From an uncultured virus (IMG/VR IMGVR_UViG_3300042197_001803) (Duplodnaviria > Heunggongvirae > Uroviricota > Caudoviricetes): a stretch of DNA of 64,000 bases. The stretch lies in the IMG/VR virus record IMGVR_UViG_3300042197_001803, positions 31,858-95,857 of that record; one strand, 5' to 3'. Of this stretch, positions 1 to 64,000 are shown piece by piece; within the stretch, counting starts at the first letter, position 1; each line of letters starts with the position of its first letter. The position numbers were made by a program, and so were the translations under genes. Under the pieces are notes generated by a model, which saw nothing but the letters and a program-made list of their open reading frames with translations, ran no database searches and was not told where the DNA came from.

Positions 1-337
1 AAGCTCTGAATGAGGTTGACTTTGTATCTTCAGCCCCAGCCTGTCTATCATGATGGTCCGTGTGAATAACAAACATTGGTTTACCGTGTGCAAAATCAAC
101 TAAAACAGGCATTGTATCGCCCTGAGCGTCATTCTTTTTAACCGCAAACTCTTTATCGCCATATTGAATTACGTGAGCATCAACAACTTTAATACCATTG
201 TTTTCTAGATATTTTTTCATTGCTAAAGCTGTGGTTACACCATCCAAATCTTGGTGAAAATATATTTCAGCCTTTGGGTATCTTTTAGCCAACTTATTTA
301 TATCTCTAAGTCCGCTCTCTTTAATTAATTTTTTCAT
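1..337 (-). CDS. DHH-family phosphoesterase (N-terminal part, runs off window edge)
   Basis: Manual translation MKKLIKESGLRDINKLAKRYPKAEIYFHQDLDG...VLVDFAH...HTDHHD shows the HxDxDG, VD and DHH motifs. The ATG overlaps the upstream stop (TAATG). Confidence 0.8.
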   Translation of the reverse strand, partial: MKKLIKESGLRDINKLAKRYPKAEIYFHQDLDGVTTALAMKKYLENNGIKVVDAHVIQYGDKEFAVKKNDAQGDTMPVLVDFAHGKPMFVIHTDHHDRQAGAEDTKSTSFRA

Positions 338-1446
338 TATACAAGTTTTGCGGGTCCGCCAAGTAATCCACCGATTATTGTTGATAGTATATCACCACCT
401 TTTCCAAGTGAAGATGCTGGTGTTGATGATGTTTGAGATGGTAGTGGAGGTGGTGGCGGTGCTTGACCCAATCCCATCTCAGAACTCCATGTTTGTTGTG
501 CTTGTGGTGTTTGAGAATACTCTTCCCATCTTTGTTCCGCGTTAGGAATAGTTTGTTCCAACTCTTCAGGTCCCACAAAATTAGCAACACCTAACCAATC
601 TAAAAATCCTAAATAGGTTTTGGTTCTTCTCATTAATGACCTAGTTGCTGGATTTCCACCGAATATTCTTGGGACTCCAGCATATAGTTTTTGGCCTAAT
701 TTAGCATCTGATTTCATATACTTCCACCAAGAATTTTTCATGTCTTTATAACCACTAAAAACTTTACCTTCTTGTTTGGCGATTTGTTTTAATAATTCTT
801 CTTTTTCTGCAGCGCCTAAAGCCTTTTCAGCTTTAAGTGTTGCACCACTACGACTCGCTTTTGAAAATATTTGAACATATTCTTCAACGGCATTAACCAA
901 CCCTTTACCAAGACCTGGTACTCTACCAACTGAGTTTCGTAACAATTCAACTAATTTTGTTCCCCATGTCGGAGCCTTTTCAACCATTTTTGCAATTGGT
1001 CCACCAGCCTTTTTAGCGGTAGACGCTATTTTAGCAGCATCTTTAGCAACAACCGCCGCTCTAAACGCTTTGGTTGCGGAACCTCCAACTTTTAAAACAC
1101 CAATAACAGGTTTGGCGATAGCGTCTCCTAAGAATGGTAATACTGAAACCCATGATAATATAGCAAAAAGTTTATCACCTTGTCTCCAATAACTTATACC
1201 ATTAACCAAATCAACAATCCCTGTCGGGTCAAAAATACCAACAATATCACCAACAGTATTATACCATTTATCTTCTTTAAGAAGTGGTTTTTTTTCGGGA
1301 TAAACCACTTTTAACATTTCAACAACAATTCTTTTGTCTTTGTTAGATAATTTATTCCATTTTTCATTAAGAATTTTATGGAATTCTTCTTGATATATCT
1401 CAAATATTCTATCTTTTAATTCGGATTCTGTAACTATTTTAGGCAT
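337..1446 (-). CDS. Putative virion/head-cargo protein with pre-toxin-TG-like hydrophobic hairpin
   Basis: 369 aa. N-terminus IVTESEL; segment DIVGIFDPTGIVDLVNGISYWRQGD..AILSWVSVLPFLGD; TATTTATA motif upstream. Confidence 0.45.
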   Translation of the reverse strand: MPKIVTESELKDRIFEIYQEEFHKILNEKWNKLSNKDKRIVVEMLKVVYPEKKPLLKEDKWYNTVGDIVGIFDPTGIVDLVNGISYWRQGDKLFAILSWVSVLPFLGDAIAKPVIGVLKVGGSATKAFRAAVVAKDAAKIASTAKKAGGPIAKMVEKAPTWGTKLVELLRNSVGRVPGLGKGLVNAVEEYVQIFSKASRSGATLKAEKALGAAEKEELLKQIAKQEGKVFSGYKDMKNSWWKYMKSDAKLGQKLYAGVPRIFGGNPATRSLMRRTKTYLGFLDWLGVANFVGPEELEQTIPNAEQRWEEYSQTPQAQQTWSSEMGLGQAPPPPPLPSQTSSTPASSLGKGGDILSTIIGGLLGGPAKLV

Positions 1447-1480
1447 ATGATATTTTTTACTATAAATATCATAAAAATAA

Positions 1481-1501
1481 AAAAGAGGACTTAAAGTCCT
1501 C
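1481..1501 (-). terminator. Intrinsic terminator after methyltransferase
   Basis: GAGGACT-taa-AGTCCTC stem with an adjacent A-run (U-tract on minus strand). Confidence 0.6.
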
Positions 1502-1503
1502 GA

Positions 1504-2355
1504 TTAATGTAATTCTAATTTAACTTGTTTCTTTTCGTCAACAAAATGTTGGACTCTATCTCGAGCTATTTGACAATAATTGGGTGATAATTCAATACCT
1601 AACCATCTTCTATCTAAAATCTCAGCAGCTACACAGGTAGTTCCACTTCCGTTGAAAGGGTCTAAAACAACATCATTTTTGTATGTTAATATTTTAATGG
1701 CTCTTGTTGGTATATCCATAGAGAATGTTGCTTTAGTTAAACTTTTAGTGTCCGCAAAATAGTTCCATTGTCCAAACACTAAATCAATAAATTCTCTTTT
1801 TTGAGCGTCGGTATAAAAAGTTTTGTTTCTTAAATTACCGTTTTTATCTTCAACTTCTTGTATGTTACCAACCCATTCAGGAACTCCTTTAATTTTTTTA
1901 ATGTGATGTTTTTTATAAGCTAAAATTACACACTCTTTAGGGTTATAGATGTACGGTGCTGATGGGCTCATCCAAGAACCCCAAGCGGTTGTTCGGCTCC
2001 TGTGTGGAGAATCCTCTTGTAAATCAACAACTCCAAAAAATTTATAACCAATTTTTTTCATTATTTGCCAAACTTCACTTACCATAAAAACACGGCCACC
2101 CTTGTCTTGCCTATTAATTTCATAAGGAATGTTTATTGCGATACGACCATCATCTTTTAAAACTCTAAAAGCCTCAGTCATCCATCTTTCGGTAAACTTA
2201 AAGTATTCATCAACCAACATGTCATCATCATGAACGTCATATTCAATACCAACTCCGTATGGTGGTGATGTAACAATTAAATCAACACAACCTTCAGGTA
2301 GTGTTTTCATTACTTCAGTACAATCCCCATTTATAATTTTTCCTGTTTCAATCAT
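1504..2355 (-). CDS. DNA methyltransferase, N4-C/N6-A beta class
   Basis: TSPPY catalytic motif precedes the VLDPFNGSGTT SAM-binding motif. Confidence 0.92.
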   Translation of the reverse strand: MIETGKIINGDCTEVMKTLPEGCVDLIVTSPPYGVGIEYDVHDDDMLVDEYFKFTERWMTEAFRVLKDDGRIAINIPYEINRQDKGGRVFMVSEVWQIMKKIGYKFFGVVDLQEDSPHRSRTTAWGSWMSPSAPYIYNPKECVILAYKKHHIKKIKGVPEWVGNIQEVEDKNGNLRNKTFYTDAQKREFIDLVFGQWNYFADTKSLTKATFSMDIPTRAIKILTYKNDVVLDPFNGSGTTCVAAEILDRRWLGIELSPNYCQIARDRVQHFVDEKKQVKLELH

Positions 2356-2361
2356 TGTATT

Positions 2362-2508
2362 TTATTTTAAGATAAACATTACCCCAAAAATTAGTAATGT
2401 TACGATAATAGTAATGAAAACTAATTTAATAAACAAGTCAAAAGTTTTATAATTTCTTTCAACTTGTTTTTTAGTTCTGCCTTGCCATTCGTCTCTATTC
2501 CACTCCAT
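2362..2508 (-). CDS. Small membrane protein (48 aa, not in ORF track)
   Basis: MEWNRDEWQGRTKKQVERNYKTFDLFIKLVFITIIVTLLIFGVMFILK; fills the gap between genes; C-terminal TM. Confidence 0.6.
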   Translation of the reverse strand: MEWNRDEWQGRTKKQVERNYKTFDLFIKLVFITIIVTLLIFGVMFILK

Positions 2509-2722
2509 TGTTTTCAAGTTTTTTAATATGATGTTCCAAGTACCAAAGAGCCTTTTTAAGGTCTTCTAATTCTTTTTTAGGGTCTTTCTTACCCGCCCTT
2601 GAGATGTATTTAACAGTATTACCCAAACTAAACCCTAATCCCCAAGCATCAATTACTTTTATCGCTTCATAAACATTATTTTCACCCCCATAATGATTGG
2701 GGTGGTTAATCATTTCTCCCAT
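2495..2722 (-). CDS. DUF3310 family protein
   Basis: INHPNHY...EAIKVI...FSLGNTVKYISRAGKK...EDLKKALWYL signature. Confidence 0.88.
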   Translation of the reverse strand: MGEMINHPNHYGGENNVYEAIKVIDAWGLGFSLGNTVKYISRAGKKDPKKELEDLKKALWYLEHHIKKLENNGVE

Positions 2723-2727
2723 AATAA

Positions 2728-3969
2728 TCAGTCGTTAAATATTGAACCGTTTCTTCTTTGAACGTTATTAAAATTAAATTGAATTTCTTTTGACGAAACA
2801 TTAGCTTTAGAGTTCATAGTTTCCATGTCAACAACGTAGTCTTCATCGTTTTGATATTCATCAAGTAAATCGTCGTTTTTAATAGTTCCGTTATATTTCT
2901 TTATGATTTCTTCGATGTTTTTCATACCTACATTACTATACATGTTATTTAAAGTATTGTGTAATTCTTCAGCCATTTTCATACTTTCTGAAATTACCTG
3001 TACAATTTGGTATGGATTTGCGTTAGAAGCTGGTCTTCTATCTTCCAAATATCCTTTCCAACCATCATAAGTTTGTTTTGGTATTCTAATTGAAGCCCCT
3101 CTATCACTAACACCGTAAGTAAATTTATCAATAGATTGTGTTTCGTGTTTACCAGTAAGTCTCATGTAATTGTCAGTACCATAAACCTCAATGTGTTTAT
3201 TTTTTCTACTATCAAAAGCCTTAAATATTGAATTAAAGTAGTCTTCACCACCTTCTTCCCTCATTCGTTTGTTTGAGAAATTTGTGTGTAATCCTGAACC
3301 ATTCCAATCTTGATTACCTAATGGTTTTGGGTGATATTCAATATAGTAGCCATATTTTTCAGAAATTTTTTCCATAAAATACCTTGACATCCACAAATCA
3401 TCACAGGCCTTTAATTTACCTTTACCAAACACCTGATACTCCCATTGACCTAGTGCGACTTCAGCGTTAACACCAGTAATATCAATACCAACATTAATAC
3501 AAAACATCATGTGTTCCTCAACCAAATCCCTACCAACTACATTACCCCCAACTCCGCAATAATATTTACCTTGAGGTTCTAATCCAAGATTTGGGTGTTT
3601 TATTGGGTTATGACCTAAAACAGGTCGGTACTTACCTTCTCTAATAAAATATTCCTGTTCAAATCCAAACCAAAAGTTATTATCATCCTCAATTAGCGCC
3701 CTGTGATTTGATTCATGTGGTGTTCCATCAGGATTCATCACTTCACAAAATACATAAACTTTTTTATCGTTTTCTCTATATAGTCTAACAGGTTTTAAAA
3801 TACAATCTGATTTTGACCCCTCAGCTTGTTTGGTTGATGAACCATCAAAATTCCATTCAGGAATTTCTTCTAATGATAGTGGTGGATGACTTAAAATTTT
3901 AATTTTACTTCTTAAGTTTGGTTCAGGTAAATAACCATCTAACCAAACATATTCAATTACTTGTTTCAT
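2728..3969 (-). CDS. glnII: Glutamine synthetase type II (auxiliary metabolic gene)
   Basis: EYVWLDG, WNFDGSST, FGFEQEY, QGKYYCGVG, NAEVALGQWEYQ, DWNGSGLHTNFS, RLTGKHET, DRGASIRIP, YLEDRRPASN. Confidence 0.93.
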   Translation of the reverse strand: MKQVIEYVWLDGYLPEPNLRSKIKILSHPPLSLEEIPEWNFDGSSTKQAEGSKSDCILKPVRLYRENDKKVYVFCEVMNPDGTPHESNHRALIEDDNNFWFGFEQEYFIREGKYRPVLGHNPIKHPNLGLEPQGKYYCGVGGNVVGRDLVEEHMMFCINVGIDITGVNAEVALGQWEYQVFGKGKLKACDDLWMSRYFMEKISEKYGYYIEYHPKPLGNQDWNGSGLHTNFSNKRMREEGGEDYFNSIFKAFDSRKNKHIEVYGTDNYMRLTGKHETQSIDKFTYGVSDRGASIRIPKQTYDGWKGYLEDRRPASNANPYQIVQVISESMKMAEELHNTLNNMYSNVGMKNIEEIIKKYNGTIKNDDLLDEYQNDEDYVVDMETMNSKANVSSKEIQFNFNNVQRRNGSIFND

Positions 3970-3976
3970 ATTTAAT

Positions 3977-4246
3977 TTAATTTATTTTCGTTATGTAATA
4001 CTTGCAAATTTTAAAACTTTTTTTATACCCATCCCTAATAGAAAAAGAAGGTTTTTTAGTAATATGAAAACCTATTTCTTTTTCACCGAACCTAACATAA
4101 AAGTCATAATCGTTAATACCAATTGATAAACGATATTTCAAAAAAGTCACAATATATTGTTTTCCGTGTCCGTCAACAACATACCTATTTGTTTTTAACA
4201 ACGTAGTACCCTTTTGATATTTGACTTTCTTCGATTTCACCTTCAA
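3977..4246 (-). CDS. Hypothetical protein
   Basis: 89 aa ORF in operon; start uncertain. Confidence 0.5.
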   Translation of the reverse strand: MKVKSKKVKYQKGTTLLKTNRYVVDGHGKQYIVTFLKYRLSIGINDYDFYVRFGEKEIGFHITKKPSFSIRDGYKKSFKICKYYITKIN

Positions 4247-4373
4247 CTATTAACTGGTCTAAAATTTTTTGTGTTTCTTCTTCAGATACTCTCAAAATAT
4301 AGTTACTTATGTAAGATATGTGAACAGGTAATCTTAATTTTGAGATTAATAATTTATATTGTTTTTGATTCAT
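4185..4373 (-). CDS. Small winged-helix-like hypothetical protein
   Basis: 62 aa; helix-helix followed by LIVEGEIEES..GYYVV wing-like end. Confidence 0.45.
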   Translation of the reverse strand: MNQKQYKLLISKLRLPVHISYISNYILRVSEEETQKILDQLIVEGEIEESQISKGYYVVKNK

Positions 4374-4560
4374 GATATTCTTTTAACTTGGTTTTAATTT
4401 CACTAATATCTAACCCATCACAATACCATTTATAAACTTCATTAGAAATAGTATCTGTGAATATAAAAGCGTCGGCACTAAATAATTTATCCAAAGATTT
4501 TTCATTTGAGATATACTCTTCAACCATTTTTTGACTCACATATCTTTTATTAAAACCCAT
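4354..4560 (-). CDS. Hypothetical protein
   Basis: 68 aa ORF, coupled to neighbours. Confidence 0.6.
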   Translation of the reverse strand: MGFNKRYVSQKMVEEYISNEKSLDKLFSADAFIFTDTISNEVYKWYCDGLDISEIKTKLKEYHESKTI

Positions 4561-4562
4561 AT

Positions 4563-5345
4563 CTACGCCAATAACTTTTTATTACTTATATTTCTGACGT
4601 TACGTTGCTGATTTATAAAAGAAGATATTTTTCTTTTTGAAATTGGTAATAGAGTTTCTTCTATTGGGAAGATGTCTTTGGACTCAATCTCAAATAAAGG
4701 GTACAAACTTTCGTTATCAGTTTCGTAACTTTTAGAAAAATTAGATAAAATATCTGTAATAGTCAAATCTTTTTGAGGTCCGAAATATATTAATTTGGTC
4801 GTTGTTTTAGTTTGACCTTTAGTTTTATAAACTCTTTTTATTGTGTACTTCCAAACGTATATATCATCACCTGTTTTGAAGTAGAAAAATCCGTTTTTGC
4901 TTTTAATATTGTTTTTATTTTTTTTAATAACCACCTCAACAGAATCATACACAACAGACCATATAGACTTTGCAAAACCAAAGTAATCATACAGTTGTGG
5001 TTGACTATTACTCAATATCTGATGATATTCAACAATCTCTTCTTCCGATAAAACAGGGATATCTTTTGTTTTTAAATCAGTTATTAATAACTCATCATCA
5101 TTTGTTAAAAATTTTTTATGAGTATATAATATTTTATTCTGATTAATTAATGTTTGTATATTACCTAAATGTAGGGATAGTTCAATAAACATTGGGTAAA
5201 CTTCCATGTTTTCCAAATGTTTATTAAGTTTTTGAAAATAGTCTAAAAGTACATATTGTTTTTGCTCCGCATCTAAAATACCTTGGAATATCCAATCAGT
5301 ATCCATTATGAACTCGACTTTTTTATGACCTCTTCTTGCTTTCAT
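4563..5345 (-). CDS. Hypothetical protein
   Basis: 260 aa ORF, co-oriented in operon. Confidence 0.7.
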   Translation of the reverse strand: MKARRGHKKVEFIMDTDWIFQGILDAEQKQYVLLDYFQKLNKHLENMEVYPMFIELSLHLGNIQTLINQNKILYTHKKFLTNDDELLITDLKTKDIPVLSEEEIVEYHQILSNSQPQLYDYFGFAKSIWSVVYDSVEVVIKKNKNNIKSKNGFFYFKTGDDIYVWKYTIKRVYKTKGQTKTTTKLIYFGPQKDLTITDILSNFSKSYETDNESLYPLFEIESKDIFPIEETLLPISKRKISSFINQQRNVRNISNKKLLA

Positions 5346-5387
5346 TTTATTTTAAATATAGAAGAGAATTATTCATAAATGAATACT

Positions 5388-6728
5388 TTAATTAATTCTC
5401 ATTATGTAATAATCTTCCCCATTAATATTAATAGTGTCGTAATTACCGTCATAAGAATTCATTAATCCGTAACCTTCTTCATCCGCTAAACCTTTAGCTA
5501 ATTCGTCTTCATCAACAAAATCTTTAATATTTAACCCATATTCTTTAATATAAAACATTGGGTTGCGTTCTACATCGTACAGTTTATCTTCAAGGACTTC
5601 TTCAATCATTTCGTCGGTAGGTTCTGTACTAGGTACAATTTCTTCTTTCTCAGATTCAAGTTTGTCTATTAGGTTTTGAAAATCCTCATAATAATTGTCG
5701 TAATTTTCGTCATCAGGGTCTAATTCGTTTTGTTCTCTTTCGTAATCTTCGATTTCAACTTCAATTTCAGATATTCTTTGTTCTTGTTCAGGAGTTAATT
5801 CAAAATCATCATCATTAAAATAAACATCAGGATTTTGATATATATCATCTCTCCACCAGTCCTCAAAATAATCTTTTAAATAATCTTCATCTATATAATT
5901 TTCTATAAAACTTTGATTAAAACCTTCAATACCAACATCGTCAATGTAATTTTCAGCGTATTCTAAAACAGCATCATCCATTTCAGTTTCAGTCCCAACA
6001 GTATATTCTTCATCTCTACTAAGTAAATTTTCAAATCTTTGTAAACCATAGTGTTCACCTGCAGGATATAAAACATAAACATCACTTTTGTCACTAATCA
6101 AATCATCAATTTCTTCCTGTAAATTATCAATCTGTTCCTGAAGTTCATCATCTTTTTCATTCCAGTCTTCATCGTCCATACTAAGACTATCTTTTTCAGT
6201 TTCTAATCTTTCGATTTCACTTCTATTTTGACTTATTTTTTCTTTTTCATCTTCACTTAACGATTCTAAAGTCCCATCACCAACCAAATACTCAAAAAGG
6301 GCATTTGCTTTAAGACCTAAATCATCTATATCAGGATTGTTTAAATTCCAATCATCAGATTCTCTGTACTCATCCATTTCATTTGATTTAGCTCTTTGTC
6401 TAGCAGCAATTCTTTTGGTTTCAACAGGGCTACCATAATCAGAAACATACCCTTTAACTTGAGTATTACCTAAATCGGAAATTTTAGTTCTACCAATTGA
6501 TAGATTACCTTGAATGTATCCAATATTACCTAATGAATCTGTTGGTGTGTTTGATAAATCTAAATTACCTGTTATCCATAAAGGTTTACCTTCAAATCTA
6601 GGTAGTTTACTAATACCTTTACCGTGGTAACCCGATAGTTTCATTAATTCCACATATTCTTCAGGTGATATCTTATAGTAAGATTCCTCGGGTAATGATT
6701 GTTCTAATAAACGTTCAAGTTTTCTCAT
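5388..6728 (-). CDS. Highly acidic protein with short LRR-like repeats
   Basis: GNLDLSNTPTDSLGNIGYIQGNLSIGRTKISDLGN repeats followed by a very D/E-rich two-part repeated coiled coil. Confidence 0.6.
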   Translation of the reverse strand: MRKLERLLEQSLPEESYYKISPEEYVELMKLSGYHGKGISKLPRFEGKPLWITGNLDLSNTPTDSLGNIGYIQGNLSIGRTKISDLGNTQVKGYVSDYGSPVETKRIAARQRAKSNEMDEYRESDDWNLNNPDIDDLGLKANALFEYLVGDGTLESLSEDEKEKISQNRSEIERLETEKDSLSMDDEDWNEKDDELQEQIDNLQEEIDDLISDKSDVYVLYPAGEHYGLQRFENLLSRDEEYTVGTETEMDDAVLEYAENYIDDVGIEGFNQSFIENYIDEDYLKDYFEDWWRDDIYQNPDVYFNDDDFELTPEQEQRISEIEVEIEDYEREQNELDPDDENYDNYYEDFQNLIDKLESEKEEIVPSTEPTDEMIEEVLEDKLYDVERNPMFYIKEYGLNIKDFVDEDELAKGLADEEGYGLMNSYDGNYDTININGEDYYIMRIN

Positions 6729-6802
6729 TCTTATAAATACTATTATATAAAATAAATATTATGTTTGATTTACAAATAAACAAATATTGGTAATATTTAT
6801 TG

Positions 6803-7393
6803 ATGATGGAATCAGGTATTTACATTATCAAAAACATAACTAACAACAAAATATATGTTGGTAGTTCTGTTAATATTTCGTCACGAGAATATAAACATTT
6901 TTGGATGTTAAAAACAGGTATTCACGATAATCATTATTTACAACAATCATATGACAAATATGGTAGGGATTCGTTTATTTTTGAAGTTGCCGAATTGTGC
7001 AGTTATGATGACTTAATAATTAAAGAAAATCACTATATTGATTTGTACCAATCAAATAACCCAAAATACGGATATAATCTAGCTAAAGTTAATGAATTCA
7101 GAAGAAACACATATAATGACGAGGTTAAATTAAAATTATCGACTTATAATCAAAATAAAAATAACAACTTTAAACAATTTTCATTAACAAATATTGAATC
7201 AGGTAATATATTTATATTTGACAATTTAATTGAGGGTGCGAGATACTTAATTAACAACGGTTTTGCCAAAGGTATCGAAAGAAATATTAGGATGAAATTA
7301 TCAGCTTCATTACGCAATAAAAAAGTTAACAACGGTCATAAGGGTACCATAAGAAAAACTTGTTATAAACATAAATTCAATATAATAAACTAA
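6803..7393 (+). CDS. GIY-YIG homing endonuclease (free-standing)
   Basis: SGIYIIKNITNNKIYVGSS...R...H..ML..G.H.N..LQ....KYG...F.FE...E..YI...YN. ATG at 6803 preferred over TTG at 6800. Confidence 0.9.
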   Translation: MMESGIYIIKNITNNKIYVGSSVNISSREYKHFWMLKTGIHDNHYLQQSYDKYGRDSFIFEVAELCSYDDLIIKENHYIDLYQSNNPKYGYNLAKVNEFRRNTYNDEVKLKLSTYNQNKNNNFKQFSLTNIESGNIFIFDNLIEGARYLINNGFAKGIERNIRMKLSASLRNKKVNNGHKGTIRKTCYKHKFNIIN

Positions 7394-7410
7394 ATTAAAA
7401 ATTAAAAATT

Positions 7411-7581
7411 ATGGGCGGATGCGGATGCAAAAACAAATCAAATAACACTCAACAAAGTGTATCATCACAACAACCAAGTCAAAATCAAACCTTGTCTCAA
7501 GTTCAAGCTCAACAAACACAGAACGCTTCGATTCAAGAATCAATTCGTAAGGTTGTTGAAAAGTATTACAATAAAAAATAA
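7411..7581 (+). CDS. Small Gln-rich protein with MGGCGCK N-terminus (56 aa, not in track)
   Basis: Manual translation MGGCGCKNKSNNTQQSVSSQQ...IRKVVEKYYNKK; A-rich leader; terminator downstream. Confidence 0.7.
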   Translation: MGGCGCKNKSNNTQQSVSSQQPSQNQTLSQVQAQQTQNASIQESIRKVVEKYYNKK

Positions 7582-7604
7582 TACTTGGTGATTTTATCGT
7601 ATTG

Positions 7605-7627
7605 AAGGGGCTTTACGCCCCTTTTTC
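7605..7627 (+). terminator. Intrinsic terminator
   Basis: AAGGGGC-tttac-GCCCCTT followed by TTT. Confidence 0.7.
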
Positions 7628-7675
7628 TATTTATACATTTAATTTTTTTTATTATCCTTAATAAAAAATAACTTT

Positions 7676-8482
7676 ATGAATTTTATAAATTTAAAATCTA
7701 ATAGAGGGTTGGTTAATTTATTGGCGGATTTTATTCTATTAGAAATTAATGAAAATGAAAAATACGACACAATAATTGAGGTCTCTGATTTTGGTAGATT
7801 TTTTGTCGTTAATGGAATGACCTCAAGAAAAGATGTAATTAATTTGTCTGAAGTTACTGTTAAATTTAAAAAAGAATATGAAGATTTGATGACCTTACTA
7901 GGTTATGAAGAATTAAATGTAATTGACCTTATAATATACGGTAATGAATTATCTAAAAAAAATGAATTTTGGTTTACTTACTATGATACAGAAAGACCTG
8001 TATATAGCAGAAAAACAATAGATTTAACTTCCACAAATTTAAAATACCAAAAAATAAATAATAACAGTATTGAATTAGATTTTTCTGAGAATACCACAGA
8101 AGGTTTGGGGGTTTTTACGTACTCACCATTAAACATAACTTCTGAATTCCCTTACGGTCATAGTTTTAACATGGGTAGAAATTTTTACTATTATTCAGAG
8201 TATATTTGTAATCATTTGTTTACAATGTTAATGTGTGATGAAATTAGCTTTAAATGTTCAATTAATAAAGATTTAAATGATGATTATAATATCGACATAA
8301 TTTCAAATTCAATATATAAAAAAGAAAAAATAAAATCACTTATATTAGATGTTTTTGACTTTAACTTAGGTAAATTCAAAAACAAAATTTCAGGGTATAA
8401 CTATATCGAAGATATAACTAAACCTTTGGAAAAAAAACCTTGGTTGGTTAAAGATGAAATAAAAAATATGTTAATGTTTTAA
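7676..8482 (+). CDS. Degenerate S-adenosylmethionine synthetase (MetK)-like protein
   Basis: N- and C-terminal segments pattern-match MetK domains; no GHPDK motif; only 268 aa. Confidence 0.45.
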   Translation: MNFINLKSNRGLVNLLADFILLEINENEKYDTIIEVSDFGRFFVVNGMTSRKDVINLSEVTVKFKKEYEDLMTLLGYEELNVIDLIIYGNELSKKNEFWFTYYDTERPVYSRKTIDLTSTNLKYQKINNNSIELDFSENTTEGLGVFTYSPLNITSEFPYGHSFNMGRNFYYYSEYICNHLFTMLMCDEISFKCSINKDLNDDYNIDIISNSIYKKEKIKSLILDVFDFNLGKFKNKISGYNYIEDITKPLEKKPWLVKDEIKNMLMF

Positions 8483-9003
8483 ACTCTTTTTGAATATGAA
8501 ACTACTTGATAGAAATCTTTTTCACCATCACAATAACTTTTAACTAAATTAAGTAGGTTTTTAAACATAAATGCACCAGGTGCTTGTTTTTCACACTTAA
8601 TAAATAATTCAATCATGGCTGAGATAAAGTCGATTTTGAAGGCACCTAAATTATCCAAAGAAAAATAAGAGTCGGTAAAATAGTCGTTATAAATTAACTC
8701 ATAATTATTACGTTCTTCTACACTATTAAATGGTTCCATTATTTCATATATGTCTAACCATTCATTTACATATCTACCAACCTCTTCAGAATCGTGTTCG
8801 CATTTAACAATTAAATCAACAATCCAGTGAGTGTGTGATGGTGCTCTTAATCTAGATTTAGGTGTTTTATATTTTACAATATAATCTAAATCAGGATTGT
8901 GTCCACGACTACCTTGATATATTGCGATTGTACCACCATCAGACAATTCCCAACTTTTTAAAGGATTGTGTAAAATACCATTTTTTCTAAAAGATAAAGA
9001 CAT
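8479..9003 (-). CDS. Hypothetical protein (probably early)
   Basis: 174 aa; TAAATTTG (-7-like element) at 9008-9015 upstream. Confidence 0.65.
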   Translation of the reverse strand: MSLSFRKNGILHNPLKSWELSDGGTIAIYQGSRGHNPDLDYIVKYKTPKSRLRAPSHTHWIVDLIVKCEHDSEEVGRYVNEWLDIYEIMEPFNSVEERNNYELIYNDYFTDSYFSLDNLGAFKIDFISAMIELFIKCEKQAPGAFMFKNLLNLVKSYCDGEKDFYQVVSYSKRV

Positions 9004-9030
9004 ATTGCAAATTTAATATTTTTTTTGATA

Positions 9031-9058
9031 AAATAAAATCCCTCTCGGGATTTTATTT
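9031..9058 (-). terminator. Hairpin terminator after glutaredoxin-like gene
   Basis: AAATAAAATCCC-tctc-GGGATTTTATTT inverted repeat. Confidence 0.55.
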
Positions 9059-9337
9059 TGTAAAGTGTTCTTTAATTATGTTAACACCCTCATCAATTTC
9101 GTTGTAATCTCTTTCAGGTGCAAACAAATAAGTTTTTGGATTTCCATCAGGTGATTCAACAATCATAAAGGAAGGTACATAATCGTTTTCAGTCACTTCA
9201 ACGAATAGATTGTACTCATCTTCATATTCATCAATATCTCTATCAACAAATTCAATACCAGCCTCATTAAGTTTTTCTTTCATTTCAACACAATAAGGAC
9301 ATCCTTTCATTGTGAATATAACCAGTAGTTTATCCAT
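9053..9337 (-). CDS. Glutaredoxin/NrdH-like redoxin
   Basis: FTMKGCPYC motif and cis-Pro VP. Confidence 0.85.
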   Translation of the reverse strand: MDKLLVIFTMKGCPYCVEMKEKLNEAGIEFVDRDIDEYEDEYNLFVEVTENDYVPSFMIVESPDGNPKTYLFAPERDYNEIDEGVNIIKEHFTK

Positions 9338-9653
9338 TCAAAACATTATTTACCACATCTTTTATCATACTTTCCATAAGAACACCTGACTTAGAAAATA
9401 CTTCTTGTCCGTTGTTAAAACCTTTAACGGTTGGGATTGCTCTAATACCTAAACTAGATGATAATTCTCTATTCTCTTCTACATTTAGTGTGTACATTTT
9501 AACGTCTGAACCTTCAGTGTTAACTTCACTAGCAACCGACTCAAAGATAGGTTTCATTAATTTACAGGGTCCGCACCACGGTGCCCAAAAATCAACTACT
9601 AGTTTTTCGCCATTGGCAATTTTTTCGCTTAATAATTCTTGTGTAATTTCCAT
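9330..9653 (-). CDS. trxA: Thioredoxin
   Basis: VVDFWAPWCGPCK and IRAIPT motifs. Confidence 0.95.
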   Translation of the reverse strand: MEITQELLSEKIANGEKLVVDFWAPWCGPCKLMKPIFESVASEVNTEGSDVKMYTLNVEENRELSSSLGIRAIPTVKGFNNGQEVFSKSGVLMESMIKDVVNNVLNG

Positions 9654-9657
9654 TTTT

Positions 9658-9975
9658 TTAATTAGTTTTTTTTAAATTATGAATAGTGAAATCAACGATA
9701 TTTGACTTGTCGTTTCCACTTAATATAAATATAGTATTACCATGTTTAATGTAAAATAAAATACCAGTCGCATCATATTCTAATAGAATATCATTGTATG
9801 TTATATTACCGTCTGAATCAACCTTTTTAACCTCCCATAGTTTATGGTATTTTTTTATTGATTTTTCAATGAAATCTTCAGGTTTATATGGTGGTTCAAC
9901 TAAACATATTGAAGGGTAAGTTTTATATTTTCTTACAAATGTTTCAATACAAAACTGCGGTATATCATTAATCAT
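9658..9975 (-). CDS. Hypothetical protein
   Basis: 105 aa ORF in operon. Confidence 0.6.
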   Translation of the reverse strand: MINDIPQFCIETFVRKYKTYPSICLVEPPYKPEDFIEKSIKKYHKLWEVKKVDSDGNITYNDILLEYDATGILFYIKHGNTIFILSGNDKSNIVDFTIHNLKKTN

Positions 9976-9999
9976 TATTTATAAATTTAATAAACTATT

Positions 10000-11745
10000 T
10001 TAAAAAAAGAAACCTAATTCGTTGGCTAATGAGTTATTATTACATATGTTTTCTGTGTCCCACTTTAACCCAATAAGTTTTTCACCTGAAGGAATGTTAT
10101 ATCTAAGCCTGTCATCATTATCAACAACTAGTTTTGTGTAAAATTTTCTAGCTCCAACTTCAAGAATTGCCGATGGTAATTCAAATTTATTTTTATCCAC
10201 CAAATCGTCAAGTCTTTTATCTAAACACTCTAAAGTATAGTCCCATGTCTCATCAAGTTTGTTGTTAAACCTACCTAAACTCTGTACTCTAGCGAGTTTA
10301 ATAACTCTTTCACCATTATGCCAAATTTTATATTCAATAGTTGCCCTGTCTTTACTTTCAACATCATTTTTTCTTAGTGATACAATAACAGAACTTTCTC
10401 TTCTCAAATACGTTTTAACACAGTTTGATTGAATAAAAGATTCATAGTTATATTCTCTTGAGTCGGTTAGTAATTTAGAATATACCACACCGTATTTAGT
10501 CAGAATAGGAACCTCAACAGTTTTTTTAAACTCATCAGAATATAATCTCTTGAAATTACCATTATTATAACTTTCCAGTTTTTCAGTCCAGTTATAATGT
10601 TCGTCCAAAAAAGAATCATAATTATTTGATTTCCACTTAACATTTTCAATAGGTCTTAATCTATTTAAGAATCTAATATGGTCAAAAAAAGTGTTGATGT
10701 TTATCTCACCAATCAATACTAATTTAAATATCTCAAAAGCATTGTGTTTTTCTTTTGGGTTATCCAACAAATATTGAGAGGTACAATCAACCCCATGATA
10801 AATTTGAGTCTCAATTATTTTCTTAATAACATTATCGTCTTGGGATAGTATGTAATCTTTACCAAATATACTAAATGTGGCATCTAACCCACCAATCTCA
10901 ATAGATTCTACTTTGTGTAAAACTCTTTTTAATTTATCACCACTAAGTTTTCTCATACCCATAAAAGTATCAATAAACTTATTTTTATACTTTTTTAAAT
11001 CTTTTTTAGTTGGTGCAGGGTATAAATTTCTAAACGAAGACCAGTTATTAGAGTATTTTATGTTGTTATTATCCAAATATAATTTATAGATTAAATCATC
11101 ATCGGATAAATTAGGGGTCTGACTTATGTTTAATTTTTTGAAAAATACATTGAATATTTCCGAAGCTGAGTAAACCGCGGGATGTTCAATTAGTTCACCT
11201 GAAGAAAAATTAATTTGTTTTGGTAAATAACTACCAATCACATTTCTAATATATATTTTCATTTCTGCACATGGTGACTTCCAAAAGGAGTTTTTACGCA
11301 TTGCTTTTGAAAATTTTCTTTTCTTGTGGTAATTAGTAATGTGCCCTGAGTAAAACGTATTTGTTTTAGAGTTGAACCCGATGTATTTTAAATGAGTTTT
11401 AACTCTAAAATATTTAGAACCAGCAATTCTAACTCTAGAGTAATCAAAAACTTTAATAACTGTTTTACCTTCGTTCTGTTCAACAAATATAGTAGTCCTT
11501 GACATCTCAACTCTAGCTAAAGGATTACCATAATTTTCTAAAAAATCACTTTCCTTATCTGATTTTGATAGTAAAGTAAATTTACGATTGTAATAATCAT
11601 GTACAGGACCTACTAAATCATCAAATAATGAATCAACATCATTAGTTTCAATATTTTTAATTCTTTTAGGTTTATATTCGTTGTAGTTCTGAAATATTGA
11701 CGTAGAATGTCTTACTAACACTTTAGTATATAATGTCTCCTTCAT
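10000..11745 (-). CDS. PcfJ-like domain protein
   Basis: C-terminal ES..QSNCVKTY...IVSLR...RATIEY...VQSLGRFN pattern. Confidence 0.75.
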   Translation of the reverse strand: MKETLYTKVLVRHSTSIFQNYNEYKPKRIKNIETNDVDSLFDDLVGPVHDYYNRKFTLLSKSDKESDFLENYGNPLARVEMSRTTIFVEQNEGKTVIKVFDYSRVRIAGSKYFRVKTHLKYIGFNSKTNTFYSGHITNYHKKRKFSKAMRKNSFWKSPCAEMKIYIRNVIGSYLPKQINFSSGELIEHPAVYSASEIFNVFFKKLNISQTPNLSDDDLIYKLYLDNNNIKYSNNWSSFRNLYPAPTKKDLKKYKNKFIDTFMGMRKLSGDKLKRVLHKVESIEIGGLDATFSIFGKDYILSQDDNVIKKIIETQIYHGVDCTSQYLLDNPKEKHNAFEIFKLVLIGEININTFFDHIRFLNRLRPIENVKWKSNNYDSFLDEHYNWTEKLESYNNGNFKRLYSDEFKKTVEVPILTKYGVVYSKLLTDSREYNYESFIQSNCVKTYLRRESSVIVSLRKNDVESKDRATIEYKIWHNGERVIKLARVQSLGRFNNKLDETWDYTLECLDKRLDDLVDKNKFELPSAILEVGARKFYTKLVVDNDDRLRYNIPSGEKLIGLKWDTENICNNNSLANELGFFF

Positions 11746-11799
11746 ATCGTAAATTTAATTAAAATAAGAGGGAGAGTCAATCTCTCCCCCAATCACAAT

Positions 11800-12555
11800 T
11801 TAACACATCTCCTCAGCAAGTTCCCAAAGTTTGGTGTTAATCTGACTAACCGCCAAGATGTTTTTCAACCCTTTGAGTTCTGTTTTTCTACCTGAATTTG
11901 AGGTATATTTCAAACCACCTTTAACAAAGTTCTCTTGAATTACGTTGAAGGTTGTCCAAACATCTTTACCCATGTCAGCCTCTCTTTTTGGGTGAACGAT
12001 AGACATAACATCAAGGGCTGTTGGTACACTACCACTTTTCCAACGAAGGTTAATTGCTCGTTTGATGAAAGTAATCCTTTCTTTATCGGTCATTACCTTG
12101 TTCATCATTTTACTAACAGAATTTTCAATCAAAGGTAATCTTGAGGCGAAACTTTCAGTCAATTTTTTCGCATCATCCAAATCAAATCTTTGGTGCTTAA
12201 CATTAAAAGATTCAGAAACTGAAGTAGGTACTGTCAACCCATTACTACAAACAAGTCGGTGTAAGCCAGCACTTACTGAAAATGTTGCCATACCATTGTG
12301 AGAATTGCGAATAATCGCTTCAACCAATGAATCACCTACTTTAGGTAGCTCGCCATTACGGAATCTTAATTCGTGAACTGAATGTACACCTTTACCAATT
12401 TGTTTAACTGATGACACATTCCAACCTTGTTTTTCAAAGTTTTCCAAAATTTCCACGGTAGGTACAAATACGTACCTGTTAGACATTTTAGTTGATGGTG
12501 ATGTTGCAAATACTGATGGTGCAATCTCTTTAATAAGTTCAGGTGTATAAATCAT
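11800..12555 (-). other. DUF932/DUF945 family phage-plasmid protein
   Basis: APSVFAT...S.RY.FVPT..., NSHNG...AGLHRLVCSNGL, W..FNVIQEN, N..LW.LA. Confidence 0.85.
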
Positions 12556-12578
12556 ATCAATTATTTTTAATTACATCA

Positions 12579-12609
12579 CAAAGATAGTAATTAATTTTGA
12601 TATAACAAA
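12579..12609 (-). promoter_or_regulatory. Bacteroidota-type sigma-A promoter (-33/-7)
   Basis: Minus strand TTTG (12609-12606), 19-nt spacer, TATCTTTG (12586-12579). Confidence 0.75.
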
Positions 12610-12610
12610 G

Positions 12611-12898
12611 TTAGTTTAAACAAAATTGCCCGAACTTTGTATCTTGAAATAATTTGTTGGTTTTTTCTACTAATATATCATTCTTTTGGACTTTGAGTAG
12701 TCCTCCAACAATTTCAATAATTTGAGACCTTGTTAGGGAAACGTCATCACCTTTTTCAATGTTAATATAACACTGTTCTTTGACTTTATTAAAAAAATCA
12801 TCTTTATTAATATCACCAATTAATTCTGTAAGAGAACTTGGATTTTTTTCAAAAAAAGAAATAAATTGATTTAAGTATATTTCAACATCTACATTCAT
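12611..12898 (-). CDS. Hypothetical protein
   Basis: 95 aa ORF. Confidence 0.6.
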   Translation of the reverse strand: MNVDVEIYLNQFISFFEKNPSSLTELIGDINKDDFFNKVKEQCYINIEKGDDVSLTRSQIIEIVGGLLKVQKNDILVEKTNKLFQDTKFGQFCLN

Positions 12899-12933
12899 AC
12901 GTAAATAATTTTTATTGTTATACCTAACAATAA

Positions 12934-14316
12934 TTAATTTACATAATAAAATCCATTACCCTCATCAGATAATTTTTCTTTTAACCTTTCAGGTATTTTT
13001 ATATTACTGTTTGTACCTGCTAAGTTAATGAACGCCAATCCAGGAATGTCCGCAATTGATTCAGGTAAACTTTCAAGGTTAGTGTTATTAGGTAAAGCCA
13101 AGAAGTTTAATGATTTTAAATTACCGATACTATTAGGTAATTTTTTAACAATATTTTGTAAAAGTAATGCCTGTAAATTAGTAAATCTACTTAATGTTTC
13201 AGGAACATCTAAAGCAATATTTTCTTTAGACTTATTATTGATTAGTAAGTGTTCAATATCTTCAGGTAAACTTTCAAATAACTCATCAAAACCGTAAAGA
13301 GCAACAAATTTACCTGCAGAACTGTCAGGATAATTAATCTCAACTTTATTACCGCCTTTATTAACCAATCCTTTAGCAAATTCAGGTTTGAAAAAGTCTT
13401 TAAGTTCTTTCATCGGACCATTTAACATTTCAACCAAATTAATTTGTCTGTCATGTCTGTCCATGTATTGGTTTGACGGGAAGTGGAATTGATATCTTTC
13501 TTGTGGAAGACCTGTTTTCTTACCAACTTGACCCTTATCATCATTAGGGAATACAACATATAATGGACCATCTTTAATATAACCATTAAAATAAGTTAAT
13601 CCAGGTGATGATGTACACCATCTAGACTCACCTTGGTCATATTCGTGAAATCCACCATACCAAATAGCCGCATCTTTACCAATTTGACCTTGGTCAGAAA
13701 CTTTAATTAAAGTCCAATTTGGACCTTCATATATAATTTCACCACCAGCATGGTTAAATCCTTGTCTTGTTTTTTTAGCTTCTTTTTTCTCTAACTCAGC
13801 CTTTTTCTTTTCAGGGATTTGGAAATCTTTAAGAGTATCAAATAAAGTTTCTACTGTAAATTTATTGATGTCTCTTTGGTCTTGAGGTAAGTATTGTTTA
13901 GCTCTTTCAAATTTAGATAGGTCACTAGTAACCTTATATAAATCCTCCATGAATAAATCTCTAGCTCTTTGAACGGCTCTTTTATATTCAGGTGAACGAA
14001 AATCGTACTCTTTTTCTTCAGGAGTTAAAGGGATGTTCACAAAGTTTTTAAGTAACCATTGGGAATACTTACCAACTTTAACTTTTTCCATATCATCAAC
14101 ACTAATTGTATCAATATCACCAAGACCCTCGGGTACTCTAGTTGTTGGGTCAGCAAAAACAATCGCCTTAAGAGTTTCAAAATCAATAACTCCTTTAGGT
14201 TTTTTCTCACCTTCAACACCTTTAGCTTTAGCAGCTGGTTTAACTAACTTATCGTATAATACCTTGAATCTCGACTGTTCAACAATCAAATTGGATAACA
14301 AATCTGTAAATCTCAT
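12934..14316 (-). CDS. PcfJ-related domain fused to C-terminal leucine-rich repeats
   Basis: SRWCTS...YF..Y...GPLYV...RYQFHF...D..D central motif; LRRs LPNSIGNLKSLNFLAL, LESLPESIADI..L..INL. Confidence 0.65.
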   Translation of the reverse strand: MRFTDLLSNLIVEQSRFKVLYDKLVKPAAKAKGVEGEKKPKGVIDFETLKAIVFADPTTRVPEGLGDIDTISVDDMEKVKVGKYSQWLLKNFVNIPLTPEEKEYDFRSPEYKRAVQRARDLFMEDLYKVTSDLSKFERAKQYLPQDQRDINKFTVETLFDTLKDFQIPEKKKAELEKKEAKKTRQGFNHAGGEIIYEGPNWTLIKVSDQGQIGKDAAIWYGGFHEYDQGESRWCTSSPGLTYFNGYIKDGPLYVVFPNDDKGQVGKKTGLPQERYQFHFPSNQYMDRHDRQINLVEMLNGPMKELKDFFKPEFAKGLVNKGGNKVEINYPDSSAGKFVALYGFDELFESLPEDIEHLLINNKSKENIALDVPETLSRFTNLQALLLQNIVKKLPNSIGNLKSLNFLALPNNTNLESLPESIADIPGLAFINLAGTNSNIKIPERLKEKLSDEGNGFYYVN

Positions 14317-14358
14317 ATCAGTTTCTTTTACAAATAAATATCAATAAAATCAAAAATA

Positions 14359-15207
14359 TTAGTAATTCATAATTAAAAGTTCCTCACCCATGTTTTGAGT
14401 CTTTCCTTTTTTAGCCGCAGCCGCTTTAGCAAATTCTTTTTTCTCCCATCGATAAGTCTCTTCAGGGAACCATTCGTGTAAAAGTGGGAAATCATAATAA
14501 GACAAACTAAACTTGCCTTTAATACTATGTAATACATTAGCGAGTCGTTCATGGTCGTTTCTATTAAAATCATGGTTTGAATAATAATCCCCCTCACCGA
14601 CAGAAAAATAAGGTGGGTCAACATAAAAATAAGTCGTAGGATTATCATACTTTTCAATTACCTCTTGAAAATCCATGTTTTCCACAAAAGTAATTTTTTC
14701 AAACATTTTTTGCCACTCCGATTTTTTTAATTTATTCATAAATGAAGTAAATTTTGAATGATACTTACCTTTTAAATCAATAAATTTTGATTTGGATGGG
14801 TTAGCTCCTGAAAATACCTGTGTTAAAACATAAACATATTTTGCGGCAGTAACATAATCGTAAGGTTCTACTCTGAAATCCTCCGAGAATATTTCATCCT
14901 GAAACCTGTTGAATTGTTCAACACATACGGGATTAGTTGGATACACCCCTTTTTCCTGAACCACTAATCTCTCACACTCATCCAAAAGTCGTTGGTGGTT
15001 TTTAATACATGTATATAAATTATAATTTAAAGGGTTTATATCGTTATAAACTACCGTTTTTAAATTTGGATATTTATCTAAATCCATATTAAAAAAACAC
15101 CAAAACATTCCACCAAATGTTTCTACGTATGTTTCCATGTCTTTTGGATAAAATTCATTTATCCATTTTCCTATTCTACTTTTACCACCAATATAACTTA
15201 ATGCCAT
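14359..15207 (-). CDS. DNA adenine methyltransferase, D12/Dam class
   Basis: YIGGKS, YVETFGG, YNDIN, FYVDPPY and C-terminal ELLIMNY motifs. Confidence 0.92.
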   Translation of the reverse strand: MALSYIGGKSRIGKWINEFYPKDMETYVETFGGMFWCFFNMDLDKYPNLKTVVYNDINPLNYNLYTCIKNHQRLLDECERLVVQEKGVYPTNPVCVEQFNRFQDEIFSEDFRVEPYDYVTAAKYVYVLTQVFSGANPSKSKFIDLKGKYHSKFTSFMNKLKKSEWQKMFEKITFVENMDFQEVIEKYDNPTTYFYVDPPYFSVGEGDYYSNHDFNRNDHERLANVLHSIKGKFSLSYYDFPLLHEWFPEETYRWEKKEFAKAAAAKKGKTQNMGEELLIMNY

Positions 15208-15210
15208 AAC

Positions 15211-15894
15211 TTATTTTTTTCTATATTTTTGTTTATTTTTTATTGTTTCAATTACTTCGTCAAATATAAGTCTTTTTCTTTGAAGAAAAAAGTTTGAGTC
15301 AAAATAAAATCCGTAATATATATTTTCAATGTCTTTCATTCCTGACCATCCAATAAATTTATATTCTTTATTTTTTGGTCCGTATAATTTGTTAATGTTT
15401 GTACCAAACAATAAATTCATTCTTTCATTAATGTTGTTTAACATATCCAAAGACCCTCCAACAATTTTTAAATCACCTCTTTGTGAACCATCTCTTTTAT
15501 CGGTATTAATTCTTATACATCCATCACCATCAAAATAACCTCTTAAAAAATGTCTTTCAAATTTTTCATTGATTTGAGGATATTTTACAGAAAATGTTTT
15601 ATTTTGTAATACACCCAATTTTTCTAAATCATTAATTATTTTTTTTCCAGACATAAAAACTTCACAAGTTTCTCTTTTTTTGTTTTTCCAAACATTCATT
15701 TCACCGTCAATGGATTTAATAAATTTCTCTAAGATACCAACATCTTTACTATGTAATTTTAAAGTTAATTGATATCGGTGTTTTTTTGGGTCGTTGGTTA
15801 CGCACCCATCCGCAAATATAAATCCCAAAAAGTAAGCTTTTTCTTCACTGTCTATAGTTTCAAAATAATTTTCATTATATATTTTTTTTCTCAT
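15211..15894 (-). CDS. LAGLIDADG homing endonuclease (two motifs)
   Basis: AYFLGFIFADGCV and HFLRGYFDGDGCI. Confidence 0.9.
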   Translation of the reverse strand: MRKKIYNENYFETIDSEEKAYFLGFIFADGCVTNDPKKHRYQLTLKLHSKDVGILEKFIKSIDGEMNVWKNKKRETCEVFMSGKKIINDLEKLGVLQNKTFSVKYPQINEKFERHFLRGYFDGDGCIRINTDKRDGSQRGDLKIVGGSLDMLNNINERMNLLFGTNINKLYGPKNKEYKFIGWSGMKDIENIYYGFYFDSNFFLQRKRLIFDEVIETIKNKQKYRKK

Positions 15895-16030
15895 AATACT
15901 CTTTAACTAAATTTTGAATAAACTTAGAGATACTAATTTCCTCAGTTTTCATTTTATCAAATAGATGTCGGTCAATACTAATTCCGTATTTAACTTTTTT
16001 ATCTTTGTTTTCTTTCTTTGGTCGTCCCAT
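15875..16030 (-). CDS. Small RHH-like DNA-binding protein (51 aa, not in track)
   Basis: MGRPKKENKDKKVKYGISIDRHLFDKMKTEEISISKFIQNLVKEYYEKKNI; overlaps the LAGLIDADG start by 20 nt. Confidence 0.7.
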   Translation of the reverse strand: MGRPKKENKDKKVKYGISIDRHLFDKMKTEEISISKFIQNLVKEYYEKKNI

Positions 16031-16150
16031 ATATAATAAATATCACAAAATATATTAAAAGTGCGTTAAAAAACAAATAAATTAAGAATTATTTTTATTG
16101 TTTTACTTTATTGATTGTTTTTTCTATTTTTAAAATAAATTAATATTGAT

Positions 16151-16297
16151 ATGGAAACGACAGAAAAAAAGAAATGTAAAAGTTGTAGAAAATTCACTTC
16201 ATACCATTGGTCATTGGTTGTGATTTCTTTCTATATTTTGTTTGCCGCGGTTTACGGTACAATAAAATTAGTAAAAGAACTTATGTTATTGTTTTAA
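16151..16297 (+). CDS. Small membrane protein with CxxC (48 aa, not in track)
   Basis: [48 protein letters not shown]. Confidence 0.55.
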
Positions 16298-17208
16298 TTA
16301 GTTCTTTTAAATTTAACGAATAACTTAACAAACATATCCCCACTATTATGATACCCCTTACCTTTAACCCTTAATGGTTTAGAGGTGTCAAAAATATCAG
16401 GTAATTTAATTGATATACTCCCGAGTGGGTGTGGAACCTCTATGTTGTCTTTTTCAAGTTCATCTTTATTAAGATATGAGTTATAGATTAAATCGTCGCC
16501 AATCTTTTCAAAATTATTTTGAGGAACTGATTTAACTCTAATAACTAAATTACCATACATACCATCAATGTAATCACCTTTACCTTGTAACTTTAAAAAT
16601 TGACCGTCGTCAATACCATGAGGTAATTTTATTTTTATACTTTCCAAAACTGACTTAGTTGTTTTACCATTACAACTTAAACAGGTTTTACTATACAAAA
16701 ATCCAGACCCTTTACAGTTATTACACGCCTGTCTAACCATTTGATTGAACATACTATTACCTATCTTATGTACATGAAATCCTTGTCCATTACAAACATG
16801 ACAGGTAATTCTGTCTCCCCCAGAACCATTACAGTCATTACATTGTAATTCTCTATTATATGTAATAACTCTATCACCAGCCAAAAATGAATCTACCGCA
16901 CCTATATTCATTTCAATTATTTTATCGGGAACCCCTCTTTTTCTTGAGGTATAAAATTGATTACCAAATAAATCTTCAAATGGATTAAACCCACCACCGA
17001 ATGGATTTTGTTTTTTACTATCGTACATTTTTCTTTTATTTTCATCTCCCAAAGTGTCATAAGCTTCAGATATTTTTTTAAAATTATCTTCAGACCCTCC
17101 TTTATCGGGATGATGTTCAACCGCTAATTTACGATACGCCTTTTTTATTTCATCTTGTGTGGCGTTTTCATTAACACCTAATACCGTGTAAAAATTATCC
17201 TGATTCAT
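16294..17208 (-). CDS. dnaJ: DnaJ chaperone (J domain, zinc finger, C-terminal domain)
   Basis: HPD motif, CxxCxGxG repeats, GxG/GDL C-terminal motifs. Confidence 0.93.
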
Positions 17209-17276
17209 TTACAATATTTATTTAAAACCTTTTTAAGTTATATTTTAATAATATAATCAAAATAAGTTATAAAGTA

Positions 17277-17930
17277 ATGAACTACTCCGAAAATTACCTT
17301 ATAGTTCTTTTTAAGAATAAAAGAAAAAAGAAAATAATCAATAAATTTAAGACTCATAAAAGAGCTAAAGAATTTTTTGATAATTTATTATCGGAATCCA
17401 ATAGTGTAATATTTGATAAACAATACGAAAATGGTGTTAAATCAAAATATGAAATCGCAATATTAGAACGAATGTCAGGTACTATGTTACCAATCTTTTT
17501 AAAAGATGAACTAGGTAGAAATATTAAAGTTGAATTGGATGATGAAAACTATAAAATAATTAAGATTGAGGATTATAAAGAAGACGAGTATATTTTAGAT
17601 TATTCTAATTCAAATAAATTAACAACTAAGGAATTCATTAAGACTTTTTTGGACCCGTCAGGATTCAAATTAATATCTAAATTAAATAATAAGATTATTG
17701 TACAAAACGACGATAAAATAAATTTATTTACACTTAAAAATGAAGATGATTCTTTAAGGTTTGTAGATAGTTTAAGTGAATATTTTAGACTACATAAAAG
17801 GTTTGATTGTATCTTTGTTAAAGATTACTCAACACAACAAAGAAAGTACTTATACGAACTTTTGGTTAATAATGGTTTTCCTAAGAGTTATTTGGTTCGT
17901 CGTTCAACGACTCATCCAGTAAAAACATAA
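17277..17930 (+). CDS. Hypothetical protein
   Basis: 217 aa ORF divergent from dnaJ. Confidence 0.65.
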   Translation: MNYSENYLIVLFKNKRKKKIINKFKTHKRAKEFFDNLLSESNSVIFDKQYENGVKSKYEIAILERMSGTMLPIFLKDELGRNIKVELDDENYKIIKIEDYKEDEYILDYSNSNKLTTKEFIKTFLDPSGFKLISKLNNKIIVQNDDKINLFTLKNEDDSLRFVDSLSEYFRLHKRFDCIFVKDYSTQQRKYLYELLVNNGFPKSYLVRRSTTHPVKT

Positions 17931-18132
17931 ATTGAACGTTGGATAATTCAATCATAAATTGAGAATGTCCATGGTCAATTTCTCTAAAATTTTTTTGTAC
18001 TTTTTTAAACTCGTCTTTTTTAAGCTCTAATGCAACTGCTATTTTTCCATTTGGAAAAAGTGTTTCTAACCCATCGGAAATCATTGCCAGTTTTTCAATT
18101 ATCCCATCAATACTTTTTTGATTCTCTTCCAT
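17881..18132 (-). CDS. Hypothetical protein
   Basis: 83 aa ORF. Confidence 0.55.
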   Translation of the reverse strand: MEENQKSIDGIIEKLAMISDGLETLFPNGKIAVALELKKDEFKKVQKNFREIDHGHSQFMIELSNVQFMFLLDESLNDEPNNS

Positions 18133-18290
18133 AGTGATAATTTTTCAGGTTGTTTAGGTAGAATATCTTCTTTTTTTAATTTTTTTATATTGGCGATGAT
18201 GGTTTTTTTTTGAGATTCTAATTCTGTTTTATCCTTTAGTCTCTCCTTCTCCAACCACTCTAACGCCCTCGAGTTCGTCTTCAGTGTCAT
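18099..18290 (-). CDS. Hypothetical basic protein
   Basis: 63 aa, ends SLWKRIKKVLMG (amphipathic). Confidence 0.55.
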   Translation of the reverse strand: MTLKTNSRALEWLEKERLKDKTELESQKKTIIANIKKLKKEDILPKQPEKLSLWKRIKKVLMG

Positions 18291-18672
18291 CTAACTTAAT
18301 CTTATTGTTTTTTATTTCAAATTGAAGTTCTTTTAAATTGTGTAAATTTTGTTTTTCAAATAATACTTTAAGTTCGTTAACTTTAGATTCAAATAGTTTT
18401 TCTTTTTCTTCTCTTTCTAAATTATATTTAACAATACTTTGAATGTTCTTTGAAGTTAATTCAATGTCTTCTTCATTTATTTCACTAACAAAAGAAAAAA
18501 ATCTATGTCCTTGAATTTGTGATTCTTGTTCTAAAATTTTATCTTCTCTAACAAATTTTTTAGGTAACTTCCATGTATTTGGAAAATTAACATCAAAACT
18601 TAGATAGTTTTTAATTTTTCTAACCGATTGGATATACGGTAGTAATGCTGAAAATTCTTTATATAAACTCAT
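18229..18672 (-). CDS. Hypothetical protein
   Basis: 147 aa ORF with coiled-coil C-terminus. Confidence 0.65.
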   Translation of the reverse strand: MSLYKEFSALLPYIQSVRKIKNYLSFDVNFPNTWKLPKKFVREDKILEQESQIQGHRFFSFVSEINEEDIELTSKNIQSIVKYNLEREEKEKLFESKVNELKVLFEKQNLHNLKELQFEIKNNKIKLDDTEDELEGVRVVGEGETKG

Positions 18673-18676
18673 TCTA

Positions 18677-18865
18677 TTAAATCTTGATTAGGTATGTTAA
18701 AATATAAGACAAAGATAAACCAAAAAACATAAGTTCCCTCCCAGACAATATAAACTGTTCGGGAGGGTTTTTACTAAGGGCACTTATAAACCTGAAAATT
18801 GTTCTACTAACATTTAGTGCTGTAAAAATAAAAACGAATAAAAAAATCGTGTCTAATGTATACAT
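18677..18865 (-). CDS. Small two-TM membrane protein
   Basis: 62 aa with two hydrophobic segments. Confidence 0.6.
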   Translation of the reverse strand: MYTLDTIFLFVFIFTALNVSRTIFRFISALSKNPPEQFILSGRELMFFGLSLSYILTYLIKI

Positions 18866-19041
18866 TATTCGTTTGTTTTCTTTTCGTCTAATATTTCAAG
18901 TCTTAATTGTTGTAGTAGTGATTTAAGTTCCTGAGCTTGTTTTCTTGCTCTGGTTCCTGCACTTTTGTTACCTTTGTAAAATTTAGTAACATCGACTGAT
19001 AATTCTTCAGTCAATAATTTAATTTTTTCTAAAGTTTCCAT
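18865..19041 (-). CDS. Histone H1-like (Hc1 family) nucleoid protein (58 aa, not in track)
   Basis: METLEKIKLLTEELSVDVTKFYKGNKSAGTRARKQAQELKSLLQQLRLEI; KGNKxAGTRARK signature. Confidence 0.8.
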   Translation of the reverse strand: METLEKIKLLTEELSVDVTKFYKGNKSAGTRARKQAQELKSLLQQLRLEILDEKKTNE

Positions 19042-19119
19042 TTTTTTATATTTTTAAAGTTTTTATCTTAATCTAAGATTAGTTTTTTTTATTATATAGT
19101 AAACAATAACTGAGTTTTT

Positions 19120-19587
19120 TTAATTTTTCAAATTTCTATCCAAAGTCTTATAAATTGTAGCTATCATATCTAAATCAGACTTGGTAAATGGTTTTTTAAC
19201 ATCGAATAGGTCATTGAAGAAGTTACCTATTGACTTTCTAACCTTATCGTCAGTTTGATTGTAAAATATGTCTTTAAAGAAAGACTGAAAATATTCGTAG
19301 TGGTCACCCTTTTTTAAGAATTTAATATTTTCTTTTTCAAAATTCTCAACGGTTTTGTTCCAACACCAATCAAAGTGTTTAACATTATCGTCCTCTGACA
19401 TTACTATTTTAGTTTCATTAGGTAATGTATTTTCACCCAAATAGGTATCAACTATAATTATGTTTAATGAATGTGAAAAATCAGAAAACAAATCTAGTTT
19501 TTCAGGTATGATATTGTTTACCCTAAACCATATGTCAACATCCTCAGGATTCAACGGTTTTGTTATATAATTAAAAAAATTCTCCAT
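19120..19587 (-). CDS. Hypothetical protein
   Basis: 155 aa ORF; start codon lies inside a terminator stem. Confidence 0.7.
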   Translation of the reverse strand: MENFFNYITKPLNPEDVDIWFRVNNIIPEKLDLFSDFSHSLNIIIVDTYLGENTLPNETKIVMSEDDNVKHFDWCWNKTVENFEKENIKFLKKGDHYEYFQSFFKDIFYNQTDDKVRKSIGNFFNDLFDVKKPFTKSDLDMIATIYKTLDRNLKN

Positions 19588-19606
19588 AGATTTGGTCTAT
19601 GGAGAA
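19573..19606 (-). terminator. Intrinsic terminator overlapping the downstream start codon
   Basis: 11-bp perfect stem TTCTCCATAGA/TCTATGGAGAA, 5-nt loop, U7. Confidence 0.75.
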
Positions 19607-19634
19607 ATAATAATTAATAATATAATAATGTAAA

Positions 19635-21257
19635 TTATTGTGTTTTTTGATTGTAACCCATTAATGATTTCATTCTACCAAATTCCTCATTAATTTTTTG
19701 AGCTTTTTTAGGGTCAATAGATTCTAACTTAGTCATAATTTTATCACCCTCATCCTCACCTGTCTTATCGTTAACAATAGGTTGTGGTGCTTTATTGTAT
19801 GCCTTTCTTTTAATCTTAGCTAACAAATTATCTTTTCTAATTTTATTTCTTTTTTTGTTAACATCAGACTTACCTGTGTTTGCCCACTCAGGATTATTAC
19901 CTGTTCTTGAAGAACCTTCAATATTGTCTGTTACCCAATCTTCATTAGGACTTATTCCGTCATAATCCAAATTCTCTAAACCAGCTGCGGTAAAATTATC
20001 AATATAATCTTGAACAGCTCCTGATGGTACATAAGCCTTTTTACTCATTTTTGCTAGCTCTCCGTTTCCTTTTGGAAAGAAGTCGGGATTCTCTTTGTAT
20101 TCACCTTTAGAACCATCTTTAAGATATTCTTTCATTTTTTTAGCGGTGGCCTTTAAAGCATCACTATTTTCTTTACCATCTTTAGCATGAATTTGTTTAT
20201 ATTTTTCTAAACCTTTAGCAGTTCCTAATTTTATATTAGATTTCTGTTCTTCCATAATAATTTTTTCAATTAATTTAATCATTTCAGATTCTTTAAGTTT
20301 AACTGATTTTTTCTTGTGTTCAGAACCCGCATACCCTTTAATATTTTTAGCAAAGTTCGCCATTTTAACCACTGATGGATTATCAGATTTCATAGCTTTA
20401 TCTATACATTTTTTAGTTACTTCACCTTCTTCAGATGCTAAACCATTTCTTTTACACCAAGAACCAAATTTACCTTCAGTTCCTTTCTTCTCAATTTTTT
20501 CAGTAGCTTTTTGTATGAATTTTTTACCTTCTCCTAAATTTGAAGTGTCTTTATATTTTTTACCACCTAACTCAAAAGTACCACCTTTAGGGGTTTGTTT
20601 TAATTTAGCGGTAAAAGCATTACCTTCCTCAGTTTCACCTTCTTCAGAAACCATTTCACCAGCTCTAAATCCTGCAGGTGTTCTGAAATTAGGGTCGTTA
20701 ATATTCTTACCTTTACTCTTCATACTTCTAAGTTTTTTAAAATCAGCACCTGTGATTTTACCTTTTGGTTCTGCAACGTCAATTTTGTGTTGTTTTCCGT
20801 GAAGTTCTTCGCTCATTTCTAACTTTTTATGATATCTACAAGCCTCTTCATTGTATTCTTCAGAATCTTTAGAACAAAATCTGTTAACCCTATCTAATGG
20901 GTCACCATCATCATCCGCTGACGTTATTTCTAAATTATCTTCCATAGATATTTCTTCTTTATCTTCAGCAACATAATCAAATTCTGTAGATGCGTTTTTT
21001 AAATAACCTATTTCTTCTTCATACATTCTGTTAGACCCACACTGTTCACAAGTTTCACCTTCTTTCATTTCACCACCACATTGTTCACATGTTTCCATTT
21101 TTTCGTTAACTTCAGATGACATCATTTCGTCAACTTCTTCATCGGTTGGGATTTTATTTTTTATCTTGGAAACTAATTTATTGGCTTTTTCCTCCAAAGT
21201 TTCATTAATAACCTTATTTATTAAACTATCTATGTAAGTTTGATTTAATTTTTTCAT
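19635..21257 (-). CDS. Modular K/E-rich putative internal head protein
   Basis: 540 aa; CxxC pairs; small modules separated by E-rich linkers; TATTTATA upstream. Confidence 0.55.
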   Translation of the reverse strand: MKKLNQTYIDSLINKVINETLEEKANKLVSKIKNKIPTDEEVDEMMSSEVNEKMETCEQCGGEMKEGETCEQCGSNRMYEEEIGYLKNASTEFDYVAEDKEEISMEDNLEITSADDDGDPLDRVNRFCSKDSEEYNEEACRYHKKLEMSEELHGKQHKIDVAEPKGKITGADFKKLRSMKSKGKNINDPNFRTPAGFRAGEMVSEEGETEEGNAFTAKLKQTPKGGTFELGGKKYKDTSNLGEGKKFIQKATEKIEKKGTEGKFGSWCKRNGLASEEGEVTKKCIDKAMKSDNPSVVKMANFAKNIKGYAGSEHKKKSVKLKESEMIKLIEKIIMEEQKSNIKLGTAKGLEKYKQIHAKDGKENSDALKATAKKMKEYLKDGSKGEYKENPDFFPKGNGELAKMSKKAYVPSGAVQDYIDNFTAAGLENLDYDGISPNEDWVTDNIEGSSRTGNNPEWANTGKSDVNKKRNKIRKDNLLAKIKRKAYNKAPQPIVNDKTGEDEGDKIMTKLESIDPKKAQKINEEFGRMKSLMGYNQKTQ

Positions 21258-21293
21258 TTTACTTTTTTATTATAAATATCAATTATTTTCAGT

Positions 21294-22361
21294 TTATTTT
21301 GAGTTTTTGTTTTTTTCATATTCATAAGCTAAAATTGTTTTAATCACATTTTCACTTATATTATGTTCTTTACTTACTTTTGATATTACCTTCTTAAGTG
21401 TCTCGTTTTCAAAAATATTTAAAGCTTTAATATCACCTTGGTTACAATATGGAAATGTCTTACATTTCTTTTTAACCTGAACAAATTTGCCTCCAGGTAT
21501 TTGTGGTTTTGAAGCCCCTCTAAAATCTTTTTTGTTCATTGATTTAGCCCACATTTTAGGTGTTGAATATTGACCAGCAGAGGATGAGCTAGTCGCTTCT
21601 TTAGCTTCAATTTTTTGTAATTTATCGTAATACTTTGGGTCTTCAAATAAATGGTCCATCGCGATTTCTTTAGCCTTACCTCTATCGTCAGTATGTTCCA
21701 TTTCAACCTTAATACCTTTGTTGAGTTGTTTTTTTAATTCTTTTTCAACCAACCCAATATCTTTACCTTTTTGTTTGTTTTTATTAACAAGGTCTTCAAA
21801 AGTTTTGTTATCCGCTTTACCACCTTTTAGTTTTTCCTCAGACATTTGTTTTTTCTTTCTACCTTGACAATGAGCCCTTTGCGAAAAACCTTTTGGGTTT
21901 TTACAATCAATACTTTTTTTATATTTTTCTGACCACTTTTCTTCTACCTCTTCCGATTCATAAACAAAACCACCTTTAACTTTTTTCTTTGGTTGTTCAT
22001 CTTTAAACATACTATCAAGTCTTTTAGGTTCAGTGGTAAATAAAGGTTGACTATATCCACCAGCTGACCCCGCACCTGTAGCCTCGGTTGTTTCTCCATC
22101 TTCACCCATAATAGGTTTCATAGATGTTAATTTACCAATAGGTTTTTTAATTTTCTTTTTACCAGTTAAATCACTTACTTTCATGGTTTTAATAGGTCTT
22201 CTAATTATTTGTTCGTTACTTTCGTCTTCATTAGTAGGGACAGCATTAATGAACTGATTAACCGACATAGCACCTTCGGGTCCTTGGATAACGTTCATAT
22301 CGCTAGCGGTCTTTCCGATTGCGGTTTTTAAATTTCCTGATAAGTTTAAGTTTTTAAGCAT
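21294..22361 (-). CDS. Modular protein with DUF5661-like domain
   Basis: LKGGKAD...QL.KGIKVEMEHT.D...A.EIAMDHL.EDPKYYDKL; repeated EATxxxSAGxYxxP. Confidence 0.65.
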   Translation of the reverse strand: MLKNLNLSGNLKTAIGKTASDMNVIQGPEGAMSVNQFINAVPTNEDESNEQIIRRPIKTMKVSDLTGKKKIKKPIGKLTSMKPIMGEDGETTEATGAGSAGGYSQPLFTTEPKRLDSMFKDEQPKKKVKGGFVYESEEVEEKWSEKYKKSIDCKNPKGFSQRAHCQGRKKKQMSEEKLKGGKADNKTFEDLVNKNKQKGKDIGLVEKELKKQLNKGIKVEMEHTDDRGKAKEIAMDHLFEDPKYYDKLQKIEAKEATSSSSAGQYSTPKMWAKSMNKKDFRGASKPQIPGGKFVQVKKKCKTFPYCNQGDIKALNIFENETLKKVISKVSKEHNISENVIKTILAYEYEKNKNSK

Positions 22362-22599
22362 TTTTTAATCTAGGTTCCCAATAACTTCTTTGAGTCCACA
22401 TAAAATTGTAAAACTCTCTGAATATTTTTATGGTGATATCTTTAACATCACCTTTTAATTTACCTCTTTTAATTTCTTGAGCAACTAAATCAATCATTTT
22501 GTCTTCGTGTTGACGCAAAGTACTAGAACCAAGAAAATCTTTAATTTCTTTTCTAATCATTGTTTCAATTTCTCTTTTTTCAGTTTGAGTTAGAGCCAT
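22354..22599 (-). CDS. Hypothetical protein
   Basis: 81 aa ORF coupled to neighbours. Confidence 0.65.
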   Translation of the reverse strand: MALTQTEKREIETMIRKEIKDFLGSSTLRQHEDKMIDLVAQEIKRGKLKGDVKDITIKIFREFYNFMWTQRSYWEPRLKNA

Positions 22600-23027
22600 A
22601 TTCCAATCAATATTGAGGTTGATATTATTCCAATAACCGAACCTATCTTATAAAAGATACCTTCGGTTTTTCTTCTTTTAATTTCTTTTTTTAAATTATC
22701 TGTTAATTCTTTAGAAATCTTTAGTTGTTCGTCTTTTAAAACTATAATACATTGATTATTTGTGTCTTTAATAGTCAATAGTTGTATAATACTATCTTTA
22801 ACTTCTTCTCTACTTTCAATTAGGGATATTTTTTCTTGGTATAATTTAACTTCTTCTTCACACCCATCCAACTTTATTAAATCTTTAACAACCTCTTTAG
22901 CGGTTTCCTTACTAAGAATAACTTTAGTTGTGTCGGTTAATTTAACTTTATTTTTTACCGTATCTATTTGTGAAAAACAATTCAAGGTCATTAACGCCAA
23001 AATTGTCAACATTACGAATTTTTTCAT
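22590..23027 (-). CDS. Signal peptide + coiled coil + C-terminal TM protein (spanin candidate)
   Basis: MKKFVMLTILALMTLNC-FSQ signal; C-terminal IGSVIGIISTSILIGIWL. Confidence 0.5.
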   Translation of the reverse strand: MKKFVMLTILALMTLNCFSQIDTVKNKVKLTDTTKVILSKETAKEVVKDLIKLDGCEEEVKLYQEKISLIESREEVKDSIIQLLTIKDTNNQCIIVLKDEQLKISKELTDNLKKEIKRRKTEGIFYKIGSVIGIISTSILIGIWL

Positions 23028-23289
23028 CAGTATTTCTTTTAATTATGTTAATAGTTTTATCAACTTTTTCTATTTTATTTGTTATATTAGATATATCACC
23101 ATTTAATGTTATTATCTTATTATTAATTTCGGTGTTAATTTTACTAATAGAATCCACGTTAGTTTGTAATGATTTTATTTTGTCTTCATACTTTTTAACA
23201 TCGGTTTTAATAGTATTAACACTAATTAAATTAATAATTAATAAAATTGCTATAACAGATAATAAAACAAATTCTTTAGTGATTTTCAT
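22948..23289 (-). CDS. N-terminal TM + coiled-coil protein (i-spanin-like)
   Basis: Type II membrane topology with heptad pattern; overlaps the next gene. Confidence 0.5.
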   Translation of the reverse strand: MKITKEFVLLSVIAILLIINLISVNTIKTDVKKYEDKIKSLQTNVDSISKINTEINNKIITLNGDISNITNKIEKVDKTINIIKRNTDEKIRNVDNFGVNDLELFFTNRYGKK

Positions 23290-23290
23290 A

Positions 23291-23899
23291 TTATTCTACG
23301 TCTTTAGTTTTCTTTCTCGATGCTAATATTTTAGCCCATTTAGATTTAAATTTTTCGTAATATGTTTTTAGTTTTTCAATCAGTTCCAAAAAATTCTCAT
23401 CTGTTTTAATCATATCACCATTGATATATATACCATTCTCTTCTCCAATTGAAAAGAAGAATTCTAAATCAAACTCGATTAATTTACCTGACCACTCAAC
23501 ATTTTGTGGAAACACATTTAAACTATTGAAATCTACTAAATCAGAAACTTCATTGACAAACTCTTCCATTGTCTCTTGGAAAGCAACTTTTTCATCAGTA
23601 GTTAGTTCAACATCTTTTTTGTCTTTACCATTTAACACTAAAATACCGCCAGATATTCTATAACCTTGTTTTTTATCTTTACTTGGGTCTGTTTGGTCTT
23701 CAATTGTATCTTCAACCGATTTAGTTATATTAATTTTTTTAGTCACATTGTCGTCAGTCAAATCAACACCTTGTTCAGTTATAATTCCGTATTTACTACG
23801 AATTCTTTCATAATCCTCATTAAGATTATTATTACTTAACATCTCTCTAGATGCTCTTAATAATTGTTTTATTTCATCATGTGTATTCTTCATTTTCAA
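23291..23899 (-). CDS. Hypothetical protein (possible head cargo)
   Basis: 202 aa; LNE and ITE motifs in the N-terminal region. Confidence 0.6.
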   Translation of the reverse strand: MKMKNTHDEIKQLLRASREMLSNNNLNEDYERIRSKYGIITEQGVDLTDDNVTKKINITKSVEDTIEDQTDPSKDKKQGYRISGGILVLNGKDKKDVELTTDEKVAFQETMEEFVNEVSDLVDFNSLNVFPQNVEWSGKLIEFDLEFFFSIGEENGIYINGDMIKTDENFLELIEKLKTYYEKFKSKWAKILASRKKTKDVE

Positions 23900-24482
23900 G
23901 TTTCTTTAAAAAGTATTCAAAATTAAATGATGGGTTAATGTCTGTATACATAATATCATAATTACTTCTACTAACAACACCTTCATATTTTTCAATTCCA
24001 TTTATTTTAGTATTGTGCCCAATAAATTGTGGTTTTATTGACATTTCTGAGAATATTTTCTTACACAATTCAATTGTTTTTTCGGTTTGAATTTCTGTGT
24101 AAGGTTCCCAAAAAAAGTAATCTCTCCACTTTTTTTCGTACACTTTACCTTTATAAATATCACCAATCCAATTAATGTAATAATCTTTTAGGGGTTCTTT
24201 ATTTAACCAACCCAAATTTTCTAAAGAAATAATAATACCGTTCCTGTTTATATTTGGAGAGTCGAATATATTTGAGTGTTCAATGTTGTTTAACAACTGA
24301 ATTATGTCACCATTTCTGGTAATAATATAATTTGGGATTTTGTTGTAGTTACCGTTAAATCGGTACGTTAAAGAATTTATATAACTATCGTACTCTCTAC
24401 CAGTATGAATTAAAATTATCTGATTTTTTTTCTTTTGTTTGCCACTTGGACTAAACTTGTTATTTTTTACTATATCTAACAT
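23877..24482 (-). CDS. N-acetylmuramoyl-L-alanine amidase (Amidase_2)-like, possibly inactive
   Basis: QIILIHTG, NYIITRNGDIIQL, NRNGIIISLEN, YTEIQ....IELC, D.NP.F pattern. Confidence 0.7.
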   Translation of the reverse strand: MLDIVKNNKFSPSGKQKKKNQIILIHTGREYDSYINSLTYRFNGNYNKIPNYIITRNGDIIQLLNNIEHSNIFDSPNINRNGIIISLENLGWLNKEPLKDYYINWIGDIYKGKVYEKKWRDYFFWEPYTEIQTEKTIELCKKIFSEMSIKPQFIGHNTKINGIEKYEGVVSRSNYDIMYTDINPSFNFEYFLKKLENEEYT

Positions 24483-24503
24483 TAACCATAGTGGTTCAGT
24501 AGT

Positions 24504-25289
24504 TTATTTTACATAACTTAATCTCTTAATCCCATCATCTGTAGTGGTGGTTGTTGTGGTATCGACAGTATGTCCATTTTCATCATACATTTCACCAATT
24601 TCATTCACATAATATTTAACAGGTACCTCAACTATTTTTTCAACTTCCTTGATGACTTCAATTGGTTTTTCAACTTCTTTAATAACTTCAACAGGAACCT
24701 CGACTATTTTTTCAACTTCTTTAATAACTTCAACAGGAACCTCGACTATTTTTTCAACTTCTTTAATAACTTCAACAGGAACCTCGACTATTTTTTCAAC
24801 TTCTTTAACTTCAATGTTATTTTCATTATTGTCTTTATATTTTATAAAGAAATGTAAAGAAGTTAATGATATGATAGGTAGTAAACCTCCTTCTAAAAAT
24901 GCCAACCATCTTTTTAATGAAATAATATCACCTACATCTGAACCTAAACTTTCCCACACAGGTAATGTTAACTCAACCCAAGCTTTGAATAACTCACCAT
25001 TAGCGTCTATTTCTTTATAGGAGTAAAAGATATTACCTATCATTTGAATAAATGTGACTAATCCAAACATAAACCAAACCCCACCTTTTATTTTATTAGT
25101 GGCGGCAACCAAAGCGGTCATAGCCCCAACCTCAATAGCGATAGATAAGTATATGGCCCAGTTAATTGGGTTTGCGATATCATACCACGAAACTACGTGT
25201 GATATTGAAATACCCGCAACGAGAACAATAGGGACTAAAAACATAGCCCTATTAGGATTATTTTTTATCCACTCAATAATTCTCTTCAT
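24504..25289 (-). CDS. Multi-TM membrane protein with EKIVEVP repeats
   Basis: About four TM helices followed by VEVIKEVEKIVEVP tandem repeats. Confidence 0.7.
   Translation of the reverse strand: MKRIIEWIKNNPNRAMFLVPIVLVAGISISHVVSWYDIANPINWAIYLSIAIEVGAMTALVAATNKIKGGVWFMFGLVTFIQMIGNIFYSYKEIDANGELFKAWVELTLPVWESLGSDVGDIISLKRWLAFLEGGLLPIISLTSLHFFIKYKDNNENNIEVKEVEKIVEVPVEVIKEVEKIVEVPVEVIKEVEKIVEVPVEVIKEVEKPIEVIKEVEKIVEVPVKYYVNEIGEMYDENGHTVDTTTTTTTDDGIKRLSYVK
24619..24812. repeat. 42-bp coding tandem repeat (about 4 copies)
   Basis: Unit acaggaacctcgactattttttcaacttctttaataacttca repeated near-perfectly. Confidence 0.85.
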
Positions 25290-25579
25290 TATTTTTGTAG
25301 TTCTGAAATTTCTTTATCAATTTCTGTTTGACGATTAACATCTAACATTTTTCTGTCAGTGGCCTGAATCATCCTTTTTTCGGATTTTAAACCTTCAATT
25401 TTAATTTCTCTTCTTAATTGAATCGATAATGAGTCGACACTTTTATCAACTGATTTAACTTCTTTCGTGATTTTATCTACTCTACCATTGGTTGAGCATG
25501 TCTTCAAAAAGATGATTAAAACTAAAATTGTTGTAATTCTAACACCCCATGTGTCAATAAAATTTAAAATATTTTTCAT
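25289..25579 (-). CDS. Membrane-anchored coiled-coil protein
   Basis: TM ITTILVLIIFLKTC followed by a coiled coil. Confidence 0.6.
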   Translation of the reverse strand: MKNILNFIDTWGVRITTILVLIIFLKTCSTNGRVDKITKEVKSVDKSVDSLSIQLRREIKIEGLKSEKRMIQATDRKMLDVNRQTEIDKEISELQK

Positions 25580-25606
25580 AGTTATATTTTTTTATTTAAT
25601 AAAAGT

Positions 25607-25640
25607 AAAAAACCTTCTACTATAATAAATAGAAGGTTTT
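25607..25640 (-). terminator. Terminator hairpin after sigma gene; loop contains TATTTAT motif
   Basis: AAAACCTTCTA-N10-TAGAAGGTTTT. Confidence 0.6.
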
Positions 25641-25648
25641 CACCATTT

Positions 25649-26449
25649 TTACATATAGTCAAATAATATTGAGCTATCGTTTCGTAATTTTCTTAAAGCC
25701 TTTTCCTTAATCTGTCTAACCCTTTCTTTGGTTAAATTAAAATCACCACCAATATCCTCTAAAGTTCTTGGTGTTCCTGTCAACCCAAAATAGTCCTCAA
25801 TTATACATTTTTCTCGGTCATCCAAAGAAGATAATAACCTCATCAAATTTTGTTTTAATAAATCTGTTGTATTGAATGACGCATCGGGCATTTCCGCGTC
25901 AGGGTTTTTAACAACATCAATAAGTGTATCACCATCTTCGTTAATTTTCATGTCTAAATCAACAATGGATGGGAGACTTTGATATTTTTTATCCAAGGTA
26001 CCACCATTACTTTCAACCTCTTTTTTAGCTCTATGCAAATCCTGAACCACATTTACAGGTAGTCTTATGGTTCTTGCGTTATCATTAAGTGACTGTAATA
26101 TTGATTGTTTAACCCACCAAACAGCATATGAAATAAATCTAAGGTTCTTACTCCAATCAAAATTTTGAATCGCCTTCATTAAACCTAAATTACCTTCAGC
26201 AACCAAATCAGGAAAATCAAGACCTTGATTTTGATATTGTTTTGCAACAGTAATAACAAACCTCAAATTACCTTCAAGTAACTCCTTATTAATCTTATCT
26301 CTATCCGAATCAGTAAGGTTACCAGAATTAATTAATTTGGCCAATTCTCTCTCCCTTTCAGGTGTCATGACCTTAATCTTACGAATGTCCTTTAGGTAGT
26401 ACTGAATTTCTTCTTGGTTGATAGGAATTGTTGAATTTTTTTCTTTCAT
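25649..26449 (-). CDS. Sigma-70 family RNA polymerase sigma factor (RpoD-like, lacking region 1.1)
   Basis: NLRFVITVAKQYQNQGL...DLVAEGNLGLMKA...FISYAVWWVKQSI; region 4 TLEDIG..FNLTKERVRQIKEKALRKLR. Confidence 0.93.
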   Translation of the reverse strand: MKEKNSTIPINQEEIQYYLKDIRKIKVMTPERERELAKLINSGNLTDSDRDKINKELLEGNLRFVITVAKQYQNQGLDFPDLVAEGNLGLMKAIQNFDWSKNLRFISYAVWWVKQSILQSLNDNARTIRLPVNVVQDLHRAKKEVESNGGTLDKKYQSLPSIVDLDMKINEDGDTLIDVVKNPDAEMPDASFNTTDLLKQNLMRLLSSLDDREKCIIEDYFGLTGTPRTLEDIGGDFNLTKERVRQIKEKALRKLRNDSSILFDYM

Positions 26450-26457
26450 ATATTTAA

Positions 26458-27012
26458 TTAAATTGTTTTTGAGTATTTTTCTAAAATTTGTTTTTCGATA
26501 TCGGTTAGCGAAGATAAGCCTTTTTCTGATATTTTATCTAAAATATCATCAATAGTTGGTTCTTTTTTCTTAGTTTTTAAATTTGTTAATTCAAAATCAT
26601 CATCAACCTCATCTTCCTCGTTCAACAACTTAATAAACTCAAATTCGCTAATTCTATCGTCAACATCGTTTATCGATTCTTGTGCCTCAATCTTAAGACC
26701 TGACATAGTTTCACTATTATCAATATCAAATAGATGTTCGTAAATACCTTTAGTCAAACTTACTGACAATTTGTCATGGTTATAAGGTACCAAAACATGG
26801 ACAATATTTGAACCTGAAAATATAATACCTAAAAACTCTTTAATGTCATCAAACGTTTCGACAGAGCTAAATGTGAATATTGCCGACGATTGTCCGTAAT
26901 AAAATTTTATATTTTTAGAGTTAGCTATAACCGAGACTTCATTAGCAACACTTTCAATAAATTTATCTTGTTCTTTGTGTTCCCCAAAAAGGAACATAAT
27001 GTAATCACTCAT
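26458..27012 (-). CDS. Hypothetical protein with C-terminal IDDILDKISEKG.SSLT..EK..L motif
   Basis: The C-terminal motif resembles DUF6576-like tails found in Bacteroidota proteins. Confidence 0.55.
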   Translation of the reverse strand: MSDYIMFLFGEHKEQDKFIESVANEVSVIANSKNIKFYYGQSSAIFTFSSVETFDDIKEFLGIIFSGSNIVHVLVPYNHDKLSVSLTKGIYEHLFDIDNSETMSGLKIEAQESINDVDDRISEFEFIKLLNEEDEVDDDFELTNLKTKKKEPTIDDILDKISEKGLSSLTDIEKQILEKYSKTI

Positions 27013-27033
27013 ACTGTTTAAGTTATTGTCTTA

Positions 27034-27065
27034 CAAAATTACATCAAAATTATTGAATAACCAAA
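27034..27065 (-). promoter_or_regulatory. Bacteroidota-type sigma-A promoter driving 27012 gene and sigma factor
   Basis: Minus strand TTTG (27065-27062), 20-nt spacer, TAATTTTG (27041-27034). Confidence 0.7.
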
Positions 27066-29435
27066 TTATTGAGAGACAAAACTAATATTGTCTTCTTTTC
27101 TAATTTTAATAATGTTATCCGCCCAATTATTAACCAATGGATTGTGGGTGATTACAAATATCTTTTCAAAATATTCTTTTATTTTGCTAAAGAATTCAGA
27201 AACCATGTCAAGATTATCATTAGATATCTTACCAAAAACTTCATCGAATACAACTATATTTGGTTTAGGTAATGAACATATTTTACTTAATACCGCTCTT
27301 AAAGCTAAAGAAGCTATAGTTCTTTCATATCCTGAACCTGATGACATTAACTTTTCTATCTGAGTGTTGTTATCAATCATAATAAATTCAACCTCATTTT
27401 TATCGTTAATTCTAATTTCAAGTCTGAAGTGAGAACTGTCCTCAAGAAGTCTTTGTAATTCAGAATTAATTAATGGCATCATTGTTTTCATAATCATTTT
27501 TGAAATCCCATTTTTACCAAAAATTTCTAAATATATTTTAAATATTTTTTCTTTTTCCGCCTCTTCTTCTATCTTAATAATTGTTTCTTTATTTTCTTTA
27601 ATTTTGGTAGTTAAAGTTTTTATTTGATATTCAAGATTATCAATGTTTCTTTGAGTCTGTGTTTTTTCCCTATCAAGTTCATCTAATCTTAAACCAGCTT
27701 TAATTATTAGACCGTCTGTTTTGTTGTTTTCAGCAATCTTATCCTGAACTTCATTATACCTATCTAATTTAAGATTTAAAGCTTGAATTTTAAGATTGAT
27801 ACTTTCAATACTTACTTCATACTTTTCTTTGATAAGTTTGTTTTTCTCGTACTCATCGAATTCTTTCTTAAGTTTTACGAAACCTTGTTCTTTGCTGTTT
27901 AAATCCTGCATTAACTTAGTTTTTTGGTCTTTATGCACGATAAACCCATCAAGTTCGGCTATTTTAGAGTTAGTTATTGCCGCGTTCATTAACTCAATAC
28001 CACAATGTTCACATTTGATTCCACCCTCAACAGAAGACTTTAAAGTATTGATATCGGATATTTGCGTATCAATACGTATCAAATCTTTATAAACCTCAGC
28101 AACTTCTTCTTTAACCAAATCATGTTCATCTTCGTGATAATAAGATGAAGGTTCAATAACTTTAACATCTTGTAATTGTTTTTCAACTTTAACCCTATCG
28201 TTTATAAAGTTATTAATTTCTTCTTGAACTTTGTTAGGTGAAATTAAACTAATGTCTTTATCAATGGTATGTTTACTTTTTAATAAATTATCTCGGTATT
28301 CATTACCTATTGTTATTTTACCTAATATTTCTTTTAAAGATTCTTTTGAATTATCTATGTCAATATTATATTCACCAATTTTAATTGCGTATTCTTCATT
28401 ATCTGTTTTTAATTTTTCACTACTATAAACATTAGATAACATTGATTTAGAAAATTGACTATATATTTCCTTTGCAACATCTTCTTTTCTTTTAAGAAAA
28501 TCTAAACCCATAAATCGTGATAATACCTGACCTCTAGCGGTTGGTTTAGAATCTATTAGTTCTTCTAAGTTAGTTGCGGTTGTTAAAATTGTCATTAAAA
28601 AATCGTCTTTTGAGCCAATTGAAGTTTTAATGAACGCTTCTGTTTCTCTCCTTTGTTCACCAGTAAAATTTTGTAAACTACCATCTGATAGTTTTTTAAA
28701 AAAATCTAATTCGGTTTTAACATTCCAATCACCTGATTTAGATTTTTTTCTCTCAATATTTCGGATAATTATATATTCATCCCCATCGATAATAATTTCA
28801 CCTTTAACATGAACTTTATCTCGATTGGTAAACCTATTAAATACTTCTTCAGCTTTACTTGTTTTAGTGGTTTCATTAAAGAAAAGAAATAATAATAAAT
28901 CAACGGTTAATACAGTTTTACCACCAAAATTAGGCGGATTAGATTCAACAACATTAATACCATTACACTTATCAAAATCTAATTTTTGGTTCTCACCGTA
29001 GGATAAGAAATTTGAAAACTCTATATTTTTAATATACCATCTCTTAAACGGTGCCACATCGCTACTAGTTGCCGCCAATTGATTATCAACTACCGAATTT
29101 AATTCAACTATTTTATCGGTTAAACTTTCATCGTACTTAGTCTTAAGGTAAGTTTTAATTAAATCAAGTTGGTAATTTTCATCAAGAATGTTAAATGAGA
29201 TGTCAACATTATTTTCAACCTCTTCAGTAATTTTAGTTTTGGTAATAACATTAACATTATTAGTTACATACTTTTTTTGAAAGTAGTGTCTTACGCTTTT
29301 TATTTTTTCTTGTGTAAAATTTTCAGCATAATCTTCCCATATTACCTGAATATAGGGATTATCTAAATTTTCGATATTAATATCTTTTATCATTATTTTA
29401 TAATTAAATTCTACATGTGGATTAAATAAATCCAT
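27066..29435 (-). CDS. sbcC: SbcC/Rad50 (gp46-like) SMC ATPase
   Basis: NFLSYG, Walker A GGKT, CEHCG zinc hook, SGYE signature, VVFDEVF Walker B, ITHN. Confidence 0.92.
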   Translation of the reverse strand: MDLFNPHVEFNYKIMIKDINIENLDNPYIQVIWEDYAENFTQEKIKSVRHYFQKKYVTNNVNVITKTKITEEVENNVDISFNILDENYQLDLIKTYLKTKYDESLTDKIVELNSVVDNQLAATSSDVAPFKRWYIKNIEFSNFLSYGENQKLDFDKCNGINVVESNPPNFGGKTVLTVDLLLFLFFNETTKTSKAEEVFNRFTNRDKVHVKGEIIIDGDEYIIIRNIERKKSKSGDWNVKTELDFFKKLSDGSLQNFTGEQRRETEAFIKTSIGSKDDFLMTILTTATNLEELIDSKPTARGQVLSRFMGLDFLKRKEDVAKEIYSQFSKSMLSNVYSSEKLKTDNEEYAIKIGEYNIDIDNSKESLKEILGKITIGNEYRDNLLKSKHTIDKDISLISPNKVQEEINNFINDRVKVEKQLQDVKVIEPSSYYHEDEHDLVKEEVAEVYKDLIRIDTQISDINTLKSSVEGGIKCEHCGIELMNAAITNSKIAELDGFIVHKDQKTKLMQDLNSKEQGFVKLKKEFDEYEKNKLIKEKYEVSIESINLKIQALNLKLDRYNEVQDKIAENNKTDGLIIKAGLRLDELDREKTQTQRNIDNLEYQIKTLTTKIKENKETIIKIEEEAEKEKIFKIYLEIFGKNGISKMIMKTMMPLINSELQRLLEDSSHFRLEIRINDKNEVEFIMIDNNTQIEKLMSSGSGYERTIASLALRAVLSKICSLPKPNIVVFDEVFGKISNDNLDMVSEFFSKIKEYFEKIFVITHNPLVNNWADNIIKIRKEDNISFVSQ

Positions 29436-29445
29436 TTTTTAGTAA

Positions 29446-29661
29446 TTAGACTGTTTTTGTTTGTACCACTTCAAAAGGAACTTCTTCACCATTAAAATTG
29501 ATATTTAAATCATTTGTTTTACCTGAAAACTTAGCTTTAATCTGTTCCATTTGAGTTTCAAACATTTTCATGTATTCTTTTTCCATTTTTTTCTGTTGAG
29601 CTTTCATTTTTTGATTTCTAGCGGCAACTTTTTTTCTGTGTTCTTTTGCTCTTTTACCCAT
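29446..29661 (-). CDS. Small basic hypothetical protein
   Basis: 71 aa, MGKRAKEHRKKVAARN. Confidence 0.6.
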   Translation of the reverse strand: MGKRAKEHRKKVAARNQKMKAQQKKMEKEYMKMFETQMEQIKAKFSGKTNDLNINFNGEEVPFEVVQTKTV

Positions 29662-29667
29662 TTTATT

Positions 29668-29859
29668 TTATTTTTTAGTTTGTTCTTTATAATCTATAAT
29701 GAATCCAATTGCAACAATCAAGTTCATCCCTAAACTAGCCAATATTTCGTGGACATCATCATAAACATTATTCATTAAATGTATATGTCCTACCATCCAA
29801 AAAGGTATTGACAGATTTTGACTAATCCATACAATAGTGAACTTGGTGAATCTTTTCAT
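29668..29859 (-). CDS. Small membrane protein
   Basis: 63 aa, two hydrophobic segments. Confidence 0.55.
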   Translation of the reverse strand: MKRFTKFTIVWISQNLSIPFWMVGHIHLMNNVYDDVHEILASLGMNLIVAIGFIIDYKEQTKK

Positions 29860-30215
29860 TATAAGTGTTTATTTGGTCTGTTTTCCTCAAACCACTCAAT
29901 AATACCATTAAATGCCCAAACAAAACCTGACGCTAACATACCATCAAAAAACCAAGAAAAGGCGGGATGTATGTTGAACAGTGAGTTGGCTGGTGAATAA
30001 AATGCTATTGATAAGAAAAATCCTACCCATGTTGAGGTACACATCATACAACTTAATAGGTCTGAAATAAACATCCCTACTTGATTGAATGGTGAGTACG
30101 GGTTAGTACCCCATTTACGTAAAAAGTCTCTAAACCCATTAAAAATTGAGCCATAGACTAAAATGTTTGATTGTCCATACGCAATCAATAACCAAATTAA
30201 AATTAGTGTTATCAT
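29859..30215 (-). CDS. DUF1360-like membrane protein
   Basis: IF..FR...LLSCMMCTSTWVG motif with flanking TMs. Confidence 0.7.
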   Translation of the reverse strand: MITLILIWLLIAYGQSNILVYGSIFNGFRDFLRKWGTNPYSPFNQVGMFISDLLSCMMCTSTWVGFFLSIAFYSPANSLFNIHPAFSWFFDGMLASGFVWAFNGIIEWFEENRPNKHL

Positions 30216-30928
30216 AAATTTTCTATTATATTTGAACCTTTCATATAAACCGCACCTGTTTGACTATTATTTGTCATCGAGTTTTTTAGTTTATCCTCAA
30301 GTTCGTTTATTTTTTCATTTTTTAATTTTAAGTCTTTTCTTAAATTCTGTAAAGTAGTCTCCAACATTTTAACTTTGTTTTCGTCTATAGGAATGTCTAA
30401 ATTACGTCTAAGTTCATCTAATTCCATGTCCTTTTTAGACATTTCATTTTGGAAAATATTTTCCATTTCGGTTATTTTAGTGGAAAATATTTGTACCTCT
30501 TTTTGAGATTCTTCGAGTTTAATGGAAAATTCTTGTTTTTCTTTTACCAACTGTTCTATTTTTTCAAACAGTTCGTTTTCAGTATTTTTGTCGGAAATAT
30601 ATTCTATTTTTGAGACAATTTTTTCAACAGGAACCTCCTTAATAACTTCTTTTTCAATAATTATTTCTTTAATAACCTCAATAGGAATTTCCTTAATAAT
30701 TTCAACCTCTTTTATCACTTCAACAGGTATTTCCACCCGTTTTTCACGGATTACCTCAATTTCCACTTGTTTTTCATCTTCTCCACCCGTTTTTCCCAAC
30801 AATCCATACTTTTTAATATCAAATCCCTGTTTAAAACAATCCTGAATAAATTTATTAATATCTGTTATACCATTCAGCATACAGAATTCATAAATTTCCT
30901 TATTGTTTTTTATTTCAACAGAATACAT
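30212..30928 (-). CDS. Coiled-coil protein with EVIKE(V/I)P repeats
   Basis: VEIPVEVIKEVEIIKEIPIEVIKE...KEVPVEKIV followed by a long coiled coil. Confidence 0.7.
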   Translation of the reverse strand: MYSVEIKNNKEIYEFCMLNGITDINKFIQDCFKQGFDIKKYGLLGKTGGEDEKQVEIEVIREKRVEIPVEVIKEVEIIKEIPIEVIKEIIIEKEVIKEVPVEKIVSKIEYISDKNTENELFEKIEQLVKEKQEFSIKLEESQKEVQIFSTKITEMENIFQNEMSKKDMELDELRRNLDIPIDENKVKMLETTLQNLRKDLKLKNEKINELEDKLKNSMTNNSQTGAVYMKGSNIIENL

Positions 30929-31708
30929 TTAAGCGTTTGCCAATTTTTCAGTACCGTTAATAATGTCGTCAAATGATTTTAATCTAAAAGATAAAAATGG
31001 TTTTGGGTTATCCAAATCAACAAATTCATAAGAATCATTCAATACGTCATAGATACCAAACCCATGTTTTTTTATCGTTTCACCATAATTTTGTTGAATT
31101 GTTGAACCAACCATGTAAGCTTTTTTCTTGTTGGGGATATCAAATATTTGTCGCTTATGTATGTCACCACATAGTACAAGGTCAACCCCGTTGAACTTAG
31201 ATGAATCAAAACCACTCTCAAATTTATATCCGATGTCAGTAGATAAGCCAATAACTGGTCCGTGAAATAAACCAATCTTAATCCTATCTGTTGTTGGAAT
31301 TTCAGGAGGTAGGTTGTGTTCCATAAGTGAGTAAACAACCCACTCAATGTTTTCATCTTCGTAAGTACCTCTGTTTTTGTAATATACAATATTTTCATTC
31401 TGTAATGAATCGATAATTGGTGTTAAAGCATCCAATCTTTGAGTGTTATTCTCAAGAAAGTCGTGATTACCAATAATAATTATCGTCTTAGATATTTTAG
31501 CACATTCACTCAAAACCCAAGAAACCATTTCAATTAATTCAGGGGTCATTTGATTTTTACTGTGTACCAAATCACCAGTAAAAACTATACGGTCAGGTTT
31601 AATTTCCTTAAATCGCGACAACATGTCTCGAATAATGTCTCGATATAAATCATGGTCTTTAAAAAGACGAATATGTAGGTCTGAGAAATGTACTAATTTA
31701 CTAATCAT
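30929..31708 (-). CDS. sbcD: SbcD/Mre11 (gp47-like) metallophosphoesterase nuclease
   Basis: SDLH, GDLVH, GNHD, FHG and GDIH motifs; near sbcC. Confidence 0.9.
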   Translation of the reverse strand: MISKLVHFSDLHIRLFKDHDLYRDIIRDMLSRFKEIKPDRIVFTGDLVHSKNQMTPELIEMVSWVLSECAKISKTIIIIGNHDFLENNTQRLDALTPIIDSLQNENIVYYKNRGTYEDENIEWVVYSLMEHNLPPEIPTTDRIKIGLFHGPVIGLSTDIGYKFESGFDSSKFNGVDLVLCGDIHKRQIFDIPNKKKAYMVGSTIQQNYGETIKKHGFGIYDVLNDSYEFVDLDNPKPFLSFRLKSFDDIINGTEKLANA

Positions 31709-31907
31709 TTAACTGTTCTTTATTTTTAATTTCAATACTACCTAAAGAACTTGCTTTTCTCCATCTTTCTTTAAAAGATGCTACATCAAATTCTTCATCA
31801 TTAACTTGACCCATTTTTTCAACTATGGGTGTAATCTCAATGTGTTTATTTTCAAGTTTACCATAAAGGTAACCTTCTAACCAAATGTAAAATTCTTTAT
31901 GAGTCAT
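31701..31907 (-). CDS. Hypothetical protein
   Basis: 68 aa, MT..EF..WLEGYL start. Confidence 0.6.
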   Translation of the reverse strand: MTHKEFYIWLEGYLYGKLENKHIEITPIVEKMGQVNDEEFDVASFKERWRKASSLGSIEIKNKEQLND

Positions 31908-32128
31908 TATTTATCAAAAAGTTGGAAGTCTTCATTTACATGTCCGCACTTTTCACACATATAAGTTGGAAAAGGTACTAATGTGTCCTCAGAGCTTCCA
32001 GTTAATAATTTAGGAACTTTTTTTATCAATGTGACTTCTTTGAAGAATTTATTATCACACATCTCACAAACAACAGTTTCTTGTTGTTTTAAATCGATTT
32101 TAGGTTTTAAAATATCATCCATAATCAA
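31907..32128 (-). CDS. Zinc-ribbon protein
   Basis: CEMC...CEKCGH. Confidence 0.7.
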   Translation of the reverse strand: MIMDDILKPKIDLKQQETVVCEMCDNKFFKEVTLIKKVPKLLTGSSEDTLVPFPTYMCEKCGHVNEDFQLFDK

Positions 32129-32138
32129 ATATAATTAT

Positions 32139-33035
32139 TTATAGTTTATTAGTCAAATAGTTCCCCATCTTCATATTTAATACCGTTGTTATAACATCTT
32201 TAGGTACTCTAAACTCTTCATATTCACTATTTTCCTTTAATAAAACAACAATACAACCATAAACTTTCAAGTTTTCAAATTCAGTTCCTTTTAACATTTC
32301 AACCAATAACTTTCCGTAGAATGGTAATTGTGTGTAGTAGTGCCCCAAAGCATTGTCAGGTAAATTATGAAATGGTGGTTTCATTTTTTTGGTAAACTGG
32401 TTAACTTCGAAGTTTTTGGGTTTATTTGTTTTATAGTCAGTAATTAGAAACCCATAACCATTTTTTTCTTTATTTTCAATTAACCAACAATCATCACCTT
32501 GACCAGTATATCCCAATTCAGGGTGCCCCAAAACGATTTCAGTGTCTAATAAAACAGCATTTCGTTGTTTCATAAGTTCCAAAAAATTAGAACCCGCAGT
32601 TACCATAGAATCACTTTTTAATATTTGTGTAAAATCACAATCAAATTCAGGTTGTCTAACTTCTTTAATTAAACCAAATAACTCAATTGATTTTTTTTCT
32701 AATAAATAATGAGTTCTTGAACCCATATTAGTTGAGTATGTTCCAGCATCAGACCATTCTTTCAATAATCTTTCCTTTTCTTTAATATCACCTTTAGCCT
32801 TTTTTTCCGCTATTTCATCAGCAGGAAACTCATCATAAAACAATTTCATAATTTTAGATACCGAAGACCAATCATCCCTGATTTTACCATATTTATCCAT
32901 CATAGTGTATTTATGGAATTTTTCTTCAAATGTAAGATGAAATTCTTTTCTTTTTTCATCCAAAACATGTCTGATTTGATTTGCTATTTTATTTAAATTC
33001 ATATTATTTTTTTCCTTTTTTATAATTTTCATCAC
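32139..33035 (-). CDS. PD-(D/E)xK exonuclease (Cas4/RecB-like)
   Basis: SVS..., G...H, E, G..D, DYKT and Q...Y motifs; the true start may be the M at about 33002. Confidence 0.8.
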   Translation of the reverse strand: MMKIIKKEKNNMNLNKIANQIRHVLDEKRKEFHLTFEEKFHKYTMMDKYGKIRDDWSSVSKIMKLFYDEFPADEIAEKKAKGDIKEKERLLKEWSDAGTYSTNMGSRTHYLLEKKSIELFGLIKEVRQPEFDCDFTQILKSDSMVTAGSNFLELMKQRNAVLLDTEIVLGHPELGYTGQGDDCWLIENKEKNGYGFLITDYKTNKPKNFEVNQFTKKMKPPFHNLPDNALGHYYTQLPFYGKLLVEMLKGTEFENLKVYGCIVVLLKENSEYEEFRVPKDVITTVLNMKMGNYLTNKL

Positions 33036-33555
33036 ACCATAATGGTTGGAGATTTGTATAATGACAAAGTGTATAAACTTCTTCCTCTGTTTTTGCCGAA
33101 GCTAGTGGTATTATATGGTCTATATGCCACCCTGTGTGTTTATAATTGTCCCAAGACATACCTTCGGTAAATCGTTCTTCAAGATAAATTTTTAATTCTT
33201 TTGGAGAACAACCCACAATATTAAAAGTGTTATTTGTTTTTATATCAAAATTAACACTTTTAATAAAATGTTTAACTCTGTTTCTAATATTAACTTTTAA
33301 CTTATACAAAGTGTCATTATCATAATTGTTTTGATGTCGATTGTTTCTACTTTTTTTAACCGATTGATTATTGTTTTTTTGATAGTTAACCTGTCTTAAT
33401 ATTTCATTTTCTCTATTCTTATAATAAAAATTTTTATACTCTATCGATGTACATTCTCTACATCGATATCTTAAACCATCAGGTGTGTACTTATCTTTAT
33501 TATATTCACAAAGTAATTTTTCAACACCACATTTTTTACAAATTTTTGTGTCCAT
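33004..33555 (-). CDS. HNH homing endonuclease with N-terminal zinc finger
   Basis: CKKC...CREC; WHIDHIIPL...HYTNLQPLW...N..K. Confidence 0.88.
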   Translation of the reverse strand: MDTKICKKCGVEKLLCEYNKDKYTPDGLRYRCRECTSIEYKNFYYKNRENEILRQVNYQKNNNQSVKKSRNNRHQNNYDNDTLYKLKVNIRNRVKHFIKSVNFDIKTNNTFNIVGCSPKELKIYLEERFTEGMSWDNYKHTGWHIDHIIPLASAKTEEEVYTLCHYTNLQPLWCDENYKKGKK

Positions 33556-33697
33556 TTTCACGATAATCTTTTAATAATTTATTTACTAAAGATGACAAAT
33601 TAATATGAAGATTCCTATAATAATTTAAAAGCTCAGGTTCTAATGCAACAGATACTTTAGTTTTTTTTTCTTCTTCTTTTTTCTTAATTCGTCCCAT
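33536..33697 (-). CDS. Small RHH-like DNA-binding protein (53 aa, not in track)
   Basis: MGRIKKKEEEKKTKVSVALEPELLNYYRNLHINLSSLVNKLLKDYRENGHKNL; overlaps the HNH ATG by 20 nt. Confidence 0.7.
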   Translation of the reverse strand: MGRIKKKEEEKKTKVSVALEPELLNYYRNLHINLSSLVNKLLKDYRENGHKNL

Positions 33698-33740
33698 ATT
33701 AAATAAATATATTAAAAAGTGTGATTATTGTCAATTTTAT

Positions 33741-34085
33741 TTAAATCCATTTAATTATTTTTAATTCTTTATTTAATTTATTAGATAAATCAATGGAACT
33801 TTTAGTTCCTTTTGAAACTCCATCCCAAAACGCGAAAACAATATCAGAGTTTTCAATTATATCTTTATTTCTTCTAAATCCTGCCGATTTTCCGTACTTG
33901 TCCCATTCTGGGTAAAAAATTAAAACTTCTTTGTTTTTTTCTTTAGCCCATCTTTCACCTAAAGTATCAGCTCCTTTAGCACCTCCACTAACAATTAGTG
34001 TTATTGTGTTTTCATATTCTAAAAGAGTTTCAAGAACTAAATCATAGTTATTAAAACTTCTACTACCAATTATAGCTGCTTTCAT
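33741..34085 (-). CDS. SLOG-family (DUF2493/YspA-like) protein
   Basis: IIGSRSF, IVSGGAKGADTLG, W..YGKSAG..RN, AFWDG.SKGT. Confidence 0.88.
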   Translation of the reverse strand: MKAAIIGSRSFNNYDLVLETLLEYENTITLIVSGGAKGADTLGERWAKEKNKEVLIFYPEWDKYGKSAGFRRNKDIIENSDIVFAFWDGVSKGTKSSIDLSNKLNKELKIIKWI

Positions 34086-34086
34086 A

Positions 34087-34992
34087 TTAAAATTTCATTT
34101 CGTAATAATATTCTTTAATATCACCTTTTAAATCACAAACATCCTTATCTATAGGTAGCTTAACAATTTTAACCTTACCATAAAGTTCACCACCACTTAT
34201 TTCTTCATATAACCTTACAGCATCACCCCAAGCATCACCATCAAGACAAATTGTTATATTACCCTTAGCTTTATTATATAATGAATTAAAAAGTAGTTCA
34301 CTCATATGTTTACCCAGCATGGGAATACTGTTTTCCAAAAAAAATCCATCAAACACACCTTCAACCAAATATATATCTTTATCCCAATCTATTAAATTTT
34401 CATTGAAAATTATTTTATCTTTTTCAGCTTGTGGGTTTTTATATTTTGCTTTAGTGTTTGGGTCCCAGCTTCTTGCTATATAATAATTTAATTCACCTTT
34501 TGTATTATATGATGGTACAACTACTCTACCTTTGTGTGAACCTCTATCACAAAAACCAATTTGATATTTTTCAATCATATAATCGGTAATTCCACGATTA
34601 TATAAGTAATTTATTGCCTGTCTTCTTACAGGGTAAATCTTACTCGAATCTTTGAATAGAGTGAATGACTCAGGTAATTTTAATTTTGGTAGTTTTTTTT
34701 CAGTAGGCTTATCGTTTTCAGGTTGTAAAATTTTATAAACTTTTTTTTGTTTTTTATTACCAAACTTATCAAAAAATTTATTTAGAGAACCTTTTGTGTT
34801 ATTAACATCACCACAACTCCAACATTTAAAGACGTGATTATGGTAGTTAATTTCTAAATTACCTTTGTCTCTATCTTCATCACAGACGGGGCAGTTAAAG
34901 GCAACCTGACCTTTGGACTCGTAGTGTTGCTTCTCGTCCCCAAGAATTTCTCTCAGTAATTCTAAAAGTATTTCTTTATCATCAGTCATCAT
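34087..34992 (-). CDS. DNA primase (Zn-binding + TOPRIM)
   Basis: CPVC...CWSC; KYKNP; LVEGVFD; LDGDA. Confidence 0.9.
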   Translation of the reverse strand: MMTDDKEILLELLREILGDEKQHYESKGQVAFNCPVCDEDRDKGNLEINYHNHVFKCWSCGDVNNTKGSLNKFFDKFGNKKQKKVYKILQPENDKPTEKKLPKLKLPESFTLFKDSSKIYPVRRQAINYLYNRGITDYMIEKYQIGFCDRGSHKGRVVVPSYNTKGELNYYIARSWDPNTKAKYKNPQAEKDKIIFNENLIDWDKDIYLVEGVFDGFFLENSIPMLGKHMSELLFNSLYNKAKGNITICLDGDAWGDAVRLYEEISGGELYGKVKIVKLPIDKDVCDLKGDIKEYYYEMKF

Positions 34993-35077
34993 TAAAATAT
35001 AGTCATAATTATTATCTTAATCAACCTTCACAAGTTTTTCATTAGTATTATATTTATTTAAGTAGAATAGTAGAATA

Positions 35078-35293
35078 ATGCCAATTGACATAACAATAAA
35101 CAATATTTCAGGAGCTTCACCATACGATGTTTATCTTTGTGATAACCCAGTTAGTGTTTGTGTTTATATAGACACAGTTTCATCACTACCTTATGTTTTT
35201 CAAGTTCCGTCTCTTATGTCAAATGATAACGATTTTAATTTAAAAATTGTAGATAATAATGGGTGCACTACCTATCAATATTTAAGTATCTAA
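35078..35293 (+). CDS. Single small beta-sandwich (SprB-like) structural protein
   Basis: [10 protein letters not shown]...[15 protein letters not shown] upstream. Confidence 0.6.
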
Positions 35294-37908
35294 TGCAGGT
35301 AACAACAATCATAAGAATAATCTCTTGTACTGACTTAACAGTATACTATGCGTATTATAGTGACCCGTTGATACTGTTACCAGGTAAAATCTATAATTTT
35401 AGTTTTACAATGGGTTCAACAATCCCTGATGGATGTTACACTTACGTACAAGATGAAATGCCTGGAGTACCTATAACAGGAACTGTATTATCAGTTAATG
35501 GTGGTCCTTACGCAAATTGTGAGGAATGTTTTATTGCACCTCCAACCCCAAGTCAAACACCAACTCCAACAGTAACTCCAACTAATACTGTAACACCTAC
35601 TAGTACTCCAACTCCAACAGTAACTCCAACTAATACTGTAACACCTACTAGTACTCCAACTAATACTGTAACACCTACTAGTACTCCAACTCCAACAGTA
35701 ACTCCAACTAATACTGTAACACCTACCAACACTCCAACACCCACACCAACACCATGCGGTTGCGAATGTATGACAATTGATTCAACATTATCATTTTTCG
35801 CCACAGGTAATACTAGTAATCCAAATAATGTAGCATATTACGAATATTATGATTGTAATAGTAATTTAGTCACTATTGTAGACAATAATATAGGGTATTT
35901 TAATATATGTGTTAGTAATTGCAATTTAGTTAAAGCGTATTTTTGGAGATTAGACGTTTATTACGAATCCACCTCTTTCCCATGGAATCCATTTACAGGT
36001 CCTGGTATAAATGCTGTTTGTAATGGAACCCCATGTTGTAATCAAAGTGATTGTGGTGCACCACCACCAACTTTACCTCCAACACCCACACCAACGACAA
36101 CACCTACACCAACCATAACATCTACACCAACACCAACGGTTACTCCTACGGTTACCCAAACGGTTACCCCAACAAAAACGCCCACTCAAACACCGACAGT
36201 AACTCCAACCATAACACCAACCTCAACTGTCACTCCAACAGTTACACCTACCGTAACACCAACAAGAACCCCAACTAATACCCCTTCAATAACACCAACA
36301 AACACACCAACAAAAACTGTAACACCTACTGTTACTCCAACAACAACACCAACACCAACACCAACACCTGTTGGTTGTTTTGAAAATTATTGTATAACGG
36401 GGACTGGTGATTCAGGTATTGACGACAATTATACTAGTGGTGGAACATATAATGGAGCTTTGTATTGGGTTGGTAGTGTAAATGGGTTATACATTTATTA
36501 TGATACAACTAATAGTCAATGGTGTTTATCAGCATCTTTAGGTGGTTCATGTATTTTATCAGGTAAATCACCTTGTGTTTCAACATGTCCTGATTTATGT
36601 CAAGATTATTTTTTCATAGGTATTTGTCCAACTCCAACTCCAACACCAACATTACCTTGTGATGTTAATTTTGAAGTGTTGTTTGATTGTGAATTTACAC
36701 CGACCCCTTCAATTAGCCAAACACCTACAGTTACACCAACAGTTACCGTAACCCCAACACCTTCAAATGTTTGTTCAGTTATTGGTGTCGACGCAACAAT
36801 TAATTCATATACACCAACTCCAAGCCCAACACCTAGTTTGACACCATCAAACACGCCAGCGGTTGTTAGACCTTGTAATTTTACAGGTAATGTTAGTTTT
36901 AATAATGTTAATGAAATTATTAGATGTCCATTTAGTAAACAATTCCAAGATTGTTTTAATGGTGAAATGTATTTTACAACAAATGAAATTAATAACCCAG
37001 GTGGTGGAAGTGTTGAACAATTTATGGTTTTTGAAGCTTTGGTTGATGGGTCATCAAGATGTGTTTCCTATATAGGAGATAATCAAGACACAATAGGTAT
37101 AAATCAAGTAGAGCTAAGGTATGGTCCTTTTGGATATTCTAATTTGGGCGACTGTATTAATTGTAGTCAGTTTGAAAGTCCAACCCCTACACCAACTTCA
37201 ACGGTAACCCCAACACCAACATTAACTCCAACACCAAGTAACACGCCAGTGGAAAACGCTTATTATGTTTATGTAAGATGTGACGATGAAAGAAAATATG
37301 TTGTTCAGACATCACCAGGTCCAACAACAAATATTAACACATCATTTATAAGTTTAGTCGATAATAAATGTTGGAAATTCTTGTATGTTTCATCAGGGTT
37401 CCCATCTATTAATCCTCTATATGATGTAATTAATTACACAGGTAATTATTTCACGCAAACAACTAACCAATCATTTAAAACTTGTGAATTATGTAATGCG
37501 GCTTTAATCGCGTCCACAACCACAACAACTTCAACGACTACACTATCACAACAAAATTATATAATAAACTATAGTGTTACAAAAACTGTGGATTGTTCTA
37601 CAACAATTGGTAGAATATTGGTAAATGGAGTTATTAAATACAGTATTACAACAGGATTAGCACCTGGTAATTATTCAGGTAATTTTACAGTAAAAGACAA
37701 TGATGTTGTTATTTTTGATTTCTCAACTATAGCACCGTCGCCATCATGTACAGGATTAATTCCTACTATATCAATATCGGACACTAAAGGAATAGTTAAT
37801 GAGTATGCAGAATACGGATTACCTAATCAAACAATATATGAAACATTTGTTGTAGATTATAATTGGATTGGTAATACAATACAAATATTGTCCAGTACCA
37901 CCACATAA
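35293..37908 (+). CDS. Cys-rich virion-type protein with multiple (Pro-Thr)n tracts
   Basis: Probable start at TAATG 35293; Cys-bracketed domains separated by PTPT tracts. Confidence 0.75.
35555..35752 (+). repeat. Coding tandem repeats ([14 protein letters not shown])
   Basis: Near-identical units ccaacagtaactccaactaatactgtaacacctactagtact. Confidence 0.8.
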
Positions 37909-37938
37909 AAAAAATATCGTGTATAAACACGATATTTT
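37907..37938. terminator. Bidirectional terminator between convergent genes
   Basis: AAAATATCGTGT-ataa-ACACGATATTTT. Confidence 0.7.
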
Positions 37939-37962
37939 AAACAATCATATAAATAAACGATA

Positions 37963-38562
37963 TTACCAAATACCTTCTTGTTTCATGTGTCCTAAAACAC
38001 AACAATAAGCATCTGTTTGGTCAAAATTCTCTTTTTTAAGTGTATTATTTTTGGTGTAAGACCACTGTATTTGAGGTTCTCTTTTTGCAACTAATTCCCA
38101 AATTATCATTTTTTTATCACAATCTTTAGGATAGTTACCAAACAATACATACTTACCTTTATTATTAGGTTGAACCAAGTGAGGGAATGCGTTTTTTCTT
38201 GAGTTGTAAGTTGAAATAAATTCGGGAACAATACCTAAAATTCTGTAAATCTTTTCAGTAATAAGTGTGTTATATCTTAACAAAGTTTGAATTGTGTAAA
38301 TGTTATTACTATTTAGTAAAGGTTCTTCAATTATAACTTTTGTTATACCCAAATCTTTATATTCATTTAGTTTAGTTTGAAATATATCACTTTTTAAAAG
38401 AAGTTCTTTTATTTTATTTTCTTCTTTTGGTTTTGGAACAGGGGATACATGGGTCAATTCTAATAATTCTTTTGTTTTAATATCAAAAAGTGCCCATCCA
38501 ATTGTTTTTGTTGAGATGTCTAATCCCAATACTTTAGGACTTTCTTTTGAAATTTTTTTCAT
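37963..38562 (-). CDS. RuvC-like Holliday junction resolvase
   Basis: VLGLDIST..IGWA, VIIEEP and D..DAY acidic motifs. Confidence 0.82.
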   Translation of the reverse strand: MKKISKESPKVLGLDISTKTIGWALFDIKTKELLELTHVSPVPKPKEENKIKELLLKSDIFQTKLNEYKDLGITKVIIEEPLLNSNNIYTIQTLLRYNTLITEKIYRILGIVPEFISTYNSRKNAFPHLVQPNNKGKYVLFGNYPKDCDKKMIIWELVAKREPQIQWSYTKNNTLKKENFDQTDAYCCVLGHMKQEGIW

Positions 38563-38639
38563 ATTTTTTTGCGTTACCTAATAATTAAATTAATCTATTT
38601 TAATATATTGTAAATATATCTCAGATTTTAAGTGATTAT

Positions 38640-41162
38640 TTAGAAATCAAACTTAATTAGGAATTGTTGAATTCCTTGTCTTAAAACTGGTGATTGTAGT
38701 TTTGAAATAACCATCAAATCTTTATCTGAATCGTATAAACCAACTTCAGTAATGTAAGATTTAGTTCCTTGTGTCCATGTAGGGTTTGAAGTTGATAAGA
38801 ACTCGGCTTGACCCAAATTAATCTTATACCTCATTTCATATATGGTGGCCTGTATATCAGTTTCTAATGAACCGTAAAAATAATATTCATCACCAAAGTT
38901 TAATTGGGTACCACTAAAACCTGCCTGAGTAATATCAATATAATCACTTAAATCATAGTTAGACGCATTATCGTACAACTCTTGAGTAATAACAAACGTA
39001 CTACCAGTTAAACCGCTTTGAGTTATATATCCATTTACCGTTGAAGCGGTTAACTGACTTGTGAAATCAATTATTTTCCACTCTTCAGGGTCAGGTCTTG
39101 TATCACCAGAAACTTTTTGACAAATAATCTCAAATTTATTGGCAAAAAATCCACTACCTAAATCACAAAAAGTAGGACAAATAGTTGTCGTTGTGGTCGT
39201 GGTACCTATTGTAGTTGTTGTGGTCGTGGTACCTATTGTAGTTGTTGTGGTTGTGGTTGGGGAATCCGCTGGTTGTGATAAACAAGCAAATTCAGGACCA
39301 AACCTTACTCCAACATTTTGTGATGTGATTGGTTGGCAATCAATATTAGGACCTTGTATCTTTTGATAGTAGTTACAATGTAAAGAATCTGTATAATCTA
39401 AAGTATTGGTAAATCTATAAGTAACATACAAATATTCTGTATTACCTGTTAATATACCAACAAAAGATTCACCTTCAGTATTACAAGTATTTGGTGTAAC
39501 TAATGTTAATTTAGGTGCTGGTAATGTCCAATTTCTATTTGATTTATATGACATCGCTGCGATAATTTCCTCATCGTCAATAACAATAATTTGTTGGTCA
39601 GGAAATACTTTACCGACTCTACTTGGGAATCCATCATCGTTTGGGTTATCATCCCATAAGTGGTAATATCTTAAACCTGGAGTATTCATATCAACATTTT
39701 TAGTTGACTCAATATATTCAACTTTGAATAAACCAAAATCTTCAAACCCTGGCGGGTCAACCCAAAATGTTTGTCCATAACAACAATCAGGATTTTTATG
39801 CCACATAATCCAAGGTATGTGTAATCTGAAGTTTCTTGCTTGTCCTATGGCATTCGGGTTTGTGTCATCAAATGGTTGTAATGCGAATTTTTCACCATAG
39901 AAGAAATCAATTGTTTGATTAGTATAATGAATAATAGCAATGGCTTTTTGGTCTTTAGGTTCTAATCTAACTCTTTCATCAAATGAATTATAATAAAAAA
40001 CAGAACTAGTATCTGTTTGACCGCTTGATGATGCGTAACCTAAATACTCTTTAGTGCCCAAATAATTTATTGAACCGAATTCAGTGTAGTTCTTATGTGT
40101 GTTGGAGAATATACCAGCTGGTGTTTCAGACCAAGGAATATTCATATTCCATATTTTAACATCAAAAGCATCTGTATTACATACTGATTCAAAATTAATA
40201 ACATCATCATTCCAATGTCTTGATGGTGTTATTGAATCGTAAAGTGATGTCATGTTTGGTGGGTATATTAATGTCCTTGCATAACATTTATTGGAGTATG
40301 TTGAGAAATCAGGTGTTGCTCTATCTAAAGTATATTCGTCTAAACATATTCCAACAATCTTGTATGTTAAAATGTGATAACAACTATTAATAGAAACTAA
40401 ACAATCAGGTGGTGGAGGAGGTGGGCACGCTCTACTTGGTGTTGGTGTTGGGCAAAAAGTCGCTGACGGGGTGGGAGTAGGTGTTGGTGATGCACATGGG
40501 TTTCCATTAGTTGCTGATGGTGTTGGGGTAGGTGTTGGTGAAGTGTTAATTGTTGGTGTCACCGATGGTGTGGGTGTAGGTGTTAGTGGTATTGGGTATT
40601 CACAATTACAGTTGTTTTTACCATTACCGTCATAATAAATTGTAATTATATCCCCAACGGCAGGTAATCTAACTATGTCCGTATTACATCCTGAATATAC
40701 CAATTTTATTGTAGTACCACCTGTTACTGTGGACATATCAACAATGTAGTTAGAGTTTATAACATAAAAATTATTAGTTAAAGCACTCCAATTTATAGTT
40801 GTTGCCGTAGTATCACCAGTGAAAAACCCTCTCATTACAGGTCTATTATATACAGGACTAACAACAGAATCCATATAAGGTATTCCATAAGTGTTACCTG
40901 TAATACCATCAACATAATATGGGTATTTTACATGTTGTTTATTTGATTCAGGAACACCACTAATGTTTTGGGCGTTAAACCCAGGCTCAAGTACATTACT
41001 ATTTGTTTGGTTGTATGTTGATGGTAAGGCGTTATACGAAACTTCACTATCACCAACTTGGAAATACGAAATATTAAATCTTCCTTGTGATAGTTTTTGT
41101 CTACCAGCGTCAGTTAATCTTGTGTTGACTAAACCAGAAGTATTTTTTAAAATAAAACCCAT
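38640..41162 (-). CDS. Tail fibre/baseplate protein with split tail-collar (P2 gpH/DUF3751-like) domain and PT/T tracts
   Basis: N-terminal LTDAGRQKL and C-terminal ITEVGLYD...LMVISKL; internal PTPT and TTTTTTTIG repeats. Confidence 0.65.
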   Translation of the reverse strand: MGFILKNTSGLVNTRLTDAGRQKLSQGRFNISYFQVGDSEVSYNALPSTYNQTNSNVLEPGFNAQNISGVPESNKQHVKYPYYVDGITGNTYGIPYMDSVVSPVYNRPVMRGFFTGDTTATTINWSALTNNFYVINSNYIVDMSTVTGGTTIKLVYSGCNTDIVRLPAVGDIITIYYDGNGKNNCNCEYPIPLTPTPTPSVTPTINTSPTPTPTPSATNGNPCASPTPTPTPSATFCPTPTPSRACPPPPPPDCLVSINSCYHILTYKIVGICLDEYTLDRATPDFSTYSNKCYARTLIYPPNMTSLYDSITPSRHWNDDVINFESVCNTDAFDVKIWNMNIPWSETPAGIFSNTHKNYTEFGSINYLGTKEYLGYASSSGQTDTSSVFYYNSFDERVRLEPKDQKAIAIIHYTNQTIDFFYGEKFALQPFDDTNPNAIGQARNFRLHIPWIMWHKNPDCCYGQTFWVDPPGFEDFGLFKVEYIESTKNVDMNTPGLRYYHLWDDNPNDDGFPSRVGKVFPDQQIIVIDDEEIIAAMSYKSNRNWTLPAPKLTLVTPNTCNTEGESFVGILTGNTEYLYVTYRFTNTLDYTDSLHCNYYQKIQGPNIDCQPITSQNVGVRFGPEFACLSQPADSPTTTTTTTIGTTTTTTTIGTTTTTTTICPTFCDLGSGFFANKFEIICQKVSGDTRPDPEEWKIIDFTSQLTASTVNGYITQSGLTGSTFVITQELYDNASNYDLSDYIDITQAGFSGTQLNFGDEYYFYGSLETDIQATIYEMRYKINLGQAEFLSTSNPTWTQGTKSYITEVGLYDSDKDLMVISKLQSPVLRQGIQQFLIKFDF

Positions 41163-41188
41163 GTTTATAAATATAACATTTTAAATTT

Positions 41189-42499
41189 TTATGTTGTTAT
41201 TCCACCAGTACTATAACCCCCAACGCTTCCTGATGAACCTTCATTTATGTTTATTATTTCAACATTACAACAAGAACAACCATTTATAGAAGCTGTTGTA
41301 ATACTATAAGTATCCAAACTTTCACCAACAAGACATTTCAATAAAGTTTTAGATACTGTTGTTGTTGTGTTTAATACGACAACATCACCACTGTTTATAG
41401 TTACTGAATTCCAAATATCATTGGTTGTCTTTTTATACACTATAGTATCTTGACAACCTGGTATTGTATTTTGAGAAATTGATACCCCTACAGAGCTCAA
41501 AGGAGGTGATTGAGGAATACCATTAATTGTTAAAACTGTATTTGTTGTAAGTGTTGATGTTGTTGGTGATGGTGCAGAACTAAATAAATTAGAATGATTT
41601 AATTTAAGATTTAAAGAAACCCCACTTGGTAACGGTGGTGTTACATTAACAGTTGCCGTCACTTGATTTGTCTTTAGAGTTGGGGTATTACTAATTGTTG
41701 TCACTACAGGTGTAATACTAACACTATAAGTCACAGGTTGTTGACTATTTGTTAACACAACAGAACTATAAAAAGTATTTGAATTGCTATCAGTTAATAC
41801 AAGTGTGTAAGTACCACTACATAGATTATTGAATATTGCTGATGAAGATTGACTAACTCCATTATCTATCGAATATTGATACGGTGGCGTACCACCATAT
41901 GGTTGGAACACTATACTTCCGTCACACTCACAGGTAGGTCTGTTTGTTATAACTGAAAAACCTAAAGGATTTGTTGTTAGACAATTACCTTCATTACTTA
42001 TTAGGTTACCAGCTCCACCGCCAACGGTATACCAACCTGTTAAAGGAGGGTACGATGAATTTGAGACTATTTGATATGGTAGGGTTCCTCCACTTACTCT
42101 CCATTTATTTAATGATGTGTCAAAAATTATTAAATAATTTGTGTCATCAGATATCCACGATTCATAACCATTGTAAAGACCATTAGGGTTAAAATGTAAA
42201 GCAAAATCACCATCAATTACAATACAAAAATCGTAAGTTTGTACTGGATTTTCAACAGGAAAACTTTGATTTATTTTACATAATTCATTATATAAATAAA
42301 GTACTGTTGTTTCATCAGGTACTGTAACATAATAACCTGAAGTTAGTTCACTTAATGTAACACCGCTAGCAGGTGTGTAGTACAAATATTTTAAGGCAAT
42401 ATTGTTATTATTTATTGTATTATAATAAATTGTATAAGGACCTGGGGATGTTCCTCCTGTTATAGTAACTAAATAATTTTGACTCATTCTGTAATACAA
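41189..42499 (-). CDS. SprB-repeat-containing structural protein
   Basis: PTC..DGSI....[13 protein letters not shown]...[17 protein letters not shown]; the true start may be the M at 42487. Confidence 0.7.
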
Positions 42500-43500
42500 T
42501 TAGAACTTCCAAGGTTTATGATTTCAACATAATCAGGTGCACTAACACTGCCTTCACAAGCACATAATGATAAATAATACCCTGTGAATACATAGGATTC
42601 TACAGGATAATTAGGTCCCAAACAATATCTATAATATATTGTTGGTGTTGTTGTTAGGTAATCAGGATTTCTAAATTCATATCTAACACAATCACAAGGA
42701 CCAACAAAAGTGCTTGGTGTTGGGGTTGGTGTTGGTGTTTTTGTTGGTGTTACAGTTTTTGTTGGTGTTGGTGTTGGTGTAGGACTACTATTAGGGGTTT
42801 TAGTTGGTGTAGGTGTGGGTGTTGGTGTGTTAGAAACATTAGGTGTAATAGTAGGTGTTGGCGTAATCGTAGGTGTGGGTGTATTAGTCGGTGTTGCAGT
42901 TGGGCTTGGTTCTGTGACAAAATTTTGAACTGATGCACTGAATGAACAATCATATTCTGAAGTTAACTCACAAGTTGTGGTGGCGCTAAAGTCACCATAA
43001 TAATCAATTACCGTAGCACTATAGGTACCAACAGTTAAGTTTTGAATCGCAGGTGCTATATTACCATTACTCCAAATAACAGTGTATGGTGGAGTTCCGC
43101 CAGTAATCGATACCGACATTTCACCATCGGCTGACGTTGGTGAAGATGGATTTGAAATTACACATTCAATCTCCATTGGAAAAATTGTTATTACATTACA
43201 CTCATTAACTGGTTGTGGTTGAATGGGTAATGGTGTAGGAGTTGGTTCTTCGCAGGGATTTTCAAGTAAACACGCGTAACAATCAGAACCGTAGTATAAC
43301 GTTTCAACTACATCACTATATATTGGGGAATCATTAGGAACTAACCCTTCATAATAAACACCACATATTGTTTGTGTTTCGGTTATTACTTTATATGTTA
43401 CACCAACAATAAATGGTTCTACAGGTATAAACTCAATACCAAAGTAGTTATCCTTATCATTTGGATATTCACAACAAGTCCTAAAATATAAAAATCCCAT
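42484..43500 (-). CDS. Cys-rich, SprB-repeat, (Pro-Thr)n protein
   Basis: [13 protein letters not shown]...[15 protein letters not shown] tract of about 65 aa. Confidence 0.7.
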
Positions 43501-43532
43501 TTATGTTTAGATTATAAATATAAATAATCGTT

Positions 43533-44498
43533 TTATTGTTTTTTGATTATTTCTTTCATAAGTTCTACGTATTTTTTTGTAGCACTATTGTTGTCCACAT
43601 AATCAAAGTAATTAATATTTTCTTTTAGTTTTTCTAACGGGTTAACATTTATGAAATCACCTTTAAAAAATTTTGTGTTTTTTAAGTCTGCGGTTACACC
43701 TGCCATATGTAATATTGGTCTCTTTTCATAAATTTTGATATCATCGGTTGCCCAAGAAAAATCAAGTTCTTTTGTTATTTTAGTTTCTTTATCAAAATAC
43801 CATAAGTTCCATAATAAAGACCACATTTCTGCAGTCCAAAATTGTATCTCACCAGGATTAATTGGGAATCTTCTCTGATAATCCAACATTTGATTATATA
43901 ATGGAGTACAATCCATATATATCTTTTCCCAAATCATCCAATCTGTTTTTTTAATAATGTATTGACCGCCACCAGAATTATCTTGGTTACATTCAACACA
44001 TTGGGGGTCAATACCTACCACATCACACATTTCTTGTAACAATTGTCCTTTACCTGAATTTGGGTGAGTTTTTTCATATCTTTCACAACAATCCATAATA
44101 TAGTTGTAACCTATATATCCAATAGTGTCGGACAAATAAATAACATCATCTTTAAGTAGTGATTTAAAATTTGGTAGTTCTCTAAAAATTATATCAGAAT
44201 CATGTAAGAAAAAACAATCACCGTGTTCAGGAAACTCTCTAAGCCATTTATAAATTAAAAATGGTTTTATACTTGGTATATATTTTTTATCTTCTCTATC
44301 ATCTAAATAATGATGAATATTAATACCTAAATCTTTTAAAGATAAAGATTCTTTAGTTGGTTCCGTATTTGGTGTTACTATACCTAATAAAACATGTATA
44401 TCTTTTGGATTTATACCTTTTTGTATAAAATTTTCAACATAAACTCTAATTTGCCAATGAAAATAAGGTACGTCAGGTTGTGATGTAACAAACAACAT
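43533..44498 (-). CDS. GT-A glycosyltransferase resembling plant peptidyl-Ser galactosyl/Hyp arabinosyltransferases (GT96/GT95)
   Basis: YFHWQ, YIPSIKP...KWL, HDSDIIFR (DxD), WTAEMWS, ILH motifs in the expected order. Confidence 0.65.
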   Translation of the reverse strand: MLFVTSQPDVPYFHWQIRVYVENFIQKGINPKDIHVLLGIVTPNTEPTKESLSLKDLGINIHHYLDDREDKKYIPSIKPFLIYKWLREFPEHGDCFFLHDSDIIFRELPNFKSLLKDDVIYLSDTIGYIGYNYIMDCCERYEKTHPNSGKGQLLQEMCDVVGIDPQCVECNQDNSGGGQYIIKKTDWMIWEKIYMDCTPLYNQMLDYQRRFPINPGEIQFWTAEMWSLLWNLWYFDKETKITKELDFSWATDDIKIYEKRPILHMAGVTADLKNTKFFKGDFINVNPLEKLKENINYFDYVDNNSATKKYVELMKEIIKKQ

Positions 44499-44568
44499 AT
44501 TTTTTTATTATTAAATATAGTTCATGTTATTTTGTAATAAATGATATTTCAGGAGATATTTATATAAT

Positions 44569-44748
44569 ATGAAATTACTCAAAACAATAACTAAATTAGT
44601 TTTAGAATCTAAGGATGCTTTGGATAGAGCCGCTGAGCGAGGTGTTAGTGAAAAAGAATTGGATAGGTTGGAAAAAAACTACATTGATTCATTAAAATTG
44701 ATGAAATTGTATGAGAATATTGGGAAATCTAATCCTGATAAAAATTAA
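44569..44748 (+). CDS. Small helical protein (59 aa, not in track)
   Basis: [69 protein letters not shown] 4 nt upstream. Confidence 0.65.
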
Positions 44749-47432
44749 CATCCGCCACCAATTGGTGAGCACTCTATCCCTAATACCCCACTTCCACTGA
44801 TATTAAATACTTGATTCACCCCACCTTGTTTCAAGAAACCACCCCAAAGGAATAAACCTGTCAATGAGTCATTAATATATATTGTAACACCATTTGTTAA
44901 CGATGTTACACCATATGTTGTGTATACTGTTATTGTTGAACCTGTGACATCACAAAGACCACCAACACAATATGATGAATTCCAAATAACTGTATGAGCT
45001 CTGTATAACGGACTTGGTGTTGGGGTTCTTGTTGGTGTAACAGTAGGTGTTGTGGTAGGTGTAATAGTAGGTGTTACTGTAGGAGTCGTGGTTGGTGTTG
45101 GGCTAGCAAATTGTGTTGGTGTAGGAGTTGTGGTTGGTGTAGGACTTGCAAACATTGTTGGTGTAACTGTAGGTGTGGCCGTTGGTGTTGGTGAAGGTGT
45201 TTTAGTTGGTGTTAATCCTGGTGTTACTGTTGGTGTTGGTGTTACATTTGGTGTTCTAGTTACTGTAGGTGTTGGTGTTGGTGAAGGAGGTACATCACAA
45301 GCAACACAAGAAATATTGTAAAATATTACCATATCAATCAAAACTTGCTTGTCAGATAATGTCACATTAGGGTCACAATTACTTAAAATTTTAATTATGT
45401 TATTTTCAGGGTCTATTATAACATTTCCAATACCACTTTCAGTTTCTAAAACTTCTTCTATTGTATCATACCACAAATTGTCGGATGGATAATCATTTAA
45501 TGTCGTACCTGTATAAAAATTCTTTGATGCTATAGTAGTACCCAAAGTAATTTTAACTTGGAATACAGCACTATTTAATACACAATTAACATCATCAATA
45601 GTAAGGTCATAGAAACCTTCATTTAACATTTCTCTAGGACCTTTTTTAATTTGGATTCCGCTATTTGTAAAATTAGTATCACAAATAGAATATGTTTGGT
45701 AAGACGTAATTAAGTTAGTACCTTCAATAACAACTGATTTTTGTTTAGTACATCCCAAACTATCTGTTACGGTTAATGTGTAGGTACCTGCGGATAAGTT
45801 ATTAACAGTTAAACCAGTTTGACCATTAACGTTACTACTCCAAACCAAATTAAACTGAGGCTCTCCATCAGTAATAAACGCAGTTATCGAGCCATCATTT
45901 CCATTTGTAGTATTAATACCTGCTAAAATAAAATCAACATTTGTTGATGGGTCAACAAAATATGATGTAGTGATTGTACATCCCGTTCCATCGGTAACTG
46001 TAACTACATTATTTCCTGACGCTAAATTAGTGAACGTATATCCACTATCACTTGTTGGTCCGAATACAGATGCGTTAGCAATAAATGTGTATGGTGGAGT
46101 ACCACCTGAAATACCCAATTCAAGAGACCCATTTGAAAGTCCGCAAGTAGTACCAGTAGTACTACCTGTTAAATTCATAGTAGATAGATTATTAATTGTG
46201 TATGCACTTGTAAACGTACAAACACCGTCTTCAATAGTTAAATTATACGTACCAGCCGATAGATTGGTAAACTGCCAAGTCTGACTTGTGGTTGCTTGAG
46301 ATACACTACTACCATCAGGATATTCTAATGTGTATGTGTAGTTGCCTGACCCACCAAATATTGATATAGGGTTTAATGAACCACCATTATTACCACATAA
46401 AGTAGGATTAACACTAACACTTGTTATTGAAAATCCACCAGGTGGTAATACAGAAGTTGTTGTAGTGAATGTACATAAACCCGCATCAGTTACCTGTATT
46501 GTAAACACGCCAGGTGCTAAATTAGTAAACTCATATGTCGGTTCAAACGTTATTTGAATTGTTCCGTTAGAACCTGAATAATAATATGGTGCAGTACCTC
46601 CAGTTACTGTTATTTCAACCCTTCCGTTTGAAGTAAAACAGTCAGGGTTTGTTGTAACTAAAGAACCTAATCCGATTGGTGGTACATTTGGAACTGATGT
46701 TGATTTTGTTACCGCACATCCTGTTGAGTCTGTAACGGTAACGCTATATCCACTTGCGGTTAAACCTGTTATACTTGATGTGGTTTCTCCGTTATTCCAC
46801 AAATATGTGTATGGTGGGTTACCTGTAATACCAGTTACGAATATTTTACCCGAATCTACTGAACAGCCCGCGTCTGCAACAACATAAAAACCAAAATCAA
46901 CGGTAGTTGAGCTTTTTACTATACATGTTTGAGTTTTACCTGTACACCCACCCCCATCATCAACAACAATATAGTAAGTATCGGCAGTTAAAAACCCATC
47001 AAAAGTTATTGTACCGTCAAATGAACTACCAGATGTTATAAAAAGATTGTCATCATTATATAAACTAAATGTTGCGGTACCATAATAGTTTGTTGTTGAT
47101 GCTGACAAACTACCGTTATTTAAACCGCAAGTTGTATTACCAATTGCGGTTATTGAAGCGCAAGTTCCGCTAGAGATATAAATATTAACAGGTAATATGG
47201 TATTAGTTGGTGTACAACTATCAATAATATTAATGGTATATGTGTCGGCAGATAAACCTGATATTGAGTATTGTGTTACTCCAACACCTAAAGCTGTGGT
47301 TCCTGATGCGGGATTAACCCATTGAATACTATAATCAGGCGCACTGCCTAAGATGTCTATGGTAAACGCTCCTGAGTTTGTATTACTACAGTCGCCAGTT
47401 ATTGAAATATTATATCCTAAAACACAAGACAT
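44745..47432 (-). CDS. Long SprB-repeat adhesin-like fibre with C-terminal (Pro-Thr)n tract
   Basis: About seven repeats such as [38 protein letters not shown] tract of about 95 aa. Confidence 0.8.
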
Positions 47433-50400
47433 TAACTACATGTAATATTAAAGTTTATTCCGACATTTAAATTAAAATTTAATCCTACATCGGAAACCGA
47501 ACATATTAAATTATAAATAACCACAGTATCATTATTTGTAAAATAATAATCATATCCGTAGTTTTTTAAATCGTTAAGTGCGGCAATTAAGGCGTTGTCC
47601 CAATCTGATATTGATGGTGAACTCAAAGATGAATCTATGTAACCAACACCATTAAAAAATGAATAACTAACAATATCGTTATTATTTATTTTTATATCAA
47701 CAAACCACTCAGTATTTAAAGTATTAAGTTGACAATCGTTTAATTGATATCCGTTATCAACCAAATAATTATTTAAAACATAACCCAAAACACCATTAAA
47801 ATTAATAATTGTTCCACTGTTATACCAAGGGTACTTACCACATTCAACAACTTGTATATCACAGTCATATCTAAAAATATTTGTAGTTAATTCACATGGT
47901 TTACAAGGAATAGGTACTAATTGACAACCCTCCTGTCTTCTCCAAACAAATTTTTGTCTATGAAATATTGAGTTTTCGTACCTAACACCAGTATTCCAAA
48001 TTGTTGTTGCTGGTATCATCTGTTCAACCAACCTAATCCAATAATCACCCAATCCTTCAACATACTCAATCATTGTTTTATAGTTAAAGTTATTATTTTC
48101 AATACCAGCCTGTTGTTGTGATTCCAAATATTTCCAATATATCGAAGCTAATGTTGGGTATCCACCTGTTTTACCATCAGTGGCAAATTGTCTATTTCTT
48201 ACGTTAATTGTATTTAACCAAAATGTTTGAGCGAACTCAAAAAATGTATTCCTTTTTGGTTGTGGGTTTATCGTAGTCCAATCAATACCACCTCTTTGAG
48301 GGTACAAATACACTGGATTTGGGTCACAATAAGTAGGTGCAACATATCCCAAACCTTGGTTAGGTATTGGATAATTAAATTGTCTTGACATGTACCATAC
48401 GTCATATGCAAGTCCTTGTCCAGGATTTAAAAATAAATCAACGTTTTTAACATTTAACACTAGTCTTTCATCACTAACATTGTATCTAGCATTAATATTA
48501 GCATCCAAATTAGACCTTAACCCAACTTCATAATCAGCCCAACTTTTGTTATTATCAATTGTTGGTGTTAAATAATAACCTAAATTCATAAAAGGAAATT
48601 TCCTAAATTTATTTAAGTATACTTGACCGTAAGAATAAGGTTGTAATTTAGTTTGATAGTTAGGATTTGACCCCGTAAAAACACTATTTGTTAAGTCAAC
48701 TTCTTCAGGTGCTCGGTGTTGTGGTGTTTGTTCAAACCAACCACTACCTATTTGAAAATAATATGCTTCACTGTCTTCAATAGCTCTAGGATAACCTTCC
48801 TCATCCATTGGGTATTCATCTATTGTTATGTTCGCGTCTTGTATTATTGTTTGAGTTGTAAATCCTGTATACGGATTACCAAATATAAAGAAAATATTAC
48901 CATCTTCTAAAGTTGGTAATTCCTGAACATATGTACCACCAGATATTGTGACAAACTGAGTGTTAAATTGGTTAAGATTTATTCTTTGGTCGGCTAAGTA
49001 AACATACTCATTAAACTCAACTAAGGCCTCAGGAGCCCCAATAAGCCTCATAAGTATTTCTATAGATTTTCTAGTACCTTTTGATTTAAAAAGATATGCT
49101 GAGTTTAATATTAAGTTTCTATAATACTGATAGTTTAATTCATCAGGAGTACTAGATTTAGATAATCCTGAATAAAGTGATGGTTCACTATTTTTTTGAC
49201 CAAAAACCGAACTTAAAAAAGCGTCATTAGTTATTGGAGAAATATTTGTGGTCCACCCTAATGTTTGGGCTAAGTTTTTAAGTAATTGGGAAGGTATGTC
49301 ATTACCAACATTATAATTCACCGAATTCATATAAGCCAAAGCGTCTATGAATTTTTTTGTTTCATCAAAACTTCTACCGTATATCTGTAAAACTTTTTCC
49401 ATTTTTTGAGTTACAGTATCAAACTCTCTGAACGCATCGGTTATAAAAAATCTAGACACTAAATTTGTTGTAAACTCATCAAAAAATGCACTTGTTTCGT
49501 TCAAACTTTCTAAATAATTTTCAAATGCTTTAGATACAATATCTAAATTCCAACTACCATCTAAACTCCATGTAATATTTTCATACCCTGTATAATATTG
49601 ACCATTTTCTGTTTGTCTGGGTACTTGAAAAGTTGCTGTATATATTGGGGAGGTTTCTCTATTTAATAAAAAGTTTTCTACTTCATCTAAATCTTCATTA
49701 AAAATTCTGTTCACCTCAAAATCATTTGGTCTGATAACTAAATTATCATAAGTGAAATTTTGACCTGAAAATGGGTTGCCTTCAACAACAATAGTTAAAG
49801 TACCAAATTCTATGTTTTGAGTTGGGGTTATTCTTAAAACCGAATACCCCGCACCACTGTAATACAAAGAATATTTACTGTAATTATTTGTCATGTCTCT
49901 CAATGGAGATACTCCTATTTCTCGTAGTTCTAAATTTCTTGCGGAGTTAACTGAGAAATCAACGTCAAATGGATTCCTTAACTTTGAGACATCTAAATCG
50001 AAACTAGTTTCGTTAAATATTGAATTGTATACTATATTTGTCGCGGTTACCCCTGTTACATAGTTTATACCCATAAAGGTTGATTCTATGGCTGCAGGAA
50101 ACTTACTAATAATTGTTTGAACTGATGTTGAGAGTCTTTTAACCATTGACCCATATAGAGTAAAATTGGTAATTTGACTTAGGTCAAAATTAGGATATAC
50201 TTTAAAATTATTTTCAAAAATCGCCTTTGATTGAGCAACACTTTCAACACCCATAGACTCTAAACTAATCGGGTCTGAGAAGGTACCAGTATTAAAATTT
50301 CTATTAGTCTTTTCTGTTACACCTGTAGTAAATTGGAAATTACCTTGCGTTAATCCACCTCCAGCAACTAACTGAAATCCAACTAAATTGTCGGAAAATG

Positions 50401-50452
50401 TTCCAGCTCCAGTTGCGGGGGTAGGAGGACAGATGTATTTTTTATTCGCCAT
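47432..50452 (-). CDS. Baseplate protein with P2 gpI-like domain
   Basis: [11 protein letters not shown]...[19 protein letters not shown] pattern. Confidence 0.65.
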
Positions 50453-51360
50453 TATTGAGTAATGTTTGTGAAGTTTTTGCTAAAATCAATATTATCACCT
50501 CTATCTTGTCTAACCTCATATAACAATTCATTAAATTGGTCACGAATTTCATATAGATTGTATTGTCTGTATATATTGTTGCTAGTATCGTACATTGTGT
50601 AGATACCGTCGTCAATAGATTTAGTTTGATTACCAAACAATGCAATTGCTAATGTAGAGAAGTCGTGTTCAGCCATCTCAATGTCTAAAGTTATTGGGTT
50701 AAAGAATGTATTTGTTATAATAATATTTTGATTTGGCTGACCAATATATGGTGTTGCGTTTGGTTTGTTAGTTGGTGATGAAGATGGTGATAGAGTACAA
50801 AAAATTAAATTCGTATTATTATCGGTGTATCTGTATCTTATAGCCTTTTGTGATGTATTGGTTAAGTTCTGTATAACAGGTTCACAATAAAAAGAAGAAG
50901 TAATTACTCTAAAAAAATTAGGTATTTTAGTTCCATCGGCATTTAGATATTCAATTCTAAATCCAACTAACCCTTGATTAACGAATTTGTTTCTAAATTG
51001 TGATGGTACACTATTTAGGTCAATAACCAACCCTTTTACGTTGGGTAATGCTGATAATACACCGCAATCTAAAATTGTACATCTAATTTGAGCTGGCCTA
51101 ATGTATAAAGTATAAATTCCAATCCTATTAAATTGGTCAGCAGGTAATCTTAAATTATATAAACCACCTAATATTTCAATATTAGGATTACCACCTGTTG
51201 ACGCGTTATTAAAATAAGGTCTTAGAATCGCCGCGGAATCAAGTTTAGTTAATATAAAATTTTCTGTTTCATCCCTAGATGGGGTATAATTCAGAATAAT
51301 CTCCACATCTTCGGGAGATACATCTGCGGGTCTTATAGTACCATAAACACCAGTTGCCAT
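50452..51360 (-). CDS. Putative baseplate/tail structural protein
   Basis: 302 aa, translationally coupled within the structural operon. Confidence 0.55.
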   Translation of the reverse strand: MATGVYGTIRPADVSPEDVEIILNYTPSRDETENFILTKLDSAAILRPYFNNASTGGNPNIEILGGLYNLRLPADQFNRIGIYTLYIRPAQIRCTILDCGVLSALPNVKGLVIDLNSVPSQFRNKFVNQGLVGFRIEYLNADGTKIPNFFRVITSSFYCEPVIQNLTNTSQKAIRYRYTDNNTNLIFCTLSPSSSPTNKPNATPYIGQPNQNIIITNTFFNPITLDIEMAEHDFSTLAIALFGNQTKSIDDGIYTMYDTSNNIYRQYNLYEIRDQFNELLYEVRQDRGDNIDFSKNFTNITQ

Positions 51361-52172
51361 TATATTTCTTTTTTAATTAATTTATTATTTTTTTTATCAA
51401 CAACGATAATTTCAACATTACCAATATTTTCATTAACATATTTAATTTTTAGTAATTGTTTATTTTCAAAATCATTTTTAAAACGATTTTTAGCATTACC
51501 AAGTAAAATTTCAAAAGTGTAGTCAGACTTTATTTCAATATATTTACCATCTAAAATAAAATCAGGATAATATAATCCAAAAGGTGTTAATATTGGGTCG
51601 CAGTTATTTGGTAATTTTTTATTTTCGTTAATCAATTTTTCTATATAAAACTTTTCAAACGTACCTTGGCAAGTTAATCCTTTTATTTTGTAGAATTTAC
51701 AAACACCACCTTTAATTTTTCTTTTACCACTTAAATTAATTTTGTTTTGAGCTTTTTTCATATTAGATTTGACATCATCTGATAATCTCACACCAGTTTT
51801 TATAATTTTCATCGCCTCGCTTTTATTTCTTCTATAGTTAGATTTTTGTAAATATTTATCGATAAACGATTTAGATAAGTTAAGTTTTTTTGAAATTTCG
51901 TTAGGTGACTTAAATTCGTCACAATACATTTTTTTTATTTCATTTTTCTGTGATTGGTTTAAAGTCAACTTTACCCCGTTACTTTTTGGTTTTTTTAATA
52001 ATCCTTCAGATTTTAATATTTTTATTATGGGTGTTTTACTAACATTGAAGAATTCACCAATACGTAAACAACTTAAACCAATAGAATATAATTCTTTAAT
52101 TTTAATTATCTCATTTGTAGTAAACACTTTTTGTCTCATAATAATAAATATTCTTTTTATGTTTTTATCCAA
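51360..52172 (-). CDS. Free-standing HTH + PD-(D/E)xK endonuclease (probable start 52139)
   Basis: Lys-rich; two HTH-like segments; YYPDF...YIEIKS; TATTTAT 4 nt before the ATG at 52139. Confidence 0.7.
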   Translation of the reverse strand: MDKNIKRIFIIMRQKVFTTNEIIKIKELYSIGLSCLRIGEFFNVSKTPIIKILKSEGLLKKPKSNGVKLTLNQSQKNEIKKMYCDEFKSPNEISKKLNLSKSFIDKYLQKSNYRRNKSEAMKIIKTGVRLSDDVKSNMKKAQNKINLSGKRKIKGGVCKFYKIKGLTCQGTFEKFYIEKLINENKKLPNNCDPILTPFGLYYPDFILDGKYIEIKSDYTFEILLGNAKNRFKNDFENKQLLKIKYVNENIGNVEIIVVDKKNNKLIKKEI

Positions 52173-53355
52173 TATTAATTATATTAAAAAATCCGTATCC
52201 GTATTTTTCAAGGTCACCAATATTATTTATTTCACCAAGTCTTTCAATTCTCTCCAATCCTGATTGTTTACCTCTCTCAATAAAAATATTACTTTGAACT
52301 TCCGCTTCATCAATAACATTAAGTAAAACTTCATTTTTTGTAATCGCAGAACATATTACCATGTCAGAAGTTAACCCTGATGATTGGACTGAGAAAATTG
52401 TGGTTCCGTCATTATAATCGTAATAATCAATTTCATTTACTGTGTAAGCGGTATATAGTCCATTTTGAAATTCTCCCCAAACAACACCAATACTACCCGA
52501 AGTACCAGTTACTGGTACACCTATTTTAAACTTACCACCCCATAACTGACTTCTTTTACCATAAACTTGTAAGTCAGCTAACGTTGATTTTGAATATCCT
52601 GTAATGGTAAAAGGTACTGTGGTAAAATTACTTATATCATTTATTTGAGCATCACAAGTTGAGTCTCCACTAAAAATGTAATCATACATCAATTGTGTTC
52701 CTGACCAACTACCCCCTGAAGGTATAAAATAAGCGGTACCGTTTGGGTTTGTTATTGTAGTTCCAGTTGATGGTATATTAACCTCTTTTTGTATTACATT
52801 TGACCCCCATGGACTCATCCCCGACATTGAGATTAAGTAATCCCCGTTTTGTGCATATGTGTGTGAATAAAAATTAGGGGATGTAGTCGTTACTGTTTGT
52901 ATTGGTGTACCATCACCCCAATCAATATAATAATTAGATAATTGTAAATATTTTTTAAATTCAGTGTCGCTTGTATTATAAAATCTAATCACATATCCAT
53001 TTGGGTCTGTAATTGTATCAGCAGAAAACAAAAAATTAGTCATTGTTTCTTTTTGTAAAACAAAACCATCAAAAACATTGTAGTATCCAATATCAACGGC
53101 AGTTTCAGTTAAAAGTATTGGGACGGTAAGACCTGTTAGTAATGAAGTCCCGTTAGTTCCCCCTGATAAAATATCAGTCATTGATGAATAAACATATGTA
53201 CTACCAGTTATAAACTTAGTAACTTGTCTAGTTAATACATCACAGCAAAAAGGTATTATCTCATCATCAATATATGGTGAATATAAATTAACCTTAAAAA
53301 CATCATTAAGGACTACCTCAGGTGAAATTCTAATATGATAAGTTCTGTAATCCAT
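52165..53355 (-). CDS. Structural protein with PKD-like domain
   Basis: YYIDWGDGT...SHTYAQNGDYLI. Confidence 0.65.
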   Translation of the reverse strand: MDYRTYHIRISPEVVLNDVFKVNLYSPYIDDEIIPFCCDVLTRQVTKFITGSTYVYSSMTDILSGGTNGTSLLTGLTVPILLTETAVDIGYYNVFDGFVLQKETMTNFLFSADTITDPNGYVIRFYNTSDTEFKKYLQLSNYYIDWGDGTPIQTVTTTSPNFYSHTYAQNGDYLISMSGMSPWGSNVIQKEVNIPSTGTTITNPNGTAYFIPSGGSWSGTQLMYDYIFSGDSTCDAQINDISNFTTVPFTITGYSKSTLADLQVYGKRSQLWGGKFKIGVPVTGTSGSIGVVWGEFQNGLYTAYTVNEIDYYDYNDGTTIFSVQSSGLTSDMVICSAITKNEVLLNVIDEAEVQSNIFIERGKQSGLERIERLGEINNIGDLEKYGYGFFNIINIG

Positions 53356-54152
53356 TATGGGTTTATATATTCATACCAGTTTATTGGTGTTCCAACACCT
53401 ATTCTATTGTTTGTAATAATATCGTATAATTTATATGTGTTATTTGTATAATCTAACTCAACTTTGATATAGAATTGTTCAGATTCATTAAACAAAAATT
53501 TATTAGGTAATAAAGCTTGTGGTGTTCTCATCATTCTAACAAACACACCTAATCTGGCGTCAAAAAACTTGCAACTCATATAAAAAGTTGTTAAGTCAAT
53601 AAATTCTAATTTTCTTAACCAATAAAAAAAGAACCCTTCAGAATCACCAACATAATCAAGAGTCATTGATGGTTTTTTTATATTAACACTTGGACTATAG
53701 GTTGATAATATCACACTCTCGGTCGCACCTTGTTGTACGGGTAATATAACCGTAAAATAGTTGGTTTGAGATGTACCTGTATTTGTATCGTAGAAATCTA
53801 ATTTAAAAAACGACTTTGAAAATGGATTTTCAAAATAGTAAAGTTGTGGTACTGAAAAACCTTCGGTTAAATAACTATTCACCCAATCAGTAGTAACAGA
53901 TGTATTTACATTATTATTGTTATCAAAAAAATAAAAATCGTAATTTACTCTTGTTTGTTGAGTAACACCATAACTATCATGCGCAAATCTTAAAATTTCA
54001 AAATCTGTTGCAGTACCAATTACTTCTTCAATAACATCTCTTTGATACACATCAATACTATCGTCTCTACCATAGAAATCCCATTTAAGTTCAACAGGTA
54101 AGTCAATGTATTTACCAGTATCGTTTATTATAAATCTAAATTTATTATTCAC
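53355..54152 (-). CDS. Putative structural protein
   Basis: 265 aa, coupled within the baseplate operon. Confidence 0.55.
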   Translation of the reverse strand: MNNKFRFIINDTGKYIDLPVELKWDFYGRDDSIDVYQRDVIEEVIGTATDFEILRFAHDSYGVTQQTRVNYDFYFFDNNNNVNTSVTTDWVNSYLTEGFSVPQLYYFENPFSKSFFKLDFYDTNTGTSQTNYFTVILPVQQGATESVILSTYSPSVNIKKPSMTLDYVGDSEGFFFYWLRKLEFIDLTTFYMSCKFFDARLGVFVRMMRTPQALLPNKFLFNESEQFYIKVELDYTNNTYKLYDIITNNRIGVGTPINWYEYINP

Positions 54153-55926
54153 AAGGGTCTACAACTGGGTCGATTATCAAGAACTGGTCAATATAATTAG
54201 TTCCTTCAGGTATTATTCTAAATACAATATCTTTATATGGGTAATGTTTTCCATTTAGGAATGGATAATTAACACCTAAACCATTACTATCAACATAACC
54301 ATATTCATATATGTCTCTCCAAATAAAAGAATCTTCTTTTTCTGAAAAATAAGAATAATCAGGTACTCCCGCAACTTCAGTTTTGTCCCCTGACTCAATG
54401 TAGTCAGAATACACTCTTAATGTAATTGGAAAATGAGGTTGGTAGTAATATCCGAATGGGTTTGCCGCATTATTTGTTGTTCTAAATACAAATGGATTGT
54501 AAGTTAATTTATGAAACAAATTTGAAATAACTCTTTCATATTGGTCATAGTTATTCCATTCACATAAATCACCATCCAAAGTATCATCCTTCTTTAAAGA
54601 CTGAACATAATTAAACACTAAATCAGTACCTCCAGGACCTAATAAATTTCCTAAAGGTGGGTTAGTGTATGAATCCATAGGAAAATTAGTATCTGAATTA
54701 TTATTAATTAATGCCCACCAATTACTAGAATTACCATTAACCAAAGGTAAGTTAAAACCAAAACCTTGTTTAATACCAGTATAATTACCATAACCAAACA
54801 TTAAACCAAAATAACCTTTCCACATAACAGTAAAAAACAATTCGGTTATTGGTCTTTTTTGATTATCTAATATTGGCGCAATATCAATATCAGTATTAAA
54901 TGTTAATGTATATGTTTGAGCACCTTCTCTAATTGAGACTCTTGATTGTCTATTTGGTGTAAATCCACTACTTTCATATTTCTTTTTATTACCAAAAATA
55001 TTTTGTTCGAACCCTGCATTAACTAAAACCGCATCTTCTGAGTTTGTTAAAATTTTATGTCTTCTAACGTAGTATTCTGATATAGTGTCGTTTGGGTTTT
55101 CAATATCAATAATTCGTTTGAATGTACCAGTTACATTATTGTTAAAAGTATTACCTAAAAATCCAATGTTTATTATGTTAACCACATATTCCTCGCTACC
55201 TGCAGTTCCATCCCCTAAACTAAAAACCTGAAATGTATCGGTTCCTACATAACTAAAACTTAATTTAACAAATTCACCAACCGAAACACCATGTTTTATC
55301 GGACTTCTTAACGCAACAATATCTAAACCCCTACTTGTTGTGTTTTGTACAACAAATGGTATTCCGTCACCAGAAATCCAATTCAAGTTTATTCCCGTTT
55401 TTGGTTCGACAGCACTTAAATTTTTATTATAATCATTTTCAAACGCGTAACTCATAAAGAAGTTCCAATTATAACTTGACGCACTTTTTGGTATAAATAA
55501 CCTATGAAATTCTCCGTTTGAATTAGGTATTGTATACCCACTAACATTGTAATCAGTTCTAATAAAATCAAATTCATTGTATTGTGGGAACCCAGACCAA
55601 GCTATTGTTGTACCACTTTGACATTGAATTGATGCCGCAATGTCCGCGTTAACATAATATAAATTATTTTCAAGTGGAACGTAATTTGTTGACCCAGTAT
55701 ATGAATTCATAAATAATAATTCAAACTTGCCAGTGGGTCTAAATATTGTAGATTTTTGTCTTTCATCATTAAAGACCTGTTGTAACTCAATATTGATAGT
55801 TCTATCAAACTCAATGTTTTCTTTAAAGGTTTGAATTAACGGCACTTTAAGTCCTATGGTAGTATCGGGAGCCGATTTGTACCTTAATGAACCTAAAACT
55901 ATCCTTGTTTCTTTTGTGTTACCCAT
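54145..55926 (-). CDS. Putative structural protein
   Basis: 593 aa, coupled within the baseplate operon. Confidence 0.55.
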   Translation of the reverse strand: MGNTKETRIVLGSLRYKSAPDTTIGLKVPLIQTFKENIEFDRTINIELQQVFNDERQKSTIFRPTGKFELLFMNSYTGSTNYVPLENNLYYVNADIAASIQCQSGTTIAWSGFPQYNEFDFIRTDYNVSGYTIPNSNGEFHRLFIPKSASSYNWNFFMSYAFENDYNKNLSAVEPKTGINLNWISGDGIPFVVQNTTSRGLDIVALRSPIKHGVSVGEFVKLSFSYVGTDTFQVFSLGDGTAGSEEYVVNIINIGFLGNTFNNNVTGTFKRIIDIENPNDTISEYYVRRHKILTNSEDAVLVNAGFEQNIFGNKKKYESSGFTPNRQSRVSIREGAQTYTLTFNTDIDIAPILDNQKRPITELFFTVMWKGYFGLMFGYGNYTGIKQGFGFNLPLVNGNSSNWWALINNNSDTNFPMDSYTNPPLGNLLGPGGTDLVFNYVQSLKKDDTLDGDLCEWNNYDQYERVISNLFHKLTYNPFVFRTTNNAANPFGYYYQPHFPITLRVYSDYIESGDKTEVAGVPDYSYFSEKEDSFIWRDIYEYGYVDSNGLGVNYPFLNGKHYPYKDIVFRIIPEGTNYIDQFLIIDPVVDPCE

Positions 55927-58900
55927 TATAAAACTATTCTATTAGTATCAACCCATTTAGTTGTGAATCTATCAAAAGCACTTTTACCTCTTTTTAAACC
56001 AAAATAAAAGTGATATGGTGCTCCAACAGTAACCGCACTCCCTTCATTACTTGGTTCAGGGTAATTAGCTGCTACTGTATTTGGGTCGGCACTTATTACT
56101 ACCGTATCTAAATTAGGAGGTATAGGAGAATTACTGTCTACAGAATAAATATACCCTTTAAAATTTTGTGATTGACTATTGTTGTTTGTTCTTGTGTATC
56201 TTGAAGATTGCTCCGTTCTATCTAAAGATTGATATCCGTGAACAAAAAATGTAGAAGCGGTTATTGGGTTAGCATACCATTCATTGTCTTGTGAGCCAAA
56301 TATATTACCACCACCAAAATCATTATCTTTAATAAGCCATTGATAAAATGGTACTTTTTGTGTAAAGACCTTAAAATAACTAAATGTACATCCTGTAGAT
56401 GGTATTGGTGGTGTGTAAGGATTTATTATAGTTCTTTTGGGTGAAATATAATCCCTTGTTTGAGTATCAGAACTAAAAAATACACCAAATATTTGGTCTG
56501 AAAAAGTACTTAAAGTATTAATGTATACAGGATTTTGAACACCTGGTATATTACTGTCAGGGTAGTTAAATGGGTCAAATGGTGATACACCAAGTTCTGA
56601 ATTAACTGAAATTGATTGAGCGTAATCACCATCAATCATATTATTATTTCTAGTAAAATAAGTAAGTATATTATTACCATTTATTAGTTGTGCTAAGAAA
56701 TTTTCATTTGCCAATCTGGTTAAAATGAATAAATTTAATAAATCACTAACATCAGAATATGTCGTATTTACTAATTTATTTGCAACATAACCATCATAAT
56801 CATCAGACATAACTAATTCTTGTGTGTAATAATTTCTAGGTCCCAAATCCATTAATGTTGTTGGGAAATTCAAGTTAAAATCATTACCACCATAATCAGG
56901 TAATGTAATTCCTAAAAAACTTGAAGGTCCTGGTTGAGGTGCTCCAATAAAGGAACCTGTTGATGCTTCGTAAGGACTACTTCTATAATAGAAATTATTA
57001 GTTCCACCAGTGTAAACGTTCTCATATTGACCGTGTAAACTAACAACATCTTTACAATAATTATAAGTTGGTTGATTAGGATTACTAGCAAAAGGACTAG
57101 TGTAAAACACATCGTTTTTAAATGTAAACGCATATAACGTACCATTAATCCAATTGTTTGTAAATATATGACCAAATACGTTTCTACAAGCACCAAATAT
57201 TATAAGTAGTCTTGATACCCATTCTGTTAACAACAGAAAATCTTTGGGTAATGATAAAAATGGAGTCGTTACAAAAACATAACAACTACCATTAGAAAAT
57301 ATAGTACCACCAGCAATTGGGTCTTTAAAACAATTATCAGTCGAAGGTTTAACCCCAAAATTAACTACACCATTAATTGTTGATGATGAATAACACCCTA
57401 ATGGTACCATGCTTCCACATTGTGATGACTGAACAACATTAGCGGTAATTGAACCACCATATTCATTTTCAGTACTATCTAATGTTGCACCTGTAAGAGA
57501 AGGTGATTGATTTAGTCCAACACCAACTGGTGGTACATTTGTTCCATCATCGTTAATAAGGAATGTGATAAAATTAGAATTAGTGTGTAGTGGGAAACTA
57601 TTATTTAAATTATCATTAGTTGTAGTTGATGTTGGTAATCTATCAGACCTCATAACTATCTGATTTCCACTAGAACCTAAACCATAAGTTAATTGTGTTG
57701 TTGATGGATATCTTGGTGCGATATAAGTAATATTATAAGAACTCGGACCAATAACAGGCTGATTATCAGGTGTTGATAAAATTACTCCGCCTAAATTAAA
57801 TGGTGGTAAAGTACTATAGAAAGCCGAACCACCCTCAACCACTTCATTTGGGTAATAACCTCTAGTATTAGGTAAAACATTTAAAGCATAATTTAATGAA
57901 CCAACAAATGGAAATGGATTTACATTTGAGTCGGTAAATTCTAATGTAAATCTATTATCAAGTGCTGGGTCTATTATAGTTCCTTTAATTGGGTCTGAAA
58001 CAACACCAGTCACAGTATTAAAATTATCTAATCTAGAGTAATATGAAGGTAAATTAGAAGTAAAAGCGGTAAAACCTGCTTGATTTATTGAAGGTGCGGG
58101 CACAAAATGATATGAATCATAATATAATTTTGTATTACTATATAAACTGGTATCAGTATTATTTGTTAAATTGTGTTCTATATTCTTGTAACCGCCTTGT
58201 ATTGGTATGTTTAATTTGTATTTACCACTAACAACAACTTGACCCCAAGAGTTGTGACCAAATAATCTACTTAAATCATATTTACAATCACTTCTTGTTG
58301 AATTTGGGTCGACACCTCTAACTAAGAAAATAATTCTTTGATTTAAGAAATTATTATAAACCGTTGTATAATCCAATAAAAGAGGGTTACCATTCACATC
58401 AAAATTGGTCCATATACCTTCATTAAATGGTCCATTCTTTTCCCTCTCAATTTGATAAAATCTCATTGAATTAAAAATAAATCTACTTGGTAAGCTGTTT
58501 GGTAATGTACTACCTGTTAATGTAGAATATTCACTTAAAGTCATACCTGTAATAACTTGGAAATATTCAATGTCTATAGGGAACCTAGCGTATGTCGCAT
58601 CATCAACTAATTGTTGACTTTTATAATTAACGGTAACGGTTCCTGATGGGTTTGCGGGATTACTACTAGACACAGTAAATAAATTACCTGAATTATTAAT
58701 AGTTGTACCTGTTATAGCATTAGAACCGAATAAATTACCCAAAGTATAACCTGTTAAATTAGGGTCTTGACTTAATTTTGGGTCTTGGAATGTAACAATG
58801 TTACCCGTTGAAAAAGTGCTAGCGTTTGATGGTTTGGTAATTATAGCAATTACGTTATCATAATGAAAATCTGCTGAGTTATCAACAGTGTTAAAACAAA

Positions 58901-61130
58901 CTCTAATTTGATTAACACCACCTTCAGTATTAAAAAATTTAGCTTTAGTATTAAAAAGATTTAATCTTTCCATTATAGTTAAGCTCGTAGTAAAGGCTAC
59001 TGTTGTATCCCAAGCGTCGTCAGGTGATTGAGATAATACTTGTAAACCAGAAACTCTTGACGATGGTGTTGGGTTATTTGTATTTACAGGTGAACCAATC
59101 ATTAAAGATTGATATCCATCTAACTCGGTGTCATAATTAAATGGTAATGTGTTAGGTATTGAATAATAGTTAGGTGAAACAAATGGTGTTAAAACACCTA
59201 AAGCACCAGTTTCCGCCGCGGAGCTGTACGCGTCACCTAAACCAAGTTGGTCAGGATTTGATTCAACAGGAACTCCGTCTTGACAATTACAGAATTCACA
59301 AGTAGGGTATGATAATACAGGTATTTGTACATTTCTAAAAGCGTTCGTAATATCATCTATTTTATCAAGTATTCCACCTAATTCATCAATTTCAGGACAT
59401 GCTATGTCAGTCCAAAAAGCTAAAATATCAACAATATTACAAATAAGTATAATTATTAGAAAAACAGTAGAAACCAATATCTTAAGTATTGGATTTAATA
59501 TTAACATTAAAAGAGCCAATACGTGAAGAACTATTAATAAATTGTATAGAATAGGCCTAAAAACAAACATTACAATATTGAACAACAAATATATAATATC
59601 AAATTGTAAGTATCCGTCATTGGTTGGAAATTTATAAGTATCACTTTCACATTCAGAATCTAAGATATCTTTAACACCTATAATTCTATAAGCATCATAT
59701 CCTTTTCTATATCTTGTAATTAATTGTGAAACCGTATAAACTTTATTGTATTGAAACTCGTAAAATCTATCCTCACAATTAATTGCTTCTTGAATCATTT
59801 GTTGTCCAATAGTGGTGCCCGTATCACCGTAATCGTTCCAATCAACACTAAAAGCATACGAATTCTGTGAATCAACATAATTCTGTATTTGTTGTGGTAA
59901 TAATGGAGGTATTTTTATAGGGTCAACCCTATTACCATTATTAATCGTCCAACCATATTCTTTAATATTAGGAACTAAATAATATCCTCTTTTAACAGGG
60001 TCAGCTGTTAAAGATGGTGATTGATTCCATTTAACTTTGAATCTGTATTTTCCTTTCGTAGGTATTCCGACTTCAGGGTCATCAGATAAAACCTGTTCAC
60101 CAAATTCATTAGTTACTACATAATCCAAATTCATTGGTAAATCAATTAACCAAGTACCGTTTTCATCTATAACCTGACCACCTTGCTCCAAATCAAATTG
60201 TTCAAGCAAAGGTCGACCAACGATATCCTTTTGTATTGTTTGTCGTATAGCAAGTATTTCGCCAGGACCTGCAACTAAATCACACAAAGTACCCGCTTTA
60301 GGTAGTGATTTACAATTTCTTTTTAGAAAACTATCATCATTACTTGATATTAAAGAACCCATAAAAATAGCGGTAGGTCTAATATCAATATTAGCTTCAC
60401 CACTTAAATCAAAGTCAGTTCTTGTAATACCTAAATTACATATTTCAGGTTGACCCCATAATGGTTCAACTTCAATAGTCCTATTTATAGTTACAATTTG
60501 AGGTAGTTCTCTAAGGTTTGTTGATGACTTAAACTTGGTACCCGACACTTGTTTATCGGTTGCAACCCCCATTCTAATTAAGTCTTGTGGTGATAATGAA
60601 AACTCACCAATATCAGATAAGTCCACATCAACCACAATAGTTTGGGAACCAACAGGAACACCAAATATCATATAGTCACCACTATCATTTGTTATTGCGG
60701 TATACTTAAAATATTTGTCGTAAACTTGTATTAGTGTAGGATTTGTTAGAACGTCTTCTCTTGTAAAGAAAGTACCTGTTGGTTTATGTCCAGAGTGTTG
60801 CTGTTTGTATGGTAATAAATTATATCGATACCCATCTTCATTAACATCACTTAGTGTTTTGTAAGGATATATGTCAGTAACCACAGGATTATCTTCATCA
60901 ATCGAATCTAAAGGAATAAAAACAGAAACTTTCGCATTTGGTATACCAAATCCGTTATTAACACTAACTCTACCAACAATGACTCCATAGTCAGAGCACA
61001 TTCTTGTATAAATTTGGCTTTGTAAAATTTTTAGGGAAAGTATTTCAAGATATTCAAACTCTTGGTCAATTAAAATTTTAATTGAGCTGTCAACACCTGG
61101 CTTAGTTCTTATTCTGTATGAATTCGACAT
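55926..61130 (-). CDS. Large baseplate-associated protein with internal hydrophobic (TM-like) hairpin
   Basis: 1734 aa; N-terminal carboxypeptidase-regulatory-like GRV...GIPNAKVSVF...TNDSGDYMIFGVP; hydrophobic block of about 60 aa. Confidence 0.6.
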   Translation of the reverse strand: MSNSYRIRTKPGVDSSIKILIDQEFEYLEILSLKILQSQIYTRMCSDYGVIVGRVSVNNGFGIPNAKVSVFIPLDSIDEDNPVVTDIYPYKTLSDVNEDGYRYNLLPYKQQHSGHKPTGTFFTREDVLTNPTLIQVYDKYFKYTAITNDSGDYMIFGVPVGSQTIVVDVDLSDIGEFSLSPQDLIRMGVATDKQVSGTKFKSSTNLRELPQIVTINRTIEVEPLWGQPEICNLGITRTDFDLSGEANIDIRPTAIFMGSLISSNDDSFLKRNCKSLPKAGTLCDLVAGPGEILAIRQTIQKDIVGRPLLEQFDLEQGGQVIDENGTWLIDLPMNLDYVVTNEFGEQVLSDDPEVGIPTKGKYRFKVKWNQSPSLTADPVKRGYYLVPNIKEYGWTINNGNRVDPIKIPPLLPQQIQNYVDSQNSYAFSVDWNDYGDTGTTIGQQMIQEAINCEDRFYEFQYNKVYTVSQLITRYRKGYDAYRIIGVKDILDSECESDTYKFPTNDGYLQFDIIYLLFNIVMFVFRPILYNLLIVLHVLALLMLILNPILKILVSTVFLIIILICNIVDILAFWTDIACPEIDELGGILDKIDDITNAFRNVQIPVLSYPTCEFCNCQDGVPVESNPDQLGLGDAYSSAAETGALGVLTPFVSPNYYSIPNTLPFNYDTELDGYQSLMIGSPVNTNNPTPSSRVSGLQVLSQSPDDAWDTTVAFTTSLTIMERLNLFNTKAKFFNTEGGVNQIRVCFNTVDNSADFHYDNVIAIITKPSNASTFSTGNIVTFQDPKLSQDPNLTGYTLGNLFGSNAITGTTINNSGNLFTVSSSNPANPSGTVTVNYKSQQLVDDATYARFPIDIEYFQVITGMTLSEYSTLTGSTLPNSLPSRFIFNSMRFYQIEREKNGPFNEGIWTNFDVNGNPLLLDYTTVYNNFLNQRIIFLVRGVDPNSTRSDCKYDLSRLFGHNSWGQVVVSGKYKLNIPIQGGYKNIEHNLTNNTDTSLYSNTKLYYDSYHFVPAPSINQAGFTAFTSNLPSYYSRLDNFNTVTGVVSDPIKGTIIDPALDNRFTLEFTDSNVNPFPFVGSLNYALNVLPNTRGYYPNEVVEGGSAFYSTLPPFNLGGVILSTPDNQPVIGPSSYNITYIAPRYPSTTQLTYGLGSSGNQIVMRSDRLPTSTTTNDNLNNSFPLHTNSNFITFLINDDGTNVPPVGVGLNQSPSLTGATLDSTENEYGGSITANVVQSSQCGSMVPLGCYSSSTINGVVNFGVKPSTDNCFKDPIAGGTIFSNGSCYVFVTTPFLSLPKDFLLLTEWVSRLLIIFGACRNVFGHIFTNNWINGTLYAFTFKNDVFYTSPFASNPNQPTYNYCKDVVSLHGQYENVYTGGTNNFYYRSSPYEASTGSFIGAPQPGPSSFLGITLPDYGGNDFNLNFPTTLMDLGPRNYYTQELVMSDDYDGYVANKLVNTTYSDVSDLLNLFILTRLANENFLAQLINGNNILTYFTRNNNMIDGDYAQSISVNSELGVSPFDPFNYPDSNIPGVQNPVYINTLSTFSDQIFGVFFSSDTQTRDYISPKRTIINPYTPPIPSTGCTFSYFKVFTQKVPFYQWLIKDNDFGGGNIFGSQDNEWYANPITASTFFVHGYQSLDRTEQSSRYTRTNNNSQSQNFKGYIYSVDSNSPIPPNLDTVVISADPNTVAANYPEPSNEGSAVTVGAPYHFYFGLKRGKSAFDRFTTKWVDTNRIVL

Positions 61131-61201
61131 GATAATCTTTTATGATAAATAGTTTATAACCTATTTTTAAAAGATAAATCATTTTCAGATAAAATAAATT
61201 A

Positions 61202-63040
61202 TCAAGAGAAATTAACTGTTTTAAGATTTTTAACCCTAACATTTATATCTTTACCAGGGTATCTAACTTGATATGTTTGATTTGGTTGAGCAAAAATGGT
61301 ATCGTCAATTAATTCAATTTGTCTTGTTTCATTATTAACATATCTTTGAGATGTTTGTGATGATGAATATTGACCGCCCACTTTATTAAAAAATAACATA
61401 TCAGATAAAGCAATAACACCATTTTCACTTTGAATTAATCTTCTTAATTCGGATACAAAGACATTTTGACCCATTTGTCTATTCAATGGACTAAAGAATT
61501 CTGTTACAATATTAATAATTTGTGAAATTACAGTTCCTTGGTTTTGACTATTATCTAATACAACATCAATAGTAATACCTAAATCTATAACATTTGCAGT
61601 TTCAATTGAAATGTAATCATTTATCATTCTATAATTTGATAAATAATTAGCCACATTATTCTTAAGGGTATTTGAAACAATTTCAGTTAGTGAACCAGCT
61701 TCATCATAAGATAACATTTGAATCTTTATCTTATTGTTTTCTTCGGTTATAGCAACTTTAGCGGGAGCACCGAATTGAGATGGCATTGTTCTAATTAAAG
61801 AATCGTAGTCATTAACAGTTACCGCTCTGTTCTGAGCCGAGAAGTTAAATGAAACCAAGTTTCTAACTTCTTCAGTGGTCGGGAAATTAGCCCCACCAAT
61901 TGCCGCGGTTACGTTAGTACAACTCAATGACCTAACAACTGTAGTATTAACAGATTCTGAAGGTCCGTTAACAAAAAATGAAACAGTACCAATTTGTGTT
62001 ATTACATTAACACCTAAATTTGACGCTGTACCACCACCAATTCTATACTGAACAAAAAGTGTTGAGTTGGCTTTTAATACACTACCAAGTGCAAAGTTGT
62101 TTGAGTATTTATTTAAATTTAGTGTATACCCGTTTCTTGCAAATTCTCTTAATTGTTCGTCGGCCGATTGACTACCACCACCAAAAGTCATTTTTAAGAA
62201 TCCTTCGGGTGTATATTCAGTAATGAACTTATCATTAGTCTCAATATATCTACCAACTTTGATACCAGGTGAATCTGAAACTTTTGTAGGGTCTTCAATA
62301 AAAACTCTACTTTCAGCCAAGGCTTTAACTTCATACCATCTATTATCTAAACCTAAAAACTCTTGTGTTGTAGGTACATTAGCATATTGTGTACCATCTT
62401 TAAGTAGTACACTAGTTACCCCTAATACATTTTTTTCAGGTAAAAATATTTCTAAAAATGGTTTTACATCAACAGGTGTAATAACTCTTTTAAAAACTTT
62501 AGTTGTACCATTAACAACAGTTTCTCTTTTAACAATAGTATAATTGATTAATTTATTGTTAGCGTCAAAATTAGGTATTTTTAATCTGTTAGGGAATCCG
62601 TCACCACCGATAGGTGATGCAAAGTCAATGTCATAAACAGTTTCAAAAACTTGACCACCACCATTTACTTGTGAACCTCTTCGTAATATACCACAATATC
62701 TAATATCTTCTTTATCACCAAAAGCGGGAACCGTAATTGAGAAATCAACTAAAGCGACTGAGGGTCTCATACCAGGAACTTTTAATCCGTATGTTCTAGC
62801 GATATTAAAAATAGATGACCTTTGTTGAGCATATTGTAATACAGTTTCCTGAATACTTCTGTCGATATTAAAATGTAAATTATCAGTAACCGCAGCATTT
62901 AAATCCATCAATACTGAGAATACCGATGCGTCATTGAAGTTATCAATGGTTTCAGGATAATAAGTTCTTGTAAAATTTATTAACTCAGTTCTAATGGATT
63001 GGAAATCCCTAGTGGTGTACGATATTTTTTTATTGGCCAT
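61202..63040 (-). CDS. Baseplate wedge protein (T4 gp6 / P2 gpJ-like)
   Basis: YTTRDFQSIR, AQQRSSIFNIA..YG, FG.G, Y..GGG...N, AQNRAVT..DY. Confidence 0.85.
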   Translation of the reverse strand: MANKKISYTTRDFQSIRTELINFTRTYYPETIDNFNDASVFSVLMDLNAAVTDNLHFNIDRSIQETVLQYAQQRSSIFNIARTYGLKVPGMRPSVALVDFSITVPAFGDKEDIRYCGILRRGSQVNGGGQVFETVYDIDFASPIGGDGFPNRLKIPNFDANNKLINYTIVKRETVVNGTTKVFKRVITPVDVKPFLEIFLPEKNVLGVTSVLLKDGTQYANVPTTQEFLGLDNRWYEVKALAESRVFIEDPTKVSDSPGIKVGRYIETNDKFITEYTPEGFLKMTFGGGSQSADEQLREFARNGYTLNLNKYSNNFALGSVLKANSTLFVQYRIGGGTASNLGVNVITQIGTVSFFVNGPSESVNTTVVRSLSCTNVTAAIGGANFPTTEEVRNLVSFNFSAQNRAVTVNDYDSLIRTMPSQFGAPAKVAITEENNKIKIQMLSYDEAGSLTEIVSNTLKNNVANYLSNYRMINDYISIETANVIDLGITIDVVLDNSQNQGTVISQIINIVTEFFSPLNRQMGQNVFVSELRRLIQSENGVIALSDMLFFNKVGGQYSSSQTSQRYVNNETRQIELIDDTIFAQPNQTYQVRYPGKDINVRVKNLKTVNFS

Positions 63041-63046
63041 ATACTA

Positions 63047-63505
63047 TTAAATATTTAATATTATAAAATCTGAAGATTCTAAAGCGGTGTCGGTTATTGT
63101 ATAGTCAATTTTAACTTTGGCTGTGTGTTCCATTGTACCAATACCAGGAACTCTATAAACACGAGTATCATTATTACTAATATAAGTTCCTTTATCTTCT
63201 TCACCATCTGACGCTGCAGTAACACTTATGTTGGTTATTGTTATACCTGGCATATAAGTTTCAACCGCCTGTCTTATTTCTGCAGAAATCTCAGAAAAAG
63301 TAGGACCATCTAACGGTTCAAATATATATTCATATAATCTTGTTCCAAAATCAGGTAAAAAATATCTGCTACCTTTTCTAGTTAAAATCAAATGAATTAA
63401 ATCGGTTCTGATTTCTTCGTCATTAAAATCCGATAAATCAAAATAATTTCCAGTGAAAGAATCTCTAAACGGAAAATTAATACCGTATGTTTTACCATCT
63501 GCCAT
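63047..63505 (-). CDS. Baseplate wedge gp25/GPW-like protein
   Basis: GINFPF; LILTRKGSRYFLPDFGTRLYEYIFEP. Confidence 0.9.
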   Translation of the reverse strand: MADGKTYGINFPFRDSFTGNYFDLSDFNDEEIRTDLIHLILTRKGSRYFLPDFGTRLYEYIFEPLDGPTFSEISAEIRQAVETYMPGITITNISVTAASDGEEDKGTYISNNDTRVYRVPGIGTMEHTAKVKIDYTITDTALESSDFIILNI

Positions 63506-63552
63506 AATAATAAATATATGTTTGGAATGTTTCTTATAAATACTGATAAAAT

Positions 63553-63577
63553 AAAAATCCCGACTTTTGTCGGGATT
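63553..63577 (-). terminator. Terminator after nrdA
   Basis: AATCCCGAC-tttt-GTCGGGATT with A-run on the left. Confidence 0.7.
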
Positions 63578-63590
63578 GTTTAATTATTTG

Positions 63591-64000
63591 TTAAGAAGAA
63601 CACCCAAAACACTCAAATTCAGAATCCGCTGGTTTTTTTGTTAGATTTACTTTAGGTGGTTCAGGTGCAACTTTTGGTTTTTCTATTTTTGAAATATCAA
63701 CCGCTAAGTGTTTAGCCCCTGTTGAAATTGCCTTAGTCCTAACATAATAACACATAGTCTTTAACCCATTTTTCCAAGAATGGAAGTGTGATGATGTGAT
63801 TTTTGAAAGTGTTGGATTAGCCATATAAATGTTCATTGATTGGGTTTGGTCAATAAATGGTGCTCTGTCCGCTGCCATGTCAATCAATTCTCTTTGTGAG
63901 ATTTCCCAAATAGTTTTATACTTTAAAATTAAATGTTCAATTCTTTTAACTTTTTTATTGTAATTTTTGTCCTCAGGGTCAAGGTAATTATTGAAGTTAA
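63591..64000 (-). CDS. nrdA: Ribonucleotide reductase class Ia alpha subunit (C-terminal part)
   Basis: Frame is open to the window edge: [27 protein letters not shown]...GLKT..YY.RT; C-terminal CxxC. Confidence 0.93.

Follow-up and report, generated by a model that had tools for sequence, protein, structure and literature searches.

Comparative analysis of the 64-kb window (the whole 64,000-nt stretch of DNA under study) and of related phage genomes suggests, with a probability of roughly two in three, that a 321-aa protein, encoded amid fibre-like genes of this large uncultured phage, is a peptidyl-threonine O-glycosyltransferase that decorates poly-threonine (poly-Thr) tags of the phage's own structural proteins. 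The enzyme would be a cytoplasmic, metal-dependent GT-A transferase using a nucleotide sugar; Thr residues in poly-Thr runs of phage structural proteins would be O-glycosylated before or during assembly, and the outcome would be a mucin-like sugar coat on the particle. The support for O-glycosylation is comparative throughout the enzyme family, and it is on this basis that we infer the runs to be the acceptor, the linkage to be O-Thr, the enzyme to initiate rather than extend a glycan, and the acceptors to reside in the virion. Our literature search found no earlier description of an enzyme of this family (phrog_4417) paired with poly-Thr tags.

Sequence, fold and domain partners of the enzyme

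The open reading frame (ORF) of the enzyme starts with ATG, and the motifs listed for its product in the initial annotation were all recovered in the same order (YFHWQ at residue 12, YIPSIKP at 73, IYKWL at 82, HDSDIIFR at 99, WTAEMWS at 221 and ILH at 262), with the DxD motif corresponding to D100-S-D102. The absence of a transmembrane segment was likewise borne out, no membrane-span-like segment being found by Kyte-Doolittle hydropathy with a 19-residue window (top mean 0.65). These motifs are beyond chance: 55 aligned family members (30–88% identity) all share W15, Y73, D102, M225, W226 and H264, and conservation reaches at least 90% at D100, Q16 and W221; across 78 members D102 and H264 were again invariant and D100 was again at least 90% conserved.

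The protein matches phrog_4417, a large phage family of unassigned function and without a Pfam model, over its full length (E = 1.9e-72). The top PDB matches of its AF2 model (pLDDT 97.7) are all GT-A nucleotide-sugar transferases of the retaining GT8/GT24/GT6 type (E ∼1e-6, TM 0.36–0.49), among them UGGT, WbbM, XXYLT1, glycogenin, LgtC, GTA/GTB and LARGE1, and GT8-type viral structure models match it as well. Residue conservation, the model and the structural matches together uphold its earlier assignment as a GT-A, DxD-type glycosyltransferase, with a conserved DxD...H. The LPS/glycan transferases LgtC and WbbM are among the matches. The presence of these two neighbours means that the fold by itself leaves the acceptor undefined.

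With the retaining GT8/GT24/GT6 enzymes (glycogenin, LgtC, XXYLT1, UGGT and the ABO transferases) the phage enzyme has in common the fold and a metal site made of DxD and a downstream His, at 8–13% identity. The Pfam GT8, GT24 and GT6 models gave no match to its sequence at E≤1, and the relation is a likeness of fold, not family membership. Glycogenin, UGGT and XXYLT1 act on proteins or protein-linked glycans.

Some relatives of the enzyme are fused to other glycosyltransferases. Three of 10 long representatives, and 7 of 78 genome-encoded family members, carry a PF11397 GlcNAc-T domain; O-FucT, GT2 and F5/8-C domains also occur as fusions. Among 60 longer relatives, nine carry an additional GT domain (GT1, GT2, GT6, GT11, PF04488 or PF11397) and 32 a radical-SAM+SPASM domain. 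A fused form in Chitinophaga lies beside a radical-SAM enzyme, a LanC-like protein, a GT1 and an S41 peptidase, a cluster that looks peptide-modification-like and is consistent with peptide acceptors for the enzyme family.

Gene neighbourhood and candidate acceptors

Table 1. Features discussed in the text (positions in the window)
Feature	Position	Strand	Basis
Predicted peptidyl-Thr O-glycosyltransferase, 321 aa, soluble, phrog_4417	43533..44498	(-)	ORF listing, motifs, PHROG match, model
840-aa protein, short Pro/Thr linker (residues ~200-250) and three T7 runs	38640..41162	(-)	ORF listing, tract filter
Poly-Thr site of the 840-aa protein (residues 636-660), TTTTTTT-IG-TTTTTTT-IG-TTTTTTT	39183..39257	(-)	Coordinate mapping
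881-aa protein, four long Pro/Thr tracts, plus an S/T run at 37513-37542	35263..37908	(+)	ORF listing, tract filter
338-aa protein, one SprB-like repeat and Pro/Thr tracts (residues ~197-265)	42484..43500	(-)	ORF listing, Pfam, tract filter
895-aa protein, SprB, Y_Y_Y, BiPBP_C and other Ig-like repeats; C-terminal Pro/Thr tracts (residues ~715-809)	44745..47432	(-)	Pfam, tract filter
436-aa SprB-like repeat protein without tract, same gene run	41189..42499	(-)	ORF listing, Pfam, tract filter
261-aa protein, hydrophobic N-terminal segments, EVEKIVEVPVEVIK repeats, T7 run near C-terminus (24540-24560)	24504..25289	(-)	Thr-run count, coordinate mapping
Baseplate wedge genes, gp6/J-like and gp25/W-like	61202..63505	(-)	phrog_219 E 1.6e-21, phrog_261 E 9.4e-19

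A tract filter (14-aa window with ≥12 S/T/P and ≥5 T; ORFs of ≥100 aa), applied to the whole 64-kb window, was passed by four ORFs only, those of the 338-, 895-, 840- and 881-aa proteins; their clustering around the enzyme gene (32 nt separate its end from the start of the 338-aa gene) is therefore no general property of the window. All four tract genes named in the initial annotation are real ORFs, except that the 881-aa ORF begins with a GTG at 35263 and not at 35293. Their placement in or next to a tail/baseplate module held in part. Baseplate wedge genes (family matches at 61202–63040 and 63047–63505; best cultured relatives in Flavobacterium phages, at 25% identity) open a same-strand late gene run that closes at 38640, and the 895-aa protein (SprB E = 4e-15; phrog_26672, 'virion structural protein', matched weakly at E = 2.6e-4) probably serves as fibre or decoration. 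On the other hand, no annotated relatives were found for the 840-, 881- and 1006-aa proteins, and the gene for the 881-aa protein is on the opposite strand, with a primase gene on one side and a RuvC-like gene on the other; no Pfam family was found for its product, whose phrog_15511 match is confined to the tract region.

The best candidate acceptor in the window is the 840-aa protein. Its poly-Thr site is encoded by mixed codons (9 ACA, 6 ACC, 3 ACT and 3 ACG) and is therefore no single-codon slippage run. No relatives of this protein were found in cultured phages, and its fold prediction failed (pLDDT 44.9). Here its three T7 runs, together with the S/T run on the 881-aa protein, would be the likeliest acceptors; the 261-aa protein, the third Thr-run ORF of the genome fragment and one for which no PHROG family was found, may offer a further one in its T7 run.

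Co-variation of the enzyme with poly-Thr runs

In all 11 distinct cultured phages examined, lytic and temperate, the enzyme gene lies within the virion structural module, downstream of the capsid or tail-tube gene wherever those are annotated. Poly-Thr runs occur at 11/11 of these loci, mostly 0–4 residues from the C-terminus of the capsid or tail-tube protein, the other form being internal Thr runs in proteins neighbouring the enzyme.

Among Enterococcus tail-tube relatives, 12 have both enzyme and poly-Thr, 15 have neither, and none has one without the other. Lactococcus capsid relatives have poly-Thr in 5/5 loci with an intact enzyme, in none of the two loci with a 55-aa enzyme remnant, and in 1 of 73 loci without the enzyme; the Lactococcus-type capsid of L136, with a T7 run and no enzyme, is an exception. 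Unique sequences of 840-aa orthologues comprise 48 with both enzyme and Thr run, 4 with the enzyme only, 11 with neither and 1 with the run only, the enzyme-negative class (n = 12, versus 52 positive) consisting of contigs where the enzyme gene was not found. In the radical-SAM-fused branch, poly-Thr is present at 10 of 12 enzyme loci versus none of the 8 where only a radical-SAM homologue is found. Genomes of the window's lineage contain 5 and 5 Thr-run ORFs (two with the enzyme) versus 1, 0 and 1 (three without). Scoring of the enzyme as absent drew in part on incomplete contigs, only the genomes G002, G004 and G015 being at least 96% complete. Phylogenetically independent contrasts went in the same direction in 3/3, 2/2 and ∼2.6/5 cases and in the opposite direction in none; tree-aware tests were singly non-significant (p = 0.25, 0.25 and 0.5), and the pooled contrasts were 7–8 concordant to 0 discordant (sign test ∼0.008–0.016). 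In bacterial genomes, same-strand poly-Thr is missing at 11 of 44 short-form enzyme loci, and 32 of 36 long fused cellular forms are without any poly-Thr. Overall, though with these exceptions, the enzyme family is gained and lost together with poly-Thr runs on head, tail or fibre proteins in many unrelated phages, and this co-variation and the virion-module loci lend comparative support to the earlier proposal that the phage's own structural proteins are the acceptors.

The same pattern could reflect linkage without function, if the enzyme gene and the Thr-rich segments formed one mobile cassette and their co-variation recorded recombination history. The enzyme gene adjoins a tagged gene in most loci, co-transfer would give co-variation, and the tree-aware tests taken one by one leave room for it. 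We nevertheless hold this to be very unlikely, as tags at the same locus sit on 2–3 separate genes over 2–3 kb (capsid, ∼105-aa protein and tail tube), the tag of the jumbo lineage is an internal insert in the conserved 840-aa protein 1.4–2.1 kb away, at two loci decay of the enzyme gene goes with loss of the tags on both genes, and enzyme and tags are found together, on acceptor proteins unrelated to one another, in Bacillota, Bacteroidota and large uncultured phages.

Sugar supply and the question of a non-protein acceptor

The initial annotation had called for a search for NDP-sugar enzymes, and genes for an RmlB-like dTDP-glucose 4,6-dehydratase and an RmlC-like epimerase were found upstream of the window in the same genome. 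They could also serve a polysaccharide. In an alternative reading the enzyme would act on a non-protein acceptor, either phage DNA (a hydroxymethyl-base sugar) or a host surface polymer such as teichoic acid, LPS or capsule, with the poly-Thr runs as unrelated linkers. Such roles are the commonest reported for phage glycosyltransferases (PMC12619734), and would suit the structural resemblance to LgtC and WbbM. This alternative is nonetheless unlikely, given the position of the enzyme gene inside late structural operons of all the cultured phages, its co-variation with Thr runs in four unrelated protein families, the lack of a membrane anchor on the soluble enzyme, and the protein O-fucosyltransferase-type and PF11397 domains among its fusion partners. 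In addition, no thymidylate-synthase-type hydroxymethylase was found in 95.9 kb of this genome by a search whose control was positive in 10 of 14 genomes.

Pro-Thr linkers and the relation to plant enzymes

A protein acceptor of another kind had been proposed in the initial annotation, namely (Pro-Thr)n linkers glycosylated in extensin style by a GT95/GT96-type enzyme, possibly after proline hydroxylation, with stiffening of the fibre stalks. Pro/Thr-tract genes do flank the enzyme gene, and among 80 close relatives 76 have a tract ORF no more than 10 kb away from it and 58 have one no more than 1.5 kb away. However, near-complete relatives without the enzyme have such tracts as often (tract ORFs/tract residues 10/1075, 7/197 and 4/103 in three genomes) as relatives with it (10/394 and 8/288 in two), which counts against the linkers as its substrate. 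Pure Thr runs, unlike Pro-Thr linkers, track the enzyme and are nearly confined to genomes encoding it; in Bacillota phages the enzyme-associated tags are pure Thr without Pro. Pro-Thr linkers may be glycosylated too, yet they do not depend on the 321-aa enzyme.

The proposed family assignment did not hold up either. It drew on a motif series that the initial annotation ascribed to the plant GT95/GT96 enzymes. The Pfam HPAT model PF23452 does not match the 321-aa enzyme at E≤1, nor at E≤10 within its own genome; none of 78 family members matches it at E≤0.01, and 1 of 55 is touched at E = 0.38. The sole hint comes from ESM Atlas clusters that a language-model look-up returned as look-alikes: of the 30 named ones, 18 bear the PF23452 label (10% of members in the best). 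In view of the missing PF23452 match, GT95/GT96 membership is not supported.

Plant HPAT (hydroxyproline O-arabinosyltransferase, CAZy GT95; PF23452) and SGT1 (peptidyl-Ser alpha-galactosyltransferase, GT96), to which these weak labels connect the family, initiate O-glycans on repetitive, hydroxy-amino-acid-rich structural proteins. As described in PMC8012813, they are membrane-anchored Golgi enzymes (HPATs being type II membrane proteins) with Hyp or Ser as acceptors, whereas the phage enzyme is soluble, without a hydrophobic span, presumably cytoplasmic, and paired with Thr runs. Since the extensin analogy requires hydroxyproline, a 2OG-Fe(II) oxygenase was searched for, as a prolyl 4-hydroxylase had been suggested, and none was found in the 95.9 kb searched (∼1/3 of the genome). 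Overall, we consider an extensin-style system very unlikely.

Comparison with known protein glycosylation systems

The nearest known case to the proposed decoration of poly-Thr tags appears to be mycobacteriophage Che8. Virion glycosylation was reportedly described in mycobacteriophages Che8, Corndog and Myrna by Freeman et al. in 2023 (Cell Host Microbe). Phage-encoded glycosyltransferases are reported to modify the C-termini of the phages' own capsid and tail-tube proteins, the position that poly-Thr tails occupy in the Bacillota phages considered here. The Che8 enzymes are unrelated to phrog_4417: gp108 (GT2 plus methyltransferase), gp110 (GT25) and gp109 (without a Pfam family) gave no match to the enzyme-family profile (best score 0.4 bits), and there are no Mycobacterium phages among the 77 tblastn matches of the enzyme. 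Unlike those of the Bacillota phages, the Che8 capsid and tail-tube ends (...FNKTGS and ...EQYSDGS) contain no Thr run, and the Che8 glycosylation genes are at the right end of the genome, whereas the phrog_4417 gene is in the structural module. Glycosylation is measured in Che8 and predicted in phrog_4417 phages.

In mucin-type O-glycosylation and with cytoplasmic polypeptide GlcNAc transferases (PF11397 'GlcNAc'), sugar is placed directly on Thr/Ser in low-complexity tracts. PF11397 in the relatives is a fusion partner distinct from the phrog_4417 domain and, as opposed to mucin-type O-glycosylation, the proposed process would take place in the bacterial cytoplasm under phage control. Phages that possess the enzyme probably sugar-coat their own particles.

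A glycosyltransferase family with a GT-A fold

All the open reading frames named in the initial annotation were recovered, including the 321-residue enzyme with the motifs quoted there (YFHWQ, YIPSIKP, IYKWL, HDSDIIFR, WTAEMWS and ILH, starting at residues 12, 73, 82, 99, 221 and 262). Over residues 1-317 the protein matches family phrog_4417 (E 1.9e-72, profile positions 1-291 of 293), a large phage family with no assigned function and 823 cluster representatives at E≤0.001; a word-indexed search returned 1440 family matches, and the 120 matches listed are all unnamed or "hypothetical". Relatives with a query coverage of 80% or more are present in 77 cultured-phage records, mostly of Gram-positive siphophages together with one Chryseobacterium phage. 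The family spreads across phages of lactic acid bacteria, enterococci, staphylococci, clostridia and Bacteroidota, and across aquatic giant phages.

In a 55-member alignment W15, Y73, D102, M225, W226 and H264 are invariant and D100 is at least 90% conserved; the columns of D100, D102 and H264 are invariant also across 78 genome-encoded members. By analogy with GT8-type enzymes, the DxD motif and the downstream histidine would bind a metal. An AlphaFold model based on this alignment (pLDDT 97.7, pTM 0.94) matched at least 363 PDB chains at E≤0.001 in Foldseek, all of them, among the matches listed, GT-A nucleotide-sugar transferases. The top matches were UGGT, WbbM, XXYLT1, glycogenin, LgtC, ABO transferases and LARGE1 (E ~1e-6), with modest TM-scores (0.36-0.49) and identities of 8-13%, and the viral structure library BFVD gave the GT-A picture again. 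The likeness to GT8 is structural only, as no Pfam family (Glyco_transf_8, GT8, included) matches the enzyme at E≤1, and a sequence search of the PDB yielded chance matches only (best E 0.18). The glycosyltransferase class proposed initially is borne out by these structural matches, and the predicted activity is that of a GT-A enzyme with a DxD motif, which belongs to a family of its own and whose fold comes closest to the retaining GT8-like group.

The initial annotation had gone further, in likening the enzyme to the plant GT95/GT96 transferases that glycosylate extensins. The HPAT profile PF23452 (cut-off 23.9 bits) did not match the enzyme: nothing was found at E≤1, nor at E≤10 in a search of its own genome, whose controls stayed silent too. 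The same profile matched one of the 55 family members (E 0.38), alongside 20 other noise-level families, and none of the 78 genome-encoded members at E≤0.01 (these were drawn from 80 loci, leaving out L216, a near-copy of L215, and the partial L242). The sole positive sign of HPAT kinship comes from cluster labels in the ESM Atlas, where PF23452 appears on 18 of the 30 named look-alike clusters (10% of members in the best cluster); the Atlas itself rates it as a lead, and membership in GT95/GT96 is not established. No plant protein occurs among the 60 matches of the profile search for longer relatives. HPATs are described in PMC8012813 as type II membrane proteins of the Golgi, whereas the phage enzyme is soluble and has no hydrophobic span (top 19-residue hydropathy mean 0.65). 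A distant common origin with GT95/GT96 is possible. A hydroxyproline acceptor, as in HPATs, would call for a prolyl 4-hydroxylase; neither a match to PF13640 (prolyl-hydroxylase type) nor a GT2 domain was found in the 95.9-kb source record, ~33% of the genome.

Genomic setting of the enzyme gene

The source record, of which the window forms the last 64 kb, is linear, with a CheckV completeness estimate of ~33% (GC content of the window ~30%); near-complete relatives span 257-318 kb, and the record is therefore a piece of a giant phage. A filter for Ser/Thr/Pro tracts, applied to open reading frames of at least 100 aa over the whole window, was passed by only four, all within 35.2-47.4 kb around the enzyme gene. 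Since a resolvase and a primase gene flank the 881-aa tract gene, the tract genes border a replication region rather than form one unbroken structural block. SprB-type repeats were found in the 895-, 436- and 338-aa proteins. A PHROG scan of ten other open reading frames of the window named only a sigma factor, an SbcC-like protein and two families without function, and neither the 1006-aa nor the 840-aa neighbour had a tblastn match among cultured phages.

Several smaller features accompany this arrangement. The "GVGVGV..." open reading frames mirror the Pro/Thr tracts on the opposite strand and are almost certainly not genes. A 246-nt non-coding gap upstream of the enzyme gene, the downstream spacing to the next gene being only 32 nt, may hold a promoter of its own; a consensus scan of 34900-47600 was uninformative (70 promoter-like sites vs 67.2 expected, 8 terminator-like vs 6.3 expected). 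Elsewhere in the window a 261-aa protein that matches no family has N-terminal hydrophobic segments, 4-5 EVEKIVEVPVEVIK-type repeats and, 14 residues before its C-terminus, a T7 run.

Coordinates of the features discussed, in the window unless a locus (L) or the own viral record (G000) is named
Feature	Location	Strand	Remarks
Enzyme, 321 aa	43533-44498	-	phrog_4417
Tract gene, 338 aa	42484-43500	-	
Tract gene, 895 aa	44745-47432	-	
Tract gene, 840 aa	38640-41162	-	three T7 runs at 39183-39257
Tract gene, 881 aa	35263-37908	+	
RuvC-like resolvase and primase	37963-38562 and 34087-34992	- (both)	flank the 881-aa tract gene
Baseplate wedge genes	61.2-63.5 kb	same as enzyme	best cultured relatives Flavobacterium phages, 25% identity
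Sigma-factor-like and SbcC-like proteins	among 25649-26449, 27066-29435	- (both)	further upstream than the resolvase and primase; sigma: phrog_351, E 2.1e-55
261-aa protein	24504-25289	-	
"GVGVGV..." frames	35553-35804, 36606-36854, 45052-45321	-, -, +	
Non-coding gap	44499-44744		
RmlC-like epimerase	G000:C1:25700-26203 (L200)	-	outside window; E 2.4e-30
RmlB-like dTDP-glucose 4,6-dehydratase	G000:C1:26432-27352 (L200)	-	outside window; E 1.8e-95, below equivalog cut-off
Thr-rich frame, Staphylococcus phage SA2	L088 5649-5927		
Thr-rich frame, Arcanobacterium phage TPWB06	L089 5660-5923		
orf68, Lactobacillus phage LpeD	L086 5584-5988		just upstream of enzyme gene
Enzyme remnant, Lactococcus-type prophage	L108 and L122, 7272-7436		
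Long enzyme form, Chitinophaga niastensis	L211 3562-12578		

Poly-Thr runs beside the enzyme gene in cultured phages

The enzyme gene lies inside the virion module in 11 out of 11 distinct cultured phages examined, directly following the major capsid or major tail gene wherever those are annotated. Translation of the neighbours revealed poly-Thr runs at all 11 loci, and it is on this account that we read the enzyme as a putative modifier of poly-Thr. Most of the runs end 0-4 residues short of the C-terminus, in the capsid protein, in the tail-tube protein or in both. Small open reading frames immediately upstream of the enzyme gene hold others, and in the Chryseobacterium phage the runs are internal to two proteins encoded just upstream of it.

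In phages SA2 and TPWB06, where the major tail protein already has a terminal Thr run, its gene is overlapped at the 3' end by a Thr-rich open reading frame in a different frame; the overlap may reflect programmed frameshifting, by which some of the subunits would receive a longer Thr tag. The GenBank label of LpeD orf68 ("glycoprotein; GP2_EHV1B") seems to have no other basis than the similarity of its Thr-rich repeats to a herpesvirus mucin-like protein.

Co-variation of the enzyme with Thr runs

Among small phages, relatives of the tail-tube protein of Enterococcus phage phiFL1A were collected from 27 IMG/VR loci, and the enzyme was sought in them with a profile from the family alignment. 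Twelve loci have the enzyme, and in all 12 both the tail-tube and the capsid protein carry poly-Thr tails, as against 0 of the 15 loci without it; the enzyme-bearing loci, at 96-100%, 83% and 66% identity to the query, are interleaved with enzyme-free ones. A second set comprised 80 loci with relatives of the Lactococcus CHPC836 capsid protein, where tails are present at 5/5 loci with an intact enzyme and at a single one (L136, with T7) of the 73 loci without the gene. Two further loci, L108 and L122, from Lactococcus-type prophages, retain only a 55-aa remnant of the enzyme (29.5 bits), and their capsid proteins end in ...NFTAGK without a Thr run, as if enzyme and tag had decayed together. 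In trees from which the columns of the trait itself had been removed (the capsid tree also left out two rows of <380 aa), the enzyme state changes at least four times in each set, and the independent contrasts are concordant in 3/3 (phiFL1A) and 2/2 (CHPC836) cases.

The 80 viral loci closest to that of the window belong to one giant-phage lineage (59-79% identity), and the presence of a tract open reading frame within 10 kb of the enzyme in 76 of them amounts to conserved synteny and is not independent evidence. Use of the neighbouring 1006-aa gene as bait brought up 21 loci with tracts and no enzyme within 10 kb. Thirty whole records, five of them chosen as known carriers, were then searched for the enzyme, which was matched in 5/5 known carriers and in one more record (G009, from among the 21), where the gene lies >10 kb from the 1006-aa gene. 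It is absent from G002, G004 and G015 (96-100% complete), the only near-complete records lacking it. With pure Thr/Ser runs defined as six or more residues, at least five of them Thr, these three records have 10, 7 and 4 open reading frames with Pro/Thr-type tracts and 1, 0 and 1 with pure runs; the corresponding numbers are 10 and 8, and 5 and 5, in the near-complete carriers G028 and G029, and 5 and 3 in the own 96-kb fragment. In these five genomes and the fragment, Pro/Thr-type tracts occur regardless of the enzyme and pure Thr/Ser runs do not. The original suggestion that Pro-Thr linkers are the substrate is not supported, such tracts being as common in three relatives without the enzyme; the likely acceptors, judging by this pattern, are the pure Thr runs, in the window chiefly those of the 840-aa protein.

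Orthologues of the 840-aa protein carry Thr runs in 73 of 78 locus rows (duplicate contigs included) beside the enzyme and in 1 of 18 rows where no enzyme was found, that one on a contig 9% complete. Counted as unique sequences, 48 have both enzyme and run, 4 the enzyme only, 11 neither and 1 the run only. The use of mixed codons for the runs speaks for selection at the protein level rather than slippage. A fold prediction for this protein from a 20-sequence alignment was unusable (mean pLDDT 44.9). On the tree of the 840-aa protein the enzyme state changes at least 5-6 times, and of five independent contrasts ~2.6 are concordant and none opposite, the rest showing no difference (p 0.25). Tree-aware pair tests are singly too small for significance; when the three protein families are pooled (10 independent contrasts in all), 7-8 contrasts are concordant and 0 discordant, for which our own sign test gives ~0.008-0.016.

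Transfer of tag and enzyme gene together as one cassette would likewise produce co-variation. Such a cassette is difficult to reconcile with tags that are spread over two or three separate genes, that are inserted internally into the 840-aa protein, and that have disappeared from loci with a decayed enzyme gene. Another possibility is that the enzyme modifies a host glycan, which is compatible with the fold taken alone but not readily with its solubility, the position of its gene and, again, the co-variation with Thr runs. As for glycosylation of DNA, the 95.9-kb record (one third of the genome) holds no thymidylate-synthase-type hydroxymethylase, and the location of the enzyme gene within late operons also speaks against it. 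Overall, the enzyme class and the putative glycosylation of virion proteins are both supported by strong, purely comparative evidence; of the initial proposal, the choice of Pro-Thr linkers as substrate and the plant-family assignment are not supported.

Sugar supply

Nucleotide-sugar enzymes were found in the source record outside the window in the form of an RmlB-like and an RmlC-like gene ~48 kb upstream of the enzyme gene, from which it is predicted that the phage can make a 4-keto-6-deoxyhexose nucleotide. No annotated sugar genes occur at the small siphophage loci examined, and the enzyme therefore probably uses a common host nucleotide sugar.

Fused and bacterial forms

The 60 longer relatives include 32 fusions with radical-SAM and SPASM domains (about 658-744 aa; proteins P0274-P0311) and nine proteins with a further glycosyltransferase domain (GT1, GT2, GT6, GT11, PF04488 or PF11397). 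In the radical-SAM-fused viral branch an upstream open reading frame has Thr runs of up to 28 residues at 10/12 enzyme loci, as compared with 0/8 loci where the radical-SAM homologue occurs without the enzyme. On large viral contigs (L435-L440, up to 299 kb) five of six fusion genes follow a Thr-run open reading frame.

The bacterial short form, mostly from prophage-like regions of Bacillota, has poly-Thr on the same strand at 33/44 loci, and the long fused form, from Chitinophaga, Pedobacter, Mucilaginibacter, Sphingobacterium and Acidimicrobiia MAGs, at 4/36, all four doubtful. In Chitinophaga niastensis the long form has a C-terminal Glyco_transf_7C domain and stands beside a radical-SAM enzyme, a LanC-like protein, a GT1 enzyme, an S41 peptidase and an outer-membrane barrel, with no Thr runs near the enzyme; this locus looks like a glycosylated-peptide (RiPP-like) modification cluster in Bacteroidota. 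Given the fusions and this cluster context, the family as a whole seems to have peptides or proteins as acceptors, and the link to poly-Thr, which is not universal, is a feature of the phage branch.

Relation to known virion glycosylation and implications

In the accessible literature, mycobacteriophages are the only phages with documented virion glycosylation, and there the sugars weaken recognition by antibodies. A full-text search, covering main texts and few subscription journals, returned no paper on the phrog_4417 family, on phage poly-Thr tails or on a link between GT95 and phages. Theirs is thus the nearest documented system, but the glycosyltransferases of mycobacteriophage Che8 differ from the present enzyme: by Pfam, gp108 is a GT2 with a methyltransferase, gp110 a GT25 and gp109 is without a family, and the phrog_4417 family profile does not match any of the three (0.4, -3.0 and -2.9 bits for gp108, gp109 and gp110). 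The Che8 genes are located at the genome end, whereas phrog_4417 genes are inside the virion module, and the Che8 capsid and tail-tube proteins are without a Thr run. The outcome would be of the same kind as in Che8, reached by a different enzyme and acceptor, albeit read here from genes. These comparisons point to an enzyme family different from, and far wider than, the mycobacteriophage one, with a simple, recognisable acceptor tag.

A more far-reaching reading, to which we give a probability slightly above one half (roughly 0.55), is that one cytoplasmic enzyme and an encoded poly-Thr tag constitute a widespread modular "glyco-tag" system, which would place mucin-like O-glycans on capsids, tail tubes and fibres in phages of Bacillota and Bacteroidota and in uncultured giant phages, and that bacteria would have taken up the enzyme family into peptide-modification clusters with radical-SAM and LanC-like enzymes. 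If true, virion glycosylation would be common among phages, beyond mycobacteriophages, and the tag and enzyme would offer a minimal pair for making O-glycoproteins in bacteria, of use in glyco-engineering. Glycosylation of the tags would also bear on therapeutic and dairy phages as they meet immune systems, mucus and proteases. It would account for a common unannotated "moron" of structural operons and provide a rule for annotation, by which an enzyme gene together with poly-Thr tails would denote a glycosylated virion.
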